Positions 1-59,362 of a DNA stretch of 59,362 bases are shown piece after piece. How positions within the stretch are numbered: the stretch's first letter is position 1; each line of letters opens with the position of its first letter. Under the pieces are notes generated by a model. That model had not been told where the DNA came from and made no database searches. It saw only the letters and a list, made by a program, of their open reading frames with translations. The translations under genes were made by a program, and so were the position numbers. The stretch is from a virus (Duplodnaviria > Caudoviricetes), in the IMG/VR virus record IMGVR_UViG_3300030106_002463, positions 1-59,362 of that record; one strand, given 5' to 3'.

Positions 1-956
1 GTCTCTGGATACGACCTCCGCACAGCCAGGAGAAGCCTTGACCTCATGCTCATGGAGTGGGCCAACAGGGGCATAAACCTCTGGTGCGTAGACCAGCATA
101 CCGAAAGTCTTGGTTCAGACGTTGGAGATTTTACCGCTGTGAACACGTCCTCAAAGGTTGCTGTCTCGATACTGGACGCAATCCTGAGAACTGATGCTGG
201 CGATGCAGACAAGCAGTCCGACTACGAGCTAAGCAGAATTTCAAGAAATACATACATGAACATCCCATCAAAGCTCACGAAGGGAAGACCGACCCAGCTT
301 TACGTGGACAGGCAGCAGGGCAGTATCAAGTTAAACATCTGGCCGAGAACGGACAGCGCAAACTACCAGCTCATCTACACCTACATACGTCGTATGGAGG
401 ACTCTGGCCCCGGCGGCACCTACGACCCGGATGTGCCGGATAGATTTTGGCCCGCGTTGGTAGCCGGTCTTGCCTATAACATTGCCCTCAAGAAGCCTGA
501 GGCTGGACAGCGAATCCAGATGCTCAAGCAGGTATATGACGAGCAGTTCCAGTACGCAGCAGATGAGGACAGGGAGAAGGCCCCCTTCAGGCTCTACCCC
601 GGAGGCTACAGCTACTAATGGCTTCGTATGCTGAAGGCAGAAAAGCTTTTGGCTTTTGTGACAGATGCGGCTTCAGGTACAACCTGAAAGATCTGAAGAC
701 CGAAACTGTCAATCTTGCTACCACGAATCTGCTGGTCTGCTCTGAGTGCTGGGATCCGGATCATCCCCAGAACATGCTGGGTCGAGTAAGAGTTGATGAC
801 CCTCAGGCTCTCCGCAACCCCAGACCTCTCGGTGGTATTAGCGGCAGAGATCTTCCGGCTGCTTATAGATGGGACTTTTCTACAGGCACAGCTCAGACTG
901 ATCCGACTCGGATTGATGGGTGGTGGGCAAGCAACGGGACTGTTACTTGGAACTCT
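1..956 (+). repeat. Terminal direct repeat, left copy (imperfect match to 58407-59362)
   Basis: Starts GTCTCTGGATACGACC and ends GGAACTCT exactly as 58407-59362 does; colinear with offset 58406, with substitutions concentrated in about 88-400. Confidence 0.97.
46..618 (+). CDS. Virion head-tail connector/tail tubular-type protein, 5'-truncated allele of 58323-59024
   Basis: 173 of 190 aa identical to the C-terminal part of 58323-59024; lies between capsid and tail genes. Confidence 0.7.
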   Translation: MLMEWANRGINLWCVDQHTESLGSDVGDFTAVNTSSKVAVSILDAILRTDAGDADKQSDYELSRISRNTYMNIPSKLTKGRPTQLYVDRQQGSIKLNIWPRTDSANYQLIYTYIRRMEDSGPGGTYDPDVPDRFWPALVAGLAYNIALKKPEAGQRIQMLKQVYDEQFQYAADEDREKAPFRLYPGGYSY

Positions 957-1490
957 TCTTCGGAAACTTTAAATTTAATTTCTGAATCAGGAACAGCTAG
1001 CCCTGGAGATCCTTACCTCAATCGGGGCTGGAATTATACAGGCGCAAATGATTGGCTAAGTATTGATACTTCAGTTTATAAATTTGTAGTCAGTTCTTTT
1101 AAGGTTAATCGATTTCCTGAATTTGAGCAGGACGATCGATACTATCAAGATTTTCAAGGTCAATTATACTGGGCGATAGATACGGCCGCTGGCCCTGATT
1201 CTGGATATCCTTACACTACTGAAAGAAGCCAAGTCGCTCAGCACAAGCCGGTCTTTACAAACACTCAAGTTTCTGATGGATTTGCTACGGCTGACCGGGA
1301 CATGGCAAGTCAATTTAAGATTGTATGGGATATGAGCAGTAATCCTAATTGGTCCGGCACGGTGACGGGCATAAGGCTGGATTATTTTGACGCCCGCAAC
1401 GAGGGATCGTCTGGCTCTATAGACCACGACGCTGGCGACATTGATATTAACTACATAGAGGTTGTGGCTTTCCACAACCCAGATCTCTAG
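618..1490 (+). CDS. Virion-associated protein: N-terminal CxxC/CxxC Zn-binding domain plus C-terminal beta-rich carbohydrate-binding-like domain
   Basis: CDRCG...CSECWD...HPQ at N-terminus; Trp/Tyr-rich C-terminus with WSGTVTGIRLD; start overlaps upstream stop (TAATG). Confidence 0.55.
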   Translation: MASYAEGRKAFGFCDRCGFRYNLKDLKTETVNLATTNLLVCSECWDPDHPQNMLGRVRVDDPQALRNPRPLGGISGRDLPAAYRWDFSTGTAQTDPTRIDGWWASNGTVTWNSSSETLNLISESGTASPGDPYLNRGWNYTGANDWLSIDTSVYKFVVSSFKVNRFPEFEQDDRYYQDFQGQLYWAIDTAAGPDSGYPYTTERSQVAQHKPVFTNTQVSDGFATADRDMASQFKIVWDMSSNPNWSGTVTGIRLDYFDARNEGSSGSIDHDAGDIDINYIEVVAFHNPDL

Positions 1491-1499
1491 GAGAGAACA

Positions 1500-1715
1500 A
1501 TGCCGAAGGTAGGAAACAAGCACTTTTCGTATGACCAGTCTGGACATGACAAGGCCATGAAGGAAGCCCAGAGAACGGGCCTCCCGATCGAGAACGAAGA
1601 CAAGAACTACGCCCAGTTTGCTGGCGGCGGATCTGTCATGAAACCCAAGATGTATGGCAAAGGCGGATCTGTCAGAGGCTACGGCAAGGCTCGTGCGCCG
1701 AAGGGAAAGAAGTAA
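1500..1715 (+). CDS. Small basic virion protein with [FY]xxGGSV motifs
   Basis: AGGAG Shine-Dalgarno upstream; FAGGGSV and YGKGGSV motifs; Lys-rich tail. Confidence 0.65.
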   Translation: MPKVGNKHFSYDQSGHDKAMKEAQRTGLPIENEDKNYAQFAGGGSVMKPKMYGKGGSVRGYGKARAPKGKK

Positions 1716-2417
1716 TTGGCAGCCTTCACTCTCGCAACACTACGGACAGCCATTGATGAATGGCTAGAAAATGACTCCTGGGGCACTAGCTCCCAAAGAG
1801 ACAATATTATTGTGTTAGCGGAGGAAAAGATTAACTCTCTCGTAGGCATTGCTGGCTACAACACGAAAGAAGCGACTGGTTCCATTTCGTCTACGAATGG
1901 AAACTTTACTATAGCAGACAGCATAACTGGCCCTCTGACTCCTCTTTACCTGAGGATAAGGACCGGGAGTACAAGCACAGCTTGGAAGTTTTTACTTTTA
2001 AAAGATTACAACTTCCTTCAAGAGTATGCTCCAGTGGAGGGAACTACTGGAGAGCCTAAGTATTACGCCTTTTACAATGATGTAAGTAGCTCTAACGCAG
2101 CAACCGTAAGTTTTTCTCCATATGCAAACGCTACCTACAATTATGCTTTTGGTTATTACTTCGAACCTGATTCTATTACTAAAAACGGTACTACTTCTAA
2201 TGAAACTTGGCTCAGCACCCACGCAAAGAACGCCCTGCTCTACGGGTGCATCGCTCAGGCATACATTTTCATGAAGGGTGATCCTGATCTAATCCAAACC
2301 TATGAAATGAAATTCATGGAAGCTCTGAAGTCCCTTGTTGCAATGCAGGGTGGAACCTTCAGGGATACCTCTTTCAATGATTCGGATAACACTCCGAACG
2401 TAATGGCGGCTCAGTAA
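1716..2417 (+). CDS. Tail adaptor / tail tubular A-like protein
   Basis: G-P-x-YY motif and WLS-x-HA-x-NALLYG-x5-YIFMKG typical of podovirus adaptors; synteny. Confidence 0.65.
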   Translation: MAAFTLATLRTAIDEWLENDSWGTSSQRDNIIVLAEEKINSLVGIAGYNTKEATGSISSTNGNFTIADSITGPLTPLYLRIRTGSTSTAWKFLLLKDYNFLQEYAPVEGTTGEPKYYAFYNDVSSSNAATVSFSPYANATYNYAFGYYFEPDSITKNGTTSNETWLSTHAKNALLYGCIAQAYIFMKGDPDLIQTYEMKFMEALKSLVAMQGGTFRDTSFNDSDNTPNVMAAQ

Positions 2418-4369
2418 TGGCTTCTACTTACACTGATGGACTTGCAGTTGAGATTATTGGATCTGGCGACAAGGCTGGATCCTGGGGCGATGTCACCAAT
2501 AATAACCTCAAAGCATTAGAAGAAGGCATATCTCGATACGCTGAGATTAGCGCTGCTGGATCGAACACATCCACGTTGAATATACCTGATGGTCAGACTG
2601 CTTATACGGATGATTCAAAGGGAAGATCTGCTGTAATTAAGTGGACTGGCGCTATCGCTTCCGGGGATAGCCATACAGTAACGCTTCAAGTTGGTGGAGC
2701 TGAAGCTACTCAAGCTAGATTTACTGCAATAAATGGGTTGAGCAGCAGTAAAGATCTAGTAATCGATACTGCGTCAGGGACATCGCTTACGATACCCAAC
2801 GGGTATTCTGCCAATATTCACATCGATGGTTCTGGAAACGTCATCAATAGTCTTTCTGGATTAGCAGTAGAAAAAATTGCTCTGAAAAACAACGAAATTA
2901 TTTCAAACGAAACAAACGATGAAATTATCATCGCTGCTGACACTGTAAAGGTTGGAGATGATGGAGCGGCAACGCTCAGTAGTAACGGCAATCAAGATCT
3001 AATACTCAAGACTGGTAATACTACTACTGGAAGCATCACGCTAGTAGACGGCACAGACGGCGACATATCTATTACACCTCACAATAACGGCAAGGTAGTA
3101 ATGGATAAGGTGAATATCGGAGGAGGGGAAATCGATGGCACTCCGATAGGCGCTAATTCTGCAAACACCGGAGCGTTTTCAACCCTGTCCGCAACAGGCA
3201 CATCAACCCTTGTAGCAATAAACGCTTCCGGAAATATTGCAACTTCTGGTTCGACAACGATTACTGCTGCTAATGGGCTGGTAGCTACTGCTGGAGGTCT
3301 AACCGTTAATGCTGGTGGTATAGATGTTAATGGCGGTTCTGTAGATTTAGCTTCCGGCGGCATAACGAATACAGGGTCTATTGCTGGCGCAACTACGATA
3401 ACAGCTACCGGAGAGGTAACTGCTGGATCCGTCGATACCCAAGATCTTCACAACGCAGGCGCGCTAGGTATTTCTACTACTACCGGAGAGAAAATTACTC
3501 TAACAGCAAACAGTTCTAGTATTGATTTAATTTCTGCTTCTAGTGGCGGAGTAAACACTCTTTCGGGTGAGAACACTAAGGTGGTTCTCAATACAGGATC
3601 CACCAACAGCGCAGGGAATCTCCTCGTTGGTCAAGGGACGGGAACTGCCACTGTAAAGCCTGGGGGGACTGGCAGGTTAGAATTAACTTCTTCAAGCATT
3701 GCAACCTCATCGGGGCAGGAAGCTATCCATATTAATGCTTCCGCTGGTCGTATAGGCTTGGAGGTTGGAGAGAATTCAGACCTTATAACTTTTAGAATTC
3801 CTATAAGTTCTGCCCCCACAACTCCTGTGTTCCAAGGGTTCTTTAACGAAAACGGTCTTGCACTTCATGGTGCCGGTGGACAATATCTAAATTTTAGTTC
3901 TGGAACCGGATCCACTGGGTTTGGACTTAGAGGTAATAGCACTTACGGGCCGATAGAATTTCGGGCCGCAAATGGAGGGGGAATAGCCGACACTTGGGGT
4001 CGCATCTATCACTCCGGCATGGCCTCTGGGGACGGTGCTTACTTTGAAGTTACGCAAACTGATGTTTCGGCGAGCAGCGTAACCACGCATTCGACTTCAT
4101 TTTCTTCCGTACCTTCGATTGTCACTTGCTATCTCAAATGCACTAGCGATGAACAAGGTTACACCTCTGGTGATCATGTGCTGGTTTCGAGTACCAGCGT
4201 TCTTGACACAGGTAGCACCGGCTTATCTGTTACTTTCGATGGAACAGCAAGTAACGATATTACGGTCACTGTTGGAGACGGCGGCCTTTATGTTCTCCAC
4301 AAGGCTGACGGTAACGAGGTTGCGCTTGACGAGAGCAAGTGGGATTTAGTTATCAAGGCTTGGAAGTAG
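2417..4369 (+). CDS. Tail fiber / spike protein
   Basis: N-terminal MASTY..L..E.IGSG..AGSWG..TN.NL anchor, then G/S/T/N-rich beta-repeat shaft. Confidence 0.75.
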   Translation: MASTYTDGLAVEIIGSGDKAGSWGDVTNNNLKALEEGISRYAEISAAGSNTSTLNIPDGQTAYTDDSKGRSAVIKWTGAIASGDSHTVTLQVGGAEATQARFTAINGLSSSKDLVIDTASGTSLTIPNGYSANIHIDGSGNVINSLSGLAVEKIALKNNEIISNETNDEIIIAADTVKVGDDGAATLSSNGNQDLILKTGNTTTGSITLVDGTDGDISITPHNNGKVVMDKVNIGGGEIDGTPIGANSANTGAFSTLSATGTSTLVAINASGNIATSGSTTITAANGLVATAGGLTVNAGGIDVNGGSVDLASGGITNTGSIAGATTITATGEVTAGSVDTQDLHNAGALGISTTTGEKITLTANSSSIDLISASSGGVNTLSGENTKVVLNTGSTNSAGNLLVGQGTGTATVKPGGTGRLELTSSSIATSSGQEAIHINASAGRIGLEVGENSDLITFRIPISSAPTTPVFQGFFNENGLALHGAGGQYLNFSSGTGSTGFGLRGNSTYGPIEFRAANGGGIADTWGRIYHSGMASGDGAYFEVTQTDVSASSVTTHSTSFSSVPSIVTCYLKCTSDEQGYTSGDHVLVSSTSVLDTGSTGLSVTFDGTASNDITVTVGDGGLYVLHKADGNEVALDESKWDLVIKAWK

Positions 4370-4370
4370 A

Positions 4371-7088
4371 ATGCCTTACAGAAAAGTCACATTTCCTCCC
4401 GGCATAAATAGAGAGGGAACCCAGTATTCCGCTGAAGGAAACTGGTATGACTGTGACTTAATCAGGTTCCGTCAAGGAAGACCTGAGAAGATCGGTGGCT
4501 GGACGAAGTATTCCAGCAATGAGTTCCTTGGCATATCCAGATCTTTACTGAACTGGTCTTCGATTGCTGGTGCAAACCTTATGGCAATCGGATCAGACAA
4601 GAAGCTCTATGTAGATCTCGGCGGTGTTTACCATGACATCACGCCGATGGATTACAAGTCTCAAGGCACGCTTGACCTTGAGATGGCAAATGTTTCGACA
4701 AACACAAATGCAAAATTTAGTTTTAATGTATCTGTGAACGATGTGGTCCGGATGGGGAGTGACGCAAACGCAGTCGGCGATGAGTTAATGACTGTAGTTT
4801 CTGTTGCTTCTTCCGGTGTAGCTGGAGAAACTATTGAGATGGGGCGAGGTAGCTGCAACACAACCACTTCATTGCACTCCGTTGGTGACGGGGCATTTCT
4901 TCTTCAAAACCTAAGCGACCCAATATACTTAATAGATAATTTAACTACAGCCCTCATCTATTACCCGTCTCACGGATTAGCTTCTGGTGATTTTATAAAC
5001 TTTTTAAAAATTGCATCAGACCCGTCGAATAGCGCGCCCGTAACCAAAGATGACCTTTACTACCCGTCTCACACTTCTGGCACAGACGGATACGATACTA
5101 CGAAATCAACGCAAAGTTTTCCTGTCACTAAAGTTTTGACAAGCGATTACTTTGAGATACGAATTGCTACAGCTCCAACTGGACTCGTAAGCTCCACTCT
5201 CGATGCAGACATTACTAGCTCTGCAACTAGTATAAGTTTGAGCGATACAGTCTTTGGTGCGGGAGACTTTGTAAGAATCGGAGACGAGTACATAAAGCTG
5301 GTGACTCATGACGGAAGTGGAGACTTCAGTGGATGCTTGAGATCTCAATTCGGATCTAAATCAGCAGCTCATTCATCTGGCGCTGCGGTCAATGAAGTAG
5401 GCGACAGCGGCAGCGGTCAAGGTGGCAACACCATCATCATGCGAGACATCCAGGCTTCTGAATCTACATTCTCTGAGTTCAGTGGATGGGGAGCAGGAAC
5501 CTGGGGTGGCATACCGTCAGCTACCACATCTTCGACGTTAGCCAGTTCAATAAATAATTCTGTAGAAAATATACCTCTAAGTGTTTCTGATTCTTTTGGT
5601 AGCTCCGGAGAGGTTTTAATAGAGTCGGAAATAATTGTGTTCACTTCAAACAACACAGGCACGGATATCTTGAGCGGAGGGTCTGGTACGACTAGAGGAC
5701 AAAGTGGAACGACGGCTGTATCTCACTCTTCAGGAACTTCTGTCTTCCTCGTGGATCAATACTGGACTGCCTGGGGCGACCCCACAGTTCCTATGGCTGA
5801 TGGCACAAACGCTTTAAATGTATGGTCGCTCGACACGTTTGGTGAAGATCTTGTAGCAGCCAAAGACAGATCTAGACCCTACTACTGGAACACCTCGCTC
5901 AAGATGAGCAACGGTTATCCGTACAGCACTTCTTCTGATTCTAGTAATGATTACGCATCAGGGATCATGCTTGCCGATGCGGTTCCTATGTCATCTCTCG
6001 GCTTGTCAACAGATGATGGTCATGGAGAAGTACCTGAAGAAGTGGGCTTCTTGATGACCAATCCCGCGTCTCGTCAGGTCATTGCCTTTGGTGCATCCGA
6101 CACATTCGGAAACTTCGACCCGATGCTTATCCGCTGGTGCGATCAAGACCACCCCGGATCTTGGAAGATGACAGACCAGAACTCTGCTGGCGGTGCCCCG
6201 CTACAGAAGGGTTCAAAGATTATATCTGCCGCTAGATCAGATAGGCAGATCTTGGTGTGGACGGATAACGCCTTGTACTCCTTACAGTATGTTGGAGGCG
6301 ACTTTGTTTTCGGACTCCAAGAAGTTGCAGACGGAGTTTCAATAGCCTCTAGACATGCACACAAAGCAGCTAGAGGGATTGTCTACTGGATGGGCGACAA
6401 CAACTTCTACCAGTCGGATGGCCGATCTGTTCAGCAAGTTCCCTGTTCTGTTCTATCGAAGGTTTTTGAAGAATTAAATTACGATAAGAGAGAGGTTATA
6501 TTTTCCGCTCTGAACTCTCTCTTCAATGAGATCATCTGGTTCTATCCATCAGGGGATAGTACCGAGCCAAACAAATATGTCTTGTTCAATTATGTAGAGA
6601 ACACCTGGGCATACGGATCTATGGCTAGATCTTCTTGGTCTGACTCAGGGCTTCGCGAAAAACCGAACGCTGCGTACAACAAGGAAGCTTACGACTCCGG
6701 CGTGTACGATGGGATAGATCGATCCATCATTTATAACCATGAAGATGGCTATATGAATGACGGCTCCAAGATGAATTCCTTTATTGAGAGTGCTTATTTC
6801 GACATAGAAGATGGGGATATGTCGATATTTGCAGACAGATTTGCCCCTGATTTCAGATCCTTAAAGGGCAGCCCGCAGCTAACGGCAACTCTAACTGCGA
6901 AGAACTACCCCTCATCTAGCACTTCCAAAACAAGATCTTTAACGCTTGATGGCACGACGGAGTTTGTGAACACAAGACTTCGCGGACGAACGATGTCTGT
7001 AAAATTTGACGACAACACCAGCTCTTCAGATACAGGATGGGAGCTTGGTGATTCCAGAATACGCATCAAGCCTGATGGGAGAAGGTAA
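4371..7088 (+). CDS. Tail stabilisation/nozzle protein (P22 gp10-like) with inserted repeat domains
   Basis: N-terminal PGINRE...IRFRQGRPEKIGGW, IRWCDQD, C-terminal LRGR...W.LG..R..I.PDGRR. Confidence 0.7.
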   Translation: MPYRKVTFPPGINREGTQYSAEGNWYDCDLIRFRQGRPEKIGGWTKYSSNEFLGISRSLLNWSSIAGANLMAIGSDKKLYVDLGGVYHDITPMDYKSQGTLDLEMANVSTNTNAKFSFNVSVNDVVRMGSDANAVGDELMTVVSVASSGVAGETIEMGRGSCNTTTSLHSVGDGAFLLQNLSDPIYLIDNLTTALIYYPSHGLASGDFINFLKIASDPSNSAPVTKDDLYYPSHTSGTDGYDTTKSTQSFPVTKVLTSDYFEIRIATAPTGLVSSTLDADITSSATSISLSDTVFGAGDFVRIGDEYIKLVTHDGSGDFSGCLRSQFGSKSAAHSSGAAVNEVGDSGSGQGGNTIIMRDIQASESTFSEFSGWGAGTWGGIPSATTSSTLASSINNSVENIPLSVSDSFGSSGEVLIESEIIVFTSNNTGTDILSGGSGTTRGQSGTTAVSHSSGTSVFLVDQYWTAWGDPTVPMADGTNALNVWSLDTFGEDLVAAKDRSRPYYWNTSLKMSNGYPYSTSSDSSNDYASGIMLADAVPMSSLGLSTDDGHGEVPEEVGFLMTNPASRQVIAFGASDTFGNFDPMLIRWCDQDHPGSWKMTDQNSAGGAPLQKGSKIISAARSDRQILVWTDNALYSLQYVGGDFVFGLQEVADGVSIASRHAHKAARGIVYWMGDNNFYQSDGRSVQQVPCSVLSKVFEELNYDKREVIFSALNSLFNEIIWFYPSGDSTEPNKYVLFNYVENTWAYGSMARSSWSDSGLREKPNAAYNKEAYDSGVYDGIDRSIIYNHEDGYMNDGSKMNSFIESAYFDIEDGDMSIFADRFAPDFRSLKGSPQLTATLTAKNYPSSSTSKTRSLTLDGTTEFVNTRLRGRTMSVKFDDNTSSSDTGWELGDSRIRIKPDGRR

Positions 7089-7249
7089 TGGCTGATGATG
7101 ATTACAATAGAGAGCGCGATCCTTTTCGCCGCGAGAGCTTTGATAATCTCAATGTGGTCAATCAAAATGTCTCAGATAAACGAGACAACAATCAGATCAT
7201 AAAGCTTGCAATGGTCTTCCCGCCGATAGGTGTAGTGACTCATGGCTGA
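7088..7249 (+). CDS. 53-aa hypothetical virion protein (below the ORF-track cutoff)
   Basis: MADDDYNRERDPF...VVTHG*; start overlaps upstream stop, end overlaps next start. Confidence 0.5.
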   Translation: MADDDYNRERDPFRRESFDNLNVVNQNVSDKRDNNQIIKLAMVFPPIGVVTHG

Positions 7250-7613
7250 TGGCTTCAAGATACTGGCGCAGGCTACCCTGACGAATACAGAAGCCACTAT
7301 CTACACAGTCCCTACTCCCTCGGGTGAACGGTTTTTGACCAGAGGGAATTCGCAAGCTGTTATCTCATCGATCATTCTTTGCTGCACGAATGATGCGGGT
7401 GGTGCCGGTCCGAACTATTCGATACGGGTTAAAAAGTCAGGCGAAGACGCAGACGCCGACAAGCAGATTATATTTAAAGAACAAGCTATTGCTTTAAATG
7501 AAACTGATGTTCTCTCCTTAGGGATAGGGCTTGTATCTGGTGATTCGATAGAAGCAGCCTGCTCCTCTGGCGACGCAGTTCAAATGAATATATTCGGAAC
7601 GGAAGTTCTCTAG
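7242..7613 (+). CDS. Small structural protein (beta-sandwich, tail-associated)
   Basis: FKILAQ...TIYTVP...GIGLVSGDSI...NIFGTEV pattern common in podovirus tail modules. Confidence 0.55.
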   Translation: MADGFKILAQATLTNTEATIYTVPTPSGERFLTRGNSQAVISSIILCCTNDAGGAGPNYSIRVKKSGEDADADKQIIFKEQAIALNETDVLSLGIGLVSGDSIEAACSSGDAVQMNIFGTEVL

Positions 7614-7622
7614 GTAAATATT

Positions 7623-8996
7623 ATGATGAGAAAAACCTTCGGACAGTTTGAATCTCCGCAGGAAGCAAACCCTACGGGGAGCCAAGCCAAGGCTTCCACT
7701 CCCCCCATCATGGGCGCTCCCATGCCCAATGCTGGCATGAAGAATCAGAACATGGGGAATGTGTCGCCTCCCAAGGACAAGCCCTCTCCTAAGCAGTTTG
7801 CCCAGAGACAGGCTGCTGGCAAGCGGCTGAATAAGATGCCGAATCAGTCGCCGCTGGGTCCGATCACTGGTGGACCGGCCAAGCCTCAGGCTAGACCTCA
7901 GGCTAGACCTCAGACGCAGCAACAGCAGCAGGAACCTGTGGGTACTGGTGACCGATGGATGGGAGAACTCTGGCAGGGGCTCACCCTCGACGAGCAGCCT
8001 CAAGGTGGCTTTACGATGGGGGGGAAGGTTGGAAACACCCTTAGCCCTGAGATGGATCTTTACAGCAAAGTCACTATGGAGCTTGAGTCTGGTGGGGTAG
8101 GTGGATATGCCCACGGTGGGATGGTGGAGCAGTCGAGAGAGATCGCTTCCAAGGGTCGCAATGGCGACACCATGCTCATGCACATCCAGCCTCAGGAGCT
8201 TGAGGGTCTTCAGTCGCTTCTCGGTCCAGTGACCATCAATCCTAATACTGGAAACCCTGAGGCTTTTGCTTGGATTCCGTTCCTAGCTACTGCTGCGCTC
8301 ATGACGGGCGGAGGTGCGGGAATTGGAGCGTTAATGGGTGGCAAGGAAGGAGCTAAGAAAGGAGCTTTAATGGGATTGGGATTAGGGCTTACTGGTGGCG
8401 CGGCGGCGGGATTTGCAGGGGCAGGGGCAGGGGCAGGAGGAACAGGGCTTCTCGCTGGCGCTAAGGGAGCAGGAGGAGCTACCGCTACCGGCATAGGCGC
8501 TGCCCCTACTGTCGCTACCGCCGCCCCCACAGTAACAGCAGGGAAGCTTGGGACACTTACGATGCCGAGTGTTACCAAGGGCCTAAGCGCCAAGGTCGCA
8601 GGAACGAAGGCGGCGGCCACAGGGGGCACAGGGAAGCTTGGAGCTATTACCACCCCTGACTTTGCTGCAAACTTTTCGCAAAGTCTTATGAGCAAGCCAA
8701 GTGGCATAGAGGCTGCTTTTAAATCGGCTATGCCCAGTACCGACGTGTTACAGGGAGCCATGAATAAGATCGCAACTAATAAGAAGATCGGAGAAGTAGC
8801 CAAGGGAGTTTCGAGGGCAGCGTCGAGTGGCCTTGCTTCCTTGCAGGATCAGTCCGGCAATCAACAGCAAATGGCACCCCCTCCCCCTTCTCCTGCTCCT
8901 CGTCGGCTTAAGATGGCAGAAAGCCCTTACGAAGAGATGAAAAGAAGACGGCTCGCTAGATCTGGATCCCTTCCGGGTTCCGGCAGCGTAGTTTAG
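7623..8996 (+). CDS. Internal virion (ejection) protein, Gly/Ala-rich with hydrophobic hairpin
   Basis: ASKGRNGDTMLMHI...TINPNTGNPEAF domain followed by a glycine-zipper hydrophobic region. Confidence 0.6.
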   Translation: MMRKTFGQFESPQEANPTGSQAKASTPPIMGAPMPNAGMKNQNMGNVSPPKDKPSPKQFAQRQAAGKRLNKMPNQSPLGPITGGPAKPQARPQARPQTQQQQQEPVGTGDRWMGELWQGLTLDEQPQGGFTMGGKVGNTLSPEMDLYSKVTMELESGGVGGYAHGGMVEQSREIASKGRNGDTMLMHIQPQELEGLQSLLGPVTINPNTGNPEAFAWIPFLATAALMTGGGAGIGALMGGKEGAKKGALMGLGLGLTGGAAAGFAGAGAGAGGTGLLAGAKGAGGATATGIGAAPTVATAAPTVTAGKLGTLTMPSVTKGLSAKVAGTKAAATGGTGKLGAITTPDFAANFSQSLMSKPSGIEAAFKSAMPSTDVLQGAMNKIATNKKIGEVAKGVSRAASSGLASLQDQSGNQQQMAPPPPSPAPRRLKMAESPYEEMKRRRLARSGSLPGSGSVV

Positions 8997-9008
8997 TTAG
9001 GATTTTAA

Positions 9009-11750
9009 ATGTCTACTGATCTTGAGTTTGAGAATACGACCTTTGAAGAAGGTGTTGATAGCAACGAAGAATATCAGACTGACTTTGGGACTATCGGCTC
9101 TGTTGGTGAGAATGAGATTTTCCAGACTCTTCCCGATCAGCAACCTCAGTTTCTTGATTACGACATCCAGGGTTTAATTGAACAATCTGGCATTGACTTT
9201 GGGGGTATTGGTTCAGTTGGGGAAGCTGAAATCTTTCAAACTTTCCCTGAAGAGGAGCTGGAAGTACAAGAGCCTCGGTTCATAGTCGGGCCAGATGGTC
9301 AGGTCTTGCCCGTCAGAGATGAGCTTCTTGCTCAGAACTTTCCCGATCAAGACCCTCTTTCATATGATTTTTACTCGGCTTTAGACCAAAGCTACAGATT
9401 CTTAAATCCTCAGGACATGGTGCCTGAAGGAATAGAGGCTGTTTACGGACCCACGGAAAGAGATCCGTTCAGGCAGGACTGGTCTGAAGCAGAGTTCAGA
9501 GTTCCTGTTGATTACGAAGGGGAGTTCCTGACTGGCGACGAGATGAATGTCGTCCAGGCTGCCTATGACTTCGTAGGCTCTCTGGCTCTGGAAGCCCAGG
9601 ATGCTGGCTACACCTCTACGAGAGACTACCTAGCCGCCATGCAGGAGTATGAGCCGAGCAAGTACAACGCCCTCGCTAACGCTCTCAACTCCTACGCAGG
9701 GGTAATCGATCAGTACGGAGACCAGTACAAGTTCCAGGCCGCTCTGCATGATGCTGAACAGATCTCTGTTGACCCCATGCAGAGAAATGATCTCATTAGA
9801 TCCTCAATGGATCTGTTGAGAGATTACGTTGCTGCCGGGATTGTTTCACGGGAGGAGGCTGCTTACTTAGCCCAGGATCCGGTTGGTTTAATATCTCTTA
9901 TAGCTTATGGAGATTTTACCCCGCAGTCGGCACAGGTTCCCGCTCCTCCCACCGAGACTACTCCCGCCACTACCACTCAGCCTGCCCCCGCCACTCCCGA
10001 AACGGGCGGAGAAACCTCGTTCTCTTGGGATGACTCCGATAATCGGGATGCTGAAACAGCAGTCGATGAAGTTACCGAAGAACAGGTCGATGCCCAGACT
10101 GGTATCGAAACTGTTGAGTCCGTTGGTGAGGAAGCGATTCAAGAAGAGGATACTGCTGGGGGCATAGCGGAAGTTGATGCAAATGAAAATACTGAAGACA
10201 ATGTAGTCCGTGACGCAGAAGGAAGAACTGTAACCTACCCCGTGTGGGATGAGGATGAGCAGTACCCCTTAGTCTTCGATGGCTCTAGATTCATCCCCCC
10301 GGCTGTGGCTGGTCATAGCACATTTTTCGATCAGACAAGCGGCAGAGAGTACATCGTCGATGAGAATGGGGAGATAGTTAAAGATATAACTAATTACCCC
10401 AGAAGCCCTATCGGTGATGCGCCTGACGCTCCTGCCGATGACGGGATAACGGCAGTCGATGTCCCGGTTACGAGCGAAGGCGTTTACGATCTTTCCGCAG
10501 ATTCCCAGAGGGCTTTATCTGACGTTGCCGATTTTTACACTGGCCCCGAAGCTACGTTAAATCTAGGGGAAGCATTTAGAACAAACTTTGGATATTCCGA
10601 TCCTATATACGATGAAAGCTTGTTCACAGAAACTGAACGACCTGACTGGTACGGTGACTACCCAAATCTTCCTGTTGTTACAGTGTTTGTTGGGAACGAA
10701 AGAGTTATGAATCGAAGAGGGCGGTATGAAAACCGGGCAGTTTTTGAAGAGCGGTATCTCTCCAGTCCTAGTGATGCAGGATTGGTAAACTACGAAGATC
10801 AGTCTGTATTAGAGTACAGCGATCGGTTTGACTGGGGAGGAAATGACTCTGAGTGGCTGAATGAAAAGTATCGTGAGTTCGTTAAAACGAGACCACACGA
10901 TAGGCCAGCAAGAGCTTTTTCTGGTGAACGGGGATTTGGAAACCCTTGGTCTTTTGATATTGCAACCGAGCCCATTGTTCAGCAAAGCCTGTTTGAAGCC
11001 CTTGTGGATTACTCCGATACTACAGGCATTTCCATAGATCAGATACACAATACTCAGTACGATGACATAGGTGCTTGGGGCCGGGGGAACAATGATGTCT
11101 TTGATATAGAGCATTTCATGACTGGATCTGAGGAATCCGGCTGGGAAGGCTTTATACCTGTATTCCAAGATATTGCCAGAGAGTTTGGTCTCGGAACTGT
11201 TGGCTCTGAACAAGATCTAATTGGTATGGCAGAATTAGAAAGAATGGCTTTTCTCTCATCTGCTGTACTCAGGCCGATGGTAAGACAGGTTAACTCTATT
11301 ATTGAAGAAAGGGAAGGCGGGTTTGATTTCGATCGAAACGTCTCGATACCTTCTGAGTACGAAAATAGATTTGGATTAAGAACTCCTGATTACCTGTCGC
11401 AGACCTTGATGGTTGGTGGCCCTGATAATGAGGTCGCCCCGATTATCTCTGGTACTTCTGATGTAAACATGGCTGAAGGCGGTTACATCGGTGGAGTCGC
11501 AGGCGGAATGGATGACACTATCCCCGCGTCGATCGATGGGTCTCAGCCAGCAGCCCTCTCCAGCGGAGAGTTTGTCGTACCGGCAGATGTGGTTTCCCAT
11601 CTTGGGGATGGGAACAATCAAAATGGAGCTGCAAAGCTCTATAATTTTATGGATCAAGTCCGAACGGTAAAGACTGGATCAATCGAACAGCCTGACCCTT
11701 TCAATGATGGAATCATGGCGAATATGATCGGAGAGCCTTATGGGCAGTAG
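9009..11750 (+). CDS. Large acidic internal virion protein with C-terminal MAEGG...GEFVVPADVV domain
   Basis: 913-aa ORF; C-terminus GGMDDTIPA...LSSGEFVVPADVVSHLGDG. Confidence 0.6.
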   Translation: MSTDLEFENTTFEEGVDSNEEYQTDFGTIGSVGENEIFQTLPDQQPQFLDYDIQGLIEQSGIDFGGIGSVGEAEIFQTFPEEELEVQEPRFIVGPDGQVLPVRDELLAQNFPDQDPLSYDFYSALDQSYRFLNPQDMVPEGIEAVYGPTERDPFRQDWSEAEFRVPVDYEGEFLTGDEMNVVQAAYDFVGSLALEAQDAGYTSTRDYLAAMQEYEPSKYNALANALNSYAGVIDQYGDQYKFQAALHDAEQISVDPMQRNDLIRSSMDLLRDYVAAGIVSREEAAYLAQDPVGLISLIAYGDFTPQSAQVPAPPTETTPATTTQPAPATPETGGETSFSWDDSDNRDAETAVDEVTEEQVDAQTGIETVESVGEEAIQEEDTAGGIAEVDANENTEDNVVRDAEGRTVTYPVWDEDEQYPLVFDGSRFIPPAVAGHSTFFDQTSGREYIVDENGEIVKDITNYPRSPIGDAPDAPADDGITAVDVPVTSEGVYDLSADSQRALSDVADFYTGPEATLNLGEAFRTNFGYSDPIYDESLFTETERPDWYGDYPNLPVVTVFVGNERVMNRRGRYENRAVFEERYLSSPSDAGLVNYEDQSVLEYSDRFDWGGNDSEWLNEKYREFVKTRPHDRPARAFSGERGFGNPWSFDIATEPIVQQSLFEALVDYSDTTGISIDQIHNTQYDDIGAWGRGNNDVFDIEHFMTGSEESGWEGFIPVFQDIAREFGLGTVGSEQDLIGMAELERMAFLSSAVLRPMVRQVNSIIEEREGGFDFDRNVSIPSEYENRFGLRTPDYLSQTLMVGGPDNEVAPIISGTSDVNMAEGGYIGGVAGGMDDTIPASIDGSQPAALSSGEFVVPADVVSHLGDGNNQNGAAKLYNFMDQVRTVKTGSIEQPDPFNDGIMANMIGEPYGQ

Positions 11751-12657
11751 CGGTGGCGGTGGCACTCAAAGAGTCATACAGGATCTACCGGAATGGTCTA
11801 AGCCTTACTGGCAGGGCATCGCTTCTCAGGGAAGGGCGTTAGCCAGAGAGCCTTTTCAGCAGTATCAGGGGCAGCGTATTGCTGGCTTTACCCCTATGGA
11901 GCGTCAAGCTTTCGAGGGTGTCCAGACTATTTACGACCAAGGCGCTAGACCTGAACTAGATCAGGCAAGAGGCATTGCTACTCAGGCTTCTCAGGTGGGG
12001 TTTGATACCCCTATGTTTCCAGATCAGGCTCAGAAGTACATGAATCCATATCTGGAAAATGTTCTAGATCTTGGCCGAGATCGCATGATGAGCGATTACC
12101 AAGGCGCGATGGGGGATGCAAGGAGAAGATCTTCTGACGCAGCCATCCAGTCTGGAATCATGGGAGGAAGAGGAACTCTCATGGGTGCTAGGGAGGCTGG
12201 CAGGGTTTCCGATGAAGCTTTCCGAGCGATGAGGGAGTATGAAGCTGATACCAGATTCAGAGCTTTCGATCAGGCCCAGCAGGCTTTCGCCAGCGATGTT
12301 GCAGCTAGACAGGCTGGAGCAAGAATCGGCTTAGATGCAGGATCTCAGTTGCAAGCGCTTGCTCAGACCCAGCAGGCTCAGGCCCTAGAGAGAATCAACG
12401 CTCTTCAGCAGGCCGGTGTTCGCGGTAGAGAGATGCAGCAAGCTATTCGAGATCAAGCATATCAGGATTTCTTGGATAGAAGAGATTGGAGAAGGAACCA
12501 ACTCAAGGAATATGTTGGAATTCTTTCCGGAACTCCCTACGCGACCGCAATAAACCAGACAACGAGAAGTGGTGGCGGCGGTCCCGGTATCGGTCAGACA
12601 ATCGCAGGTTTAGGCATCGCAGGACTTGGCGCGTATGGCGCGTACAAGGGCGGGTGA
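11740..12657 (+). CDS. DNA-transfer / pilot-type internal virion protein
   Basis: Gln/Ala-rich helical protein with PFQQYQGQRIAGFTP, YMNPY and C-terminal GLGIAGLG segment. Confidence 0.65.
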   Translation: MGSSGGGGTQRVIQDLPEWSKPYWQGIASQGRALAREPFQQYQGQRIAGFTPMERQAFEGVQTIYDQGARPELDQARGIATQASQVGFDTPMFPDQAQKYMNPYLENVLDLGRDRMMSDYQGAMGDARRRSSDAAIQSGIMGGRGTLMGAREAGRVSDEAFRAMREYEADTRFRAFDQAQQAFASDVAARQAGARIGLDAGSQLQALAQTQQAQALERINALQQAGVRGREMQQAIRDQAYQDFLDRRDWRRNQLKEYVGILSGTPYATAINQTTRSGGGGPGIGQTIAGLGIAGLGAYGAYKGG

Positions 12658-12666
12658 GATAAGACA

Positions 12667-14850
12667 ATGAGTGCAAATCTTTTAGAACTACAAGAAATGC
12701 TTCGCAACATTGACATGGGCTCTGTCCAGAAGGTTGCATCCGGGCAGTCCGGAAAGGCTGCACAGCTTCTCGGCATGGACGAGCTTAGGCGTCGTGGCGA
12801 GCAGATGCAGGAAGCAAAGGCCAATCAGGCCGAACAGCAGATGCAGCAGCCTCCGATGGTTGACCAGTATCTAGCAGCCTCTCAGCAGATGATGGGACAG
12901 TCCGCACCTATGCCCCCTCAGATAATGCCTGCCCCTGCACAGCAGGGGATCGGATCAATCCCCGGTGCGCCTTACGGGCCTATGTCGGGAGGAGATCCGC
13001 GTGCCGGTTACGGTCATGGTATGCCTCCTCAGATGAAATCCGCTCCCCCTCGTCCCCAGATGAACCCGATGGCTCCTGCCCAGCCTCCCCAGCAGATGCC
13101 TCCTCAAATGATGGCTACTGGCGGTGCTGTGATGAAAGCAAAAGAAGGGCCTACTAGATTTGCCGCCAGTCCACCGAAGTTGAATGTTTCCCAGAAGCAA
13201 GGATTTGGGCCTCTCGCAGTAGACTTCCTTGATTTTCTTGGCAGGAAAGACAAGGTGAAGGACAGCAGTTTAAAGTCTGAACTTGCCGCAATGCTAATGA
13301 TGGCTAACCCGCTCAGGGAAAAAACGACTTCTATCCCTGTTACCCCTTCCGGAATTAATAGGGTGATTGAGCTTTACAAGGCCGGAGGCAAGCGAGACCC
13401 AGATTACTATGATGAGGAATCCCAGATGTGGGTCAGAGATCCTCTCAAGGAAGATCAACTCTACCCTACTCCTCCTTCGTCCTTGGAGAAGATGCTTGGA
13501 TATTCTGACGGTGGGGCTGTCAGAAGGTTCGATGAGGGTGGAAGAGTTGATAGGATGTTTGAAATCTATCAAAACCTTAGCGATGAGCAGAGAGTAATTG
13601 CGGACAACATAATTGCTAAAGCGCAGACGTTAGGGATGGATCCAAACTTAGCTCTTGCTCAAGCGATAAACGAGTCAGGACTGGTTCCCGTCGCCAAATC
13701 CGAAAAGGGAGCCAGAGGCGTTTTCCAGTTAATGCCGGGGACAGCTAAAGACCTCGGAGTTGAAGACATCACTGACATCGACCAAAACATTATGGGTGGT
13801 CTGATGTATTACGGGCAGATGTTAAACAAATACGGAAACGAAGCAGACGCTCTCGCAGCCTACAACGCTGGACCCGGAGCGTTCGACAGGTATGGAGGAA
13901 TCCCTCCGTTTGAAGAGACGCAAAACTACGCCAGAGATATACCGCTCTTGAGAGACCGTATCGCTTCGGCTCGTGCTGAGAGTGAAATTCCTTTGGGTCC
14001 GTCTATCCCGGAAGGCCCCGCAGATGAAGGTCTCACGCAAGCAGAGAGATTCCGTAGGCAGGCTCAAGAAATGAGAGGCGGCAGACCGCCTGAGACTACC
14101 CTGCCTTTTTCCACTCCGACAGGGAGGACGACGGTATCGGGGATACCGATACTGGATATGAATACAGGCAGAGGCGATGTTCCCGAGCCTGTTGATGTAG
14201 CCAGGGCGTTGCCTCCGGGAGTATTCAGAGAATCTCAAATGAAACAGCTTCCCCGTGAGTACGGAAGTATATTCAAAGAAAGACCCGAATTATTCAATGC
14301 AGCCCCCGGCCGGGAGGCGAAGGTAGACGGGGAGGGGATGGTTGACGCTACAGATGAGATGTTTGATGAGATAGTAGATAAATCCAGAAAGATCAGGGTA
14401 GGACCGGAATCTTCTTCGTCCTCGGAAACTATCAAATCCGGAAAGCTTCGGCCTTTATTCGACATGATGATGCGTAGCGGCCTTGGGCTTGCTGCTGGTG
14501 AGAACATCGGAGAAGCAGGCATCGCTGGATTAACTCAGGCAACTGATCTCGCTCAGCAGAGAAGAGAGGACGCCAGAGCGGAAGCTGCCGATAAGCTTCG
14601 GGCTCGACTTGGAGAATCCGAGATAGAGCTTAACAGGTTAAGGGGTCAGGCTATTGGTGGTATGGATGCCTCGGAGGCAAGGCAAGCAGCCATCAAGGAA
14701 CTTACCGGCACCGATGTCGGCTTCCTCGCGAAGCCCGATGCAGAGCGGGAAGCCTTGATCCAGCAGGCTATGGTTAAATACATGAGAGGCGGCTACGGGA
14801 TGCCCTCTGCTAGCCCTCTGAACGTCACTCCGTTTAATGCGAATTATTAG
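12667..14850 (+). CDS. Internal virion protein with lytic transglycosylase (SLT) domain
   Basis: AINESG (catalytic Glu), SEKGARGVFQLMPGTA, ALAAYNAGPG and PPFEETQNY motifs at about 13640-13930. Confidence 0.88.
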   Translation: MSANLLELQEMLRNIDMGSVQKVASGQSGKAAQLLGMDELRRRGEQMQEAKANQAEQQMQQPPMVDQYLAASQQMMGQSAPMPPQIMPAPAQQGIGSIPGAPYGPMSGGDPRAGYGHGMPPQMKSAPPRPQMNPMAPAQPPQQMPPQMMATGGAVMKAKEGPTRFAASPPKLNVSQKQGFGPLAVDFLDFLGRKDKVKDSSLKSELAAMLMMANPLREKTTSIPVTPSGINRVIELYKAGGKRDPDYYDEESQMWVRDPLKEDQLYPTPPSSLEKMLGYSDGGAVRRFDEGGRVDRMFEIYQNLSDEQRVIADNIIAKAQTLGMDPNLALAQAINESGLVPVAKSEKGARGVFQLMPGTAKDLGVEDITDIDQNIMGGLMYYGQMLNKYGNEADALAAYNAGPGAFDRYGGIPPFEETQNYARDIPLLRDRIASARAESEIPLGPSIPEGPADEGLTQAERFRRQAQEMRGGRPPETTLPFSTPTGRTTVSGIPILDMNTGRGDVPEPVDVARALPPGVFRESQMKQLPREYGSIFKERPELFNAAPGREAKVDGEGMVDATDEMFDEIVDKSRKIRVGPESSSSSETIKSGKLRPLFDMMMRSGLGLAAGENIGEAGIAGLTQATDLAQQRREDARAEAADKLRARLGESEIELNRLRGQAIGGMDASEARQAAIKELTGTDVGFLAKPDAEREALIQQAMVKYMRGGYGMPSASPLNVTPFNANY

Positions 14851-14862
14851 GGATAATAGTTA

Positions 14863-17800
14863 ATGGCTTGGATTGATGGCGCAGAAAACGGAATCCAGTT
14901 GCCCGACGGGCAGGTTGTATCTTTTCCTCCGGGTGTATCGGAAGATCAAGCTTATGCACAGTTAAAATCTGAGCGACCTGAGCTTTTTGAAAAACCTTCT
15001 GGGTTTATTCCGGCTGCTCAATCTACCATAACGAGAATGGCAGGCGCTCTGTCTGCTGCCCCCTCGACAGTCCTTGGTGGTCTCGGCGACCAGAGGGCTT
15101 TGGATGAGGCGGGGAAGATCTACGAGCAGACCGCTAGGGAAGCTGCGGAGATTCTTCCTGAGCCTACTCAATACACCGACATCATCGAGGACTACAAGGA
15201 AGACGGTCTAGCAGAAGCAGCTAGTACCGCTTGGACGTTTGCTAGGGAACAGGTGGGTATATCCACCCCCTACATGGTTCCTGCGATGGTGGCGGGTAAG
15301 GTTGGCGCTTCAGATCTCGTAGCCGGATCTAAGCTTGGTCAGAGAGTCGGTACGGGGCTTGCCAGATTCTTGCCTGTCCTGAGAGCCGGAGCGACTGCTG
15401 CTCCTCACCCGTTGCTGAAGGCTGGCTTCGGTGCCGCTTTTGGTATCGGGACTCTCGCCACTCAGTTCTTTGCAGACAACCTTGAGCGACAGTACGAAGT
15501 TGCTTCCGAGGGTGGCGAGCAAACCGTAACCCCTGATGATATAAGCAACTTTGCTGCCGCCGCCGCCGCAGGCCCGCAGGCTGCGATGGACTACATCTTC
15601 GTTGCTCTGACCGGCGGGATCGGTCGGGGTGCCCAGCTTGCTGCGTCTCAGAGCTTGAAGCAGTCCCTCGCTGCCACCACTACTCAGGCTGGTAAGGCGA
15701 CACTGGGTAGAACTATTGGAAGAGGAGCGGTGGAGTCCTTAACGGAGTTTCCCACCGAGTTGATGCAGACCGTTCTCGAAAGAGCGCAGGCTGGGGAGTC
15801 GATCAGCTTCGACGACGCTGAGTTCGTGGACGAGATGAAGGCAACTATCGCAGGGACGATCCCCGTGGTTGGAGCTTTCGGTGCTGCCGGTACATACAGA
15901 TCTCATAGGGCCAACAAGAAGGCTGAAGAGAACTGGAACAAGATGTCTGACGAGGAGAGACGGCTTCGGAAGAGCCAGGACTCCCAGAGAGAGGCCGCCA
16001 GGCAGGCAGAAATCGAGAGAGCGGAGAGGATCCAGTCTCAGAACGAGGCTAGATGGCGTGCTGCCAACGAGCAGGCCGCCCGAAACAATGACACTATCGA
16101 GCAGGCCGCGCTACAGGCTCAGGAGAATACTCCTGTCGAAATTGAAGATGTCATCGAGGCCGCTGATTCCAGAAACATTCTTGTCGATACAGACGGTTTC
16201 AGGGCGTTCGTTTCTAGGCAGACAGGAGGAAGAACGCCGAACCTCAAGAAAACAACGAATCAAGAAAGAAGACGTATAAGATCTATCCTTTCAGGGTTAA
16301 AGGTTCAAGAGTTCGTCGAGGAAGATGGCGGGGCATACATGCCCATGTTTACCCGGAAGCAGTTTGACAATGCTGTGGAAGGCACTAGGAAGTCCAAATC
16401 GATCGATTCCGACGTTGTACGCCAAGTCCTTGGAATGGGCGTTTCCGACACGGACAAAGCAGTCGCAGCCACCATTGTTAAGGAAATGGAAACGAGGGGA
16501 TATGCGAAAAGGGAAAAGCAAAAAGATGGAACGAATCCATTAAAGCCTAGAGACAATGCTTATACGGAAGATAATTACGAAGAACTTCTCAAGATAGGCC
16601 AGGAGAACGGTCGTATTACTCAGGGAGACTTTGAAAAGGTTACTCGAAAATATGGACGTTCTCCATATAAAGCATTTATTTCTGACATGCGGGTCAGGGG
16701 AGACCTACACAAGACCGATAAGGTCAAGGGTGTCTTCACCCCTATCACATATCAGGATATCCAAGAGGCGGACGACGGCAGAACTCTCACGGTAGGCGAT
16801 TACGAAGTCACTACCGAACCCGCCGAAGGCTACTTTGTCCGTGGTCCGAATGGAGAGATCGTTGATGGCGCACTCAGCAGGAAAGATGCTGTTGAATCCG
16901 CCCAGATCCTGAAGCATCGGAGCCGAAGCTACACGATCAAGAAGAACGGTCAGGCAGTAAAGACCTACAAGAACAAGAACAACGCGCGAGATGCAGCGGC
17001 TCTCATTCAAGAAGCTGATCCCGCCGCGAGAGTTGAAGTTTCCTCTAATGCTCCTGTCGGATTTACCGTAGACAAAAACAAGTCTAAGGGATTCTCCACT
17101 ATTGAAAGAGTTAACGAAGAGGGGAGAAGGACTTCTGTTCTTGAGTACGGATTCTCTCCCGACGAGAATGCCGCGAATGTCCTCAGAGACGAGAGAATTT
17201 CGGAGATCACTCCGGGATTAGCCGACTGGGACGTTAGAAGCGTTAAGGAAAAAGATCGCGCCCGTGAAAGGCTTAGCGGATTCCTTAGGGCTAGAGGCGT
17301 AAGACTTGATCCGGCTCAGCGGGAAGAGTTTACCACTCCGGACGAGCGAACAAGCTTCGATCCTGAAAGAAGAATCGAAGGGGATCAGACTCAGAGAAAT
17401 CAAACGATCCTCAACGAACTTGAGCAGGCTCTTGTAGACGCTGGGATCGATCAAGATGTCGCCGCCAAGGTGGTCAACGAGTCGGTCAACGCAGAAGGCT
17501 TCTTTGACCCCAACCTCGGCGGGCTGAGAACTCTCGCTGTAAACCTGAATCACCCGACAGTCCGTAACGCAAAGACGGAAGCGGAGCTTCGTCAGGCAGT
17601 TCGTGGCATCGTGAACCACGAAGCGATCCACGCTATGAGGGATCTCGACTTGTTCACCATGAACGAGTGGAACGCCCTCAAGAACGCAACCCTCCGCGTC
17701 AAGCGCAGCGACGGCAAGACGTTCGCTGATTGGGCTCAGGAAACTTACGAAGGAATTCCCGGCTACGAGACCAAGGAGTCCGTCGAAGAAGAAGCGGTAG

Positions 17801-20800
17801 CTGAGATGTACCGCCAGTTCTACTCGGATCAGAATGTCCGTCGGCAGATCGCTGGTCAGCCCAGAACTCTGCTTGAGCGTATCCAGAGATTCATGGAGCG
17901 CCTTGTAAATGCGTTCAGCGGAATTGGATTCGGTGATGCTTCTCAGGTTATCCAGGGTATCGGGAAGGTTCAGGCCAGAGAGAGAGGTCAGGTCAGAACC
18001 CTTAAGGATACGGAAGCCTTATCCCAAAGAAACGCAGCAGCAATCCGAAGGCAGGTTGAGCAGCGGCAAGCTGAAGCTGAACAGCCTGAATCGAGAGAAG
18101 GAAAGAAGCCTCTCAAACGACATTCGATTACTGGCCCTCGAATGCTTGAAGAGTTTGAGCGCAGGGAAGAAGTCTCGGATCAGGAATTTCAAGACCAATA
18201 CAACGAAGAGCTTTCCAGAAGGTCTGTAGCAGGAACGAACTCTACCATCCTTACTGTTCCTGGGGACTTTATGCCCTCAGATATGACGGCAAAGTTCTCC
18301 ATTGACGCAAGTAATATGTCTGATTCAGACTTGCTCATCACTAAGAATTCAAACATACCAGAAGTTCTAGAATATTTAAATGTAGATGCAGACCCCAATG
18401 AAATTGGGGAAATTCAGGACGTTCTGGCGACTATCAACAGAGCGATAGTAGGAGTCTTGAGTGGTGAAAGAGAGAGACTCAGAGCCTTAGATTTAAACGA
18501 AGAGGATATCAAGAAATTAGAAGGAGTCTTAAAGTTTACGCGAGTAGACTACGGATCCAACGGCCTTCACCAGCTAGAAAGAGAGATTGCTACCCAATAC
18601 GGTAGGACAGATTTCGGCGGGGACTTGATAGACTCGTACAGGCAGTTTGCGAATTCTGCGTTCGGCTACGAAAGTGAGCCTGGGAGAATCCTCTCTTCTA
18701 TGGTTGACGAAGGATACGTCATCTCTGGCGTTCAGAATGATTATGACTTTGGCATCTCTTTCGTTGACCCCACCAGCAGGTCAGCGAGCGAAGAAAACCT
18801 CACCTTGCCAGTACCTTTGACTGTTGCTCTTCATGACTTAGGAAAACTCAGAAAAGAAATAAAGTCAGGAAAAGAATTAAGCGCAGGAACTATCGCTTCT
18901 CTCCATCAAAGATATGTTTCTCCAATATTGAATTCTTTCAAAAGCGGATCTCTCGGAGCCCCAGAGGGTAGAACGATATTAAGAAGTTTGGACTTTAGTC
19001 CCGAAGGATTGAAATCTGGGTTAAAGATGGTCTCTGCCGGAGCTTCTATGGCAGCGTACCCGTTTCATCAGAGTAATTTCGAGAACAACTCTACCCTATT
19101 TGAAGCTATTAACAATCTTAAAACAGGGATGTCTGAGGGAGACGTACATAAGTTAATAGATTATTCCTTATCCATACCTTATCAAAGAGCGCACGCGGCC
19201 ATATTCAAATACATATTCGAGAGAACGTCTTCGGATAGCACTACTCCCCTCTACAGAGGGACTTCTCTCTCTAGGTTCCTGTTTGACATTTCCTCAAAAG
19301 AAGAGTCCAGATCTGTATCTGACCCTTCTTATAAAACGGCTTTGGATTGGGCAAAGGATAAAGCTGTCGGCAGGGAAATATCTATAGATGGACTTGGGGA
19401 ATTAAGTTCAGATGCAAACGTGAGCGACGGAGACTTTAATGAGGGAGTTTTGCTCGTACTCCCTGTTGGTTCAGTAAAACAGCAAGCTCCGTCTACGGCA
19501 AGGTTCACCAGTGAAGCCGGTTCCTTCACTTCGGGAACCTTTACCGTCAGAAATATCGTTACATATAGTAACCCGTCTGAGTTCATCGAAGCTCACATTA
19601 AGGCTTTTGGCAATCAGATTATCGACGCAGCGGAAATAAAGAGAAAGGTTTTGAATGGAGAATTAAATAAATCAGATATAATCGACGGCTTCATACCCAG
19701 TGTAAACAAAGGCTTTTCTGGGTTGTCTCAAGATCTTTTTTCGGAAATAGAAGAAGACCAAAATTCTTTTATCGAATGGTCTGGCGCAGTTGACAGTCAG
19801 GCAAGTCAAGTAAACACAGAAGAAGAAAATTATCTCTATAACGATTTAGACATTCTCGTAAAAGTTTTAAACTTAATGATGGCTGATGGTGCTTTAGATG
19901 ATTTTAACGATTCGTATTCTTACTACCTGGCTAACAAACCGGAAGCCGAAAATGCTTTTAGCGTATCCAGCAATGGAAGCATACAGTTTAATGACGAAGC
20001 ATACAGGCGTTATCTATACGATCTGGAAGAACAGGGCAAACCTGTATCTGAAAAGACTGTAGAATTTTTAAATCGTTCCGTGCGGAAAGATCCAGATTTC
20101 AGAACGAGTCTCGTTCGTGCGATTTCTTACCTCACGTCCGGACGAGCGAGTGAATCACCGGCTGACCTCCTCGAAACTCCTCATATACCGATAGATCCAG
20201 ACGAACCGTTTAGCTCTATTTTTAGCGGAATAGGGTATACCCAAAGAAATGCTGCCGGTAATGATCTTGGAGTTCCCAGAGAGATTCGATTCGATTCGGA
20301 GGGGACTCGGCTAGGTAGGGGAGCAATCGTAACGCTATCCCAAACCAATAACGAAATGAGAAGTTTCGGAGGTAAGTTTTTAACTGACGAAAACGAGGTC
20401 ACGGAAAGAGCGCCGGTCATTGGATGGACTAGACCGCCGAAGTGGTCGATCGTCAACGTAGACGAAGAAGGGTTCCAGTTAGTCGGAGGCCAGACAGGAT
20501 CGAACGAAGGGGGTATGTATAGAAACGAAGAGACTGGCGAGCAGTATTACGTCAAGACTCCGAGAGACCCCGACATCGGAAGAAATGAGATCCTTGCAAG
20601 CAAGCTCTACCAGTTAGCTGGTGTTGAAGTTGCCAATGCTGACCCCGCAGTAAGAAACGGGGAGTTCTCCGTAGCCTCTACATTCGTCCCCGGTTTAGAG
20701 ACTGATCAGATGCTCTTAACCGAAGAGAGAGTTCCCGGTGTTCAGGAGAACTTTGCTGTTGACGCATGGCTTGGCAACTGGGATGTCATCGGCCTTGTAT

Positions 20801-23800
20801 TCGACAACCTTCTTATCAAGGATGGTCGAGGGGTTCGGATCGATCCTGGCGGTACGATGCCCTACCGCGCCCAAGGTGGTCTCAAGAACGATATGAGGGA
20901 TGGCCTCTGGGGTCCGACCGCCAGCGACATAGACTCCATGAGAGATCCGGGGATTGCTTTCGAAGCTTCCCAGGTCTTTGACAAGGTTACAGACGAAGAC
21001 TTGGTGAACGGAATCGACAAGGTTATTTCCATTCCTGTCGATGATCTTCGCAAAGCTGTGCGTGACTTTGGCCCCGTTGACCCCGACGAGAACGAAGAAG
21101 CGTTCAATATCCTTGAGGCGAGAAGAAGAGACCTAGCCTCTCGCAAGGCAGATATCGTCGGCGATAGCAGCGCCGCAGCGCAGTTCATCAGCACTAGCCA
21201 GCCCGGAAGAAGGTTCTCGCTGAACGATCTTCAGTGGGAAGGCAAGGGGACTGCGAACCAAGAGACTAGCTCTGTCGAATCCTTCTCCCCCGACAGGGCG
21301 ATGGAAAAAGTCTCCGAGTCTACAAACGTAAAGGGCCGAGAGAGGGATCGCAAAGTAGTCAGAGCGATAAAGGACTTCAAGACCTCTCCCGACTTCGACA
21401 TAAACGAGACCACTCCTAAGGAGTGGGGTCCGATAGATGATATCTCTAGGCCCTCTTATGGTGTCGTGGTCAAGGATGACCAAGGCAATATTGTCCTAAG
21501 AGAAGTCGCGAACTTTTTTGACGGGTATCACTGGAGCATCGCCAAGGGCAGGCTCGACCCCGGAGAATCCCCCTTAGAAACTGCGGTCAGAGAACTCCGA
21601 GAAGAGACCGGAATATCTGAAGACACTGTTCCGAACTTCAGAATCGTCGGAGCCTTGCCGGGGCCGTACTCTTCAGGGTACAGCGACACCTATCTGTATG
21701 TTGCAGAATTCGACAGTCAGCCGGTAGACCAGGGTATCTCCGAATTCGGAAACGACTTACTGGAAGATACTCCTGGGTTTATTCCGAGGGTATCCAAGGA
21801 TAAGGCTACTGTTTCCGCCGATCAGTCGATAATGGATGAGACTTCCATACCGATTGCCCTTGGGGAAAAGCAGCCTCGCAAGCTGTCTGCAACAAACGAG
21901 AGACTTGTTGAGCTAAACATGGAGACTGCCCGCACGAAAGGGGACAGATCTTATGATGTCCTTCAGGCTGCGATCAGTCCTCCCCTCGTACACAAGAGTC
22001 TTTGGGAATCCATAAAGGATGTTCTGTCGGATAGGCCGCTTGCTTGGTTCAGGCAGAAGTTCGTGGACAAGTATGAAGGAATTCGAAGGGCTGTCGAAAA
22101 GGCTAGGGAGATCAGAGGAGACGACAGCTACCTGCTCGCCGGGATGGATGCGCTCAAGGCCGCTTATCTCTCGGACAAGTCCAAGGGCATAACTCAGGAA
22201 GCCATCACATCCGGACAGCTAATCTACAAAGACGGCATAACCAGAGTAGATACCAGCAAGAAGGGCCTTGTCGAAATAATTCAGCCCTTGTTCGATGGGA
22301 ATGTCGATCTGCTGCGCGATTGGCATACATGGATGATCGCGAACAGAGAGGGGAGATTCGAGAGGGAAGGCCGCATGGTCTCGATGACTCCCCAGGAGAG
22401 GCAGACCGTACTCGACACAGCCAGAGCTAACGGCTGGACTGAGTTGTTCGAATCTGTGAATCGTGATTATCAGGAATGGAACGGTGCCATCGTTGACTAC
22501 ATGGTGTCTACCGGCGTAATCAACGAGCAGATGGGTGAAATCTTCAAAAAGTACGGGGACTACATCCCGTTCTACCGAGAGTTCGAAGGGGAAGCTGACG
22601 AGCGTTTGATCGCTGGGATGCAAGATCTTATCGGTGAAGAGCTTGCACAGATGGAAGCCGATGGCCGGATGCCTCCGGTGACTTCGGCTCAAAGGGCCAG
22701 AATGCCAGCCTCCATGTTTGGCTCTTTGACTGGAGTCAAGCCTCCGCGAAAGGCGAAGGGCGGAGAATCGATGGTCGTCGATCCTCTTACCGGGATCATG
22801 CGTAACCTTGAGGCTGCTGTTACCAGCGGGATGAAGAACGTCGCAGCTACAAGGGTCATGGACGATGCGGTTCTCATCGGTATGGCTACTGAAGTAGAGC
22901 CCAACCAGAGAAGAGCAGACACTCATGTTGTCCGGATGAATGGAGAGGACAGATTCTTCAATGTATTCGATCCCCTCCTCCACGATTCTCTCGCTGGTAT
23001 GGGCGAAGGTAGGATTAAATACCTGAACTTCTTCTCTGCCCCCGCTCAGTTCTTGAGAGAGATGGTTACTAGAAGTCCTGACTTTATCATGGCTAACCTC
23101 CTAAGAGACTCCTTGTCCACTTGGACTACTGCCGGGGGGACGAAGCCCGTCGTCGATACCATGAGGAACTTCTTCAGTGGTGAGACGGAAGCTTCCAGAG
23201 CCTTGCAGAGTGCTGGCATTATAAGCGGGTTCGACAATGCGAGAACCAGCAAGGATTTAGCCAAGAAGTTTGGCAAGAAGCTGAGAGATCAAGGCCAGAC
23301 TCCGGGCAAAAAGATCCCGTTCTGGGGTACAGCTACGAAGCTCTGGGAGTGGAGTGGCGATGTCTCTACTAAGTCGGATGCGGCTACTCGTCAGGCTGTT
23401 TATGAGAGTGTCCTTCAGGAGCTTCTTGAGAAGGGTGTGAGCAGAGGTCAGGCCGAGGCTGAAGCGATCTATCAGGCTGCGGAGGTCATCAACTTCTCCC
23501 GGCGCGGTAACTCTGCGCTTGCCAAGATCATCACCGCAGTCATTCCCTTCATGAACGCAAGAATCCAGGGTCTAGACCTTCTCTACAGGGCTGGTACTGG
23601 TAAGTATTCGACCGTCACAAATGAGACTCGGAACAGAGCCTTGATCGGATTCTTGAGCAGGGCCTCGCTCCTTGCGACTACATCTTTGATGTACGCAGGA
23701 ATGGTGGAAGACGAGGACGAGTACAAAGCTGCTCGACCTGAAGAGCGAGACGACAACTGGATTATTCCTGGGTTCGGCGACATGCCGGGGTTCAAGATTC

Positions 23801-24633
23801 CTGTCCCGTTCGAAGTGGGCTTTCTGTTTAAGACTGTCCCTGAGAGGGTCTACCATTACTACAGCGGAGATCAGACTTACAAGCAGAGTGTTGATGCTAT
23901 AAAGAGAGGGGTTGTATCTACCCTTGAGTTCAACGTCTTTGGGCCTCAGATAACGAAACCCGCGATGGAAGCAATGATGAATCATTCCTTCTACACGGGT
24001 AGCACTATCGTGCCTTGGTATCTCACTGATGCCGACCCTGAGTACCAGAAGAGACTCAGCACGAATGAGCTTGCAGTCACGATAGGCGATGCCTTCAATG
24101 CTTCCCCGCTCAAGGTTGAGCATGTGTTGAGGGGGTATACAGGAACTCTAGGAGGTTACATCCTTACCGTTGCAGATTGGGGTATGCGTAACCTGAAGGG
24201 ACTTCCGGCTAGGCCCACCCTCAGGGCAGATCAGATGATGATTGCGAGAAGGTTCTTGCAGGACAGTGAGGGAGCAGAAGGCTTGATGTCTGAGTGGTAC
24301 ACATTCAGAAACTCCACGAGAGGAATCATGAAAGCCTTTAATACTGCCAAGAAAGATGGCGATCTCGAAGCGGCTAGGGAAATATTCGAGAAGAACTCAG
24401 GTGTTGTATCGGTAAATAGTGCGGTAAACCAGATAGATAATCAGTTGACTAGGCTCCGAAGAGCGGAGAGGTTTATCTTGATGGACCCGAAGACTACGCC
24501 AGATCAAAAGGCCGAAGCGGTTAAGAGAATAGACGCATCCAGAAACGCCATACTATCTGCCTCCAAGAAGATCATGGAGACCGCCGACCTCTCTCCGAAG
24601 CTCCCGTTCCCCCTGTCGATACTGGATGATTAG
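14863..24633 (+). CDS. Large polyvalent protein (3256 aa): zincin metallopeptidase, ART-like, kinase-like, NUDIX and LPD38-type C-terminus
   Basis: HEAIH at 17617-17631 plus EEEAVAE; YVK...NEILAS...WLGNWD...RIDPGG; complete NUDIX box at 21547-21615; NFSRRG, PFMNARIQG and KIPVPFEVG in the C-terminus. Confidence 0.8.
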   Translation: MAWIDGAENGIQLPDGQVVSFPPGVSEDQAYAQLKSERPELFEKPSGFIPAAQSTITRMAGALSAAPSTVLGGLGDQRALDEAGKIYEQTAREAAEILPEPTQYTDIIEDYKEDGLAEAASTAWTFAREQVGISTPYMVPAMVAGKVGASDLVAGSKLGQRVGTGLARFLPVLRAGATAAPHPLLKAGFGAAFGIGTLATQFFADNLERQYEVASEGGEQTVTPDDISNFAAAAAAGPQAAMDYIFVALTGGIGRGAQLAASQSLKQSLAATTTQAGKATLGRTIGRGAVESLTEFPTELMQTVLERAQAGESISFDDAEFVDEMKATIAGTIPVVGAFGAAGTYRSHRANKKAEENWNKMSDEERRLRKSQDSQREAARQAEIERAERIQSQNEARWRAANEQAARNNDTIEQAALQAQENTPVEIEDVIEAADSRNILVDTDGFRAFVSRQTGGRTPNLKKTTNQERRRIRSILSGLKVQEFVEEDGGAYMPMFTRKQFDNAVEGTRKSKSIDSDVVRQVLGMGVSDTDKAVAATIVKEMETRGYAKREKQKDGTNPLKPRDNAYTEDNYEELLKIGQENGRITQGDFEKVTRKYGRSPYKAFISDMRVRGDLHKTDKVKGVFTPITYQDIQEADDGRTLTVGDYEVTTEPAEGYFVRGPNGEIVDGALSRKDAVESAQILKHRSRSYTIKKNGQAVKTYKNKNNARDAAALIQEADPAARVEVSSNAPVGFTVDKNKSKGFSTIERVNEEGRRTSVLEYGFSPDENAANVLRDERISEITPGLADWDVRSVKEKDRARERLSGFLRARGVRLDPAQREEFTTPDERTSFDPERRIEGDQTQRNQTILNELEQALVDAGIDQDVAAKVVNESVNAEGFFDPNLGGLRTLAVNLNHPTVRNAKTEAELRQAVRGIVNHEAIHAMRDLDLFTMNEWNALKNATLRVKRSDGKTFADWAQETYEGIPGYETKESVEEEAVAEMYRQFYSDQNVRRQIAGQPRTLLERIQRFMERLVNAFSGIGFGDASQVIQGIGKVQARERGQVRTLKDTEALSQRNAAAIRRQVEQRQAEAEQPESREGKKPLKRHSITGPRMLEEFERREEVSDQEFQDQYNEELSRRSVAGTNSTILTVPGDFMPSDMTAKFSIDASNMSDSDLLITKNSNIPEVLEYLNVDADPNEIGEIQDVLATINRAIVGVLSGERERLRALDLNEEDIKKLEGVLKFTRVDYGSNGLHQLEREIATQYGRTDFGGDLIDSYRQFANSAFGYESEPGRILSSMVDEGYVISGVQNDYDFGISFVDPTSRSASEENLTLPVPLTVALHDLGKLRKEIKSGKELSAGTIASLHQRYVSPILNSFKSGSLGAPEGRTILRSLDFSPEGLKSGLKMVSAGASMAAYPFHQSNFENNSTLFEAINNLKTGMSEGDVHKLIDYSLSIPYQRAHAAIFKYIFERTSSDSTTPLYRGTSLSRFLFDISSKEESRSVSDPSYKTALDWAKDKAVGREISIDGLGELSSDANVSDGDFNEGVLLVLPVGSVKQQAPSTARFTSEAGSFTSGTFTVRNIVTYSNPSEFIEAHIKAFGNQIIDAAEIKRKVLNGELNKSDIIDGFIPSVNKGFSGLSQDLFSEIEEDQNSFIEWSGAVDSQASQVNTEEENYLYNDLDILVKVLNLMMADGALDDFNDSYSYYLANKPEAENAFSVSSNGSIQFNDEAYRRYLYDLEEQGKPVSEKTVEFLNRSVRKDPDFRTSLVRAISYLTSGRASESPADLLETPHIPIDPDEPFSSIFSGIGYTQRNAAGNDLGVPREIRFDSEGTRLGRGAIVTLSQTNNEMRSFGGKFLTDENEVTERAPVIGWTRPPKWSIVNVDEEGFQLVGGQTGSNEGGMYRNEETGEQYYVKTPRDPDIGRNEILASKLYQLAGVEVANADPAVRNGEFSVASTFVPGLETDQMLLTEERVPGVQENFAVDAWLGNWDVIGLVFDNLLIKDGRGVRIDPGGTMPYRAQGGLKNDMRDGLWGPTASDIDSMRDPGIAFEASQVFDKVTDEDLVNGIDKVISIPVDDLRKAVRDFGPVDPDENEEAFNILEARRRDLASRKADIVGDSSAAAQFISTSQPGRRFSLNDLQWEGKGTANQETSSVESFSPDRAMEKVSESTNVKGRERDRKVVRAIKDFKTSPDFDINETTPKEWGPIDDISRPSYGVVVKDDQGNIVLREVANFFDGYHWSIAKGRLDPGESPLETAVRELREETGISEDTVPNFRIVGALPGPYSSGYSDTYLYVAEFDSQPVDQGISEFGNDLLEDTPGFIPRVSKDKATVSADQSIMDETSIPIALGEKQPRKLSATNERLVELNMETARTKGDRSYDVLQAAISPPLVHKSLWESIKDVLSDRPLAWFRQKFVDKYEGIRRAVEKAREIRGDDSYLLAGMDALKAAYLSDKSKGITQEAITSGQLIYKDGITRVDTSKKGLVEIIQPLFDGNVDLLRDWHTWMIANREGRFEREGRMVSMTPQERQTVLDTARANGWTELFESVNRDYQEWNGAIVDYMVSTGVINEQMGEIFKKYGDYIPFYREFEGEADERLIAGMQDLIGEELAQMEADGRMPPVTSAQRARMPASMFGSLTGVKPPRKAKGGESMVVDPLTGIMRNLEAAVTSGMKNVAATRVMDDAVLIGMATEVEPNQRRADTHVVRMNGEDRFFNVFDPLLHDSLAGMGEGRIKYLNFFSAPAQFLREMVTRSPDFIMANLLRDSLSTWTTAGGTKPVVDTMRNFFSGETEASRALQSAGIISGFDNARTSKDLAKKFGKKLRDQGQTPGKKIPFWGTATKLWEWSGDVSTKSDAATRQAVYESVLQELLEKGVSRGQAEAEAIYQAAEVINFSRRGNSALAKIITAVIPFMNARIQGLDLLYRAGTGKYSTVTNETRNRALIGFLSRASLLATTSLMYAGMVEDEDEYKAARPEERDDNWIIPGFGDMPGFKIPVPFEVGFLFKTVPERVYHYYSGDQTYKQSVDAIKRGVVSTLEFNVFGPQITKPAMEAMMNHSFYTGSTIVPWYLTDADPEYQKRLSTNELAVTIGDAFNASPLKVEHVLRGYTGTLGGYILTVADWGMRNLKGLPARPTLRADQMMIARRFLQDSEGAEGLMSEWYTFRNSTRGIMKAFNTAKKDGDLEAAREIFEKNSGVVSVNSAVNQIDNQLTRLRRAERFILMDPKTTPDQKAEAVKRIDASRNAILSASKKIMETADLSPKLPFPLSILDD

Positions 24634-24635
24634 GC

Positions 24636-24953
24636 ATGGCTATTCTTTTTAAGGACGGTGTGTCGATAAATGGGGTCAAGCCTGAGTTGGTTCTCGGGCT
24701 ACAGATCGCCGACGGGTACTTCTCCGACAAGGGGATACCCAACATGATCGTAACGTCCATGACTGACGGAGATCACTCTACTGGGTCTCTTCATTACGTT
24801 GGCTACGCAGCCGACCTCAGGATATGGGCGATACAGAAAGAGCATTTGGCTGAGTTCACAGAGGGCTTAGCTTTAAGACTGGGAGAAGAGTTTGATGTGG
24901 TTCTTGAGGCAACTCATATCCACATGGAATTCCAACCCAAACACAATAGGTGA
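24636..24953 (+). CDS. Endolysin, peptidase M15-like Zn peptidase
   Basis: VTS..DG.H...SLHYVGYAADLR...HIH motif; first gene of the lysis cassette. Confidence 0.8.
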   Translation: MAILFKDGVSINGVKPELVLGLQIADGYFSDKGIPNMIVTSMTDGDHSTGSLHYVGYAADLRIWAIQKEHLAEFTEGLALRLGEEFDVVLEATHIHMEFQPKHNR

Positions 24954-24957
24954 ATAA

Positions 24958-25134
24958 ATGGATTGGATTCTCGCTAACGCTGGTAACGTGATTGATATTG
25001 CACTCAAGCTTGTCGGAGCTTTCGCTGTCGTTGCAACGATGACTCCTAACGAGTCTGACAACAACGTCGCTGACGGGTTAATGCGACTTATCAATATGCT
25101 TGGTGCAAACTTTGGCAAGGCCAATAACGCATAA
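24958..25134 (+). CDS. Putative holin (58 aa, below the ORF-track cutoff)
   Basis: MDWILANAGNVIDIALKLVGAFAVVATMTPNESDNNVADGLMRLINMLGANFGKANNA*; hydrophobic, between endolysin and spanins. Confidence 0.65.
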   Translation: MDWILANAGNVIDIALKLVGAFAVVATMTPNESDNNVADGLMRLINMLGANFGKANNA

Positions 25135-25409
25135 TGATTGAGTCTCTTCTGATATTTTTCTTCATCTTCCTTTTCGTAGTCGTCATTGTCCTCCTCTGGG
25201 GGAGGAGTAAGGAGCGTGTCGGAAGGATGGATGCGGAAAATTTAATATTAGAAAAGAGATCGGAGAGGCTATCCCGTGGCGTCGAAAAACTTATGGGGCC
25301 TCGTCCTACTCGTCGTGTTCTTATCAAGCATTGGGAGCGCCGGTTGCGCCAAGCGACCGGAGGTAATCCTGATACCCCCCTGCCCGACTCCAAACCTAGA
25401 AACGATTAG
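25134..25409 (+). CDS. i-spanin (Rz-like)
   Basis: N-terminal transmembrane segment followed by a charged helical region. Confidence 0.7.
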   Translation: MIESLLIFFFIFLFVVVIVLLWGRSKERVGRMDAENLILEKRSERLSRGVEKLMGPRPTRRVLIKHWERRLRQATGGNPDTPLPDSKPRND

Positions 25410-25503
25410 GTCTCTCAGGGAAGATGAGATACCAGATGCGATACTTGAATATCTTATAGACATAGATATGTATTGCTCTGCTGTCGATTATGTCCGTGAG
25501 TGA
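25276..25503 (+). CDS. o-spanin lipoprotein (Rz1-like), overlapping the i-spanin
   Basis: Signal peptide with lipobox SAGC, Pro-rich PPCPTP, alternate frame overlapping the i-spanin 3' half. Confidence 0.75.
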   Translation: MASKNLWGLVLLVVFLSSIGSAGCAKRPEVILIPPCPTPNLETIRSLREDEIPDAILEYLIDIDMYCSAVDYVRE

Positions 25504-25511
25504 ACAAGGAG

Positions 25512-25536
25512 GCCCCTGCGAAAGCGGGGGCTTTTT
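25512..25536 (+). terminator. Intrinsic terminator-like hairpin at the end of the late/lysis operon
   Basis: GCCCCTGC-GAAA-GCGGGGGC followed by TTTTT. Confidence 0.75.
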
Positions 25537-25538
25537 AT

Positions 25539-26408
25539 ATGGCAGACAGAGATCGAGTGACTGAAGAGAAGGTCAGGAGAGACATTCATCAACTGAAGCC
25601 TCCCCCGCCCTACAAGAGAGCATCAAAGAAGCCTTCATTGGGAAAGACAATACTCGTTGTACCGGACAGTCATGCAAAGCCTGGGATATCTAATCACAGG
25701 TTTGAATGGCTTGGGAGATTAGCAGTAGACAAGAGGCCAGATTACATCGTCAATCTCGGCGACTTGTGGGACATGCACTCTCTCAATTCATTCGATAAGC
25801 CGGGGAGCAAGTCCTTCAACGGCGCAAGCTACTGGAAGGACATCGACATCGGCCTTGATGCGATGCTTCGATTTCACTTGCAAATCGAGTCATACAACAA
25901 GGGGCGCAAGAAAGACAAGTACAATCCCAAGAAGATTTTCTGCATAGGGAATCATGAAAACAGAATAAACAAGTTCATAGAGTCTGAGCCTAGATTTGAA
26001 GAGATCATATCCCTAGATGATCTAAGGCTTGGAGAGCTTGGCTGGGAAGAGGTTCCTTTCCTTGCGATCAAGAAGATTGAGGGATGTTCCTTTTCTCATT
26101 ATTTCACGTCTGGGGTTATGGGGAGACCTATTGCTGGGATGCACCAAGCCGCCAGCCTGCTCACAAAGCAGTTCGGAACCTGCATCCAAGGGCACACCCA
26201 CACCTTCGACCACTCAGTCAGAACAGACAGTGGGGGGAAAGACCTACACGGGCTAGTCGCTGGGTGTTACTTCGAACACTCAGAGTCGTGGGCTGGACCG
26301 GCTAACCAGATGTGGAGGAGGGGTGTTTGCTTGCTCCATAACGTCAAGGCAGGCGACTTCGATGTCGAATGGATCGGAATGGAGCGGATCAAAGCAACGT
26401 ACTCCTAA
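25539..26408 (+). CDS. Calcineurin-like metallophosphoesterase
   Basis: PDSH, LGD, GNHE, SH and GHTH motifs; start could alternatively be the GTG at 25500. Confidence 0.88.
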   Translation: MADRDRVTEEKVRRDIHQLKPPPPYKRASKKPSLGKTILVVPDSHAKPGISNHRFEWLGRLAVDKRPDYIVNLGDLWDMHSLNSFDKPGSKSFNGASYWKDIDIGLDAMLRFHLQIESYNKGRKKDKYNPKKIFCIGNHENRINKFIESEPRFEEIISLDDLRLGELGWEEVPFLAIKKIEGCSFSHYFTSGVMGRPIAGMHQAASLLTKQFGTCIQGHTHTFDHSVRTDSGGKDLHGLVAGCYFEHSESWAGPANQMWRRGVCLLHNVKAGDFDVEWIGMERIKATYS

Positions 26409-26760
26409 GGTTCTTTCTAAAAGAGATAGGCTTCACCAGATCCATAGGTGGCTTATCTATGAGTTCAAAAGAAAGTCTAGGCTTCGCGTAGAGAAGCTTC
26501 CCAAAGCAGAGAAAGATTGCCTCGGATACGTCGAGATCGGATCGGGCGTACCCTTGATAAGAGTAAGTAAATTCTTATCAAGGAGTGAGTCTATCTCTGT
26601 CCTTCTGCACGAATACTCCCACGTCCTATCCCATTACGAACACGGCCCCCATTGGAATCGATCCTACGGGGGCCACGACAAACAATTCTATTCAATACTT
26701 TGTAACGTAGAAAACAGGTACTTTTATGACAGTGGAAATGTTGAAAGTCAGGACTTCTGA
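26323..26760 (+). CDS. HExxH Zn metallopeptidase-like (SprT/IrrE-like) protein; true start probably downstream
   Basis: LLHEYSH...GHDKQF. Confidence 0.6.
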   Translation: MFACSITSRQATSMSNGSEWSGSKQRTPKVLSKRDRLHQIHRWLIYEFKRKSRLRVEKLPKAEKDCLGYVEIGSGVPLIRVSKFLSRSESISVLLHEYSHVLSHYEHGPHWNRSYGGHDKQFYSILCNVENRYFYDSGNVESQDF

Positions 26761-26941
26761 CAAGGGATCTTTAGCTAAGTTATACCAAGCTAAGATATGC
26801 CTGACTAACGCGGAAGGGTTTCTCGCCTCCGAGGAGGTGGAGCAGGCTTTAGGGGAGAGCCTGTATTACGAGGTCCGAAAGGAATTGCAGAACCTCATGA
26901 AAGGGATCGACGTAAGCTTAAGGATTGCAGAGAAACGGTAG
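26726..26941 (+). CDS. Hypothetical protein
   Basis: Continues the operon; ends at the convergent tRNA 3' end. Confidence 0.5.
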   Translation: MTVEMLKVRTSDKGSLAKLYQAKICLTNAEGFLASEEVEQALGESLYYEVRKELQNLMKGIDVSLRIAEKR

Positions 26942-27012
26942 GCTCGCCGGGACTCGAACCCGGAACCACCCGCTTATAAGACGGGCACTCTAACCAGTTG
27001 AGCTACGAGCCC
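26939..27012 (-). tRNA. tRNA-Ile (anticodon TAT, reads AUA)
   Basis: Reverse complement GGGCTCGTAGCTCAACTGGTTAGAGTG-CCCGT-CTTATAA-GCGGG-TGGTTCCGGGTTCGAGTCCCGGCGAGCCTA folds as a cloverleaf; followed by CCG rather than CCA. Confidence 0.93.
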
Positions 27013-27024
27013 ACTTCTCATACT

Positions 27025-27204
27025 TTACTTAACCATTCTTTCCACAGCAGTCCGGATCAGGTGCGACATGGAAACATCCTGTCGCTTAGCCAGAGTGCGG
27101 AGCTTTTTAATATCAGCCTTAGGAAGAAGAAGCGTAAAGCTTCGGGCGCTCCCCGGCTTGAAGATACTGGGTCGGCCCTTCTTGTTGGTCGTCTTGCTAG
27201 GCAT
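27025..27204 (-). CDS. Ribbon-helix-helix (CopG-like) DNA-binding protein, 59 aa (below the ORF-track cutoff)
   Basis: MPSKTTNKKGRPSIFKPGSARSFTLLLPKADIKKLRTLAKRQDVSMSHLIRTAVERMVK*. Confidence 0.75.
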   Translation of the reverse strand: MPSKTTNKKGRPSIFKPGSARSFTLLLPKADIKKLRTLAKRQDVSMSHLIRTAVERMVK

Positions 27205-27450
27205 TTACTTTCCTTTTCTTTCAGCTATGGAGATTCTTCTCTCCAAGTAGAAAATAGCTTTTCCTACGTCTTCGATAAGAGAGATACTTTCTCCCTTTCT
27301 TCCTGCTCTTGAAATGTATTTGAGAGCGTTACCAAGGTGGTAGTCAAGCTCCCAATCCTCTATCACCTTTACTGGTTCATAGATCCTTCCCTCCGTGTAG
27401 TGAGCAGGGTTCTTCACGGAGTCAAACTTTCTACTCAAATCGGTACTCAC
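27205..27450 (-). CDS. DUF3310-family (T7 gp1.7/SaV-like) protein
   Basis: VKNPAHY...LGNALKYISRAGRKG...EDVGKAIFYLER. Confidence 0.85.
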   Translation of the reverse strand: MSTDLSRKFDSVKNPAHYTEGRIYEPVKVIEDWELDYHLGNALKYISRAGRKGESISLIEDVGKAIFYLERRISIAERKGK

Positions 27451-27928
27451 TTACAATTTCTTCCAGTCTTTCAACAGCTTCAGGGTTTCTCTTCAGCTCA
27501 GATCTGGATTCGAACCCAACCAGATCCTTCAGGATCCACAGGCAAATTTGCTCGCCCGTAAGGTCTTTGTCGAAGACTGTTCCTTCCTTGCCGTACCTGT
27601 TTATAAGCCAAGCCGAGAACTCTTCGGGCTCACTCCTGCACAGCATGGATACGATAGAGCCAATCTTGGTAGCTCTCTTGATGTCCTGAGGCTCGACGGG
27701 TTGGTCGCTCTCGGCCTCCATCTGAACCAGGGCGCAAGCGAATCTTGTGTTCGGTTGCTGGAGCATGAGGGATCTCACCCTAGATGCTTCAATCGATTTA
27801 GCTGGAGAGTTATGGGGGTTATCAAGAATGTCTTCAGGGTTTATCCGAAGAACAATCTTGTGACCGCCGGAGCTAGTCATGCTGGCCGAGACTAGTTGGG
27901 CTTCGAACTTGATTGCGATGTCTTCCAT
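27431..27928 (-). CDS. Hypothetical protein
   Basis: Overlapping operon member, 165 aa. Confidence 0.65.
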   Translation of the reverse strand: MEDIAIKFEAQLVSASMTSSGGHKIVLRINPEDILDNPHNSPAKSIEASRVRSLMLQQPNTRFACALVQMEAESDQPVEPQDIKRATKIGSIVSMLCRSEPEEFSAWLINRYGKEGTVFDKDLTGEQICLWILKDLVGFESRSELKRNPEAVERLEEIVSEYRFE

Positions 27929-28191
27929 TCTTCAAACTTTTCCGAAGACCACTCCATCGGATCAATGCCGTACTTAATCCAGAAGTTGATCTCTCTTCCA
28001 TGTGTGTGACAGAGCGTGTGGTCAGTTCTACAGAGAGGGACGGCTAGATCATCTCCGCATCTCTTCATGCCCATCCCGCTCAGAGTTCCTGTAACGGAGT
28101 ATCTGGGGTGGTGAGCATCGGCTCCGTCAGAGCCGCACACTAGACAAGCGTGCGACCTGACGAAGCGTAGATACTCTTCAGACTTGAACAT
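27892..28191 (-). CDS. DUF968/HNH-like Zn-finger protein
   Basis: YLRFVRS..CLVCG....AHH...GMGMK..DD.AVPLCR.DH...H; start refined to MFKSEE. Confidence 0.75.
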   Translation of the reverse strand: MFKSEEYLRFVRSHACLVCGSDGADAHHPRYSVTGTLSGMGMKRCGDDLAVPLCRTDHTLCHTHGREINFWIKYGIDPMEWSSEKFEEWKTSQSSSKPN

Positions 28192-28199
28192 GAAGAGTT

Positions 28200-28586
28200 C
28201 TAGAAGTCGATGTCGCCAAAGCTTTCGTCGCTCGTAGGCGAAGTATCGGGGGCGCTCGGCGCTTCCTTCGAAGGCGCAGGCCGAGAGGTGGACCCTCCTC
28301 CTCCGGTGCCACGGTTGGAAGAACGCCATGAGTTGTCCTCCAAGGTCATCGAGAAGTACGGCTGACCAGTCTCGTCGTCGAGTCGCTTCCAGACAGCGAC
28401 GTTAATGTAAGTCTCCTTACGCTCGCTGAACTCGGAGGCAAGGTTCTTAAGCCACTGTGCTGCGTCCCTGTTCTTCTCATCGGAACGCTGACCAGTCCAA
28501 CCCCCAACCTTGATCGCGCCCCGAAGGTCGGGCTGCTTGTCGTGGGACTTATCGTTCTTGCGAATGTTACCGTGTACCTTAGCCAT
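28200..28586 (-). CDS. Putative single-stranded DNA-binding protein
   Basis: KQPDLRG and VAVWK motifs, G/P-rich linker and acidic C-terminal tip DIDF; adjacent to the recombinase. Confidence 0.7.
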   Translation of the reverse strand: MAKVHGNIRKNDKSHDKQPDLRGAIKVGGWTGQRSDEKNRDAAQWLKNLASEFSERKETYINVAVWKRLDDETGQPYFSMTLEDNSWRSSNRGTGGGGSTSRPAPSKEAPSAPDTSPTSDESFGDIDF

Positions 28587-29265
28587 GAATCTTCTCCTCG
28601 ATTCTCTTAAGTGCGCTTCCGCGCTTTTTGAAAATGTTGGCAACGAAAAGCGCCGCCTCGGAATCCTCTTCCTTTAGTTCATCAACTACACCCTTATTGT
28701 CGGAGTAGTATGTCTTGAGTTCCTTGAAGGTCGTTGCGGAAGTGAAGAGGGCCAGCAAGAGATTCGCTTTCGGATTTGCGTAAGTCCTGTAGTGAAGCTC
28801 AACGAGGGTGTAGATCTCTTCGTCTGCTTCTTTCGTGAATCTCTTGTTGCTCGTTGCGAAAGACTTGCTCTCAAGGATCCCATCGTCGTAGAGATATCTC
28901 CCGACTCCGAACTGCACGGCAGCACGCTTCAGCGCATCACTGTACATCCCCTTCTCACCTTCGAATGTGGACTGAGTACCCACGTCAGACTTGTGTACCC
29001 ATCCCCATCCGTTGAATGAAACGCTTAGCTTGCAGACGCATCGAGTCTCAAGGTCAATATATTCAGTAGTCCACCTACCGATACCAAAGACCTCATCGAG
29101 TCTATCCATAACGTCCCTTGCATCTAGATACAGAAGGGCGGAAGACTTGTTCCCGTTAAAGTTAGAGGCTCTCCACTTAATTTGATTGGGAGAGAACGGA
29201 GCCTTCAGTTGCTTCTCTAAGATTTCAAAGGTCGCGTCGTCAGACTCTTCAGTTTTCGCGGTCAT
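28579..29265 (-). CDS. Rad52/Sak-family ssDNA annealing recombinase
   Basis: LKAPF...IKWR...YLDARDVMDRLDEVFG...KGMYSDALKRAAVQFGVGRYLY. Confidence 0.9.
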   Translation of the reverse strand: MTAKTEESDDATFEILEKQLKAPFSPNQIKWRASNFNGNKSSALLYLDARDVMDRLDEVFGIGRWTTEYIDLETRCVCKLSVSFNGWGWVHKSDVGTQSTFEGEKGMYSDALKRAAVQFGVGRYLYDDGILESKSFATSNKRFTKEADEEIYTLVELHYRTYANPKANLLLALFTSATTFKELKTYYSDNKGVVDELKEEDSEAALFVANIFKKRGSALKRIEEKIHG

Positions 29266-30127
29266 TCAGGAACCCCTTATGAATGTTACAAATATCGTTA
29301 AATGGGCAATAGCTTTTGCATCTGCGATAGCTATCAAATGTTTTGTCGATAACTGACCAGATCTGATCTTCGCCACTCAACTTATCGAAATAGGAGTTAG
29401 CTTTAGTCTTAGTCTGGAAGAGTTTCTTTTCTTCAGAGTTCATGTTGTAGACAGAGTAGACAGTTCCTCCGGGCCAACGTCCCTCATGCGAGCAGGCAGG
29501 GAGGTCATCATCCGGCAGGCTCGCAGCATCCTGCAACGCTTTGATCCGGTCACGGATGAACTGCTCCCTCTCCTCGTAGGGCCACAGAGGGATCTTGATC
29601 GTTACGCCTGGGGTCTTCGGGTAGTTGGTCATCTTCTCGGCCATAGAAATCTTCCAGTCCCGTAGGAATGCGTAGATCTGTAGCCCTTCGACTTCCCTAT
29701 CCGTACAAGTCTCGATGAGCCAAGCGTAGATGTTTAGCTGCTGCTCAAACTTAGTGGTGTCCTTGATGGCAAATACAGTAGTCATCTTATAGTCACCAAT
29801 GGTAACCTTGTTACCAGAGACAACCTGAACATCCATCGCCCCAGAGATTGTTACCCCATCGACCTCGGCGAACAGCCGCTCTTCTGCTATCTCTCCCTCA
29901 GGGGAGTTCTTCTCCATGAGGCTATGGAAGATTGTGCTGACAAACTTCCACGGATTCTCATACGGATCATCAACTATCAGATCGGAATGTCTTTCGTTGA
30001 AATGAACAACTCGGACCTCATCGATCAGTTGAGTGGCGGAGTAATCTGCCTTGCCTCGGGAGTATTCGTCGTTTGAACAGAAAGCAATAAACGACGCCGG
30101 GGCGTTGTGGTTATTCACAATTTTCAT
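29249..30127 (-). CDS. PD-(D/E)XK exonuclease (recombination partner)
   Basis: YSAT, E.RL, ISGAMD...DYK, QLNIY and C-terminal C..YC....C. Confidence 0.8.
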   Translation of the reverse strand: MKIVNNHNAPASFIAFCSNDEYSRGKADYSATQLIDEVRVVHFNERHSDLIVDDPYENPWKFVSTIFHSLMEKNSPEGEIAEERLFAEVDGVTISGAMDVQVVSGNKVTIGDYKMTTVFAIKDTTKFEQQLNIYAWLIETCTDREVEGLQIYAFLRDWKISMAEKMTNYPKTPGVTIKIPLWPYEEREQFIRDRIKALQDAASLPDDDLPACSHEGRWPGGTVYSVYNMNSEEKKLFQTKTKANSYFDKLSGEDQIWSVIDKTFDSYRRCKSYCPFNDICNIHKGFLNDREN

Positions 30128-30149
30128 TGGTTCCCTTTCCAATGGCGCA

Positions 30150-30177
30150 ATCATAAATCGGATCTTGGATATGTCAA
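30150..30177 (-). promoter_or_regulatory. Sigma70-type promoter of the leftward recombination operon
   Basis: Minus strand TTGACA-16 nt-TATGAT; overlaps the start of the divergent RusA gene. Confidence 0.55.
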
Positions 30178-30551
30178 CAGATAAATCGATTGAAATATGG
30201 GATCAGGTAATACTCGGCGAGCCAGCCAGTAAAGCGAATAGCAGGAGGCTGGTAACTATCGGCGGAAAGCCCCGTGTTATCAAGTCGAAGAAGGCGCTAG
30301 AATATTCCAAGCACTTTGAACAGCAAGCCCGACCTCCGGCTGAACCCATAACCGGAGATGTGAAACTGGCCGTAACGATATGGTACGCAACGAGAAGACC
30401 GGATCTGGATCCAAGCTTAATCATGGATCTCCTACAGAAAGTAGGGGTGATCGAGAACGATCGGCAGATCAAGGAGATACACGCCGTTCACGACTTGGAC
30501 AAGGAGAACCCGAGGGCGGCGATAAGGATAACGAAGCTCACCGCAGACTAG
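30171..30551 (+). CDS. rusA: RusA-like Holliday junction resolvase
   Basis: GEPASKANSR...RRPDLD...DLLQ..GVIENDRQI...NPR. Confidence 0.8.
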   Translation: MSTDKSIEIWDQVILGEPASKANSRRLVTIGGKPRVIKSKKALEYSKHFEQQARPPAEPITGDVKLAVTIWYATRRPDLDPSLIMDLLQKVGVIENDRQIKEIHAVHDLDKENPRAAIRITKLTAD

Positions 30552-30781
30552 CAGCGGCCATAATCCTACAGTCCCTCAAGGATATGTGTCAGGATTCTGA
30601 CACCTTCGGATCTGATATCCTTGATTGGTCTTCGACCGATGCCTTCAGCGAAGTATGCCTTCGGGCTGGCATGAAACCCGAAGAAGTCCATGAACTAATC
30701 CAAGAACTTCATTCCCTGCCGACGAGAGTCCGCAGGGAATTTTTGCTTAATCGTCTGAAAAGGAAAGGGAAGACTAGGTGA
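30380..30781 (+). CDS. Hypothetical protein (true start probably downstream)
   Basis: RRLAAAIILQSLKD helical domain follows RusA. Confidence 0.55.
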   Translation: MVRNEKTGSGSKLNHGSPTESRGDRERSADQGDTRRSRLGQGEPEGGDKDNEAHRRLAAAIILQSLKDMCQDSDTFGSDILDWSSTDAFSEVCLRAGMKPEEVHELIQELHSLPTRVRREFLLNRLKRKGKTR

Positions 30782-30971
30782 GGGAGAGGAGAGGAAAGGG
30801 ATACTCTCCTCTCCCTCGGAGGAGCCAAGGGGCAGGCTCACTTTTTTATTCCTATGTCTTGCGAGGATCTTCTAGATCCTATAGGAACTAGATTCTCTCA
30901 GAGGAGAATCATATCGGCTATAGGATTCTATAGCCTGTGAGAAGCGAGCTTGTCAAGGGGGGAAATTCTTT

Positions 30972-32729
30972 GTGTCTGCCATAAAAAATTTAGTAGAGTC
31001 GCAATTCGATCTGCAACCAGCCGGAACTAAAAGCTTTATCTGCCCGGAGTGTTCTTCGGAAAGAAAGGGGTCGAATCGCAACAGTCGTTGCCTCCGGGTG
31101 ACGTTCGAAGAGGAAGCCGCAGTTTGGTTCTGTCACAACTGCGAAGAGAAAGGGCAAGTAAACATGGCGCGAACAGAGCCTAGAGAGAGAGTAATGAGAA
31201 CTGCACCCACCTTCACACCAGCCAGCGAGGATCTAATTCAACAAGTTTTCTCGGCTAGATCTATCAATTCGGATCAGATCTCTGAGCAGACGAAGAAGTC
31301 GATCTTGTTTTCGGATGATGTTTACTTCACTTCCATTGGCGGCAAGGACAAGTCGATCGGCTTTTCGTATGCTGATGGGGCTATTAAGTGGAGAGCAGTT
31401 GACAGCAAAGCGTACACCCAGACTGGTGTATGCCGATCCTTATTCCCTGACATGCCGCTGGGTGACATGGTGGTACTCGTCGAGGGAGAGTTCGATGCTC
31501 TCGCTCTTAGGTCTTGCGGGTACGACGCCTTCTCCGTCCCTGCTGGCGCGAACATCGGCAAGTCGAGTGACGCCCCGCCTTTCCTGAAGCCTGTGCTGGA
31601 GGCTCTTGAGGAAGACAGAATCGATGTTGTCGTTGCTGTCGATGCCGACGAGAAGGGTAAGGACTTTCAGGAAAAGCTTCTCGGGTTCCTCGGAAGGCGT
31701 CGAGTCGGAGTCATTGACTGGTCGAAGTACGGAGTCAAAGACGCAAACGAATGTCTGCAAACGCACGGTGATGTCGGCATCAAGAACGCTTTCCAAGAAG
31801 TAGAGAACATTCTCTACGAAGGGATCGTGAGAGCAAGCTCTGTTGCTACGACGATTAGCGACATCCGTATCGGCGGCTTCAAAGGTGGAGCGAAGATTGG
31901 TATCCCGTCTGTCGATAAGCTCATGACGATCTGCTCGGATCAGGTGTCAGTCGTTACTGGCGTCCCCGGCTCCGGTAAGTCCGAGTTCATAGACTTTGCA
32001 ATGGTCAGTCTCGCCATGAGAGAGGATTGGAAGTTCGCAATATTTTCGGCAGAGAATCCTATCGAAATACACGCTGGCAAGCTGATCGAGAAGTACGCCG
32101 GGAAGCCCTTGTTCGAAGGGGCCGTGATGAGCGAGGAGGATCTTGAAGAGAGTGCTGAATGGCTTGATCGGCACTTCTTCTTCCTCGACCCATCGTCATC
32201 CCATACGATTGAGTCGATCCTCCAGCGGGCTGCGATCCTCGTAGAGAACGAGGGTGTCAACGGGCTTGTGATCGACCCGTTCAACTACACCGACGTTGCT
32301 CTAGAAACGGATGCGATCAACACGATGCTTACGCGGCTCCATGCATTCGCGAAGCAGTATCACATTCACATCTGGATCGTGGCTCATCCTCAGAAGATGT
32401 ACCGAGGAGAGGGCGGTAAGCTCCCGACGCCGGGAGGCATGGATATCTCTGGCTCAGCAGCGTGGTTCGCGAAGGCAGACTTCGGAGTCACGGTATCCAG
32501 AGACGAGAACGGGGATACCTTCGTCGTTGTATGGAAGGTCCGGTTCAAGTGGCTCGGCGAGACGGGATCTGCACATCTCAAGTACGATCCGACTTGCGGC
32601 AGATACTCTGAGGGTATCAGCATTGATGATATTGCTGACACCTTGGGAGACCTGTCGAGTTCGTTCGTCGATGAGGAGGACAAGGATGGCAGCGAAAAAG
32701 AAGACTCGTCAGACCTCTTCGATATCTGA
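30972..32729 (+). CDS. Primase-helicase (Zn-binding domain, TOPRIM, DnaB/Twinkle-like helicase)
   Basis: CPEC...CHNC; VEGEFD, DAD and KDANE; Walker A GVPGSGKS; IDPFN, VAHP and DISGS. Confidence 0.95.
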   Translation: MSAIKNLVESQFDLQPAGTKSFICPECSSERKGSNRNSRCLRVTFEEEAAVWFCHNCEEKGQVNMARTEPRERVMRTAPTFTPASEDLIQQVFSARSINSDQISEQTKKSILFSDDVYFTSIGGKDKSIGFSYADGAIKWRAVDSKAYTQTGVCRSLFPDMPLGDMVVLVEGEFDALALRSCGYDAFSVPAGANIGKSSDAPPFLKPVLEALEEDRIDVVVAVDADEKGKDFQEKLLGFLGRRRVGVIDWSKYGVKDANECLQTHGDVGIKNAFQEVENILYEGIVRASSVATTISDIRIGGFKGGAKIGIPSVDKLMTICSDQVSVVTGVPGSGKSEFIDFAMVSLAMREDWKFAIFSAENPIEIHAGKLIEKYAGKPLFEGAVMSEEDLEESAEWLDRHFFFLDPSSSHTIESILQRAAILVENEGVNGLVIDPFNYTDVALETDAINTMLTRLHAFAKQYHIHIWIVAHPQKMYRGEGGKLPTPGGMDISGSAAWFAKADFGVTVSRDENGDTFVVVWKVRFKWLGETGSAHLKYDPTCGRYSEGISIDDIADTLGDLSSSFVDEEDKDGSEKEDSSDLFDI

Positions 32730-33171
32730 TTACCCTCTGCTCGTTGAGTCGGGCACGGAGGAATACAGAAAGAAGAAGAGAATTGAGCTTGAGAGGATTG
32801 ACTCTCGCGGGATCTTCCGACGGGCAAGAGTCGTAGACCAGACTGTTTTTGACAGACTGTTCATACAAGAAAAGATAACCCGCCAGCAGTTCTCTGCTGC
32901 CGAGATGTATCTGGAAATGATGGGGATAGCTGGGTGCTTCCTCCGATCCCCTTCGATGAAGGGGTCGGAGAAAGTCACCGGCAGGGATGTGGGTGGGAAT
33001 ATCTCTGCAAAGATTATGGTTATATCTAGAGCGAGAGACAGTCTCCGGGAAGCCGGGGAGGGGGCTCTTATTGCTGTCGAGTCATGCCTGGGGCACGATC
33101 GAGAAGTTGACCTAGCCTTTCTGAAGCTTGGTCTAGATGCTCTTGCTCGACACTTTCGAATAGATCGATGA
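32686..33171 (+). CDS. Hypothetical regulator (possible late-gene activator/antiterminator)
   Basis: Start refined to MAAKKK after GGAGG; DRL....IT..QF.AA motif; sits at the end of the replication operon. Confidence 0.45.
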   Translation: MAAKKKTRQTSSISDYPLLVESGTEEYRKKKRIELERIDSRGIFRRARVVDQTVFDRLFIQEKITRQQFSAAEMYLEMMGIAGCFLRSPSMKGSEKVTGRDVGGNISAKIMVISRARDSLREAGEGALIAVESCLGHDREVDLAFLKLGLDALARHFRIDR

Positions 33172-33325
33172 GGCTTTTCTGATCCTTGGTCTTGGCGTAC
33201 TTGTCGAGAGCTTTTGCTATGCCCTTTTCGTTTATAAACTCAATGACCTCGTTCAGTTCTTCTAAGAACTCAAGCCATTCCTTGTCGCTCGCATCAAGGT
33301 CTATCTTCATTTGAATTGTAGACAT
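33068..33325 (-). CDS. Hypothetical protein
   Basis: AGAAAGGA Shine-Dalgarno; 85 aa. Confidence 0.6.
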   Translation of the reverse strand: MSTIQMKIDLDASDKEWLEFLEELNEVIEFINEKGIAKALDKYAKTKDQKSLIDLFESVEQEHLDQASERLGQLLDRAPGMTRQQ

Positions 33326-33431
33326 CTCGGAAGTTCCTTTCTGAGTTTTCGTCGGCTATCGAAGCCGCCCTACACAGGGCTAAAGCAAACAACAATCCTA
33401 AACACCATAGCGTAAACAATAAGAATTTCAT
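33294..33431 (-). CDS. 45-aa membrane peptide (below the ORF-track cutoff)
   Basis: MKFLLFTLWCLGLLFALALCRAASIADENSERNFRDVYNSNEDRP*; fills the gap in the operon. Confidence 0.5.
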   Translation of the reverse strand: MKFLLFTLWCLGLLFALALCRAASIADENSERNFRDVYNSNEDRP

Positions 33432-33432
33432 T

Positions 33433-33741
33433 TCAAACGATAAAACTTTCAATCGCTGAAAATATTCTCAGTCGAGCATCAGTGTCAGGATTAGTTTCTT
33501 TTATCACCGAATAGGCTTCGGATAGACTGAAAACGGCGCTTTGCCTGCACCATCTTTTTCTATCTGTCCTAAGTCCGCTCTCTGTGGATTGATAAACATG
33601 GCGGGAGGCATCGCCGAGATGTTCTCTAACTATCGAGTAAACATCCTGCGTCATCTCCTCATTTTTCTGAAGGAGGAAGATCTCATTCTTCGCCATGTTG
33701 ATGTAATCCTTTGCCCTCTCAATTCGTTCTTCAATCCTCAT
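33433..33741 (-). CDS. Hypothetical protein
   Basis: AGAAAGGAG Shine-Dalgarno; 102 aa. Confidence 0.65.
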   Translation of the reverse strand: MRIEERIERAKDYINMAKNEIFLLQKNEEMTQDVYSIVREHLGDASRHVYQSTESGLRTDRKRWCRQSAVFSLSEAYSVIKETNPDTDARLRIFSAIESFIV

Positions 33742-33922
33742 TTTACATTCTCCTTTCTTGAGTTCTGGAGTCCCCGCCCCCCGTCACGGGGGCGGCATCT
33801 CCTGAAGGCAGGGCCTTGCGCTACATCGCCCTAACTGCTTGTCGTGACGGACTCACAGGACTGGCGCAGCCGGTATGACTACCTGCACAGTGGTTGACAG
33901 TAGTTGCACATATACTAGACGG

Positions 33923-34006
33923 TGTCGGGTGCGGGGGTCGAACCCGCATGACCTAACGGTCGGGAGATTTTAAGTCTCCTGTGTATACCAATTCCACCAA
34001 CCCGAC
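33923..34006 (-). tRNA. tRNA-Leu (anticodon TAA, reads UUA)
   Basis: Reverse complement GTCGGGTTGGTGGAATTGGTATACACA-GGAGA-CTTAAAA-TCTCC, long variable arm, GCGGGTTCGACCCCCGC-ACCCGACA. Confidence 0.93.
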
Positions 34007-34398
34007 TAAAGCAAATCCTTCTCGATCTTGTTCGCGATCCTCTTGAATGACCATCCCTTGTCGTTCAACTCAGCAAGCTCCTGTGCGTAAGCAACACCGA
34101 GACCCATCTCAGTGAGAATTTTTAGGCTTGGGAAGGATGTTGTATCCGAACATCCCCAGCCTTTCTTATCGGCATAGCTAGGCATGGCGAACTCTTCATG
34201 AGGATCAATGCTCCACACAACCCAGTTTTTATGCTGGATCCAATCACCTTCAACAATGATGTCGCAAGCCACTCCCAAGCAGCAGTAGTCGCAGTCACCG
34301 CTGATCTCATCTTCCTTGCAAAGATTTGATTTGCCCTGCTGATAGTCACCAGAGCGGAGTGCTTTCACCCATTTCTTTACGTCAGACTTCTTCATCAC
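34006..34398 (-). CDS. Conserved phage hypothetical protein between two tRNAs
   Basis: KKWVKALRSGDYQQG...YCCLGVAC...LAELND.G.SF..IA..IE. Confidence 0.75.
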   Translation of the reverse strand: MMKKSDVKKWVKALRSGDYQQGKSNLCKEDEISGDCDYCCLGVACDIIVEGDWIQHKNWVVWSIDPHEEFAMPSYADKKGWGCSDTTSFPSLKILTEMGLGVAYAQELAELNDKGWSFKRIANKIEKDLL

Positions 34399-34413
34399 AT
34401 CCTTTCTTGTAAG

Positions 34414-34490
34414 TGGCGCACCCGGCAGGATTCGAACCTGCGACCCGCTGCTTAGAAGGCAGCCGCTCTATCCAACTGAGCTACGGGTGC
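34414..34490 (-). tRNA. tRNA-Arg (anticodon TCT, reads AGA)
   Basis: Reverse complement GCACCCGTAGCTCAGTTGGATAGAGCG-GCTGC-CTTCTAA-GCAGC-GGGTCGCAGGTTCGAATCCTGCCGGGTGCGCCA; CCA encoded. Confidence 0.96.
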
Positions 34491-34650
34491 TTTCAAATGG
34501 TTTTAATTGCAGAGTCAGCAACGTATCAATTCGATCCAAAACATCTTCGATGTCTTTGCAGAAGAATTGATCTCCGCTTACTACAAGAAAACCGTTTGCA
34601 ATCTTCCTGACTCTCAACTGAAAGTCGTCGTCTTTATTGTGTGTAGACAT
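34468..34650 (-). CDS. Small hypothetical protein whose 3' end runs into tRNA-Arg
   Basis: Start overlaps upstream stop (TAATG). Confidence 0.45.
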   Translation of the reverse strand: MSTHNKDDDFQLRVRKIANGFLVVSGDQFFCKDIEDVLDRIDTLLTLQLKPFESTRSSVG

Positions 34651-34826
34651 TACTTCTTCTCCCCTTCAATAAATCCCAAGCGCGCAGGAATAACCACAAA
34701 GGAATTGCATACATCACAGCACCGCCCCTCGTTTACGGGTTCAGCGTTGTGCCCCAGATCCCAGCCGGTCAGCGGGTTCCTTTCGATCTCGCTGCTACAA
34801 ACCGAACACTTCATTTCAGTACCCAT
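34650..34826 (-). CDS. Small Zn-ribbon protein
   Basis: CSVC...GHNAEPV..GRCCDVCN..VIPARL; AGAAAGG Shine-Dalgarno before MGTEMK. Confidence 0.7.
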   Translation of the reverse strand: MGTEMKCSVCSSEIERNPLTGWDLGHNAEPVNEGRCCDVCNSFVVIPARLGFIEGEKK

Positions 34827-34938
34827 CCTTTCTTTCTTTCCCTCCTTCTCATTCCCGTCTGCGCGCACCGCTGACCAACTTGCCGCCCAGCTCACGCTGG
34901 TTTCTTTTTCCGATACCATATAAATCCTATCTTTTAAA

Positions 34939-35115
34939 TCAGTACCCATCCTTAAACCATCCACTCCCCTTTAGAGTGAATGAAGTTTTGCTGATTAGTC
35001 TCTTGGCTTTAGCTCTGCACTTCTTCTCGATACAAGTCTTCAAGGGTTCATCCTTGATAGACTGATAGACTGAGAACTCATGCCCCTTGGTGCATTGGTA
35101 GTCGTACTTAGGCAA
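34939..35115 (-). CDS. FmdB-family zinc-ribbon protein (58 aa, TTG start, below the ORF-track cutoff)
   Basis: MPKYDYQCTKGHEF...TCIEKKC...RLISKTSFTLKGSGWFKDGY*; AGGAG Shine-Dalgarno. Confidence 0.85.
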   Translation of the reverse strand: MPKYDYQCTKGHEFSVYQSIKDEPLKTCIEKKCRAKAKRLISKTSFTLKGSGWFKDGY

Positions 35116-35250
35116 AGCTATCTCCTGAAACTAATGAGGGGGACGGGAACATCCCGCCCCCCTCTAACTGCACAGCAAGACTGGTTAAATCCCCCCGGAT
35201 AGCACCCCGCCTTGCTTTCTGTGTGCAGCTATCTATTCTTTTTCCTAGAG

Positions 35251-35697
35251 TTATTCACCATCTTCCGCTTCGACTTCTTCTGCCCAGTCGTCTTCGTCTT
35301 CGGCTTCGTAAAAGATCCGTCGCGCGGGCTCTGGTATGCTTTTACCGACCGCCTCTCGACTCTCCGGTCGTTGCTCGATAGCTGTCTCTTCGTGACTCTG
35401 ATCGACACTGGCCTCCTCCTCTCCCCTTCGCCTCAGGATCCACGTCCTATCCACAGAGGAAACGTCGCCCCTTTCCAATCGGTCGAGTGTTTCCTTCAGC
35501 GTTTGGATCGTAGTTATCCGTGGCTTAGTAGCCCCGACTTCAATGTTACGGATAGTCACATTGGAGATACCCGAAGCAGCAGCCAGTCCATACCGGCTGA
35601 GCTTCAGGTTCATTCTTCGTTCTGCGATCTCTGAAACTCCGGCGACCATCTTTCCTGAGCCGTTACATATGGGACAGACTCGTTCGTTGCTTTCCAT
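35251..35697 (-). CDS. XRE-family helix-turn-helix regulator with N-terminal CxxCxGxG motif and acidic tail
   Basis: RRMNLKLSRYGLAAASGISNVTIRNIEVGATKP. Confidence 0.8.
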   Translation of the reverse strand: MESNERVCPICNGSGKMVAGVSEIAERRMNLKLSRYGLAAASGISNVTIRNIEVGATKPRITTIQTLKETLDRLERGDVSSVDRTWILRRRGEEEASVDQSHEETAIEQRPESREAVGKSIPEPARRIFYEAEDEDDWAEEVEAEDGE

Positions 35698-35912
35698 TAC
35701 TTATCCAAAAGCATCTTGATGATGTCTTCAGAAACAGAGAGGGTGGCCTGCCTGCTCTTGTCCTTCGCCCAATACTCAATGACTAGGTTGACACCAGCCT
35801 CGAATCCTTTTCGGTAGGCAAGCTTCTCTCTATTCCCTTGGGCCATGTAGATATTTTCTATTCCGGCCACTACTTCGCTTGCTGTCGCGATCGAATGGGC
35901 TTCGATTTTCAT
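35697..35912 (-). CDS. Hypothetical protein
   Basis: Coupled start/stop overlaps in the operon. Confidence 0.6.
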   Translation of the reverse strand: MKIEAHSIATASEVVAGIENIYMAQGNREKLAYRKGFEAGVNLVIEYWAKDKSRQATLSVSEDIIKMLLDK

Positions 35913-36208
35913 GATTCACCTTTCCCTTTTGGCTTCCAATCGCCAAAGATATCTTGAGACAAGTTATGCATTTCAACTGACAAAGAACGGATGTTGATCT
36001 TTGCTATCCCCAAGTCATTCTCAAGCTTTGTTTTTTCTGCGTGTGTGACGCCTTGCTTGGATAGCTTATCGATTATCTCATCCCTCTTTCTCTGTTCTTT
36101 TGTCAGCTCCCTATGCTTCTTATCTAGATCATCCTTTAGTTTCTTGATTGGTTTCATCTTCACGCCTGATGATGATGCAATCTTCGCTGTCTTTCCCGAA
36201 GTCGCCAT
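35909..36208 (-). CDS. Coiled-coil hypothetical protein (start may be MKPIKK)
   Basis: Heptad-like charged helix; operon context. Confidence 0.55.
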   Translation of the reverse strand: MATSGKTAKIASSSGVKMKPIKKLKDDLDKKHRELTKEQRKRDEIIDKLSKQGVTHAEKTKLENDLGIAKINIRSLSVEMHNLSQDIFGDWKPKGKGES

Positions 36209-36320
36209 CCGTTGCGACTCTCTTTACCTCATCCAGCATGTCGTTAAGATACTGGCCTGGATTTGTACCGATGATCTTGCTTCCGTTCTTTCTGAAATTG
36301 TGAGAGATAGTCCAGCTCAT
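36129..36320 (-). CDS. Hypothetical protein (MSWTISHN...)
   Basis: ATGA overlap with the upstream RHH gene; GGAGG Shine-Dalgarno. Confidence 0.55.
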   Translation of the reverse strand: MSWTISHNFRKNGSKIIGTNPGQYLNDMLDEVKRVATDGDFGKDSEDCIIIRREDETNQETKG

Positions 36321-36499
36321 GCGCCCTCCGACTCGTCGTAGTTGGTAAGGAAGTCGTTCAGGATGATCCGAAGCTGAGCAGCAGCGGGCCTGTGTTCCTT
36401 GACTGCGATCTCTTTGATGCGAGTCCATGCGTCAGCAGGTAGCTTCATCCTGACTTCACTGATCTTGTCAGTACCTAGGTAGTTGAACTTATCGGGCAT
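36317..36499 (-). CDS. Arc/ribbon-helix-helix DNA-binding protein
   Basis: EVRMKLPADAWTRIKEIAVKEHRPAAAQLRIIL; AAGGAG Shine-Dalgarno. Confidence 0.75.
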   Translation of the reverse strand: MPDKFNYLGTDKISEVRMKLPADAWTRIKEIAVKEHRPAAAQLRIILNDFLTNYDESEGA

Positions 36500-36508
36500 T
36501 GTGTCTCC

Positions 36509-36943
36509 TTAGTTAACGATGTCGGAAGCGAAGGCCCATCGGTCTTCGTTCTGAACAGAGTTGTAAACGCTATACAGTTGATCCATATACGGAGTGTTTG
36601 CGAGTCGAGGATCCTCCTTGACCGCCGCATGGACTTCGTTCTTGAAGTTGGGGTAGGTAATATCTGCGCTGAGCATGGCTCCGAGATGGACCCAAGTCTC
36701 TGCGTTGATGATGATCCGGTATTCGTAGTCACGATTCTTGTATCGACTACCCGGATCGTCGTAACCCAAGATCTCCTCGTCACCGATAAGATCTCCGAAT
36801 CGATCCTTCAAAGACTCAAGGTGTTCCTTGTATCTGGATCGAACCTCGATAACTTGGTCGGTCGGATCGATATCTCCGTTGGTGATATTAGAACTGGTCT
36901 TGTTGACCACACTGAAAAATCCGTAAGTAGTAAAAACCCACAT
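36509..36943 (-). CDS. Conserved phage hypothetical protein
   Basis: MWVFT..GFFSVV...VRSR..HL...RDY.YR...ITYPNFK pattern. Confidence 0.7.
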   Translation of the reverse strand: MWVFTTYGFFSVVNKTSSNITNGDIDPTDQVIEVRSRYKEHLESLKDRFGDLIGDEEILGYDDPGSRYKNRDYEYRIIINAETWVHLGAMLSADITYPNFKNEVHAAVKEDPRLANTPYMDQLYSVYNSVQNEDRWAFASDIVN

Positions 36944-36946
36944 AGT

Positions 36947-37237
36947 CTATTCCCCTTTGCAATTTCTAGACTGAGGCACGACTACTCGCTTGTCCCACCG
37001 TGAGACATCGCGAACGTAGTCTTCGCCGTGTTCTGTGATGATCTGGATGAAGTGCTTCGCATCCTGAGCGGGGCAAGTAAACCTGCCGCCGCCGCACCGG
37101 ACGATAACGGGAGCGAGTCTGTCATTCTTAACAAGCTCACCCAAGCTCTTCTCGTCAAGCCACACATCGTCAAGCCACACATCCTGAGTGGCCTGATTCA
37201 TACGAGACTCTTTCGTATCGAAATCTTTAACCTTCAT
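36947..37237 (-). CDS. Hypothetical early protein
   Basis: GAAGGGG ribosome-binding site; 96 aa. Confidence 0.6.
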   Translation of the reverse strand: MKVKDFDTKESRMNQATQDVWLDDVWLDEKSLGELVKNDRLAPVIVRCGGGRFTCPAQDAKHFIQIITEHGEDYVRDVSRWDKRVVVPQSRNCKGE

Positions 37238-37239
37238 GG

Positions 37240-37422
37240 TTACCCCTTCGTAAGCTCACTCTGGGAGACGTGTCGGTAGGACTCGCCATCCTTCACCGCC
37301 CAGACCATTCGCTTCTTCCCTTTGTCCACAACCATAAGCCTGACAGCCTTCTGGTTGGGATCGCTCCGAAGCAACCACTCGCGATTGATCGAAGCTCCCT
37401 TCCTGTTTTTAATGCCACCCAT
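37240..37422 (-). CDS. Small hypothetical early protein
   Basis: GAAAGGG ribosome-binding site; 60 aa. Confidence 0.55.
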   Translation of the reverse strand: MGGIKNRKGASINREWLLRSDPNQKAVRLMVVDKGKKRMVWAVKDGESYRHVSQSELTKG

Positions 37423-37452
37423 GATACACCCTTTCCTTTCTATTGCAAGCCC

Positions 37453-38814
37453 TTAGTTTGCCTCTACCCGGATGGATCGACCGAAGTCACGGGGCGTAGC
37501 CCACCAGCCACCACGTCGCTGGGGAACCTCGACCCAAAGCACCGGCACACCCGGATCATTCGGGCATCGGAAGAACTCCATGTCAGAGATAACGATAATC
37601 CCGTTGACCTCAAGGTTCTCTTCGACGTACCGGAGAGCCATGTCGATGTCAGTCCCACCGGCAGCCCGCCGCCCCACCTGTGCAGGGAACTCGACCCCCT
37701 GCTCGTAGGAATCGCACGATACGATCCGGTGGTCGAAGACTACGACGTGAGCCATCGAAGGCTGAGCCACGTCAACGATTGACTTGGTTTCCTCAAGTGC
37801 GAGATCGAACATCGCCATGTCCATCGACCCGGAGGAGTCCACGAGGATCGCAATCTCCTCGGACTCCGGGATAACCGAAGGCATGTGAATGCCCATCGAT
37901 GCGTACCGCTTGTTGGGCTTCGTCCAACTCAAGTACCCATCGAATCCGGTCATCGCTTGCTCCACAAAGTCAGCAAGCTCAGCCCGCCAGTCTACGCGAG
38001 ACTTGGCAGCGATATCTCGGACGTGATTCTCGATAGATTCGGGAAGCTTCCCGCTGAGAGAAGCCGATGCCAGCGCGTTTTCCTGACGGATCGTATCCTC
38101 GAATTCAGCATCGCTGATTTCCTCAGGAGTCAACTCGCCGGGATCGACAACCTCGCCCCACTCGCTGATATCCGGCACCTCGTAGTCCTCGATGCCAGAG
38201 ACCTGTTCGCCTCGGTTCAGCCCCTCGTCCTTTCCGATAGGCTGTTCGTCAGAATCCTCCTCGTCTTCAGCATTCTCTCCTTCGGGCTCGCTCGGCTGGT
38301 CGGGCTTGTCCACACCGATGGACCCACCTCCCGGCGGTCCTTCGGGCTCGCCGTCCTCGCAAGGCTTACCCCCCGGCCCTTCGGGCTCCTCCACCTGAAT
38401 GTCCTTCAGGTAACGATAGATCTGCTCCATCGTCATCTCTGCAAACTGCGGATCGCAGAGTGCGTTATCGAGGATCGGGACGTTCGCCTTCTTAAGAAGG
38501 TTGTTCGCCTCCTGATCGGTAGCCTGCTGAACCAACTCCTTATCCTCAAGCTTGATGGATCGGGAGAAGTGCTTCAGGAAGACGTGCGCCCACTCGTGAA
38601 GCACAACGAACTCGACTTGGAAAGCATCGAGAGCGTTGATGAAGTGGGGGTTAACCCACATCGTGTTGCCATCAGTAGCAGCAGTCTTCACGTTGGTAGT
38701 CACGACGACACGCATCTTCGACACGTCGCCTTCGATCATCGGGAAGTCCAGCATTGCATGGATCTTCCCTCGATCCACCTTATCCATAATGTCATCGACC
38801 TTGATCGAATCCAT
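37453..38814 (-). CDS. HExxH metallopeptidase plus vWA domain protein (DUF2201-like)
   Basis: TAATDG, VLHEWAH, acidic linker, MIDAS DSSGSM, GGTD, ISD; start refined to MDSIK after GAAAGGGG. Confidence 0.88.
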   Translation of the reverse strand: MDSIKVDDIMDKVDRGKIHAMLDFPMIEGDVSKMRVVVTTNVKTAATDGNTMWVNPHFINALDAFQVEFVVLHEWAHVFLKHFSRSIKLEDKELVQQATDQEANNLLKKANVPILDNALCDPQFAEMTMEQIYRYLKDIQVEEPEGPGGKPCEDGEPEGPPGGGSIGVDKPDQPSEPEGENAEDEEDSDEQPIGKDEGLNRGEQVSGIEDYEVPDISEWGEVVDPGELTPEEISDAEFEDTIRQENALASASLSGKLPESIENHVRDIAAKSRVDWRAELADFVEQAMTGFDGYLSWTKPNKRYASMGIHMPSVIPESEEIAILVDSSGSMDMAMFDLALEETKSIVDVAQPSMAHVVVFDHRIVSCDSYEQGVEFPAQVGRRAAGGTDIDMALRYVEENLEVNGIIVISDMEFFRCPNDPGVPVLWVEVPQRRGGWWATPRDFGRSIRVEAN

Positions 38815-38827
38815 TTCGTTCCCCTTT

Positions 38828-39706
38828 CTATTGTTCCAATCCGAACATCTCAAAGTTATTGGCAATCTCGTCAGCCTTATCGGCAATCACATTGCGAAGC
38901 GGCTCGGAGTCCTTCAACTGCCGCTCGTCGAACTGCACCAGATTGTCGAGGATTTCTTTCTGGATGAGAGAAATCATCTCGTCGTCAGTGAAGTTGACCT
39001 TCGAGAGAAGCTCAGCATTTTCCTTTACGTTCGTGACGAGGGTCTTCCTGAATGCGGAGTCGCGTCCCGCTTCGGGATCGTAGTCCCGGAGGGACTTGCT
39101 CATCTTCAGAAGAGACTTGTAAGTAGGCACCAGAGAATCTGTCACCGACTTCTTCAGAGACTTCTCAAGGCTCTCGCGAACGTCATCCACAAACTCGTTG
39201 TCGAAGACATCGAGTAGATCGTCAGGATTCTCAACTGCCCGAGGCTTGATGAGTTCGAAGCTGAAAGATGCTCGGAACTCTTCCTTACTCGGAATCTCAC
39301 CTTCCTTGAAGAGATTCCCGGAGAAGTCCTTCACCTCCTCCAGCATCGAATCGAAACCGAACATAATGGTATCGATCCCAGCCTCAACCGAACGCTCCGC
39401 CATTCGGAAGTCGTTGCAGTATTCCTTAATGACGGGAGCCTTGCCGATACCCTCACCCTTCGCAGCTCGCTCGAAAGGAACAAGCCGCTGCCTGTGGTAC
39501 TTCGCCCACTTGTTTCGCTCCTGCGTGAAGGGGCGGAGATACTTCGCCGGAACAATCCGTCGGGTGAAAGTACCCACGTCAGCCGTTGCGTTATACGCAC
39601 TCGCAACAGCATCGACTCCTCGTTCGTCTTTTGTGCCACCCGTAGGCGCACTCGTTCGATAACCCGCGATCATCAAACCGCGAGACTTGTTTTCGTCAAT
39701 CATCAT
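38828..39706 (-). CDS. Helical early protein (DUF3150-like) associated with the AAA/vWA module
   Basis: Start refined to MMIDENK behind a promoter cassette; P...E....FSF motif. Confidence 0.55.
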   Translation of the reverse strand: MMIDENKSRGLMIAGYRTSAPTGGTKDERGVDAVASAYNATADVGTFTRRIVPAKYLRPFTQERNKWAKYHRQRLVPFERAAKGEGIGKAPVIKEYCNDFRMAERSVEAGIDTIMFGFDSMLEEVKDFSGNLFKEGEIPSKEEFRASFSFELIKPRAVENPDDLLDVFDNEFVDDVRESLEKSLKKSVTDSLVPTYKSLLKMSKSLRDYDPEAGRDSAFRKTLVTNVKENAELLSKVNFTDDEMISLIQKEILDNLVQFDERQLKDSEPLRNVIADKADEIANNFEMFGLEQ

Positions 39707-39763
39707 GAACCCCTTTCGTTCAATGAGGGTATGATAGCATACCCTTGACCCCTTGTCAACCCC
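39707..39763 (-). promoter_or_regulatory. Early promoter cassette A
   Basis: TTGACA-17-TATCAT with extended TG; GAAAGGGG RBS. Confidence 0.9.
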
Positions 39764-40848
39764 TAGTAGATAAGATGCGTGTTCGTCCTCATCCACTGGA
39801 GGAAACTGTCAGTCTTACCGATGCGAGACTCGACAGCATCGTTAGCGAAAACCGCCCGACAAACCGTCGGGAGTTTATCCACCCACCCGAGGATGTTCTT
39901 CACGTTCGAAGAGTCACCCTTCTCGACAAGCTTCGTGATAGTGGCGAGAGCCACGTCCGCATCAGACTCACCGGGAGCGGGAACATTCATCCCGTTCAGA
40001 ATCCCAGCGATATCAGGAAGGCGAGCGAAGATCCCGAGGAAGGCGACCATGCGGGCCGCATCCTCCTCGCCCAGCTCACCCTTTGCGAATCGGTAGACTC
40101 GCTTGTCATCACCGACCAGACCAATCTCATCTGCGCTTCGAGCATCCTTCCGGGTTCCCGTTACCTCGCAGCCCGAAGACTTGAGGATGTCAGCGAACGC
40201 CGTGATGGATCGCCCCGTAGCCTGCTGCCCGTTCATCCGACCATCGAACTTCTCGATAAGATCCTTATGGAAATTGCAGGCTGCGATGACACGTCGATCG
40301 ACTCCGTTGCGTCGAGCCCACTTCGTCCAGTCCTCGACCGAAGGAAGCCACTCGACACTATTGAACCGATCATCGAGAGCCCGAGGGAGTTTCCTCACAC
40401 CACACCCGTCCTCGATACGGTTAGACGTGGCAACGATATCCCACCCATCGGGAAGCACCTGATCCCGGATGCGACGTTCAGCAGTCAACTGATAGATCGC
40501 AGGGAAGTGAACCTGCTGGGCGTTGCCCAACTCCTCGATAACAAGGATCCCATGAGGCTCGTCCACCGGAAACCAATCCGGTCGGAGCCACGTCGTCACC
40601 TTGTTTTCGATATCGAGATAGGGCATCCCCTTGATCTCGGTAGGATCTTCCATCGAGAGACGGAAGTCTCGGTATCCCATCTCCTCGGGAGAGATCCCAT
40701 GATCCTTCCGGCGGGCCTCGAAAATCTCGCCACCCGGAGCGAGAGACATGGACTTGTTACACCCCGGCGGCCCCTCGACCTTTGCGGCCCGTCCCGCCCG
40801 GAGGACATCAAGTACCTGTTGCGTAGCCTCTTCAGTCAATCCCATCAC
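39763..40848 (-). CDS. MoxR-like AAA+ ATPase
   Basis: GPPGCNKS (Walker A variant), DPTEIKGMP, LVIEE, IVATSNR, ALDDRF. Confidence 0.88.
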   Translation of the reverse strand: MMGLTEEATQQVLDVLRAGRAAKVEGPPGCNKSMSLAPGGEIFEARRKDHGISPEEMGYRDFRLSMEDPTEIKGMPYLDIENKVTTWLRPDWFPVDEPHGILVIEELGNAQQVHFPAIYQLTAERRIRDQVLPDGWDIVATSNRIEDGCGVRKLPRALDDRFNSVEWLPSVEDWTKWARRNGVDRRVIAACNFHKDLIEKFDGRMNGQQATGRSITAFADILKSSGCEVTGTRKDARSADEIGLVGDDKRVYRFAKGELGEEDAARMVAFLGIFARLPDIAGILNGMNVPAPGESDADVALATITKLVEKGDSSNVKNILGWVDKLPTVCRAVFANDAVESRIGKTDSFLQWMRTNTHLIY

Positions 40849-40907
40849 AAACCCCTTTCGTTTGATGAGTCACAATCCTAGCACAAGGTTAACCCCTTGT
40901 CAACCCC
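40849..40907 (-). promoter_or_regulatory. Early promoter cassette B
   Basis: TTGACA-17-TAGGAT; GAAAGGGG RBS. Confidence 0.9.
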
Positions 40908-41100
40908 TTGTGTTTAATCTTTCTGGTGTACCCCTTGCCACCCTTCTTCGTTCCATGTCGGCCACCCTGAGGGAGTTGCATTTTGCGACTCGCTCTCCGC
41001 ATAGCCTTGGCGATTTCTTCGTTATCCATCTTCGCCATATTGCATTCCTTTCGACTTCGCCCGATGCGAGCAAGTCCTTCTCTGAAGTAGTTCCTCGCAC
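40900..41100 (-). CDS. Small Arg-rich hypothetical protein
   Basis: Follows the micro-peptide trio; its stop TGA lies inside the -35 box of cassette B. Confidence 0.4.
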   Translation of the reverse strand: MRGTTSEKDLLASGEVERNAIWRRWITKKSPRLCGERVAKCNSLRVADMERRRVARGTPERLNTRG

Positions 41101-41108
41101 CTCACGAT

Positions 41109-41213
41109 CTAATTCTGGATGATGGATTCAATCAAGTACCAGAGCATCCCTGCCTGAATCACGATCGTGATGATTCCCCATACCATGAGTGCGTCAGCTA
41201 TCCACTTACGCAT
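41109..41213 (-). CDS. 34-aa single-pass membrane peptide
   Basis: MRKWIADALMVWGIITIVIQAGMLWYLIESIIQN*. Confidence 0.6.
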   Translation of the reverse strand: MRKWIADALMVWGIITIVIQAGMLWYLIESIIQN

Positions 41214-41295
41214 TGAAGTACCAGAGAACAATCGTTTCGATAAAGATTGCGATGGCTCCCACCACCATTATTGCTTCACTCATTAGGGGGTTCAT
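41206..41295 (-). CDS. 29-aa single-pass membrane peptide
   Basis: MNPLMSEAIMVVGAIAIFIETIVLWYFNA*; TAATG coupling and GGGAGG Shine-Dalgarno. Confidence 0.6.
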   Translation of the reverse strand: MNPLMSEAIMVVGAIAIFIETIVLWYFNA

Positions 41296-41375
41296 TACAT
41301 GAACCTCCCCAGCATCAAGTGAATCGAGAGCAGCGTGATATACGCAAACCCCATACACATAAGAAAATCAATCAT
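41295..41375 (-). CDS. 26-aa hydrophobic peptide
   Basis: MIDFLMCMGFAYITLLSIHLMLGRFM*; first ORF behind cassette C. Confidence 0.55.
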   Translation of the reverse strand: MIDFLMCMGFAYITLLSIHLMLGRFM

Positions 41376-41382
41376 CCCTCTC

Positions 41383-41437
41383 ACCCCCTTCGTTCGATAG
41401 GACAATGGTAGCATACCGCTACCCCTTTGTCAACCCC
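41383..41437 (-). promoter_or_regulatory. Early promoter cassette C
   Basis: TTGACA-17-TACCAT; leader ATCGAACGAAGGGGG. Confidence 0.9.
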
Positions 41438-41634
41438 TCTTCAATCGTTCCGACAATCCGCTTGGCGATATCCTCACCGAAGTAAATGGTAGACACGTTG
41501 CCATCAGACCCGATCAATTCGATTCCAAACCTTTCGACACTTCCGTCATTGAAGACTCGGATTTCACCACTCTCATCACGAGACTTGAAGTCCGTCCCGT
41601 TTTCGAAGTAAACGATCTCGCAATCAGTCTGCAC
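41419..41634 (-). CDS. Acidic hypothetical early protein
   Basis: AAAGGGG RBS; its stop lies inside cassette C. Confidence 0.65.
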   Translation of the reverse strand: MQTDCEIVYFENGTDFKSRDESGEIRVFNDGSVERFGIELIGSDGNVSTIYFGEDIAKRIVGTIEEGLTKG

Positions 41635-41955
41635 TTAGTTCCCCTTTCCCTCATTGAACCATGCTTCCAGCGAGTACGGTTCCCACTCCTCGACTTCCCC
41701 CATGAGGGAGACAATCTCGGACGCATCGACCTCGATGAAATTGTCCGCGTGATTTTTTCCTCGACACTGTACAAAGAAGTCGTCAGTCACATATCGCCCC
41801 GTGCGCTCGTCAACTACACCGACCTCTACTTTGTCGGGATTGACGTTGCTATCGACGATGGTGATGGTGACGCCGTTGTCGAACGTGGCATACACCTTTG
41901 TGAAAACTTGACGCCCCTCGCATAGCTCGCTGCGCTCAATTCTTACGCTACTCAC
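41635..41955 (-). CDS. Acidic hypothetical early protein
   Basis: First ORF behind cassette D. Confidence 0.75.
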   Translation of the reverse strand: MSSVRIERSELCEGRQVFTKVYATFDNGVTITIVDSNVNPDKVEVGVVDERTGRYVTDDFFVQCRGKNHADNFIEVDASEIVSLMGEVEEWEPYSLEAWFNEGKGN

Positions 41956-41957
41956 TT

Positions 41958-42016
41958 GAACCCCTTTCGTTCAGTATGGGGAGAGCATAGCACATGCTCC
42001 CCCCATTGTCAACCCC
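41958..42016 (-). promoter_or_regulatory. Early promoter cassette D
   Basis: TTGACA-17-TATGCT; 11-bp stem GGGGGGAGCAT/ATGCTCTCCCC. Confidence 0.9.
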
Positions 42017-42685
42017 CTATCGATTCGTCCACCGCTGGCGGCACACGGGGCCGATACCCAATTCGACAGACTTCTTTTCAGTAAGCTCTCGACCGCAGGC
42101 GGAGCAGGCTCCCGAAGCTTTTCCGTGGTCACGCAGGGTGCCATCGGGGTCAGCGTTCAGAGCGCGTAGCATTTCCACCACACCCTCCGGGCAGTCCTTA
42201 CTCGGGGTGAATTCCCCATCCCGGTCGATCTTCCCGAAATACTTCCGATCCGGCGAGTAGAAATCCTTCACGCCGTTATCGAGGAAGACGCATCCCGGAT
42301 TCTTGGATCGGTCGCCAGCCCTCCGGGCTTTAACTTCGATCCCGTCCACCATGAAGCGAAGCTTCGGGTACTTGATAGACTCCGCAGCCTTATCGAAGAG
42401 TGCGATGACTCCCGGCACGCTTTCGCCACTCACCTTCGGCCCTTCCATGATGGCCTCGTTCGTGTCGAAGAAGTCCCGCAGGAATGCGTCCGCAGTCTCC
42501 CGATTCAGTTGCTCCATCTTCTTTCGGATGATCCACTCCGAGACGTAGGTTTTACCTCCCTCCTCTCGGATCATCTTCTTAGGGATGAAGACTCGTTCCC
42601 GTCGTCCACCATCCTGCACATCGAATGCGATTGCTTTGGCCGACTCCCATACCGGGAGATCCGTTGCCAGAAAATATGCGTTCAT
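42017..42685 (-). CDS. Early protein with C-terminal DUF6011-like Zn finger
   Basis: CSACGRELT...SVELGIGPVC; start refined to MNAYF behind cassette E. Confidence 0.8.
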   Translation of the reverse strand: MNAYFLATDLPVWESAKAIAFDVQDGGRRERVFIPKKMIREEGGKTYVSEWIIRKKMEQLNRETADAFLRDFFDTNEAIMEGPKVSGESVPGVIALFDKAAESIKYPKLRFMVDGIEVKARRAGDRSKNPGCVFLDNGVKDFYSPDRKYFGKIDRDGEFTPSKDCPEGVVEMLRALNADPDGTLRDHGKASGACSACGRELTEKKSVELGIGPVCRQRWTNR

Positions 42686-42688
42686 CGT

Positions 42689-42748
42689 AAACCCCTTTCG
42701 TTTGTTCGATGAGACAAGCTTAGCACAAGCTTGCCACCTTGTCAACCC
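42689..42748 (-). promoter_or_regulatory. Early promoter cassette E
   Basis: TTGACA-17-TAAGCT; GAAAGGGG RBS. Confidence 0.9.
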
Positions 42749-42753
42749 TGTGG

Positions 42754-43053
42754 CTAAAGCCACTTACCCGCGTCGTCAACCCATCCCCAAGAGACGTAGT
42801 AGTCCCCGTCGAAAGCCACGGCGATCTTCGCGCGTGCCCCTCTGCTTCCATCTACGTTCACGAATCTATCGAGGAAAGCGTTGGCGGCAGCCTCCACGTT
42901 GGCCGCAGGGTCCAGCCCATACTCCCAAGATACCTTGATACTCTGTGCGGGGATGTCCTCCCCCCACTTCTCGCGACTCGCTACGAGATGCTGCCCCCGG
43001 TAGTTCGTAGGTCCGTAGAACTTGACCTTGATACCCGCTCGCGATTCCATCAT
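42754..43053 (-). CDS. Hypothetical early protein
   Basis: IKVKFYGPTNYRG motif; start refined behind cassette F. Confidence 0.75.
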   Translation of the reverse strand: MMESRAGIKVKFYGPTNYRGQHLVASREKWGEDIPAQSIKVSWEYGLDPAANVEAAANAFLDRFVNVDGSRGARAKIAVAFDGDYYVSWGWVDDAGKWL

Positions 43054-43055
43054 AT

Positions 43056-43112
43056 GAACCCCTTTCGTTCGATGAGACAAGCTTAGCACATTGTGTGCCC
43101 CTTGTCAACCCC
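43056..43112 (-). promoter_or_regulatory. Early promoter cassette F
   Basis: TTGACA-17-TAAGCT; GAAAGGGG RBS. Confidence 0.9.
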
Positions 43113-43337
43113 TTAGAGATACGCGGTGAAATCACCCTGATCGCGCACCTCTACGCTGTAACCCGTCTTCCCGTTTTCATCCCGCAGGATGGAAATCTCA
43201 TATCCTTCGGGGAGTTCCGTGGTTTTCACCACACGGTAAGTCCAGTCGGGATCGTCCCAGTTACACTGGCGTGCGATTTCGCAGGCTTCCCCGTAGGGAA
43301 GAGACGTGGCTCGATTGCTCTCGATGCTGTTATTCAT
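43113..43337 (-). CDS. Hypothetical early protein
   Basis: Exactly fills the interval between cassettes G and F. Confidence 0.75.
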   Translation of the reverse strand: MNNSIESNRATSLPYGEACEIARQCNWDDPDWTYRVVKTTELPEGYEISILRDENGKTGYSVEVRDQGDFTAYL

Positions 43338-43340
43338 CGT

Positions 43341-43394
43341 GAACCCCTTTCGTTTGATGAGGATACGTTAGCACATCCTCACCCCCTTGTCAAC
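43341..43394 (-). promoter_or_regulatory. Early promoter cassette G
   Basis: TTGACA-17-TAACGT; stem TGAGGATGTG/CGTATCCTCA. Confidence 0.9.
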
Positions 43395-43604
43395 TGGGGG
43401 CGAACCCCCTCGGTAGTCTCCCCGGCGGTGGACTCGTCCCATTCGCGTGGGTATTTCACCACGTTACTAACGAGTCCCCCAGAGGAGGGTCTGCGTGCTT
43501 TTCACCACGGTGGGTACACGTCATGCGTGCTTTCCACCACGATGGGCTGGCATCGTCAGGATGTGGGTACCACCCCACACCGATCCCCGTGAGGGGATTT
43601 CGCC
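43395..43604 (-). ncRNA. Candidate structured non-coding RNA (about 210 nt)
   Basis: No ORF with an RBS; three related CGTG-GTG(G/A)AA..-CACG hairpins plus flanking GC-rich hairpins. Confidence 0.45.
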
Positions 43605-43790
43605 TTATCGGTTCCGATTCTTCCGGGCGTGCCGTCGCTTGCTCAGCGCGTACTTCGCCGCTCGTCGCGCGAGGGTTCCCCCTTCGGGCTTCACCTTCAT
43701 GCTTGCTCGCGGGATCCCGTAGGCTCGTCCCGGCGGGCACACCTCTACCTCTACCATTCCCGCGTCGATCATTTCCTGAACTGTCATCAT
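43605..43790 (-). CDS. Small basic early protein
   Basis: MMTVQEMIDAG... behind cassette H. Confidence 0.7.
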   Translation of the reverse strand: MMTVQEMIDAGMVEVEVCPPGRAYGIPRASMKVKPEGGTLARRAAKYALSKRRHARKNRNR

Positions 43791-43851
43791 GAACCCCTTT
43801 CGTTCGTCGATGGTGGGGAGCTTAGCACATCGAAGCCCCCTTGTCAACCCC
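43791..43851 (-). promoter_or_regulatory. Early promoter cassette H
   Basis: TTGACA-17-TAAGCT; GAAAGGGG RBS. Confidence 0.9.
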
Positions 43852-43855
43852 TAGT

Positions 43856-44068
43856 CTACGGTCGGACTCGGCACCCGTGTTCGTCGTACTTCTGGACGAA
43901 GCACTTTCGCCCCAGCTTCGCGAAGGCATCAACAATCTGCTCCGCCTGCTCGTGGGTGTAGTTCACCCCAAGATCAGCCCAGCCTCCCCGAAGGGTGTCC
44001 TGACCTTCGTGGCCTCCCACCTCAGTGAAATCCACGCCCTCAGCCCAAACCTTGATTCGCAGTCTCAT
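43856..44068 (-). CDS. Hypothetical early protein
   Basis: MRLRIKVWAEG... behind cassette I. Confidence 0.7.
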   Translation of the reverse strand: MRLRIKVWAEGVDFTEVGGHEGQDTLRGGWADLGVNYTHEQAEQIVDAFAKLGRKCFVQKYDEHGCRVRP

Positions 44069-44072
44069 GATA

Positions 44073-44128
44073 GATCCCTTTCGTTCGATGGGGATACAGT
44101 AGCACACTGTCGCCCCTTTGTCAACCCC
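44073..44128 (-). promoter_or_regulatory. Early promoter cassette I
   Basis: TTGACA-17-TACTGT; GAAAGGGA RBS. Confidence 0.9.
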
Positions 44129-44286
44129 TACCTGACGAGCGTGGCTTCCTGCCCACAGTCCCGACACTTCCGCACCTCGGGCTCGTTCCGGAGTCCACCC
44201 CGGCACCAGAGCATTGCGTTGTAATTCCCACACTTCGGGCAGGACGGCTCGTCATTGTTTTCGTAAGAGCAAGTCATCGTTTCCAA
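44128..44286 (-). CDS. Small Zn-ribbon early protein (CPKC...CRDC)
   Basis: TTG or ATG start behind cassette J; stop abuts cassette I. Confidence 0.7.
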   Translation of the reverse strand: METMTCSYENNDEPSCPKCGNYNAMLWCRGGLRNEPEVRKCRDCGQEATLVR

Positions 44287-44290
44287 GACA

Positions 44291-44346
44291 GATCCCTTTC
44301 GTTTGATGGGGAGAAGATAGCACATCCTCGCCCCTTTGTCAACCCC
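44291..44346 (-). promoter_or_regulatory. Early promoter cassette J
   Basis: TTGACA-17-TATCTT; GAAAGGGA RBS. Confidence 0.9.
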
Positions 44347-44348
44347 GT

Positions 44349-44432
44349 GGGCTTTCGCCCTCGTTCGGGGAGCCTTTGGCTGCCCCTTCGCCCGTAGCCC
44401 CGTCACGTCTCGCGTGGTGCGCTTCGTTCGAT
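44349..44432 (-). ncRNA. Candidate small RNA 1 (cassette K cargo)
   Basis: Promoter without RBS or ORF; hairpins CACG-CGAGA-CGTG, GGGGCAGCC-AAA-GGCTCCCC and GGGC-GAAA-GCCC. Confidence 0.55.
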
Positions 44433-44471
44433 GGGGGCATTGTAGCCTATCGGTCGCCCCTTGTCAACCCC
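44423..44471 (-). promoter_or_regulatory. Early promoter cassette K
   Basis: TTGACA-17-TACAAT; leader ATCGAACGAAG lacking the GGGG RBS. Confidence 0.88.
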
Positions 44472-44545
44472 TGATCCAGCGGGGTGCCGGTGGCTCCCCT
44501 ACGAACGTCGCTTCGTCACGTCTCGCGTGGTGTGTGTCGCTCGAT
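44472..44545 (-). ncRNA. Candidate small RNA 2 (cassette L cargo), paralogue of small RNA 1
   Basis: Shares the exact 19-mer CACCACGCGAGACGTGACG and a GGGG.AGCC-N3-GGC.CCCCG hairpin. Confidence 0.55.
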
Positions 44546-44580
44546 GGGGGGAATGATAGCACACAGTTGCCACTTGTCAA
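44537..44580 (-). promoter_or_regulatory. Early promoter cassette L (outermost)
   Basis: TTGACA-16-TATCAT with extended TG; leader ATCGAGCGA. Confidence 0.85.
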
Positions 44581-44638
44581 GGGGGTGGAAACCCCCCAAG
44601 TTATTGTTTCATTATACGTCAGGAAGGAACTCGCAACT

Positions 44639-45148
44639 ATGCCTCGTAACCCCACGGAAAAGCAAAGGAAATTCGCTCAATCGGTAGCGGAAGGTGACAG
44701 CTACTCGGAAGCGTATCGAAAAGCCTACGATGCCGAGGGGAGTTCCCCACAGACGGTGCGTGTTAACGCCCACAGAGTCGCCCATAACGCTAACGTGTCA
44801 CCTATGATAGACGAGCTAAAGGCTCGGAATGAAAGGGGATTACAGCGCAACCTAGGCTCTAGACGCCGCTGGATACTTGAAAGGCTACTAGAGGAGGCCG
44901 AGAGCCTAGAATCTACTCCAGCTTCTCGCGTTAAGTCCTTGGAATTGCTAGCGAAAATGGCTGGCATGTTCGATTCTGAGAAAGAGCGTGCAGAGAAGAG
45001 GGAGCACGCGACCGAATCGGAGCTAATTGCTGAGCTAAATCAACGACTTACGCAGATTATCGAGGAACCGCTTGAAGTTTCAGCCGTAAGTGGTGGGACT
45101 CCTGACGAACCGTCAGATGAGAATGAGGTAGACCCCACCCCCGTGTGA
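44639..45148 (+). CDS. terS: Terminase small subunit
   Basis: TEKQRKFA...SEAYRKAY HTH and RVKSLELLAK..GMF; AAGGA Shine-Dalgarno. Confidence 0.85.
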   Translation: MPRNPTEKQRKFAQSVAEGDSYSEAYRKAYDAEGSSPQTVRVNAHRVAHNANVSPMIDELKARNERGLQRNLGSRRRWILERLLEEAESLESTPASRVKSLELLAKMAGMFDSEKERAEKREHATESELIAELNQRLTQIIEEPLEVSAVSGGTPDEPSDENEVDPTPV

Positions 45149-45326
45149 GCGCAGGCGTGCGTCCGTCTGTCGTATACACTGTGTTTTGCTCATTACACCA
45201 CCAATCCCCAATATTCCTCCTAGTGTTTTAGGAATCGCCGCCTAGGAATTCTCAGGAAACACCTATAGGAGTCCCATGTGCAAAAATTTTTCACAAAAAA
45301 TTTACACAAGACTTCAAATATTACTA

Positions 45327-45355
45327 TTGACAGAGGAATCCTACCCCTATAGAAT
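45327..45355 (+). promoter_or_regulatory. Strong sigma70-type promoter with upstream A/T tracts and no downstream sense ORF
   Basis: TTGACA-17-TAGAAT. Confidence 0.7.
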
Positions 45356-45471
45356 TCTATAGGCGTTAGAATTCGATACATATAGGACTTGGTAAGAGTT
45401 TCGAGCCCACTTGATGTGGGCTCTGGCAGACTAGGATCCTAAGGCCATAGAATCCTATAGGGGCGATCCCG

Positions 45472-45807
45472 TTATCGGTAGTATCCCCCACCTATTCTGG
45501 CTCTGATTAAGCAGAACAGGAGGAGTATGCAGGCTCCTAGGCCCGCAAGGAAGTCTATTTCGGGTAGATAGACTGGCAGATGTTGGGACCAGCCAGTCGG
45601 CCCCTCCGATCCGATCGCTCTGGACCGCACTAGGAGCGCCGTTGCAGGCAGCTCCACGACCGCCTGGAAGCATTCCAAGCAATCGTCCACGGGTTCTACC
45701 CGGATGACCCACTCCCACTCATCAGATCCAACTCTTTGGAATTGGAACTCCCAGGAGTCCACCAGATGAGACTGGGGCTGATTCCAGTAAAGGGTCTTTA
45801 GCGGCAT
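45472..45807 (-). CDS. FN3-like small protein with PEP-CTERM-like C-terminal anchor
   Basis: LYWNQP...VRSRAIGSEGPTGWS, then VYLPE, a hydrophobic helix and RAR. Confidence 0.55.
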   Translation of the reverse strand: MPLKTLYWNQPQSHLVDSWEFQFQRVGSDEWEWVIRVEPVDDCLECFQAVVELPATALLVRSRAIGSEGPTGWSQHLPVYLPEIDFLAGLGACILLLFCLIRARIGGGYYR

Positions 45808-45827
45808 AGTCCGCTCCAGTGGGCAGA

Positions 45828-46265
45828 TTATCCTTCGACTTGCGGCGCTAGGGGTTTCACTTCGCGGCGACAGCGGTAGAGCACCTTGTCGAATCCGTGC
45901 CCCGCCCCGTGCTCCATCACCTCTTTACTGCCAGTAATGAACTCCACGGCGTTACAGCCGGAGTTAGCAGCCATGTTCGCAACTACCTCATGGACACGGC
46001 CAGCCGTCTCGGGAGCGGTGGAGTAGGCGCACCACAGAAACAAAATCTTTTCGCCAGTCGAGTTGTTCTCGTCGATTCGAGCGATGAAGAAACTTTCCCC
46101 CAAGGGAAAGTCTGTATCTACAAAAATCGCGGCTTGGCCGCCCGCACAGGAAGCGTAGAGATCTTCCTTCCTGAAGTCCCTCCAGGGAAGATCCTCCATA
46201 ATCGAGTCGATCTGGGGCGAGATGGCATCCCAAGAATCTTGAACGCGGACAGCTTGAATGGGCAT
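45828..46265 (-). CDS. GNAT-fold acetyltransferase-like protein
   Basis: LFLWCAY...ANMAANSGC..VEF...HGF pattern; AAGGA Shine-Dalgarno before MPIQ. Confidence 0.5.
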   Translation of the reverse strand: MPIQAVRVQDSWDAISPQIDSIMEDLPWRDFRKEDLYASCAGGQAAIFVDTDFPLGESFFIARIDENNSTGEKILFLWCAYSTAPETAGRVHEVVANMAANSGCNAVEFITGSKEVMEHGAGHGFDKVLYRCRREVKPLAPQVEG

Positions 46266-46291
46266 TTCTTTCCTTTTTTTCAGTAGGGGTG

Positions 46292-46320
46292 TTGACGGTT
46301 TGTCAACCCCTCCGTATAAT
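46292..46320 (+). promoter_or_regulatory. Late-operon promoter with a palindrome over the -35 box
   Basis: TTGACG-17-TATAAT; inverted repeat GTTGAC-GGTTT-GTCAAC. Confidence 0.75.
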
Positions 46321-46369
46321 AGAATTGGGATAAGTGTAGGGAAGGGGCCTGCCTTATACAAATCCTATT

Positions 46370-46413
46370 GGCGCTCCTCCCGTTCCCTTTCCGGGGGTTG
46401 AGCGCCTTTTTTT
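46370..46413 (+). terminator. Intrinsic terminator in the late leader
   Basis: GGCGCTC...GAGCGCC stem followed by seven T. Confidence 0.7.
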
Positions 46414-46446
46414 GAGCGGGTGGGTAATAACCCGTAGAGAAACAAA

Positions 46447-47970
46447 GTGGCTATCGAAGGATTAAGTCCGGACCTCATATCAGCTCTACCTAATCTTGGG
46501 CACCTCGGCGACGAGGACAAGAGGGAAGTGCTGGACATAATTGATCGACTGCAAGAACTTCAGTCGTATAAGAATGCAAGGCTAAGCTTTATGGACTTCG
46601 TTCATATGGTTTGGCCTTCTTTCATTGAGGGGTCGCACCACAAGATCATGGGGGAAGCCTTTGAGGATGTGGTTCTCAAAGATGACAAACGTCTTATCAT
46701 TAACATGGCTCCTCGCCATACAAAGTCGGAGTTCGCTTCTTTTCTACTCCCTGCTTGGTTCCTCGGAAACTTTCCGGAAAAGAAAGTAATTCAGACAGCA
46801 CATACCGCAGAACTGGCGGTGGGGTTCGGGCGAAAGGTAAGAAACCTTTTCGAAACAGACGAGTTCAAGAAGGTTTTCCCTGGAGTAGCACTCAGATCAG
46901 ACTCTAAGGCGGCAGGCCGCTGGGCAACAAATCACGGGGGTGAATACTTCGCAATCGGCGTGGGTGGCGCGGTAACAGGTAAGGGTGCGGATCTTCTTAT
47001 TATCGACGATCCCCACTCAGAGCAGGAAGCGCAATTAGGGGACGCCACTGTCTTCGACAAAGTTTACGAGTGGTACACGTCAGGCCCCCGCCAGCGGTTG
47101 CAGCCGGGAGGACGGATCATTCAGGTAGCAACTCGGTGGTCTCAACGGGACTTGACGGGGCAGCTACTCAAGAACTCGGCAGAAAGAGAAGGGACGGATC
47201 AATGGAAGGTCATTGAGTTCCCGGCGATCCTTCCTTCTGGTAATCCGCTTTGGCCTGAGTTCTGGTCGATCGATGAACTGACGAAGGTTAAATCTGAGCT
47301 TCCAGCTTCTAAATGGTCTGCTCAGTACCAACAGGATCCTACAGCCGACGAGGCTGCGATCATCAAAAGAGAGTGGTGGAGAGTCTGGGAGTATCAAGAA
47401 CCTCCCCCGTGCGACTTCATCATACAGTCTTGGGATACAGCGTTTCTCAAGACAGAAAGAGCCGACTTCTCAGCCTGTACGACATGGGGCGTTTTCTACA
47501 GCGACGATACTGAAGATGGTAGGATAAGGCCGAATCTCATCCTTTTGAACGCCTTTCAGGACCGAATGGAGTTCCCTGAGCTAAAGAGGAGGGCGTTTGA
47601 CGAGTATCAAGATTGGCAACCAGATGCCTGCATCGTCGAAGCGAAGGCAGCAGGATCTCCTCTGATTTTTGAATTGAGACAGATGGGTGTTCCTGTAAGT
47701 GAATACACCCCGTCTAGAGGTAGAGACAAGATTGCTCGCGTGAACGCAGTCGCAGATCTGTTTGCTTCTGGAACAGTGTGGGCACCGAGCAAGAGATTCG
47801 CAGAAGAAGTGATAGAGCAGTTCGCTGGATTCCCCGGCGCGTCTGCTCATGATGACTTGGTGGACTCGTCCACTCAGGCATTACTTAGATTCAGGCAAGG
47901 CGGCTTCGTCCCGATCGATAGCGACGAAGAGCTTGTATACGAACCAAAGCGGGCGTACTCGCCCTACTAG
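46447..47970 (+). CDS. terL: Terminase large subunit
   Basis: NMAPRHTKS (Walker A), TGKGADLLIIDDP (Walker B), QSWDTA, IVEAKAAG and HDDLVDS nuclease motifs. Confidence 0.97.
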   Translation: MAIEGLSPDLISALPNLGHLGDEDKREVLDIIDRLQELQSYKNARLSFMDFVHMVWPSFIEGSHHKIMGEAFEDVVLKDDKRLIINMAPRHTKSEFASFLLPAWFLGNFPEKKVIQTAHTAELAVGFGRKVRNLFETDEFKKVFPGVALRSDSKAAGRWATNHGGEYFAIGVGGAVTGKGADLLIIDDPHSEQEAQLGDATVFDKVYEWYTSGPRQRLQPGGRIIQVATRWSQRDLTGQLLKNSAEREGTDQWKVIEFPAILPSGNPLWPEFWSIDELTKVKSELPASKWSAQYQQDPTADEAAIIKREWWRVWEYQEPPPCDFIIQSWDTAFLKTERADFSACTTWGVFYSDDTEDGRIRPNLILLNAFQDRMEFPELKRRAFDEYQDWQPDACIVEAKAAGSPLIFELRQMGVPVSEYTPSRGRDKIARVNAVADLFASGTVWAPSKRFAEEVIEQFAGFPGASAHDDLVDSSTQALLRFRQGGFVPIDSDEELVYEPKRAYSPY

Positions 47971-47978
47971 GTAGCTAA

Positions 47979-50465
47979 ATGGCAATAGAGCCTGCATTCC
48001 CGAATATGCCCAACCCTCTTGCTGGCGACATGGAAGATGTCGTCGAAGATGACGGCGTATCCATTGCTATAGAGAATCCCGATTCCGTTATTGTCGAGAC
48101 GGAAGACGGTGGGATGCTGATTGATTTCAACCCCGATGCCTTGACGGGGTTAGATGTGGGGTTTGATGCAAATCTCGCAGAGCATATGGATGACAGAGAG
48201 CTTGGCAGACTAGCCTCTGAGCTTGTCGGTTTAGCCAGATCTGATCTTGATTCGAGGAAAGACTGGGAAGAGACCTATATCGAAGGTCTCAAGCAGCTTG
48301 GTATGAAGATCGAGGATCGCTCTACTCCCTGGCCGGGGGCTTGCGGTGTGCAACATCCGGTTCTTGCTGAAGCGGTTGTCAGATTTCAGGCGCAGACAAT
48401 CACTGAGATTTTCCCGAACGATGGCCCCGTAAAGGTCAAGATGTTTGGGAAGATGACTGATGATAAGGAAAAGCAGGCATACAGAGTCAAGGAGTACATG
48501 AACTACTTGATTACTGAGGAGATGCCGGAGTATCGATCCGAAACGGAAAAGATGCTCTTTAACCTTGCGCTAGCTGGCTCCGCCTTCCGCAAGGTCTACT
48601 GGGATCCGGCGATGAATCGGCCCTGCTCGATGTTTATTCCCGCAGAGGATCTTCTTGTTGCGTATGGCTCTCCTTCGCTTGAGATGGCAGAGCGCGTTAC
48701 GCATATAATGAAGAAAACCTCTAACGAGGTCAGGAAGCTTCAGGTGTCTGGTTTCTACAGGGACACGGAGCTTTCTTCGGGATCTGTGGAGAACTCTGAC
48801 ATACAGGAAGAGTACGACGACTTAACCGGGGATTCGCCTTCTTATGAGGCAGGAGATCGGCACCTCCTCTACGAGATGCACCTCGACTGGGATCTCGAAG
48901 GCTTTGAGGATATGCAGGACGGGAACCCTACAGGTGTCGCCCTCCCCTACGTCATCACGATCGACGCGACGAATTCTGAAGTTCTTTCGATCCGAAGAAA
49001 TTGGATCGAGGGCGACCCGAACAAGATCAGAAGGAACCACTTCGTCCATTACGAGTACCTTCCGGGCATGGGGTTCTATGGCTTTGGCCTGATTCATCTT
49101 ATCGGAGGCATCGCCAAGTCGGCCACTTCCTTGCTCCGCCAGCTTGTTGACTCCGGAACGCTCGCGAATCTTCCCGGCGGGCTCAAGGCTAGAGGTCTTA
49201 GAATCAAGGGAGATGACTCCCCGATTATGCCGGGAGAGTTTAGGGACGTAGATGTACCGGGTGGCGCGATCAGGGACAACATCACGTTCCTTCCGTACAA
49301 GGAACCTTCGAATGTTCTGTATCAGCTTCTTGGAAATATCGTAGAAGAGGGTAGAAGATTCGCCTCCATCACTGACATGAAGATCTCCGATATGAACCAG
49401 CAGGCTCCTGTAGGAACCACGCTGGCGATTATCGAAAGATCCATGAAGGTGATGAATGCAATTCAGGCCAGAATCCATTATTCGATGAAGAAAGAGTTCA
49501 AGCTTCTTTCTGGCATCGTTCGTGACTATATGCCCGAGGATTATGAGTGGGAGGTTGATGGCGGCGATGTGATGAAGACCGACGACTTCAACGGTCGCAT
49601 GGACGTAATCCCCGTCAGTGATCCCAATTCCTCTACGATGGCACAGAGAATTATGCAGTATCAGGCGGCGTTGCAGTTAGCTTCTACTGCTCCGCAGCTT
49701 TACAACCTTTCCGAACTCCATCGACAGATGCTTGATGTTCTTGGGATTCAGGATGCAGAAGACATTGTTCCGACTGATGAGGATGTAAAGCCGATTGATC
49801 CCGTCTCTGAGAACATGAACATCCTCAAGACTGATCCTGTAAGAGCGTTTGCTTGGCAGGATCATGATGCCCATATTCAGGTTCACCTTGACGCTGCTCA
49901 AGATCCGAAGATGCTGGCAGTCGTCAAGAATTCTCCCAAGGCTAAACAGATTGAAGCGTCCCTTGCTGCCCATGTGATTGAACATCTTGGCTTTAAGTAT
50001 CGAAGAGAAATCGAAAAGGAACTTGGCGTGGAACTTCCGCCCTATGGCGAGCCTCTCCCGAGAGATGTTGAGGTTAGAATTTCTTCGCTCGTTGCTGAAG
50101 CTGGCAGCCGCCTCCTTGGTCGTGATGTGGCAGAAATGCAGTTGAAGCAGCAGATGGCAAAGATGCAGGATCCTGTCGTTCAGCAGCAGAATAAGAAGCT
50201 TGAGATTGAAGAGACCAGAGTTCAGGCGAAGATGCAGAGCGATGCTGCTCGGATCGCAGCAGATCTTAAGAAGGCGGCACTCAGGGCTGATGTCGAAAGG
50301 GAGAAGATGGAGTCTGCCGAAATGCTTAAGGGCATGGAGATCGGCGCCGACACCGTGATCGAAAATCGAAAGATCGATGTCCAAGAAGATGAAATTGAAG
50401 CAGAAAAGCTTTTAGAGGGAATAAAGCTTGGAAGCCAAATAACGAAAGAGTCTAGGGAGGACTGA
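47979..50465 (+). CDS. Portal protein
   Basis: Follows TerL; HPVLAEAVVRFQA, GFYGFGL, LRQLVDSGTLANLP. Confidence 0.9.
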   Translation: MAIEPAFPNMPNPLAGDMEDVVEDDGVSIAIENPDSVIVETEDGGMLIDFNPDALTGLDVGFDANLAEHMDDRELGRLASELVGLARSDLDSRKDWEETYIEGLKQLGMKIEDRSTPWPGACGVQHPVLAEAVVRFQAQTITEIFPNDGPVKVKMFGKMTDDKEKQAYRVKEYMNYLITEEMPEYRSETEKMLFNLALAGSAFRKVYWDPAMNRPCSMFIPAEDLLVAYGSPSLEMAERVTHIMKKTSNEVRKLQVSGFYRDTELSSGSVENSDIQEEYDDLTGDSPSYEAGDRHLLYEMHLDWDLEGFEDMQDGNPTGVALPYVITIDATNSEVLSIRRNWIEGDPNKIRRNHFVHYEYLPGMGFYGFGLIHLIGGIAKSATSLLRQLVDSGTLANLPGGLKARGLRIKGDDSPIMPGEFRDVDVPGGAIRDNITFLPYKEPSNVLYQLLGNIVEEGRRFASITDMKISDMNQQAPVGTTLAIIERSMKVMNAIQARIHYSMKKEFKLLSGIVRDYMPEDYEWEVDGGDVMKTDDFNGRMDVIPVSDPNSSTMAQRIMQYQAALQLASTAPQLYNLSELHRQMLDVLGIQDAEDIVPTDEDVKPIDPVSENMNILKTDPVRAFAWQDHDAHIQVHLDAAQDPKMLAVVKNSPKAKQIEASLAAHVIEHLGFKYRREIEKELGVELPPYGEPLPRDVEVRISSLVAEAGSRLLGRDVAEMQLKQQMAKMQDPVVQQQNKKLEIEETRVQAKMQSDAARIAADLKKAALRADVEREKMESAEMLKGMEIGADTVIENRKIDVQEDEIEAEKLLEGIKLGSQITKESRED

Positions 50466-50659
50466 TGGCAGCTTCTTTGAGCGAGGTTTTCTTAGCCAAG
50501 CTTCGGGAGACTTTAAATGATAAGGCAGATGACTTAGCGACCGGATGCGCTGGTGACTTTGCTGATTACAGATTTCGTGTTGGATACATTGAGGGGATCG
50601 CAACGGCAGAGCGCGAGTTCCTTGATCTAATCGAGCGCGCCGCAGAAGTAGATAGTTAA
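50465..50659 (+). CDS. Small conserved head-module protein
   Basis: LA.G...DF.DYR..VG.I.G pattern. Confidence 0.65.
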   Translation: MAASLSEVFLAKLRETLNDKADDLATGCAGDFADYRFRVGYIEGIATAEREFLDLIERAAEVDS

Positions 50660-50732
50660 CGTCCGATTGGACGCGAGGGCTCTTCCTCCCCCTCAAGTGA
50701 GGATGCAATCAGCGAAAGCTGCAAGGAAAACA

Positions 50733-51128
50733 ATGCCCGACACTGAGTCGTCAGAGGAGTTAGAGGATTATCACGAGATTCTGAACAAAGCCGGAGATCA
50801 GTTGCCAAAGCCAACAGGCTGGAAGATTCTGATTGCTGTGCCCAGAGCAGATCGAGTGACCGATGGTGGTATCTACAAGCCCGATGAAGCAATGCGAGTC
50901 GAAGAGGTAGGCACAATTATCGGATTGGTTCTTCAGATGGGAGATCTTGCTTATAAAGATCCCAATAAGTTCCCTACAGGAAACTGGTGCCATCGCGGTG
51001 ATTTTATCATGATGCGCTCTTATTCAGGCACAAGGTTTCGTGTAGGAGAGCAAGAGTTCCGATTAATCAATGATGACACGGTAGAAGCCGTTGTTGAAGA
51101 TCCCAGAGGGGTTGTGAAAGTAGTATGA
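50733..51128 (+). CDS. GroES-like co-chaperonin
   Basis: PKPTGWKILI...TDGGIY...GLVLQMG...GDFI...YSGT...EFRLINDD.V.AVV. Confidence 0.85.
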   Translation: MPDTESSEELEDYHEILNKAGDQLPKPTGWKILIAVPRADRVTDGGIYKPDEAMRVEEVGTIIGLVLQMGDLAYKDPNKFPTGNWCHRGDFIMMRSYSGTRFRVGEQEFRLINDDTVEAVVEDPRGVVKVV

Positions 51129-52093
51129 GTACGGAGCAGATCGTCTCGTCGCCCATGAGCGACGCACCCAAGGATGATGAAGTTCTGGACGAACCGGGGC
51201 TTGAAGTCGATGTTGTCGATGACACCCCGGAGGAGGACAGGGGGAGAATTCCTCCTCTGTCTAGGTCCGCTGAAGATCATGAAGAAGAGCTGACAGATGT
51301 CAGTAATAATGTTCAGAAGCGCATCAAGAAGCTTAAGTATGACTTCCATGAAGAAAGAAGAGCAAAGGAAGCTTCGTCTCGAATGCGGGATGAAGCTGTC
51401 ACTTACGCTCAGAGGCTTCATAAGGAAAACGAAAAGCTTCGTGATCTGGTAAATCGAGGAGAACAGGTTCTCGTCGATGAAGTCAAAACAAGAACAGAGA
51501 AGGAATTAGAGGCCGCAAGGTTTCAGTTGAAGAGAGCCCATGAGGAGGGCGATCCTGAATCGATCGTTAGCGCGCAGGAGCTTTTGGCTAAGGCCGCTTA
51601 CGACTCGCAAAAAGTTCAGGAGTATGTCCCCCAGCAGCCTACACAGGCCGCGCCGCCAGTTCCTAAACAACAGGCTCAGGCACAGCCCGATCCTAAGGCG
51701 GCTAATTGGGCAAGAGAAAATCCCTGGTTTAGAACCGACAAAGAAATGACGGCTGTCGCTTTAGCTGTTCATGAGGATCTGGTTACCCAGGGTGTCGATA
51801 CAAAGTCTGATGATTACTATCAGGCGATCGATAACAGAATCAGGGAAAGGTTCCCTGAAAAGTTCGGTGGTGATGTTCAGGAAGATGTAGAGATTCCTGA
51901 AGATCCGGCTCTTCGTTCCGATGAGAACCGCCGAAAGCCCTCGACGGTGGTAGCACCTGCAAAGCGATCATCTGGTGCAAAACCGCGCAAAGTTCAGCTA
52001 ACGAAGACCCAGGTCGCTCTCGCAAAGCGTCTGGGTATTTCTCCTGAAAGTTACGCCAAACAACTCTTAAAGTTGGAGAATCAAAATGGCTAG
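51125..52093 (+). CDS. Capsid scaffolding protein
   Basis: Acidic coiled coil, W..ENPWF, C-terminal LT..Q..LAKRLG. Confidence 0.75.
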   Translation: MSTEQIVSSPMSDAPKDDEVLDEPGLEVDVVDDTPEEDRGRIPPLSRSAEDHEEELTDVSNNVQKRIKKLKYDFHEERRAKEASSRMRDEAVTYAQRLHKENEKLRDLVNRGEQVLVDEVKTRTEKELEAARFQLKRAHEEGDPESIVSAQELLAKAAYDSQKVQEYVPQQPTQAAPPVPKQQAQAQPDPKAANWARENPWFRTDKEMTAVALAVHEDLVTQGVDTKSDDYYQAIDNRIRERFPEKFGGDVQEDVEIPEDPALRSDENRRKPSTVVAPAKRSSGAKPRKVQLTKTQVALAKRLGISPESYAKQLLKLENQNG

Positions 52094-52565
52094 AGGCGAT
52101 ACCGCCAATGAGGAACAGGATCCTCGCGCTAAGAGAGAACATGACACTAGAGAGACGTTCTCTCGCCCGGCTTCTTGGGTGCCCCCCACTGTGCTTCCCG
52201 TTCCCGATCCGCAGGATGGATGGGAATATCGTTGGATCAGAGTTTCCATGCGTGGAGATTCTGATAACACGAATGTTTCCCGAAAGTATCGGGAAGGCTG
52301 GGAGCCTGTCAGGTTGGAAGACCATCCTGAGTTAAAGCTTATTCCGGATATCGATAATCGATTTGATGGAATGGCTGTAATTGGTGGCCTGATGCTTTGC
52401 AAAAACGAGACTGGTCTCATGGATCAGAAACGTGAACACAATAGACAACAGGCCGAGGGTCAGATGCAAGCCGTTGATAATAACTTGATGAGAGAAAATG
52501 ATGCGAGAATGCCTCTGCTCCCTCCGGACAGAAGCACTCGCGTCAAGTTTGGCGACGGCTCTTAG
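52086..52565 (+). CDS. Conserved head-module protein
   Basis: W.PP..LP.P...YRWIR...EGWEPV...GGLML. Confidence 0.65.
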   Translation: MARGDTANEEQDPRAKREHDTRETFSRPASWVPPTVLPVPDPQDGWEYRWIRVSMRGDSDNTNVSRKYREGWEPVRLEDHPELKLIPDIDNRFDGMAVIGGLMLCKNETGLMDQKREHNRQQAEGQMQAVDNNLMRENDARMPLLPPDRSTRVKFGDGS

Positions 52566-52612
52566 GAGACGTTCTCCTACAAGTCGCCGCTTGATTTCTA
52601 GGAGAAACTAAA

Positions 52613-53197
52613 ATGGCTATTTATGGAGGCTTCCAAGTTAGAAGCTCCGCCGTTTCGGCAGAATCGGTGACGATGGCTTTCAAGATCGACAGTGGTGAAA
52701 CTGGAGATATGTTCGAGGGCGACCTCATCGCGGTGAACACCGATGGTGCGGTTAGTGCCGCAGTTGCAGACGGCGATTTAGCGGTTGCTGGTGTCTTCGT
52801 TGGTTGCAATTACACGAATTCCGAAGGAGAGCGTGTTTATGCAAACAACTATGATGTCACCATTGCTCGCGATGACAATGTTGCCTTTGTTAATGTTAAC
52901 CCTTTTCAGATCTACTCGGTCAGAGTTGGAACTGGTGGAACGGAGGGGACTATTACTCAGGCAGCAATCGGTATGTCCCTTGACATTGACGGAACTAATG
53001 CCGGCAACGCTACTACTGGACTGAGTGGCCAGATGGCTAAGACGGGTACGGAAGCTGCAACGGCTAGAGTTCGCGTTGTTGGTGTTACTAACTTGGATGG
53101 AGTTGATCCGTACACGCAGGCTCCTGGCACCAATTACACCCATGCTCTTTGCATAATTGACCCCGCAACCAGTCTTTGGACTGGTGTCGGAAGATAA
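52613..53197 (+). CDS. Capsid decoration/cement-type protein
   Basis: F.GD.., GVFVGC.Y and G...TGLS motifs immediately upstream of the MCP. Confidence 0.6.
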   Translation: MAIYGGFQVRSSAVSAESVTMAFKIDSGETGDMFEGDLIAVNTDGAVSAAVADGDLAVAGVFVGCNYTNSEGERVYANNYDVTIARDDNVAFVNVNPFQIYSVRVGTGGTEGTITQAAIGMSLDIDGTNAGNATTGLSGQMAKTGTEAATARVRVVGVTNLDGVDPYTQAPGTNYTHALCIIDPATSLWTGVGR

Positions 53198-53210
53198 GGA
53201 GTAACTAATC

Positions 53211-59362: not shown

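What the first reader, a model, noticed from the sequence alone, without database searches (positions are those of the whole stretch)
26939..34490. tRNA trio for AUA, UUA and AGA matches codons avoided by early genes and used by late genes
Seen: the only three tRNAs I found are Ile(UAU), Leu(UAA) and Arg(UCU). Reading all 361 codons of the early AAA ATPase (39763-40848) by hand gave zero AGA, ATA or TTA, and the first ~90 codons of the vWA gene also had none. The late gene 46-618 has 10 in 190 codons (6 AGA, 3 ATA, 1 TTA), and the MCP has AGA at codon 5. Established: these are typically among the rarest codons in GC-rich bacteria, and UUA/tRNA-Leu gating is known from Streptomyces bldA. All three tRNAs lie at the distal ends of leftward early/middle operons. 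Inference: a translational timer in which late proteins are made efficiently only after phage tRNAs accumulate, which may also redirect ribosomes to phage mRNA. A few small early ORFs do contain ATA or AGA, so the avoidance is not absolute.
Basis: partly seen in the sequence, partly recalled or inferred. Interest (0 to 1): 0.82.

Follow-up and report, generated by a model that had tools for sequence, protein, structure and literature searches.

The report
Three phage tRNAs serve late genes
A 59-kb marine-type phage carries three tRNAs that read exactly the three codons its earliest genes avoid and its late structural genes use freely. This is a very clean example of a known phage habit of topping up the host's tRNA supply, and a translational clock is not shown.

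Summary
The window is a whole 59,362-bp phage genome with exactly three tRNAs: Ile-UAU, Leu-UAA and Arg-UCU. AGA+ATA+TTA make up 622 of 12,973 late codons (4.8%). They make up 14 of 1,700 codons (0.8%) in the promoter-rich early tier, and 0 of about 1,100 codons in three consecutive early genes. Within synonymous families these three codons rank 1-3 of 59 for late-versus-early enrichment. Other A-ending codons do not shift alike. The late effect survives a GC3 covariate (odds ratio 2.6, p=4e-7).

The timer reading is only partly supported:
- The late block has lower GC3 than the early blocks in all 5 relatives examined, and 4 of those have no tRNA found.
- The codons are spread over 38 of 39 late genes, with no clustering at gene starts.
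- The major capsid gene itself avoids them (4 of 303 codons).
- The host is unknown, and the phage is 50% GC, not GC-rich.

The trio is conserved, with compensatory stem changes, in a close clade of metagenomic relatives. More distant relatives lack it.

Best reading: T4-style codon compensation, adapted to the infection schedule. This is a new member of a known kind.

The parts
26937..27012 (-). tRNA-Ile, anticodon UAU (reads AUA). It is the last element of the leftward 27-30 kb block, 13 nt after ORF 27025-27204, and abuts the end of the convergent late ORF 26726-26941.
   Evidence: ARAGORN. Rfam 68.8 bits. The same site holds tRNA-Ile(tat) in 14 of 15 close relatives that reach it. Compensatory anticodon-stem changes and an invariant anticodon loop.
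33921..34006 (-). tRNA-Leu, anticodon UAA (reads UUA). Its first base is the last base of the stop codon of ORF 34006-34395.
   Evidence: (54.5 bits). Conserved in L119, L122, L123, L124, L126 and L001, with compensatory changes in the acceptor and anticodon stems.
34414..34490 (-). tRNA-Arg, anticodon UCU (reads AGA). It overlaps the last 23 nt of ORF 34468-34650, and the next ORF starts 16 nt downstream.
   Evidence: (72.7 bits). Mean column identity is 99% across 5 copies: the window, L119, L124, L127 and L001.
38828..46309 (-). Early tier: 12 ORFs, most with their own sigma-70-type promoter (GGGTTGACAA-R-GGGG, 17 nt, TGnTAnnnT) and a near-identical leader ACGAAAGGGGTTCA. Almost free of AGA/ATA/TTA.
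   Evidence: Motif search: 13 of 14 matches lie on the - strand between 39748 and 46309, and 0 of 100 shuffles reach 14 matches. Leader motif. Sequence. Consensus scan. Trio codons 14 of 1,700, or 6 of 1,590 without ORF 45472-45807.
39763..40845 (-). Early ATPase, with 0 AGA/ATA/TTA codons.
   Evidence: phrog_1297 ATPase, E=3e-46. No Pfam hit. 0 of 359 codons. The L001 ortholog has 2 of 359.
37453..38814 (-). The true start is ATG 38814, and the gene has 0 trio codons.
   Evidence: Pfam PF13203 and PF09967. RBS and start. 0 of 452 codons.
33068..35115 (-). Distal segment of the leftward block, downstream of a 13-bp GC-rich hairpin (35136-35164). It holds six small ORFs plus tRNA-Arg and tRNA-Leu. 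Trio usage is intermediate.
   Evidence: Hairpin. Sequence. 17 of 533 codons, 3.2%.
27025..30154 (-). Leftward recombination/DNA-metabolism block (exonuclease, Rad52-like) that ends in tRNA-Ile. AGA is used at the late level, while ATA and TTA are rare.
   Evidence: phrog_2139 exonuclease. PF04098 Rad52. AGA 24, ATA 6, TTA 1 in 1,100 codons.
30972..32729 (+). Primase/helicase (middle function), with intermediate trio usage.
   Evidence: phrog_239. 17 of 584 codons.
46447..59362 (+). First part of the late block: large terminase, portal, head genes, MCP at 53211-54125, and downstream small ORFs.
   Evidence: phrog_38 TerL, phrog_1216 portal, phrog_371 major head. Per-gene counts.
1..26941 (+). 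Second part of the late block: tail and fibre-size genes and the 3,256-aa polyvalent protein at 14863-24633, which alone holds 180 trio codons.
   Evidence: ORF list. PF18857 LPD38 and PF00293 NUDIX. Counts.
53211..54125 (+). Major capsid protein, a late gene that nevertheless avoids the three codons.
   Evidence: phrog_371 and PF25209. 4 of 303 codons, P(<=4)=0.001 at the late rate. The G001 ortholog has 0 of 301.

Best explanation
Codon compensation fitted to the infection schedule, as in phage T4.

In this phage family the structural (late) module is AT-richer at synonymous sites than the early and middle modules. In the sub-lineage of this window, the earliest genes are written almost without AGA, AUA and UUA. 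These genes are driven by an array of host-type sigma-70 promoters and must be translated by the untouched host. That is what one expects if the host decodes these three codons poorly.

Three tRNAs reading just these codons sit inside the leftward pre-late operons, packed against ORFs and apparently without promoters of their own. They would therefore be made and processed during the early-to-middle period. They then supplement the host pool when about 13,000 late codons per genome copy have to be translated in bulk. About 620 of those are AGA/AUA/UUA, and 180 sit in one giant protein.

The match in time would come from each gene class adapting to the tRNA pool present when it is expressed. 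It need not reflect a gate.

Shown: the tRNAs, their conservation, the codon partition and its independence from GC3. Inferred: their co-transcription and timing, host scarcity of the cognate tRNAs, and any effect on yield.
For: 1. Exactly three tRNAs. Their cognate codons are ranks 1-3 of 59 by late-versus-early lnOR: TTA 1.83, ATA 1.22, AGA 1.17. After GC3 adjustment they rank 1, 3 and 4.
2. The late effect given GC3 is b=0.96, p=3.7e-7.
3. Within the same codon box, TTA:TTG is 138:109 late against 9:47 non-late. AAA:AAG, GAA:GAG and CGA:CGG barely move.
4. Stepwise gradient: 0.8%, 1.5%, about 3%, 4.8%. It is robust to start-site choice.
5. The MCP, which should be under the strongest translational selection, avoids the codons in this phage (4 of 303) and in G001 (0 of 301). 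This suggests the codons stay suboptimal and the tRNAs are a remedy.
6. tRNA content tracks the codon partition across relatives.
   - G001 has only tRNA-Ile(UAU). ATA is its most late-enriched A-ending codon (lnOR 0.92), while AGA (-0.00) and TTA (0.43) are not enriched.
   - The pooled GC3-adjusted late effect is 0.96 (0.76 with automatic calls) in this genome. It is 0.43, 0.22, 0.22, 0.08 and -0.10 in the five relatives.
7. The tRNAs are under purifying selection. The anticodon loops are invariant, the stems show compensatory changes, and the trio is kept in relatives whose flanking proteins are only 58-91% identical.
8. Early-gene avoidance is conserved in relative L001, which carries tRNA-Leu and tRNA-Arg: 4 of 1,082 codons at a lower GC3 of 0.56-0.60.
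9. T4 carries decoders for the same three codons among its eight tRNAs.
10. The codon-usage-bias hypothesis and a late-gene bias of phage tRNAs are in print (PMC12482277, abstract and Introduction read; PMC13015707, passages).
Against: 1. The host is unknown, so the key premise (these codons and their tRNAs are scarce in the host) is untested. It rests only on the phage's own early genes and MCP.
2. G003 has similar GC (50.2%) and no tRNA found (CheckV 95% complete). It uses the trio in late genes at about the same rate (4.35% against 4.79%), so the tRNAs are not indispensable for such usage.
3. The comparison across relatives has one trio-bearing complete genome against five others. The relatives' genes came from a crude longest-ORF caller.
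4. AGA is already used at the late level in the 27-30 kb leftward block (24 of 1,100) and in the primase gene (11 of 584). The partition is therefore not strictly early against late for AGA.
5. No expression data exist for the tRNAs or the genes of this phage.
Confidence: 0.6

Rival explanations
1. Translational timer or licence. Late proteins cannot be made efficiently until the phage tRNAs have built up, so the tRNAs set when late translation begins. They might also favour phage over host mRNAs.
For: - Near-total absence of the three codons from the promoter-rich early tier: 6 to 14 of about 1,600-1,700 codons. Three consecutive genes have 0 of about 1,100.
- The codons occur in 38 of 39 late genes.
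- The tRNAs sit in the distal parts of the leftward operons, behind a strong hairpin at 35136-35164 in the case of Arg and Leu. This would delay their appearance.
- The partition goes beyond GC3.
Against: - The codons are dispersed (about 620) and are not concentrated in a few control genes or at gene starts (49 of 1,170 against 573 of 11,803, p=0.35).
- The MCP largely lacks them.
- Late genes lie on the other strand in their own block, so transcription can already time them.
- A comparable split exists in G003, where no tRNA was found, and late GC3 is below early GC3 in all 5 relatives.
- Middle genes already use AGA at the late level.
- All three are ordinary sense codons that any host must decode, so a hard gate is unlikely (established knowledge, not tested here).
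Confidence: 0.12
2. Replacement of host tRNAs that are lost during infection. Loss could come from host shut-off and genome degradation ('all-destructive' model) or from host anticodon nucleases (nuclease-escape model). The phage copies keep late translation going.
For: - Both models are in print and predict a late-gene bias (PMC12482277 Introduction; PMC13015707 passage).
- The phage encodes an exonuclease and a Rad52-like protein.
- tRNA-Arg(UCU)-like genes occur in 1,844 phage records, so this species is widely useful to phages.
Against: - Three tRNAs for the least-used codons cannot replace a decaying pool. The commonest late codons have no phage tRNA.
- Early-gene avoidance is not predicted by these models.
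- The anticodon loops are canonical and invariant across relatives. Comparison with host tRNAs was impossible.
- No anticodon nuclease target is known here.
Confidence: 0.13
3. No functional link. The early/late difference is a compositional legacy of module exchange or mutation bias, and the tRNAs are hitch-hikers or aids for switching between hosts of different GC.
For: - Late GC3 is below early GC3 in all 5 relatives, 4 of them with no tRNA found.
- GC of relatives spans 32-50%, so host shifts have occurred.
- AGA and TTA also rank high for late enrichment in G003, where no tRNA was found (ranks 2 and 3).
- The tRNA sites vary. The Leu/Arg order is swapped in L119 and L001. G001 has its tRNA-Ile elsewhere and on the other strand.
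Against: - The effect persists after the GC3 covariate and is largest in the trio-bearing genome.
- Even among the 14 A-ending synonymous codons alone, the chance that three given codons take the top three places is 1 in 364 (arithmetic).
- The tRNAs are conserved with compensatory changes while their neighbours diverge.
- G001's single tRNA matches its single strongly partitioned trio codon.
Confidence: 0.1

Closest known systems
Phage T4 tRNA cluster (eight tRNAs)
   Same: T4 carries decoders for the same three codons: Arg(tct), Leu(taa) and the gene annotated tRNA-Ile. In both phages the tRNAs lie among small ORFs on the strand of pre-late genes. From recall, not from a call: T4 tRNAs are linked to codons common in T4 late genes and rare in E. 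coli, and their deletion lowers burst size on some hosts.
   Different: - Three tRNAs here, not eight, and at two sites 7 kb apart rather than in one cluster.
- Ile uses a genomic UAU anticodon, whereas T4's reads CAT (called 'Met' by ARAGORN). By established knowledge this implies lysidine modification.
- The phage is a 59-kb relative of HTVC023P-type phages, not a myovirus.
- tRNA-Leu is only 87-90% identical over 62 nt to those of T4-like phages.
Codon-usage-bias and late-gene models of phage tRNAs (Shigella phage Sf14; a vibriophage cited there)
   Same: Phage tRNAs fit late or structural gene codon usage better than early-gene usage (PMC12482277, abstract and Introduction). Early and late genes differ in codon usage in half of 14 phages studied (PMC5683454, abstract only).
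   Different: Those phages carry about 20 or more tRNAs that can replace the host pool. Here a minimal set of three covers only the rarest AT-rich codons, and the early-gene avoidance is close to absolute.
Streptomyces bldA (tRNA-Leu-UAA) developmental gate
   Same: A UUA-reading tRNA, and a class of genes free of the codon (recalled knowledge, no call).
   Different: By recall, bldA targets are a limited set of genes, many regulatory, in a host of over 70% GC with one UUA decoder. Here about 620 codons of three kinds are spread over 38 of 39 late genes. Uniqueness of the decoder and late accumulation are untested.
HTVC023P-type pelagiphage group (HTVC023P, HTVC027P, phage 023Pt_psg01, DSL-LC04)
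   Same: - TerL is 52-57% identical.
- Gene order matches in the IMG/VR relatives G001-G005, which carry the same TerL family (TerL 67-82% identical): late block, giant protein, convergent exonuclease block, primase/helicase, ATPase and vWA. Gene order in the named pelagiphages themselves was not compared.
- Temporal early, middle and late classes were shown by RNA-seq for HTVC027P (PMC12753301, section 12).
   Different: - The isolates are 30-35% GC and have no tRNAs (preprint 10.1101/2019.12.14.876532, passage). In my scan, 0 of 5 named relatives have a tRNA.
- This phage is 50% GC and carries three.
- The gene-by-gene timing table of HTVC027P is in a supplement I could not open.

Membership tests
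Phage tRNA codon compensation (codon-usage-bias hypothesis) | Intact, conserved tRNA genes in the phage genome | tested here: met
   Conservation with compensatory stem changes.
Phage tRNA codon compensation (codon-usage-bias hypothesis) | Cognate codons are used more by the phage (or its late genes) than mutation bias alone explains | tested here: met
   Ranks 1-3 of 59. GC3-adjusted b=0.96, p=3.7e-7. GC3-adjusted ranks 1, 3 and 4.
Phage tRNA codon compensation (codon-usage-bias hypothesis) | Cognate codons are rare, and cognate tRNAs scarce, in the host | not testable with these tools
   Host unknown. TerL relatives sit in MAG bins labelled with nine different taxa. tRNA similarity gives no host signal. 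The only proxies are early genes and the MCP avoiding the codons.
Phage tRNA codon compensation (codon-usage-bias hypothesis) | Across relatives, carrying a tRNA goes with use of its codon | tested here: inconclusive
   The direction is as predicted (G001; pooled effect). But only 6 genomes were compared, gene calls were crude, and there was no phylogenetic control. G003, with no tRNA found, uses the trio at 4.35% in late genes.
bldA-type translational gate or timer | The codon is absent from genes expressed before the switch | tested here: met
   6 to 14 of about 1,600-1,700 early-tier codons. 0 of about 1,100 in three large early genes.
bldA-type translational gate or timer | The codon is confined to a limited set of switch-controlled targets | tested here: not met
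   622 codons in 38 of 39 late genes, with no clustering at gene starts. Also present in middle genes.
bldA-type translational gate or timer | The tRNA is the limiting or sole decoder and accumulates late | not testable with these tools
   No host genome and no tRNA expression data. Position in the distal parts of the leftward operons is the only hint.
T4-type phage tRNA set | Decoders for AGA, AUA and UUA are present | tested here: met
   Window. T4 locus.
T4-type phage tRNA set | tRNAs form one contiguous cluster processed from a common transcript | tested here: not met
   Two sites: 26.9 kb and 33.9-34.5 kb, with an ORF between Arg and Leu.
Anticodon-nuclease escape tRNAs | The anticodon loop differs from the host isoacceptor so as to resist cleavage | not testable with these tools
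   Host tRNAs are unknown. The loops are canonical (CU-UAU-AA, CU-UAA-AA, CU-UCU-AA) and invariant in 10 of 11, 7 of 7 and 5 of 5 aligned copies. The 11th is the CAU variant in L127.
HTVC023P-type phage group | Shared TerL lineage and conserved module order | tested here: met
   TerL is 52-57% identical to four named members or relatives. Synteny with the five IMG/VR relatives G001-G005. Genus-level membership was not tested. No DNA polymerase gene was looked for.

The most novel reading that the evidence does not exclude
The three tRNAs act as a translational licence. By being placed at the far ends of the pre-late operons they accumulate with a delay. Because nearly every late gene (38 of 39) needs them while the host-promoter-driven early genes need none, they would couple the onset and rate of virion protein synthesis to completion of the middle programme. 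This would be a second timing layer on top of transcription, built from only three tRNAs, in one of the ocean's most abundant phage groups.
Probability: 0.12. Interest if true: 0.65.

Novelty: new member of a known kind. Interest (0 to 1): 0.35.

Why it matters
The case is unusually clean and minimal. There are three tRNAs and three codons. The early tier is close to a codon-free control. Natural comparators carry one tRNA (G001), two (L001, a fragment) or none found.

That makes the clade a good system for separating 'compensation' from 'timing' in phage tRNA biology. The question has been open since T4 (four competing hypotheses are listed in PMC12482277).

It also shows that a higher-GC branch related to the tRNA-free HTVC023P-type pelagiphages has acquired tRNAs. 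Once host genomes can be screened, the early-gene codon signature may help to find the unknown host.

The principle itself is already in the literature, so the finding extends a known kind and does not open a new one.

Tried and rejected
- Host by relatives. The only genome-contig scan, with TerL, gave 10 loci at 51-68% identity in MAG bins labelled Bacteroidetes, Nanopelagicales, Rhodoluna, Saccharibacteria, Burkholderiales, Terrimicrobiaceae, Hyphomicrobium, Anaerolinea and Actinomycetota. These look like mis-binned phage contigs and give no host call.
- Host by tRNA similarity.
  - tRNA-Leu is 87-90% identical to those of T4-like phages of Enterobacterales.
  - tRNA-Arg is at most 89.6% identical to tRNAs of phages of many phyla.
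  - tRNA-Ile has no match above 83%, and its best matches are other tRNA species.
  - None of this gives a host signal.
- No near-identical phage record appeared in the phage collection.
- Automatic RBS-based start refinement is plausible for the early and middle genes. For several late genes it is clearly unreliable (for example, it drops 228 codons from 2417-4369). I used it only as a robustness check, and the tier percentages hardly move.
- My first count for the vWA gene (5 trio codons) came from a spurious 5' extension of the longest ORF. A first correction used a start one base off frame and was discarded. The right start gives 0.
- The TerL-upstream flanks of 16 close relatives gave a weaker contrast: 66 of 2,256 early-side codons against 959 of 22,105 late codons. 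Only 7 of the 16 loci had any early-side ORF, and these are the ORFs next to TerL, which include the homolog of the outlier 45472-45807.
- Supplementary Table S3 of PMC12753301 (gene-by-gene timing in HTVC027P) could not be opened. It could confirm or change the early/middle/late assignment, which I took from strand, function and promoters.
- I did not use the look-up of sequencing runs, read laying, structure prediction, complex prediction or the large protein searches. None bears on the question as it stands.

Full report
**What the window is.** The window is the whole assembly: one contig of 59,362 bp with 50.4% GC.

The ORF layout shows one long rightward block, 46447 to the end and on from 1 to 26941. 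It holds large terminase, portal, major head protein, tail-size genes and a 3,256-aa protein with NUDIX and LPD38 domains.

Between its two ends lie three further units:
- a leftward block 27025-30154 (exonuclease, Rad52-like);
- a rightward primase/helicase gene, 30972-32729;
- a long leftward block 33068-46361 of mostly small ORFs, which also holds an ATPase (39763-40845) and a DUF2201/VWA-like protein (37453-38814).

The nearest named phages by TerL are seawater phage 023Pt_psg01, Pelagibacter phages HTVC027P and HTVC023P, and lake phage DSL-LC04, at 52-57% identity. Gene order matches five large IMG/VR relatives.

**The tRNAs.** ARAGORN finds exactly three, all on the - strand: Ile(tat) 26937-27012, Leu(taa) 33921-34006 and Arg(tct) 34414-34490. 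Rfam confirms them at 68.8, 54.5 and 72.7 bits against a cut-off of 29.

They are packed into the leftward operons:
- tRNA-Arg overlaps the last 23 nt of the upstream ORF.
- tRNA-Leu begins on the last base of the stop codon of ORF 34006-34395.
- tRNA-Ile follows the last ORF of its block by 13 nt.

The consensus scan lists no promoter-like site in front of any of them, so co-transcription with the neighbouring ORFs is the natural inference. It is not shown. A 13-bp GC-rich hairpin at 35136-35164 precedes the segment that holds Arg and Leu.

**The early tier.** A search for the motif GGGTTGACAA-R-GGGG gives 14 matches. Thirteen are on the - strand between 39748 and 46309, and 0 of 100 shuffles reach 14. 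Each motif is followed at 17 nt by TGnTAnnnT. Most are then followed by a near-identical leader, ACGAAAGGGGTTCA, just before the start codon.

This is an array of strong host-type (sigma-70, extended -10) promoters, roughly one per gene. It is the signature of genes read by the unmodified host at the start of infection.

The late label for the rightward block rests on function. RNA-seq in the relative HTVC027P shows early, middle and late classes, with early genes of unknown function (PMC12753301, section 12). Its gene table is in a supplement I could not open.

**Checking the observation.**
- ATPase: 0 of 360 codons.
- ORF 46-618: 6 AGA, 3 ATA, 1 TTA in 189 codons.
- MCP codon 5 is AGA.

Over a hand-checked list of 73 genes, AGA+ATA+TTA counts are as follows:

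| Gene class | Trio codons | Share |
|---|---|---|
| Late block | 622 of 12,973 | 4.79% |
| Leftward block 33-46 kb | 48 of 3,380 | 1.42% |
| Leftward block 27-30 kb | 31 of 1,100 | 2.8% |
| Primase/helicase | 17 of 584 | 2.9% |

Split by position, the usage rises in steps:

| Tier | Trio codons | Share |
|---|---|---|
| Promoter-array early tier | 14 of 1,700 | 0.82% |
| Same, without outlier ORF 45472-45807 | 6 of 1,590 | 0.38% |
| 35251-38886 | 17 of 1,147 | 1.5% |
| Segment holding tRNA-Arg and tRNA-Leu | 17 of 533 | 3.2% |
| Late block | 622 of 12,973 | 4.8% |

With RBS-supported starts, three consecutive early genes have none in about 1,100 codons: the ATPase, 38828-39706 and the vWA-like gene. 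The Fisher test for the early tier against late gives p=4e-19.

**Is it only GC3?** No.

GC3 does differ: 0.50 in the late block against 0.59-0.62 in the other three classes. But within synonymous families the late-versus-non-late log odds ratios are TTA 1.83, ATA 1.22 and AGA 1.17. These are the top three of 59 codons, and TTT follows at 1.16.

The other A-ending codons scatter from +0.58 (GTA) to -0.99 (CGA). Within one codon box:
- TTA:TTG is 138:109 late against 9:47 non-late.
- AAA:AAG is 170:453 against 74:280.
- CGA:CGG is 81:59 against 83:63.

A per-gene binomial model, with GC3 of all other codons as covariate, keeps a late effect of b=0.96 (odds ratio 2.6, quasi-F p=3.7e-7). Each codon is also significant alone. 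In GC3-matched strata, late genes always use more. In the top GC3 stratum, for example, the trio makes up 18 of 113 Arg+Ile+Leu codons in late genes against 22 of 477 in the others. Fitted codon by codon, the GC3-adjusted late effect ranks TTA 1, AGA 3 and ATA 4, with CAG at 2.

**What speaks against a timer.**
1. The codons are everywhere in the late block (38 of 39 genes). They are not enriched in the first 30 codons (49 of 1,170 against 573 of 11,803, p=0.35). A gate of the bldA kind works through a limited target set.
2. The MCP, the protein made in the largest amount, has only 4 in 303 codons (P=0.001 at the late rate). Its ortholog in G001 has 0 of 301. The simplest reading is that the codons remain slow even with phage tRNAs present.
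3. The compositional split is a family trait. In all five large relatives, late GC3 is below that of the early and middle blocks, and four of the five have no tRNA found.
4. G003 (50.2% GC, no tRNA found, 95% complete by CheckV) shows nearly the same gene-level pattern: ATPase 4 of 389 and vWA 6 of 469, against TerL 15 of 502 and portal 30 of 823. Its late-block usage is 4.35%.
5. AGA is already at the late level in the middle genes.

**What links the tRNAs to the codons.** The census of tRNAs in relatives is as follows.
- 0 of 5 named relatives have a tRNA.
- 1 of 5 large IMG/VR relatives has one.
- 0 of 5 partial IMG/VR relatives have one.

The one exception, G001 (TerL 82%, complete with terminal repeats), has a single tRNA-Ile(UAU), at another site and on the other strand. 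In G001, ATA is the most late-enriched A-ending codon (lnOR 0.92). AGA (-0.00) and TTA (0.43) are not enriched.

The close clade was found with the 302-aa late protein as anchor: 16 loci at 78-91% identity. Within it:
- 14 of the 15 loci that reach the site carry tRNA-Ile(tat) in the same place. The 15th, L127, carries a CAU-anticodon tRNA there.
- L119 and L124 show all three tRNAs.
- L122, L123 and L126 show Ile and Leu before the locus ends.
- L127 shows Arg but no Leu in the 2.5 kb beyond it.

L001 (ATPase 76% identical) has Leu and Arg.

Alignments show invariant anticodon loops and compensatory changes in the anticodon and acceptor stems, while neighbouring proteins are 58-91% identical. 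In L001 the three early orthologs have 4 trio codons in 1,082, at GC3 of only 0.56-0.60.

The pooled GC3-adjusted late effect is 0.96 here (0.76 with the same crude gene calls as the relatives). In the five relatives it is 0.43 (G003, p=0.013), 0.22, 0.22, 0.08 and -0.10.

**Reading.** The late module of this family is AT-richer at silent sites whatever the host. In the lineage of this window the earliest genes and the capsid gene avoid AGA, AUA and UUA strongly. I take this as the imprint of a host that decodes them poorly. The lineage has acquired and kept tRNAs for just these three codons, made from the pre-late operons.

This is the codon-usage-bias explanation in its late-gene form. The literature lists it with three rivals (PMC12482277, Introduction; PMC13015707, passage; PMC5683454, abstract).

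The T4 set contains decoders for the same three codons. T4's Ile gene reads CAT, like the L127 variant here.

A strict timer is not excluded, but it has the points above against it. The host-loss and nuclease-escape models do not predict early-gene avoidance, and three rare-codon tRNAs cannot replace a whole pool.

**Limits.**
- The host is unknown, so 'rare in the host' is inference.
- There are no expression data for this phage.
- The cross-genome comparison has one complete trio-bearing genome, crude ORF calls for the relatives and no phylogenetic control.
- Gene timing is assigned from promoters, strand and function.

**Novelty.** Searches turned up no description of tRNAs in HTVC023P-type phages. 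The preprint on the isolates states that none of its 10 pelagiphages has a tRNA.

The instance is therefore new, and it is neat: three tRNAs, three codons and a near-zero early control. The principle is established, so I file it as a new member of a known kind, of moderate interest.

Noticed in passing
window 39748-46309 (- strand): An array of about 12 near-identical strong sigma-70-type promoters (GGGTTGACAA-R-GGGG, 17 nt, TGnTAnnnT). Most are followed by the same leader, ACGAAAGGGGTTCA, and a start codon, giving roughly one promoter per small early gene. The degree of repetition is unusual.
   Followed up: partly
window 43541-43605 (- strand); L004:903-967 (-): A type II hammerhead ribozyme match (45.9 bits, cut-off 37) lies between two early genes. 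A second match (47.3 bits) lies in the early-side flank of a close relative. A self-cleaving RNA inside an early phage transcript.
   Followed up: partly
window 59024-59362 and 1-618 (+): ORF 59024-59362 runs open to the end of the contig (113 codons exactly). Frame 1 is open from base 1 to 618. If the genome is circular or permuted, they join in frame into one 318-aa gene. The extra 128 codons hold 5 more AGA.
   Followed up: partly
L127:2888-2963 (-): At the conserved tRNA-Ile site, one close relative carries a tRNA with a CAU anticodon instead of UAU. It is most like the tRNA-Ile of G001. T4's annotated tRNA-Ile also reads CAT. This suggests AUA decoding supplied by either route.
   Followed up: partly
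L119:9069-9796; L001:7078-7805; window 33921-34490: The order of tRNA-Arg and tRNA-Leu is swapped in L119 and L001 compared with the window and L124. In G001 the single tRNA-Ile lies in the other leftward block and on the opposite strand. The tRNAs move about within the clade.
   Followed up: no
G001 (L085), about 49.6-55.6 kb: Where the giant polyvalent protein should lie, the record of the closest complete relative shows no long ORF on the expected strand, only small ORFs. The C-terminal 252 aa at 70-828 do match the giant protein. Possible causes are a fragmented gene, assembly errors or something else. Not examined.
   Followed up: no
window 14863-24633 (+): The 3,256-aa protein at the end of the late block has a NUDIX domain (residues 2196-2280) and LPD38 (2951-3126), the make-up of a 'large polyvalent protein'. 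It carries 180 of the 622 late trio codons.
   Followed up: no
window, whole gene set: After GC3 adjustment, the second strongest late-enriched codon is CAG over CAA (b=1.08, z=6.8). No phage tRNA explains this.
   Followed up: no
window 45472-45807 (-): An outlier in the early block, with 8 trio codons in 110. Its homolog in G001 lies on the opposite strand relative to TerL. The adjoining 44.6-45.5 kb has no convincing leftward ORF, and 45.2-45.4 kb is AT-rich.
   Followed up: no
window, non-late genes: Early and middle genes favour CGA/CGG for Arg, CTC for Leu, GTC, ATC, TTC, AAG and GGG. If early genes mirror the host's tRNA pool, this signature could be used to screen candidate hosts.
   Followed up: no

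Follow-up and report, generated by a model that had tools for sequence, protein, structure and literature searches.

This study addressed a locus at which twelve copies of one short sequence stand in front of a series of small genes and RNAs, and asked whether these copies serve to express their cargo, or also to exchange it. The elements (P1 to P12, each of about 55 nt) occupy the minus strand from 39707 to 44580 of the window, as the whole stretch of 59,362 bases analysed is called here, and lie at the head of what is presumably the early region of a phage. Very probably they form a PeSL-type array of mobile regulatory cassettes, shuffled by short-homology recombination, with which the early region of this non-T4-like phage opens. 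Each element would combine a host sigma-70 promoter, a GC-rich stem-loop and a constant 5' UTR of about 20 nt with a ribosome site, and the cassettes would be read by the host sigma-70 polymerase. Because the elements fill nearly every gap and have exact stretches of 11-24 nt (median 11 nt) in common, they would double as portable homology: recombination between them would delete, move, replace and exchange cassettes, and after each crossover every gene would still be preceded by a functional promoter and leader.

The array belongs to the PeSL kind already known, in a phage outside the T4-like group. This phage is a 59-kb marine virus of lytic type, not a T4-like myovirus, and its large terminase is nearest (53-57% identity) to those of Pelagibacter phages HTVC027P/HTVC023P, phage 023Pt_psg01 and DSL-LC04.

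Anatomy of the elements

The features of the array and of the genes discussed with it are as follows.

44546-44580, minus: element P1, outermost; TTGACA, 16-nt spacer, TATCAT, without SD leader
44468-44545, minus: cargo A, non-coding RNA of ~78 nt, paralog of B; contains the hairpin motif CACGCGAGACGTG
44433-44467, minus: element P2; TTGACA, 17-nt spacer ending in GGC, TACAAT
44343-44432, minus: cargo B, non-coding RNA of ~90 nt; precisely deleted in relative L062
44278-44342, minus: element P3 and leader
44128-44277, minus: cargo Z, 49-aa zinc-ribbon-like protein; at several array positions among relatives
44069-44124, minus: element P4 and leader
43856-44068, minus: cargo K, 70-aa protein; across the relatives, three alleles that have diverged strongly
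43791-43847, minus: element P5 and leader
43605-43790, minus: cargo Q, 61-aa protein with arginine-rich C-terminus
43541-43605, minus: type II hammerhead ribozyme (predicted), beginning at the Q stop codon; 45.9 bits, gathering threshold 37
43394-43540, minus: conserved structured non-coding RNA 3' of the ribozyme; contains CACGCATGACGTG
43338-43393, minus: element P6 and leader
43113-43337, minus: cargo S, 74-aa ORFan; the unrelated 97-aa gene R in its place in L003/L065/L061
43054-43108, minus: element P7 and leader; 24-nt exact stretch common to P7 and P8
42754-43053, minus: cargo E, 99-aa protein (phrog_3199, unknown function)
42686-42745, minus: element P8 and leader
42017-42685, minus: cargo Y, 222-aa protein with DUF6011 at the C-terminus
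41956-42012, minus: element P9 and leader; strongest stem-loop, -23.4 kcal/mol
41419-41955, minus: P9 cargo, two genes of 106 aa and 71 aa
41376-41433, minus: element P10 and leader
40889-41375, minus: P10 cargo, three putative tiny hydrophobic ORFs and a 49-aa basic protein (40889-41038)
40849-40903, minus: element P11 and leader
39763-40848, minus: cargo W, 361-aa ATPase (phrog_1297)
39707-39759, minus: element P12 and leader, innermost
38828-39706, minus: first gene after P12; 292 aa, assigned to no family
37453-38814: DUF2201 metallopeptidase/VWA protein, continuing the operon behind P12
28579-29265, minus: single-strand annealing protein of the Rad52/Rad22 family (Sak-like), a candidate for the recombination machinery
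29249-30154, minus: PD-(D/E)XK exonuclease adjoining the annealase, a further candidate

All twelve elements have TTGACA as the -35 box and TAnnnT as the -10 box, with a spacer of 17 nt in eleven and of 16 nt in P1. The pattern TTGACA-N17-TAnnnT occurred 12 times in the window, against a mean of 0.36 and a largest count of 3 in 100 shuffles; 11 of these are minus-strand matches, located from 39731 to 44467, and P1, with its -35 box at 44580, is the twelfth element, so the twelve repeats of the preliminary description are real. The lone plus-strand match, at 45327, is unrelated to the array, and a search for further copies of the element across the rest of the genome found none. The spacer ends in TGC in every element except P2 (GGC), TG precedes the -10 box in 11 of 12, and a G stands immediately 5' of TTGACA in 11, as part of GGGG in nine and of GGGG or GGG in ten. 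Their perfect -35 box, 17-nt spacer and extended -10 box predict that the elements are strong host sigma-70 promoters. A phage RNA polymerase was looked for among the proteins scanned, and none was found.

The leader had been described as nearly constant throughout, which holds for ten elements: ATC(G/A)AACGAAAGGGG is matched there with at most two mismatches (0.30 expected), contains a purine-rich SD sequence and ends at the start codon. P1 and P2, the cargo of which is non-coding, keep just its first ~10 nt. One other match of this quality, on the plus strand at 20499, is off the array and unrelated. At the opposite border, upstream stop codons were correctly said to abut or overlap the next element, being located 3-9 nt before TTGACA or, in three cases, 15 nt inside the element, and the intergenic space of the array is occupied almost entirely by elements. 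The TGA in the -35 box of P11 had been taken for the stop codon of the upstream gene; it is in another frame, and a likelier ORF of 49 aa ends with TAA in the P11 spacer. The cargo had been proposed to serve host takeover or anti-defence; functions for these genes were sought in libraries and searches, and none was obtained.

Each promoter also contains a GC-rich stem-loop, with the 5' arm in the spacer and the 3' arm over the -10 box and the bases beyond, and the covariation of this stem adds a feature that the earlier account did not have. Among 37 distinct elements, which are related copies and not independent samples, cognate halves folded with a mean of -13.45 kcal/mol compared to -9.97 for 920 non-cognate chimeras, and a mean as low as this did not arise in any of 2000 permutations. 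The window alone gave the same picture, its 12 native elements averaging -13.0 against -9.55 for 130 chimeras (p = 5e-4). In a single fixed register, 69.8% of cells paired (63.6 +/- 1.4 when shuffled, 0 of 500 as high), all slid registers fell below this value (44-57.5%), and changes on both sides of the stem were found in 39 cells, compared to 22.1 +/- 4.0 in shuffles (0 of 500). Folds were weak, -5 to -9 kcal/mol, at P1, P11 and some L067 elements. A T-run after the stem-loops was absent from the array elements, and a search for canonical terminators on the minus strand between cassettes found none. Given the usual distance from the -10 box, the predicted +1 would fall 3' of the 3' arm, so that the stem-loop would exist as RNA only in read-through transcripts from the upstream cassette, where, by analogy with PeSLs, it may act as an attenuator, an insulator or a 3'-end stabiliser.

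Cassette turnover in natural relatives

The relatives belong to seven other lineages, one represented by run X14 and six by metagenome or viral contigs. Among them, cassettes have been lost, translocated or replaced and alleles exchanged, with junctions inside elements that leave hybrid promoters. It had been predicted that cargo would be gained, lost or reordered with breakpoints at the elements, and an identical cargo order without element-bounded indels had been named as the contrary outcome; the orders of the relatives differ, and element-bounded indels are present.

The simplest case is L062, which over 3 kb has 99.0% identity with the window (cargo 97-100%) and lacks exactly the 125-nt B cassette. 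Its junction lies in the P2/P3 spacers, at a 9-nt stretch in common, and has left a hybrid promoter with a 16-nt spacer. In L003 and L065, B, K, Q, N and the start of E are 99-100% identical, and cassette R is only 77.6% identical; Z is inserted in L003 behind a hybrid P6/P3 promoter, and an additional cassette, M, is present in L065. A P3-core/P4-leader hybrid without Z is found in L068, and identity between this relative and the window steps at cassette borders (98.8, 60.1, 88.7, 97.6, 96.9, 87.3%). In an X14 contig, from a different study, Z sits after the ribozyme RNA and before S, and the element after it is a P4-5'/P6-leader hybrid that has 10 nt in common at the joint; in a second X14 contig the P3 and P4 leaders are joined, without Z. 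These paired scars are consistent with excision and reinsertion of Z, perhaps by way of a circle. There are at least four hybrid elements in all (P2/P3 in L062, P6/P3 in L003, P3/P4 in L068 and P4/P6 in X14), and cassettes B, Z, M, S/R and one R allele differ between near-identical backgrounds. In L063, L065 and run X14, other genes stand before the first P9 gene or in its place. Downstream of the array, some 3.9 kb (W, X, DUF2201) are colinear between the window and L065, although identity is only 68-72%. In a test for concerted evolution, the ortholog was clearly closest in 7 of 12 comparisons (at B, Y, V, the S/R slot, A and W). In the other five (at Z, K, Q and E), a paralog was equally close or closer.

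Could the elements be merely strong early promoters with a common leader, kept similar by selection for expression, the turnover being due to ordinary illegitimate recombination or other homologies? Since the elements take up nearly all of the intergenic space, gene-level indels touch them anyway, and turnover could merely look element-bounded, so that only the hybrids are specific evidence. The common stretches are also short, with the median given above, and several junctions are off-element, namely that on the 3' side of the V/F64 swap (L063), those of a 339-nt insertion at the V start codon and of one side of a 149-nt replacement (both X14), and the 5' one of the difference in the P10 cassette. 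This explanation is nevertheless not a likely one, as the hybrids have 5' and 3' parts from different parent elements with the crossover within shared stretches, the divergent R cassette stands in a near-identical background, and in X14 the 5' half of the element downstream of Z has moved along with it. That the variant orders are assembly artefacts is far less credible still. The elements are repetitive, and all of the relatives are metagenome contigs from short reads, but the exact stretches at junctions (9-25 nt) are below typical assembly words (the Logan index uses 31-letter words), the order of L065 recurs with 100% identity in three separately filed contigs (L065, L061, L001), contigs of runs X8 and X9 bridge the window order around A-B-Z-K, and misjoining of one genome cannot yield identity jumps.

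The array had also been called integron-like, and it does consist of head-to-tail, mostly single-gene cassettes that are gained, lost and reordered, with intervening sites that vary in sequence but keep their structure, as attC sites do. The covarying hairpin might then be an attC-like folded site, cut and joined by a dedicated recombinase. However, no tyrosine recombinase (PF00589) was matched in the complete 59,362-base record, whereas 14 of 14 control genomes were matched, and there is no IntI-type recombinase here. Every cassette has its own promoter instead of a single Pc, and the array sits in a lytic-type phage genome. The crossover point differs by event, lying in the spacer (L062), at the -10 edge (L003) or in the leader (L068, X14), and such a spread over the element is not expected from a fixed cleavage site. 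The term is therefore a poor fit, and a site-specific system of this kind is very improbable.

Recombination genes and RNA cargo

For shuffling by short homology, the phage's own annealase and exonuclease are plausible agents. The Rad52/Sak annealase of the preliminary description is indeed encoded, with a match to PF04098 (Rad52_Rad22) over residues 15-132 (66.7 bits, cut-off 20.3) and a best PHROGs match to phrog_1097, named Erf-like; the exonuclease next to it has a PDDEXK_1 match.

The RNA cargo comprises the two paralogous small RNAs, A and B, and a hammerhead ribozyme followed by a structured RNA. By its score against RF02276 (hammerhead type II), the sequence downstream of Q qualifies as a type II hammerhead, with the core CUGACGA, CGAAA and AUC and with stems I and III closed, and cleavage is predicted; the contigs of seven relatives also carry a hammerhead above threshold. 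A hairpin, CACGC-NN-GACGTG, is common to A, B and the post-ribozyme RNA. A bolder reading, which we regard as rather unlikely, is that the array is a self-contained system for cassette mobilisation and regulation, with excision circles formed by hairpins and annealase together with an RNA control circuit. The promoter hairpins, the Rad52-type annealase and the exonuclease would together release cassettes in circular form for reinsertion at other elements, the hammerhead would cut each read-through transcript after gene Q, and the arginine-rich Q protein would bind the common hairpin of the three RNAs, setting polymerase read-through of the promoter-embedded stem-loops in the manner of an N/nut timer. 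The array would then be more than a passive recombination hot spot. Z occurs in several contexts, and X14 has both a donor-site scar and a reinsertion scar, observations that may be cited in this connection.

Comparison with known systems

The host-takeover module of Bacillus phage SPO1 likewise groups many small early genes of unknown function at one genome end, where numerous strong promoters of host type and strong ribosome sites drive them; it is described as an expression device and is not known as a recombination-shuffled array.

Promoter-early stem-loops (PeSLs) are known from the T4-type phages RB49/phi1, T4/PST and KVP40/nt-1 (PMC2839356; PMC4122927). They consist of a sigma-70 promoter with a G-then-C stem-loop between -35 and -10 or over -10, an AT-rich tract upstream of -35, an upstream stop codon at the 5' edge, and, at the 3' end, an SD sequence with the start codon; where related phages differ by indels, these fall at the motifs and leave chimeric motifs (PMC2839356). 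Compared with that account, the array has the same consensus promoter, stem-loop in or over the promoter, 5' stop codon and 3' SD and start codon, the same density in an ORFan-rich variable region, and indels or replacements at motifs that leave chimeric ones, and the analogy drawn earlier holds, apart from the AT-rich tract, in place of which GGGG or GGG precedes TTGACA in 10 of 12 elements. It further differs from PeSLs, as far as these are covered there, in having twelve contiguous elements with a far more uniform leader, in its RNA cargo, and in its host phage, which has 59 kb and lies outside the T4-like myoviruses. For PeSLs, promoter activity, terminator activity and mini-circles have been demonstrated (PMC2839356; PMC4122927), whereas the present array is known from its sequence.

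Outside T4-like phages, a promoter and inverted-repeat motif before most genes of one genome end is also found in the haloarchaeal virus HGTV-1, where a conserved TATA-box and inverted-repeat motif precedes left-end ORFs, and its authors proposed a role in regulation and shuffling (PMC3950731). The promoter there is of the archaeal type, and the available part of the description contains no recombinant junctions, whereas those of the present array were mapped to the nucleotide in natural relatives.

The promoter-leader elements and their internal stem-loop

The preliminary description of this phage genome had proposed an array of twelve promoter-leader elements on the minus strand at 39707-44580, and this was borne out. 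A search of the window for TTGACA-N17-TAnnnT gave 12 matches, where shuffled sequences averaged 0.36; 11 of them fell within 39731-44467 (minus strand), the remaining one being an unrelated plus-strand promoter at 45327, and the outermost element, P1 (at 44580), has a spacer of 16 nt. The -35 box was perfect in 12/12 elements, TG stood ahead of the -10 box in 11/12, and GGGG preceded 9/12. The leader was recovered with no more than two mismatches at 10/12 elements, only its first ~10 nt being kept in P1 and P2. Twelve units occupy 4.9 kb, and pattern searches of the whole genome found no member of the element family elsewhere. Exact stretches common to elements had a median length of 11 nt and a maximum of 24 nt, and a test for concerted evolution of the elements gave a mixed outcome.

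Each promoter also contains a stem-loop, which adds to the preliminary description. The stem pairs spacer bases 9-19 (numbering starts at the T of TTGACA) with bases 25-35 across a GTGCT loop, its 3' side being formed by the variable positions of the -10 box and the C-run that follows. Across 37 distinct elements of the window and its relatives, which are related copies, pairings of native 5' and 3' halves averaged -13.45 kcal/mol against -9.97 in 920 non-cognate chimeras, and the observed mean was reached by 0/2000 permutations; for the window alone the means were -13.0 in 12 native elements and -9.55 in 130 chimeras (p = 5e-4). In a fixed register, using an ungapped alignment of the 34 distinct elements (again related copies) with a 17-nt spacer, 69.8% of cells paired against 63.6 +/- 1.4 in shuffles (0/500), and registers slid by 1-3 columns gave 44-57.5%. 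Changes on both sides of the stem were seen in 39 cells against 22.1 +/- 4.0 in shuffles (0/500). The promoter spacer and the -10 box covary in a way that preserves the stem. Another register is used by P5, P6 and P12 (the innermost), and folds were weak in P1, P11 and some elements of L067, a distant relative. A terminator scan of the minus strand between cassettes found neither a T-run after the stems nor a canonical terminator.

Protein and RNA cargo

The cargo of the array, named by letters, is as follows.

Cargo of the array, from P1 inwards
P1 and P2: A and B, paralogous non-coding sequences of ~80-90 nt
P3: Z, 49-aa zinc-ribbon-like protein
P4: K, 70-aa protein
P5: Q, 43605-43790, minus strand, 61 aa with an arginine-rich tail
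43541-43605, minus strand: type II hammerhead ribozyme (RF02276)
43394-43540, minus strand: non-coding RNA of ~150 nt, between ribozyme and P6
P6-P12: ORFans S and E; DUF6011 protein Y; a two-gene unit (V, U); three tiny hydrophobic ORFs with a 49-aa basic protein; ATPase W; 292-aa protein X
After X: DUF2201 metallopeptidase/VWA protein
44517-44529 (in A), 44404-44416 (in B) and 43517-43529 (in the post-ribozyme RNA), minus strand: motif CACGC-NN-GACGTG

The hammerhead, which begins at the stop codon of Q, scored 45.9 bits against a gathering score of 37, has an intact core, and was above threshold in 7/7 of the relatives' contigs that cover the locus. Its predicted cut lies after AUC, about 24 nt beyond the Q stop, and would sever all read-through transcripts at this point, in the manner of a natural ribozyme insulator. 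Hammerheads sitting between phage genes are already known (PMC3088659). The RNA that follows matched no Rfam family, and its fold, of which an 11-pair long-range stem is part, was kept in six relatives with compensatory changes; of 63 predicted pairs, nine were changed on both sides.

Exactly three copies of the hairpin motif CACGC-NN-GACGTG were counted in the window, where chance would give 0.62, and it is present in the single small-RNA cassette of L067; it may represent a shared protein-binding hairpin. When genome contigs were scanned to see if the small-RNA hairpin might mimic a CRISPR repeat, the matches listed were all single ones. A second motif, GTGGTGRAAA, is present in four copies against 0.16 expected, all on the minus strand: two in the post-ribozyme RNA (43499-43508 and 43531-43540), one in S (43223-43232) and one in Y (42172-42181).

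Searches of Pfam, PHROGs and a protein atlas, and tblastn against phages, gave no function for the cargo, returning 'hypothetical' or 'unknown function', DUF6011 and weak zinc-ribbon matches. The preliminary description had assigned the cargo to host takeover or anti-defence; this is a guess from position, and the genes make up a small set of candidates for functions in early host interaction. The arginine/lysine-rich C-terminus of Q recalls arginine-rich RNA-binding peptides, and Q immediately precedes the ribozyme and the RNA rich in hairpins; a functional link of the Q protein to these RNAs is speculation. Behind the array, at 37453-40848 on the minus strand, is a conserved trio of ATPase (phrog_1297), 292-aa protein and DUF2201 metallopeptidase/VWA protein, the ATPase being weakly matched in tblastn, at about 25% identity, by ATPases from phages that include Enterobacter EcP1, Achromobacter Axy13 and Pseudomonas inbricus.

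Cassette orders and recombinant junctions in relatives

Relatives were recovered by pattern scan, L001 and L003 from viral contigs and L061-L068 from metagenomes. The promoter-leader pattern was matched in 59 stretches of the viral contigs, with three matches only in L001 and L003 and one or two in each of the other 57, and in nine stretches of the metagenomes. L064 proved to be the same contig as L003, and L065, L061 and L001 were 100% identical over their overlaps. A further relative, 90-97% alike, came from X14, a sequencing run of a different study, so that about eight lineages are represented, including the window. Two candidates were dropped: L069, an unrelated AT-rich sequence, and L002, which had one leader match without a promoter. 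Blastn of the array region against GenBank phages gave no match, and the array was absent from the three cultured phages with the nearest terminases, which had 0, 5 and 1 generic promoter matches. A further search for kin among genome contigs gave a single 33% match, in an archaeal MAG, and a profile search of viral contigs recovered, apart from L001, just one relative (L200, 29%), in which promoter matches were at chance level.

Order of cassettes in the window and its relatives (R, M, F64 and V2 are cargo found in relatives)
Window: A B Z K Q S E Y [V U] [tiny ORFs] W X
L062: A Z K Q S E Y [V U]
L068: B K Q S E Y
L003: A B K Q Z R E
L065: B K Q R M E Y [44-aa gene, V2] W X
X14: Q Z S E Y, plus further changes
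L063: Y [F64 U] ...
L067 (distant): small RNA, Z, Q, three other cassettes, long operon to W

The array of L067 (minus strand, about 3900-6200) retains the promoter-plus-stem design and the abutment of stop codons, has a different leader in most elements, and includes three or more cassettes that none of the other lineages showed.

Since the elements fill the intergenic gaps, indels bounded by elements prove little on their own, and the specific evidence for recombination at the elements is the presence of hybrid elements. Over 3 kb, L062 shares 99.0% identity with the window (97-100% in the cargo) and is without exactly 125 nt, corresponding to cassette B; the junction lies in a 9-nt stretch shared by the P2 and P3 spacers and has left a hybrid promoter with a 16-nt spacer. 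In L003, Z stands behind a hybrid promoter of which the first 25 nt are those of the next promoter and the remainder matches the window's Z promoter. L068 has no Z, and a P3-type core is joined to a P4-type leader. One X14 contig, of 6174 nt, has Z after the ribozyme RNA; next comes an element in which the 5' part of P4 gives way to the P6 leader at 10 nt common to both, and then S. In a second X14 contig the P3 and P4 leaders are joined and Z is missing. We infer a translocation from these two forms, which come from different contigs of one metagenome and match the scars that Z would leave on quitting a window-like site and re-entering at P6.

Between L003 and L065, identity is 99-100% in B, K, Q, the ribozyme RNA and where E begins, and only 77.6% in cassette R, the high-identity match stopping 48 nt into one element and restarting 5 nt ahead of another; L065 has the additional cassette M. 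Between the window and L068, identity per cassette jumps (98.8, 60.1, 88.7, 97.6, 96.9 and 87.3%). As a control, the ~3.9 kb behind the array are colinear between the window and L065 even though identity there is only 68-72%. Several junctions, in multi-gene cassettes, fall outside elements: that of the V/F64 swap on its 3' side, that of a 149-nt replacement on one side, that of the P10-cassette difference on its 5' side, and that of a 339-nt insertion placed exactly at the start codon of V. It is unlikely that the variant orders arose by misassembly, given that the homologies at the junctions are of 9-25 nt, that the order of L065 is common to three contigs, and that the A-B-Z-K order of the window is bridged by two sequencing runs, X8 and X9.

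Resemblance to PeSL cassettes in a phage that is not T4-like

The record of 59,362 bases is rated 100% complete and linear in IMG/VR. Structural and packaging genes, among them a virion protein with a transglycosylase domain, are on the plus strand, and most early and replication genes are on the minus strand from 44580 downwards.

14863-24633, plus strand: 3256-aa ORF among the virion genes, a 'large polyvalent protein' with LPD38 and NUDIX domains
44639-45148, plus strand: small terminase
46447-47970, plus strand: large terminase
47979-50465, plus strand: portal

The large terminase was nearest to those of DSL-LC04 (56.7% identity), 023Pt_psg01 (54.7%) and the Pelagibacter phages HTVC027P (53.0%) and HTVC023P (51.6%), and the phage is therefore not T4-like.

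Promoter-early stem-loop (PeSL) cassettes are in print for T4-like phages (PMC2839356; PMC4122927), and a PeSL-like motif has been suggested for the archaeal virus HGTV-1 (PMC3950731). As described in PMC2839356, a PeSL comprises a strong sigma-70-like promoter and a stem-loop that lies over -10 or between -35 and -10 and often consists of a G-run followed by a C-run; the stop codon upstream, and the SD with its start codon downstream, belong to the motif. Promoter activity of the motifs and terminator activity of their stem-loops were seen in RB49 and phi1, where recombination between motifs accounted for indels and gave rise to mini-circles (PMC2839356). The PeSL analogy drawn in the preliminary description held: the array agrees with every sequence feature in that account but one, having GGGG instead of the AT-rich upstream tract, and is therefore taken to work like a PeSL array. 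Host RNA polymerase would fire at each unit; the stem-loop, given the predicted start point, would be transcribed only by read-through, and in such RNA might attenuate, insulate or stabilise; and cargo would be shuffled by short-homology recombination between units. A Rad52/Rad22-family annealase (66.7 bits) is encoded, with an adjoining PD-(D/E)XK exonuclease, and an annealing pathway would be a reasonable candidate for the agent of shuffling.

Two other frameworks were weighed. The term 'integron-like', also used in the preliminary description, does not fit: no tyrosine recombinase was found in the window record, every cassette has its own promoter, and crossover points vary. Promoters of N4-like virion RNA polymerases are of hairpin type. 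A promoter of this kind was rejected on the grounds of the invariant TTGACA and extended -10, and of the 3256-aa protein, whose matches are to LPD38 and NUDIX and in which no polymerase domain was detected. The window proteins that were scanned included no phage RNA polymerase.

A literature search on promoter/stem-loop shuffling cassettes found no paper for this phage lineage, an absence that is not proof. Of interest here are junctions resolved to the nucleotide, covariation within a sigma-70 promoter, a leader of great uniformity, and cargo that includes RNAs, a ribozyme among them. The PeSL design is placed, in unusually regular form, in an unrelated and uncultured marine phage lineage, with natural junctions that comprise a clean deletion, an inferred translocation with both scars, an allele swap and replacements. 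This supports the view that promoter-plus-hairpin linkers are a general route by which phages shuffle accessory early genes while keeping their expression, and the array offers a compact natural model with annealase and exonuclease on board. The spacer/-10 covariation, and ribozyme and small RNAs as cargo, are relevant to the design of promoters and insulators and to RNA biology in phages, and may have wider use.

Immediately beyond P1, in the gap that separates the array from the divergent small-terminase gene, is a GC-rich hairpin (44581-44597), which was terminator-like on the plus strand in the terminator scan. The plus-strand consensus promoter outside the array family (TTGACA-17-TAGAAT, 45327-45355) points at the packaging genes and is conserved in L003 at 2470-2498 (plus strand). 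Minus-strand tRNA genes for Ile-TAT, Leu-TAA and Arg-TCT are located at 26937-27012, 33921-34006 and 34414-34490, and tRNAs are also found downstream of the array in L001 and L061.

Follow-up and report, generated by a model that had tools for sequence, protein, structure and literature searches.

An array of early promoters with variable hairpins in an uncultured marine phage matches the PeSL cassettes of T4-like phages

We analysed a complete IMG/VR virus record of 59,362 nucleotides (the window) from an uncultured marine phage, and the promoter repeats between its small early genes match promoter-early stem-loop (PeSL) cassettes, a kind of element already known from the T4-like phages RB49/phi1, PST/T4 and nt-1/KVP40 (Arbiol et al. 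2010, PMC2839356; Comeau et al. 2014, PMC4122927). As the available passages of these two papers describe it, a PeSL combines a sigma-70 promoter with a GN-loop-CN stem-loop containing G-T pairs, the stem-loop terminates or attenuates transcription, and mini-circles arise by PeSL-PeSL exchange. We give a probability of roughly 0.6 to the reading that the array consists of PeSL-type cassettes, in which a hairpin present only in read-in RNA attenuates or caps the upstream RNA and the repeats serve as recombination linkers. An earlier note on this DNA had set out the architecture, but the already published PeSL design went unrecognised in it.

Layout of the promoter array

The array holds 12 putative sigma-70-type promoters on the minus strand, at 39.7-44.6 kb, which, judging from their sequence, would be active and drive small early genes. 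When the whole window was searched for TTGACA-N14-TGCTA with at most one mismatch, 11 matches were found against 0.73 expected, all of them on the minus strand at 39735-44467; a twelfth promoter copy, with a spacer of 16 nt, starts at 44580. The consensus scan gave TTGACA-17-TAnnnT, with TGn in most copies and 10-11 of 12 positions matched, and the element consensus has GGGG immediately 5' of TTGACA. The -35 box begins 3-9 nt after the upstream stop codon, and promoter, Shine-Dalgarno sequence and start codon lie within about 60 nt. A Shine-Dalgarno sequence and start codon were found downstream of the promoter in 10 of the 12 elements, the former within a conserved leader that follows the -10 box in the cassettes. 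Apart from the promoter, no conserved boxes flanking the elements were detected, and 8 of the 10 cassette proteins lacked a PHROG family. The elements, all on the minus strand, are as follows.

Element L, 44540..44584, minus strand: TTGACA at 44580-44575, 16-nt spacer, TATCAT; no ORF follows; promoter hairpin not specific (shuffle z -0.2)
Element K, 44425..44471, minus strand: TTGACA-17-TACAAT; no ORF follows; G4C/GC4 clamp alone, without a specific hairpin (z +0.1)
Element J, 44284..44346, minus strand: promoter through to the TTG start of a 52-aa gene
Element J hairpin, 44334-44308, minus strand: 11 positions with one G-T and one mismatch; the extended -10 serves as loop
Element I, 44066..44128, minus strand: 70-aa gene; hairpin 44116-44090, 4+5 bp flanking a 2x2 internal loop
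Element H, 43788..43851, minus strand: 61-aa gene; hairpin 43840-43816, 8 bp including one G-T (ungapped best helix), 9-nt loop
Predicted type II hammerhead ribozyme, 43541..43605, minus strand: directly 3' of the gene H stop codon, within the array
Element G, 43335..43397, minus strand: 74-aa gene; hairpin 43383-43356, 12 bp including three G-T; loop CTAA inside the -10 box; z -2.3
Element F, 43051..43112, minus strand: 99-aa gene; two-tier hairpin 43106-43076, the outer stem pairing -35 GACAAG with discriminator CTTGTC and the inner stem of 5-6 bp lying inside the spacer; z -3.1
Element E, 42683..42749, minus strand: 222-aa gene; hairpin 42735-42713, 9 bp including one G-T
Element D, 41953..42016, minus strand: 106-aa gene; hairpin 42006-41976, 13 bp including one G-T, -23.4 kcal/mol; z -4.6
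Element C, 41373..41437, minus strand: 26-aa ORF; hairpin 41431-41401, inner stem GGTAGC/GCTACC plus an outer -35/discriminator stem; z -2.3
Element B, 40846..40907, minus strand: 361-aa AAA ATPase gene; hairpin 40905-40883 overlapping the -35 box, kept in orthologues
Element A, 39704..39763, minus strand: 292-aa gene; hairpin 39745-39726, 8 bp, loop CTAT; a small -35 hairpin besides

As in the PeSLs of the available passages, a near-consensus sigma-70 promoter is combined with a GN-loop-CN stem-loop that contains G-T pairs and takes several positions, including over the -10 box; a Shine-Dalgarno sequence and ATG stand at the element end, and small ORFans are flanked. The host of the array differs, since its structural genes and terminase indicate a marine podovirus-like phage of the HTVC023P-like group rather than a T4-like myovirus; TerL was 53-57% identical to its three best matches, from phage 023Pt_psg01, pelagiphage HTVC027P and phage DSL-LC04. 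Moreover, the -35 box is preceded here by GGGG, whereas PeSLs have an AT-rich region in the passages available; the stem here usually spans the -10 box, making the extended -10 the loop; and the tail is not U/A-rich. The PeSL phages found by full-text search were T4-type coliphages throughout the available text, both in the papers that describe the elements (PMC2839356, PMC4122927) and in PMC5931544. The design packs a promoter, a hairpin confined to read-in RNA and a recombination linker into 60 nt. Beyond the T4-like myoviruses, it would now take in an uncultured lineage of marine podoviruses, which suggests that phages in general insulate and shuffle small early genes in this compact way. 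Because this kind of element is already known, the gain is incremental; relative to what the available passages of PMC2839356 and PMC4122927 contain, it consists of stem covariation, a sense-strand mismatch bias and a cassette junction in the loop.

Pairing in the element set and in single copies

All seven hairpins written out in the earlier note (D, E, I, J, G, A and H) were present in the sequence as given. Its observation that the spacer and the -10/discriminator vary between copies and remain complementary was upheld by a swap test, in which the left arm of copy i was joined to the right arm of copy j: the window copies had a mean MFE of -11.5 kcal/mol compared with -8.4 kcal/mol for the chimeras, and none of 20000 permutations reached the native value. 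The swap test with DNA parameters agreed (z about -5), and the pairing excess remained once elements from related metagenomic phages joined the set. The best helices of 35 unique elements scored 17.8 on average, against 13.5 in 1000 chimeras and 12.5 in 3500 arm shuffles, and no set-level shuffle out of 300 reached the native score. The main-register helix of 37 sequences was 64.7% paired versus 56.3 ± 1.9% in shuffles (0/500), with a covariation score of 0.286 versus 0.173 (0/500), counts that are not fully independent because the elements are related to one another. Two of the five measures applied to these 37 sequences fell short of significance: pairs changed on both sides, where 451 of 500 shuffles reached the native value, and further pair types, where 139 of 500 did.

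When each 43-nt element was compared with 200 dinucleotide shuffles of itself, four of the 12 copies were individually unusual (shuffles folding as well: G 2, F 0, D 0, C 5), and E (12) and A (14) were borderline. The other copies were indistinguishable from their shuffles (J 26, I 42, B 41, L 70, K 99, H 100), since shuffles, too, fold well with the conserved G4 and C4 blocks in them. Pairing had been expected to exceed that of shuffled sequences, and this was found for the set as a whole and not for these six copies singly. The excess pairing is, in consequence, a property of the element set and not of each copy; a hairpin in each promoter, as originally proposed, is too strong a statement, because six copies match their shuffles, and in K and L the pairing is no more than composition gives.

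These observations bear on whether the pairing has any function or is a by-product of the G4/C4 blocks, shared ancestry and recombination among copies. Such a by-product would agree with shuffles that nearly match half of the copies and with chimeras that still fold as well as they do. However, the inner variable pairs covary, and orthologues carry compensatory and wobble-preserving changes. Element E differs from its orthologue L031:308 by T-A to G-C and A-T to G-T, with pairing kept; element D differs from L031:1041 by G-T to G-C; and the three differences between L035:607 and L020:3355 all preserve wobble pairing. The strand asymmetry reported below would also be unexpected under neutral decay, and we regard the absence of function as very improbable.

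Folding strand, stem position and read-in RNA

The best helices of 10 window copies contained seven G-T and no A-C mismatches, in agreement with the earlier remark that G-T occurs on the sense (minus) strand only. With the elements of the relatives included, the transition mismatches in stems were 34 G-T versus 4 A-C (null ratio 1.5-1.9), and a non-redundant set of 24 elements gave 24 versus 4 (binomial p 0.014). This excess of G-T over A-C argues for folding of the mRNA-sense strand; it points to that strand and not strictly to RNA, because ssDNA tolerates G-T too, and we infer that RNA is where the fold acts.

Measured against the promoter, the stem is found in no fewer than six registers, the best helix falling in register 44 (11 elements), 49 (4), 55 (3) or 38 (2), within the spacer (3) or over the -35 box (9). 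The extended -10 forms the loop in the commonest register, with arms that flank or include the -10 box; elements F, C and B depart from it, with helices that lie within the spacer or join the -35 box to the discriminator. Such variation fits a position-tolerant RNA signal and not a fixed promoter part. In the available passages of PMC2839356 and PMC4122927, PeSL stem-loops likewise lie mostly between the -35 box and the -10 box or overlap the latter, and the stems here were found over the -10 box, in the spacer, over the -35 box and into the leader. Relative to the predicted +1, which was placed from sigma-70 geometry alone and on which the earlier statement of a stem ending at about +1 depends, 27 of the 35 best helices end upstream, 5 reach +1 to +3 and 3 extend past +3.

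A structure acting in DNA, with a cruciform or non-template hairpin that sequesters the -10 box as a supercoiling-sensitive or shut-off device, would explain why the arms flank or include this box and leave the extended -10 in the loop, and why DNA-parameter folds also exceed those of chimeras. A cruciform, however, needs both strands paired, and mismatches that are G-T on one strand are A-C on the other (34 versus 4). Stems of 5-9 bp are short for cruciform extrusion, and at least six registers, including those over the -35 box and past +3, misfit one geometric role at the -10 box, which makes this reading improbable.

Promoters of the phage N4 virion RNA polymerase likewise contain a short hairpin, whose loop is small and conserved and whose stem varies. 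The elements here differ in carrying a full sigma-70 -35 box and extended -10, and their loop-to-start distance is not fixed. The phage encodes a giant 3256-aa polyvalent virion protein that matched solely LPD38 and NUDIX in PHROGs and Pfam; an N4-type hairpin promoter was ruled against by the lack of an RNA polymerase domain in this protein by PHROGs or Pfam, together with the variable register.

The hammerhead match scored 45.9 bits against a gathering threshold of 37, is supported by the alignment and is conserved in the relatives L020, L033, L035 and L036. This predicted self-cleaving ribozyme in the same intergenic array shows that read-in RNA would matter there, and its conservation offers a natural handle on how such RNA is dealt with between cassettes. 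The earlier note had left the choice between folding in read-through RNA and folding in ssDNA or as a promoter shut-off; the sense-strand bias, the variable stem position and the hammerhead favour read-through RNA, and the DNA branch gained no positive support but keeps some probability, since cassette junctions do fall in the loop.

Like intrinsic (Rho-independent) terminators, the elements would give nascent sense RNA a GC-rich hairpin where a gene ends. They differ from them in that no U-tract follows the stem in any of the 12 elements, the tail being ATCGAACGAAAGG, and the consensus scan made no terminator-like call among the 12, whose tails read ATCGAACG. Strong intrinsic termination at the stems is doubtful for these two reasons and because the phage owns a canonical terminator elsewhere (hairpin and T7, 46370-46413, plus strand). 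The lack of a U-tract, the sense-strand bias of the hairpins and the putative ribozyme after gene H, which suggests transcript processing between cassettes, would all suit a hairpin that serves purely to protect the 3' end or to mark processing: polymerase would read through, the RNA would be cut, and the stems would block 3'-exonucleases and set mRNA half-lives. Several stems are just 5-8 bp, however, and one PeSL stem-loop acted as a terminator in a lacZ test, cutting read-through about as much as rrnB T1 in the part of PMC2839356 available. The present evidence does not separate protection from attenuation, and we consider pure protection unlikely.

Under the preferred reading of PeSL-type cassettes, each short gap between early genes would hold a strong host sigma-70-type promoter, a leader and a Shine-Dalgarno sequence, and the free promoter positions (spacer, mid -10, discriminator and sometimes the -35 flank) would have evolved self-complementarity. 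Because the cassette's own transcript would start just past the 3' arm, the hairpin should exist only in sense RNA read in from the upstream cassette. There it would most likely attenuate or terminate the upstream RNA, or at least cap its 3' end, and each small gene would become a largely self-contained transcription unit.

Exchange of cassettes at the elements

The homology blocks shared with the relative L036 start or stop at 43113 (element F), 41957 (element D), 40904 (element B) and 43334 (element G), in a region of small ORFans like the plastic regions of PeSL phages. In L020, the gene-J cassette has a copy of one and the same left half-element on either side, and the junction of this insertion is at the GTGCTA core, in the conserved loop. 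The conserved frame of about 60 nt around the variable stem may provide homology for the Erf-like annealing protein and exonuclease of the phage, whose genes lie at 28.6-30.2 kb; through this homology, crossovers in the conserved core would let whole promoter-gene cassettes be acquired, dropped and relocated.

Integron attC sites are imperfect hairpins of variable sequence at cassette borders, and they fold from the bottom strand. The sense-strand hairpin could similarly be an attC-like ssDNA site that mobilises promoter-gene cassettes, as part of the earlier note proposed. The junction in the loop, the block ends at the elements and the one-strand bias resemble this arrangement, and the crossover of RB49 PeSL recombination was also mapped to the loop in the available part of PMC2839356. 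Against it, a scan of the 22 larger ORFs gave no integrase or recombinase match; the elements are promoters in which stem register and length vary, and they have no R/L boxes or other conserved boxes save the promoter. Plain homologous recombination by the Erf/exonuclease pair over some 25 nt of identity is enough, and we find an attC-like site quite improbable.

It is also conceivable, if improbable, that the sense-strand hairpin is itself the recombination substrate, with exchange at the folded single strand through strand invasion or annealing, crossover in the loop and arm compatibility selecting the survivors. This would be an integron-like system without integrase, run by Erf and the exonuclease, in which the hammerhead and the U-less hairpins insulate cassette RNA. 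The likeness to PeSLs, as far as the available passages go, extends to indel and replacement breakpoints between close relatives at the elements and to the crossover in the loop. In phi1, at least five promoters with GGGG-N-CCCC in the spacer were present among the 40 matches listed.

The promoter array and its phage

The array is built from one intergenic unit, present in twelve copies (elements L to A) on the minus strand from 44584 to 39704. In the unit, GGGG and TTGACA are followed by a 17-nt spacer (16 nt in element L) and a TAnnnT with TGn extension; a C-rich discriminator then leads into a conserved leader, which contains a Shine-Dalgarno (SD) sequence, and to the start codon. The stop codon of the upstream gene lies 3-9 nt ahead of the -35. 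ORFs of 26-361 aa were found downstream of 10 of the 12 putative promoters, and eight of the ten cassette proteins tested had no PHROG family. No ORF was found behind elements L and K. The stretches that follow these two promoters (44425-44584, minus strand) are GC-rich and hairpin-forming, measure about 75-90 nt, reach the next promoter and have a 19-nt motif in common; they may be small non-coding RNAs. In addition, a 4-bp GAAC/GUUC hairpin is possible in the conserved leader of H, E, D, B and A (e.g., 39722-39708, minus strand), and its loop presents the SD (GAAAGGG). Overlapping scans of the whole window placed nine of the ten sigma-70-like matches at the level of 10-11 of 12 positions within 38.5-46.5 kb, the plus-strand match at 46292 being listed twice because of the scan overlap; the tenth was at 30177 on the minus strand. 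An AT-richer divergent control region (45210-45470) contains a plus-strand consensus promoter at 45327 and several CTATAG-centred palindromes (e.g., about 45345-45365), which are probably operator sites.

The 59,362-base IMG/VR record is rated complete. The best three matches of its TerL, at 53-57% identity, were phage 023Pt_psg01, pelagiphage HTVC027P and phage DSL-LC04, and the phage encodes ejection proteins, an exonuclease and an Erf-like annealing protein. Marine metagenomes supplied the closest relatives of the array region; no blastn match to the 5.2-kb region was found among cultured phages, nor was any RNA run listed that contains it.

The hairpin in the window copies and in relatives

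The earlier note claimed a covarying hairpin in the variable part of each promoter, and the seven hairpins quoted there (D, E, I, J, G, A and H) are all in the sequence as written. The best control joined the left arm of one copy to the right arm of another, which kept the column composition and broke the within-copy linkage. The mean fold energy was -11.5 kcal/mol for the native elements and -8.4 kcal/mol for these chimeras, and none of 20,000 permutations reached the native mean; with DNA parameters and the antisense strand, the arm-swap test gave z values of -3.7 to -5.0. Evidence from dinucleotide shuffles of single 43-nt elements was weaker. The shuffles, out of 200, that folded at least as well numbered 70 for L, 99 for K, 26 for J, 42 for I, 100 for H, 2 for G, 0 for F, 12 for E, 0 for D, 5 for C, 41 for B and 14 for A. 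The baseline fold is provided by the conserved G4 and C4 blocks, and the signal comes from the inner variable pairs, which gave none in K and L. When the -35 was included, its GACAA(G) also paired with the (C)TTGTC of the discriminator in F, E and C; F is therefore an alternative fold and no exception. The covarying hairpin is thus real for the set as a whole, and the claim of one in every promoter fails at K and L.

Related elements were collected in several scans. A first pattern scan of IMG/VR returned 14 loci, three of which (on two contigs, L010/L011 and L020) had elements of the window's family; the other 11 had different promoters, mostly arrays in other phages, and were dropped. A second pattern scan, in which the lower bound of the gap was too high, recovered one true relative. 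Scans guided by the ATPase protein added a single IMG/VR contig as well as 15 metagenome loci, with elements in eight of the 15 (L038 not counted); the distant ATPase matches L041-L046, at 27-33% identity, contributed none. Pooling yielded 35 unique elements, of which the window contributed 10 and its relatives 25; K and L were left out because they have no SD, which the search pattern required.

Under strand-symmetric scoring, the mean best-helix score of the 35 elements was 17.8. The 1000 non-orthologous chimeras averaged 13.5 and the 3500 arm shuffles 12.5, and the highest mean among 300 shuffled sets was 14.3. For the commonest register (the stem position relative to the promoter), the eight inner pairs of a 37-sequence alignment were 64.7% paired versus 56.3 ± 1.9% in shuffles, and the covariation score was 0.286 versus 0.173, neither value being reached in 500 shuffles; slid controls were 34-57% paired. 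Two of the five measures taken on this alignment did not rise above the shuffles: 451 of 500 shuffles reached the native value for pairs that changed in both members, and 139 of 500 did so for additional pair types. Comparisons of closely related elements showed how pairing was kept: between E and its orthologue at position 308 of locus L031, T-A became G-C within the -10 hexamer and A-T became G-T; between D and its orthologue, G-T became G-C; and the three differences between two elements of relatives, L035:607 and L020:3355, were all wobble-preserving.

Folding strand, stem position and termination

In the helix search, G-T and A-C pairs were given an equal score. On the mRNA-sense strand, G-T outnumbered A-C in the helices by 34 to 4 in the 35 elements, compared with ratios of 1.9 in chimeras and 1.5 in shuffles, and by 7 to 0 in the window copies alone, which bears out the earlier observation of G-T pairs on this strand. 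Once near-duplicates were removed with a greedy filter (> 5 differences), the 24 remaining elements gave 24 versus 4 (binomial p 0.014, null 0.65); single-linkage clustering at ≤ 9 differences merged nearly all the elements and was replaced by this filter. The G-T excess thus indicates that selection for folding acts on the sense strand.

The stem position varied. Among the 35 best helices, the loop was the extended -10 (register 44) in 11, with close variants in two, and lay within the -10 in four; three started in the conserved core and extended into the leader, two plus one were shifted upstream, three lay entirely within the spacer and nine over the -35. The stem had been said to end at about +1, and 27 of the 35 best helices ended before the predicted +1, while the remaining eight did not. 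A cruciform fits poorly with a structure of variable position on one strand only, and the same variation makes a poor fit for a fixed promoter component. Such a position-tolerant, one-strand structure agrees with a signal in read-in RNA, the sense transcript that enters from the cassette upstream. A hairpin promoter of the N4 type was also considered, prompted by one large ORF:

14863-24633, plus strand: 3256-aa polyvalent-protein ORF of the ejection module, with LPD38 and NUDIX domains and one unnamed family (PHROGs, Pfam)

No RNA polymerase domain was recognised in this ORF with PHROGs and Pfam, and the idea was rejected on its domain content and on the poor fit of a position-tolerant stem.

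None of the 12 elements had a U-tract behind the stem or received a terminator-like call in a search for canonical terminators. Terminator-like counts were near chance in three of four genome segments; the segment at 46-59 kb had somewhat more (21 versus 11.4 ± 4.4). Two plus-strand features precede TerL:

46292-46320, plus strand: promoter TTGACG-17-TATAAT, with a hairpin over its -35
46370-46413, plus strand: classical terminator, hairpin followed by T7

Within 46285-46446 (plus strand), the terminator thus lies about 50 nt beyond the promoter and shortly ahead of the TerL start at 46447, a layout that we take to be reminiscent of lambda PR'/tR' late-gene antitermination. The strongest minus-strand terminator-like site was a 13-bp GC-rich hairpin with 10 G-C pairs and a weak T tail at 35136-35164. 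As for translation, the unpaired probability of the SD was alike in read-in and own transcripts in all ten cassettes; the hairpin therefore does not shut down translation of the following gene, and this candidate role was ruled out.

Kinship with PeSL cassettes and cassette exchange

The promoter-early stem-loops (PeSLs) of the T4-like phages RB49 and phi1 are described by Arbiol et al. (2010; PMC2839356) as repeated units with an upstream stop codon, a consensus sigma-70 promoter, an SD and an ATG. The same study reports that one PeSL stem-loop reduced expression of lacZ to about the extent seen with rrnB T1, that PeSL-PeSL recombination shuffles ORFan cassettes and yields mini-circles, and that an RB49 crossover was located 'within the loop'; Comeau et al. 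(2014; PMC4122927) extend PeSLs to PST/T4 and nt-1/KVP40. The three phage papers that full-text searches for the term brought up were all about T4-type coliphages, and the elements are described in two of them. In phi1, we found GGGG-N-CCCC in the spacer of at least 5 of the 40 promoter matches listed. The window elements share the structural features of PeSLs that were tested, save two: they have no AT-rich upstream region, and their phage is not T4-like, whereas the PeSL host phages are.

Long homology blocks between the window and the related locus L036 start or stop at elements, and the intervening genes have been replaced. One block (43113..41957) runs from just ahead of the -35 of F to the start codon of D, another (40904..) opens at the -35 of B, and a third (..43334) closes at the start codon of G. 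In L020, the cassette of gene J is flanked by two copies of one 25-nt left half-element; upstream of it, the flank shares 99% identity with L036, a locus without the cassette, and the junction falls at the GTGCTA core, the loop-forming part. In the window, gene J occupies a different place, between K and I. The Erf-like annealing protein and the exonuclease could use such short homologies.

The array adds another member to a known kind of element. With a probability of roughly 0.6, we favor its reading as PeSL-type cassettes, in which the hairpin would form exclusively in sense RNA that enters from the cassette upstream and would attenuate or cap this RNA, either by stopping transcription or by protecting 3' ends, and the conserved frame around the stem would act as a recombination linker. 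Action of the hairpin at the DNA level is less likely, as is an attC-like site.

Another RNA element was found between cassettes H and G:

43541-43605, minus strand: type II hammerhead ribozyme (Rfam RF02276, 45.9 bits versus a gathering threshold of 37), starting at the stop codon of gene H

Four loci of relatives conserve the ribozyme, at 38.9-47.3 bits (L020 903-967, minus strand; L035 40-104; L036 734-798; L033 853-916), and it would cut read-in RNA between the two cassettes. The 210-nt non-coding stretch from the hammerhead to promoter G holds three imperfect direct repeats of an approximately 18-nt motif, CGTGGTGRAA... (43440-43541, minus strand), with no Rfam match. Finally, five unrelated phage contigs from IMG/VR (L012, L016, L017, L018 and L022) showed dense consensus-promoter arrays with an A-rich tract ahead and CCGG-rich spacers, and these may represent a further promoter-cassette family.

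Follow-up and report, generated by a model that had tools for sequence, protein, structure and literature searches.

The two outermost cassettes of the leftward early array of an uncultured phage, here called L and K, carry promoters close to the consensus and cargos in which no gene is recognised, and the question raised by this locus is what RNAs made from such cassettes would do. The window, meaning the whole stretch of DNA that was analysed, is an entire virus record of 59,362 bp, complete by CheckV, and end repeats are absent from it. Judged from its sequence, the phage is a distant relative of the HTVC023P-type podoviruses: its terL shares no more than 55-57% identity with those of cultured phages, the nearest by this gene being phage 023Pt_psg01, the Pelagibacter phages HTVC027P and HTVC023P, and DSL-LC04. 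The record also holds three tRNA genes on the minus strand, Ile-TAT (26937-27012), Leu-TAA (33921-34006) and Arg-TCT (34414-34490), all of them for A/T-ending codons.

An early array headed by two cassettes without genes

The array occupies positions 39731-44580 on the minus strand, where 12 promoters of the form TTGACA-16/17-TAnnnT are found, most of them with the extended -10 TG; the string GGGTTGACAA has 11 exact copies on this strand, and a promoter scan returned 15 promoter-like sites against 8.5 +/- 2.5 in shuffles. Ten of the 12 promoters lead into a near-identical leader, ATC(G/A)AACGAAAGGG, followed by a start codon and a small ORF. In the two outermost, P_L and P_K, the sequence departs from this common leader after about 10 nt. 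P_L (44580-44553, minus strand), the outermost of the array, consists of TTGACA, a 16-nt spacer with TG, and TATCAT, while P_K (44467-44439, minus strand) reads TTGACA-17-TACAAT and is identical at 28 of 29 positions to its counterpart in the relative L010. The first-pass annotation had called both promoters near-consensus, and this is confirmed, as each matches 11 of 12 consensus positions and they are the best on the minus strand of 33000-47000.

Next to K lies P_J (44314-44342, minus strand), which serves the first protein-coding cassette, with an ORF of 49 aa (44128-44277, minus strand) bearing Cys pairs, whose zinc-ribbon Pfam matches all fall below the cut-off. On the other side, the divergent neighbour of L is terS (44639-45148, plus strand; Pfam Terminase_2, 27.9 bits against a cut-off of 26.1). 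A GC hairpin with a T-rich tail (44581-44597), which resembles a terminator when the plus strand is read, separates P_L from terS and may be an insulator or terminator shielding terS from antisense transcription; an unrelated hairpin stands at its place in L010 (about 1727-1747). Beyond terS, the gap towards terL contains a 1.3-kb module (45220-46361) of two minus-strand ORFs, 145 aa and 111 aa long and without a Pfam match, which carries its own GGGTTGACAA promoter at 46300-46309. A motif found upstream of terS and of a minus-strand gene, ATTATACG, was dropped, having two copies only, a number equalled in 11 of 100 shuffles.

The K and L RNAs are predicted to share one architecture, starting at the predicted +2 with a long interrupted stem-loop (P1a, P1b and the apical P2), followed by one or two bases and a short GC hairpin (P3). 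Stem-loop I is composed of the outer pairs UCG/CGA and CG/CG, a middle helix and the apical hairpin CACG/CGUG, and stem-loop II pairs GGGG(c)AGCC with GGC(u)CCCC. The L core RNA (44480-44545, minus strand) comprises 66 nt from the predicted start A 44545 and scores 89.6 bits with the covariance model described below; its stem-loop I extends over about 44544-44501, with the apical hairpin CACG-cgaga-CGTG at 44529-44517, and its stem-loop II over 44499-44481 (GGGGAGCC-acc-GGCACCCC), followed by an unstructured tail of 12 nt (44468-44479) that reaches into the -35 of P_K. The K core RNA (44366-44432, minus strand; 67 nt from the predicted start A 44432; 88.7 bits) has its stem-loop I at 44431-44388, with the apical hairpin at 44416-44404, and its stem-loop II at 44386-44367 (GGGGcAGCC-aaa-GGCTCCCC). 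In addition, K ends in a terminal hairpin, GGGC-GAAA-GCCC (44349-44360, minus strand), located 6 nt before the -35 of P_J and followed by ACGGGG, with no U tract. From the predicted start to the next -35 there are 90 nt in K and 78 nt in L.

All three hairpins named in the first-pass annotation (CACG-cgaga-CGTG, GGGG..CCCC and GGGC-GAAA-GCCC) are present and predicted by folding, and the exact 19-mer said to be common to both cargos occurs on the minus strand at 44401-44419 and 44514-44532, two matches being reached in none of 100 shuffles. When the seven distinct cores known from the window and its relatives (66-68 nt) are folded singly, all seven give the same two-stem-loop architecture, and RNAalifold agrees with the single-sequence fold. 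The fold energy of K has a z of -2.98 (1 of 200 shuffles as good), and that of L is -0.88 in the window (35 of 200 shuffles as good) and -1.33 in L010.

Regarding coding potential, nine ORFs of at least 20 aa overlap 44343-44545, but each of them starts upstream of the predicted RNA start or is not kept in L010, so that the absence of an ORF from both cargos stands. The terS frame extends upstream by 270 aa in the window, but this extension is closed in L010, where the frame opened by GTG-44406 is shifted as well. Micro-ORFs were rejected as well, as the nucleotides conserved between the K copies of the window and L010 are read in different frames. The leaders had also been described as lacking the GGGG ribosome-binding site, which is correct in that no start codon comes after such a sequence but not to the letter, because GGGG recurs 45 nt into the RNA as the 5' arm of hairpin II.

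The proposal that K and L yield small RNAs of 84 and 74 nt, each ending as a separate species, found no support, since a terminator is absent after both cargos: no terminator-like site, that is, no GC hairpin with a U tract, was found on the minus strand of 44343-44545. Over 33000-47000, the scan, which is blind to Rho-dependent sites, gave 12 terminator-like sites against 11.8 +/- 3.9 in shuffles, and two lie inside the array on the minus strand, both weak. Moreover, Rfam at the gathering score matched only the three tRNAs and Hammerhead_II in the whole window, leaving K and L unmatched, and a search of 44330-44610 at E up to 10 returned only three plus-strand matches at chance level, to eukaryotic families. 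As an observation on the wider group, a distant terL relative (L048) carries an Rfam Mu-gpT-DE RNA at 11274-11328 (plus strand; 58.1 bits against a gathering score of 49).

The earlier suggestion of a decoy or crRNA mimic likewise received no support, either from Rfam, where nothing matched, or from an exact search of the invariant hairpin II 21-mer in one genome each of 185,579 species, in which it was never arrayed: the four matches were all single copy, each inside long sequence that looked gene-like by eye, and none lay within a repeat array. This comparison with CRISPR repeats covers exact matches of one hairpin.

Distribution and conservation of the fold

Relatives carrying this region are few. 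A terL search of IMG/VR produced 594 related stretches, and the K/L region was present only in L010 and at the end of L009. A specific pattern scan of metagenome contigs returned eight stretches, of which three were new relatives (L203, L206 and L207), one (L204) was a duplicate of L010, and four were unrelated, having no cassette promoters or cassette leaders near the match. Stricter pattern scans of IMG/VR gave L010 alone besides the window, except that one of them also returned a stretch in a 150-kb contig, taken as unrelated. A loose scan of the same database gave 114 stretches, none with an upstream promoter or with two or more cassette promoters, and these were discarded as chance. Furthermore, blastn of 44000-45200 against 50,697 phage records had no match. 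The set comprises seven distinct core copies on five contigs, with K from the window, L207 and L010, and L from the window, L203, L010 and L206; an additional L copy in L009 is truncated. Across 46 sources that add up to 528,596 bases, the covariance model of K and L gave no further match exceeding noise, and no third copy in the window. The family is confined to one small clade.

Within this clade, the K and L modules always head the leftward early array on its terS side, and L adjoins terS in every contig that includes this junction (window, L010 and L009). The genes downstream vary between strains while L keeps its place beside terS, suggesting that cassettes shuffle at the promoter repeats and that K is dispensable. 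This is also seen in L203, which over 3 kb shares 99% identity with the window and nevertheless has a single L-type cassette and no K. An attempt to generalise this arrangement as a long non-coding head, using the ORF-free DNA upstream of terS at 21 loci, was abandoned because the measure was too noisy.

The recommended check by a covariance model among relatives turned out favourably, as a model built from five copies recovered the held-out K of L010 at 62.4 bits and the held-out L of L206 at 60.9 bits. Pairing is found in 86.4% of the pair cells, compared with 30-38% when the partners are slid, in an alignment that was itself fitted to the model structure. Three of the 22 pairs change on both sides, and the covariation score was reached by 1 of 500 shuffles, both resting on seven distinct but closely related copies; 13 of the 22 pairs never vary and are therefore uninformative either way. 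This covariation is genuine, though thin; K shows it well and L poorly.

Comparing the window with L010, the differences in K fall in 9 of 30 unpaired and 3 of 44 paired columns (Fisher p = 0.010), and one of the three paired changes is compensatory, from GC to AU. The corresponding figures for L are 5 of 30 unpaired and 8 of 44 paired columns (p = 0.68), and the L copy of L010 has lost four inner pairs relative to that of the window. Two hairpins have been exchanged as a whole: the terminal GGGC-GAAA-GCCC of K becomes GGGGA-TTTA-TCCCC in L010, and in the apical stem of the L copy of L206, CCGC/GCGG replaces CACG/CGUG at the equivalent position of the fold. Hairpin II, its loop included, is invariant in the four L-type copies, and the motif CACCACGC is present in all seven copies. 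The strain variants seen in contigs of sequencing runs affect a loop, a linker and an unpaired position.

The cargos of the window and L010 are 74-77% identical, with 48% at the four-fold sites of terL and 70% at those of the adjacent terS. Judged by these alignments, cargo identity is barely above the local neutral level set by the terS four-fold sites; the P_L spacer and the DNA between P_L and terS are much more diverged than the cargo. Altogether, the picture drawn by the first-pass annotation, of two paralogous non-coding cargos behind the best promoters of the array, is upheld, together with an RNA-type fold that is conserved in relatives; such a structure is likely, with stronger support in K than in L, and falls short of proof.

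The apical hairpin outside K and L

The motif CACGC-N1-4-GACGTG occurs three times in the window, a number that none of 100 shuffles reached, and three times in L010. The third copy of the window, CACG-catga-CGTG (43517-43529, minus strand), belongs to a non-coding RNA downstream of a hammerhead ribozyme. This ribozyme is of type II (Rfam RF02276) and is placed at 43541-43605 (minus strand), directly after the stop of a 61-aa early ORF, with further matches in L010 (903-967, minus strand) and L206 (8064-8128, minus strand), at 45.9-47.3 bits compared with a gathering score of 37. The RNA that follows is about 145 nt long (43396-43540, minus strand) and is folded into a long stem capped by the CACG/CGUG hairpin, which shows a compensatory change from G-C to A-U in L010; a 215-nt stretch including the ribozyme has a fold z of -3.55, with none of 200 shuffles as good. 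At its 3' end stands GGGGG-TTCG-CCCCC (43409-43396), with the next promoter right after it, and in run contigs from other strains the same ending is joined to the J promoter.

The 61-aa early protein (43605-43790, minus strand) has an arginine-rich C-terminal tail and is found in L203, L207, L010 and L206 but not in L026, where the hairpin occurs; it was rejected as a binder of the hairpin, as L026 has no homologue of it. A virion RNA polymerase using hairpin promoters was considered as well and set aside, since the 3256-aa protein of the phage (14863-24633, plus strand) has no Pfam polymerase domain. Its matches are to an LPD38 domain (109.7 bits) and a NUDIX domain (51 bits), and it looks like a polyvalent protein that is probably ejected.

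The apical hairpin is also found in a sister lineage, represented by L026, whose terL is 74% identical and which was recovered through terL and not through the motif, and by L215, a 61-kb contig. Nine copies are available, six from L215 (5303-7457, plus strand; one with GTCGTG as its 3' arm) and three from L026 (337-1598, minus strand), in the form (G)CACG-CAAAGA-CGTG(C). All nine are placed 6-25 nt upstream of a start codon, before ORFs of 37-356 aa, with a purine-rich run resembling a Shine-Dalgarno sequence between hairpin and start codon, and several have a second hairpin, CATCGGA..TCCGATG, farther upstream. This constant position before an ORF indicates an mRNA leader element in that lineage. 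In addition, some copies abut the stop codon of the previous gene, so the hairpin is not tied to promoters.

What the K and L RNAs may do

The reading preferred here, with a confidence that stays slightly under even, takes K and L for structured leaders that have no ORF of their own (orphan leaders) and act in cis on read-through early transcripts, combined with tandem promoters of the T7 kind. Where transcription starts, how far it reads through and how stable the RNA is are all matters that we infer. Because both cargos lack a terminator and ten more promoters with their genes lie beyond them in the same orientation, polymerases that start at P_L and P_K are expected by default to read on into the next cassettes. 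Host RNA polymerase started at either promoter would then run through the downstream cassettes, and the longest early transcripts would begin with the K or L RNA as a structured 5' leader. Acting in cis, this leader would provide an untranslated stretch of 150-270 nt with a 5' end that is base-paired and with a fold that is compact and G-rich, and the stretch may be shielded in this way from 5'-end-dependent RNases and Rho. Where RNase E and Rho are concerned, such properties are established as protecting RNA that is not translated. The description as orphan leaders, whose ORF was lost or never present, is given because P2 is the hairpin that precedes early ORFs in the sister lineage, and the position of this homologous hairpin just upstream of those ORFs indicates a cis-acting leader element.

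The two extra strong promoters would raise early transcription in the manner of T7 A1-A3. In T7, A1, A2 and A3 are strong promoters for the host polymerase, arranged in tandem about 100-125 bp apart ahead of the first early gene, at the end of the genome that is first to enter the cell; the DNA between them is non-coding and free of terminators. P_L and P_K are similarly strong, tandem and placed before the first early gene, with non-coding, terminator-free DNA between them; they differ in that the transcribed spacers K and L are paralogous and have a conserved RNA fold, and in that the array goes on with one promoter per small gene. Regarding the leader itself, 5'-terminal stem-loops that stabilise bacterial and phage mRNAs are known from the ompA leader and from ribozyme-plus-hairpin insulators. 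K and L share with them a 5' end paired within 1-2 nt of the predicted start, and to this may be added the sister-lineage hairpin just before ribosome-binding sites and the hammerhead ribozyme in the same array. However, K and L have no ribosome-binding site and start codon downstream, and the sequence of their stem is preserved from one lineage to another, something that simple stabilisation would not call for.

A different function for the hairpin may be imagined, in which CACG-C(N)GA-CGUG is the site for a sequence-specific RNA-binding factor that organises the early transcriptome, whether RNA polymerase as in put, a hairpin-specific endoribonuclease or a chaperone. Such a site would mark every early cistron of the sister lineage and would have moved here onto two ORF-less RNAs transcribed from the strongest promoters and onto the RNA released by the hammerhead, forming a system of RNA processing and insulation, or of decoys, for the host-takeover array; we consider this rather improbable. 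Free trans-acting small RNAs of about 70-90 nt, with 3' ends trimmed to hairpin II in L or to the terminal tetraloop hairpin in K, could use the invariant hairpins to bind an RNA-binding factor of the host or the phage, or to titrate it. This deserves some weight, although it is unlikely: P_L and P_K are the strongest promoters of the array, hairpin II and CACCACGC are kept in the four L-type and in all seven copies, respectively, and a GNRA-capped GC hairpin ends K right before the next promoter as if it were a protected 3' end, with a similar ending, GGGGG-TTCG-CCCCC, on the ORF-less cargo behind the hammerhead; one apical hairpin in three RNAs of the window would also suit a common protein partner. 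Nevertheless, the terminator is missing after both cargos, a near-identical strain does without K, Rfam has no match up to an E of 10, no array in the species-representative genomes has the hairpin II 21-mer as its repeat, and the homologous hairpin of the sister lineage belongs to mRNA leaders. Phage RNA mimics are known as RNA anti-CRISPRs, which are solitary repeat units, and as pseudo-ToxI antitoxin repeats, and K and L are equally short, promoter-driven, hairpin-bearing, non-coding and multi-copy in a phage; unlike these, their unit measures 113 bp with its own promoter, and hairpin II forms no array in the representative genomes. In ToxI-like type III antitoxins, units of about 34-36 nt are repeated head to tail and the toxin processes them, whereas K and L occur at a spacing of 113 bp, each behind a promoter of its own, which is not an arrangement of this type. 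The opposite possibility is a neutral duplicated spacer, in which only the tandem promoters matter, for early transcription or for capture of RNA polymerase, and the fold is a by-product of G+C-rich sequence and recent common ancestry. The dispensability of K, a cargo identity (74-77%) barely above the 70% of the terS four-fold sites, an L fold energy no better than that of shuffles, changes in L that are not enriched in unpaired columns, and the restriction to one small clade, with L010 alone besides the window in the IMG/VR scans, are all in agreement with it. It is still quite unlikely, as the changes in K avoid paired columns (p = 0.010) and include a compensatory pair, the K terminal and L206 apical hairpins were swapped for different sequences that still pair, pairing reaches 86.4% against 30-38% in the slid controls, the hairpin motif is kept between lineages only 74% identical in terL, and the P_L spacer and the DNA from P_L to terS diverge far more.

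The architecture also recalls the put RNAs of phage HK022, which are two paralogous RNAs of ~70 nt, each with two bulged stem-loops, putL lying just downstream of an early promoter with pairing from nucleotide 3 (PMC9378689). K and L are alike in their cores of 66-68 nt, two paralogous copies, two stem-loops and an early promoter upstream; their pairing begins at +2, with the stem-loops 1-2 nt apart. A put RNA attaches to the zinc-binding domain of the RNA polymerase beta' subunit and counters pausing and termination in cis. A nascent two-stem-loop RNA acting as a cis antiterminator would stay on its own polymerase and make it resist pausing and termination, so that only polymerases from P_L and P_K would reach the distal genes, and the place of K and L at the head of an 11-kb leftward block would fit such a role. 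This appears very unlikely. K and L differ from put in being in tandem in one operon, whereas put is in two divergent operons, and their stem-loop II is much shorter. Downstream of them, ten further promoters follow, and the terminator-like sites are not in excess, with two weak ones in the array, leaving no visible need for antitermination. The covariance model, run with filters off on the whole HK022 record, gave no credible match, as its seven matches all had E >= 1.4 and none was located at 28-30 kb, where we take the early promoters of HK022 to be. Finally, the repeats could act as duplex DNA, as a pac or cos site recognised by the terminase small subunit, an operator for shutting off the early promoters, or a promoter-primed replication origin. 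Their location 95-300 bp upstream of terS, the 19-mer repeated at a distance of 113 bp, the contigs of four relatives that start or stop within the L cassette and a minimum of cumulative GC skew at 44-46 kb would be consistent with this highly improbable alternative. Compensatory replacement of whole hairpins, however, suits single-strand pairing and not a sequence-specific duplex, one strain is single-copy, the 3' half of the 19-mer is missing from L in L206 and L009, and the third hairpin is far from any promoter and from terS, within a longer RNA stem with a compensatory change. Contig breaks are expected at repeats and strain variation, and the GC skew tracks gene orientation here, which means that it cannot mark an origin.

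Returning to the orphan leaders on read-through transcripts, the K/L element is an RNA motif for which Rfam has no family, but its kind is a familiar one, that of structured leaders on early phage RNAs, here behind early promoters in tandem. In the transcriptome paper PMC12753301, the terms promoter, non-coding, intergenic and sRNA do not occur. The family is narrow and is, for now, a well-documented candidate rather than a discovery. As an element of 200 bp that can be cloned, it lends itself to testing 5'-end protection, modification of RNA polymerase or decoy action. If the leader reading is true, it would represent an undescribed RNA motif absent from Rfam, and the immediate-early transcripts of an uncultured marine podovirus would be built from tandem consensus host promoters, a two-hairpin leader and a hammerhead ribozyme.
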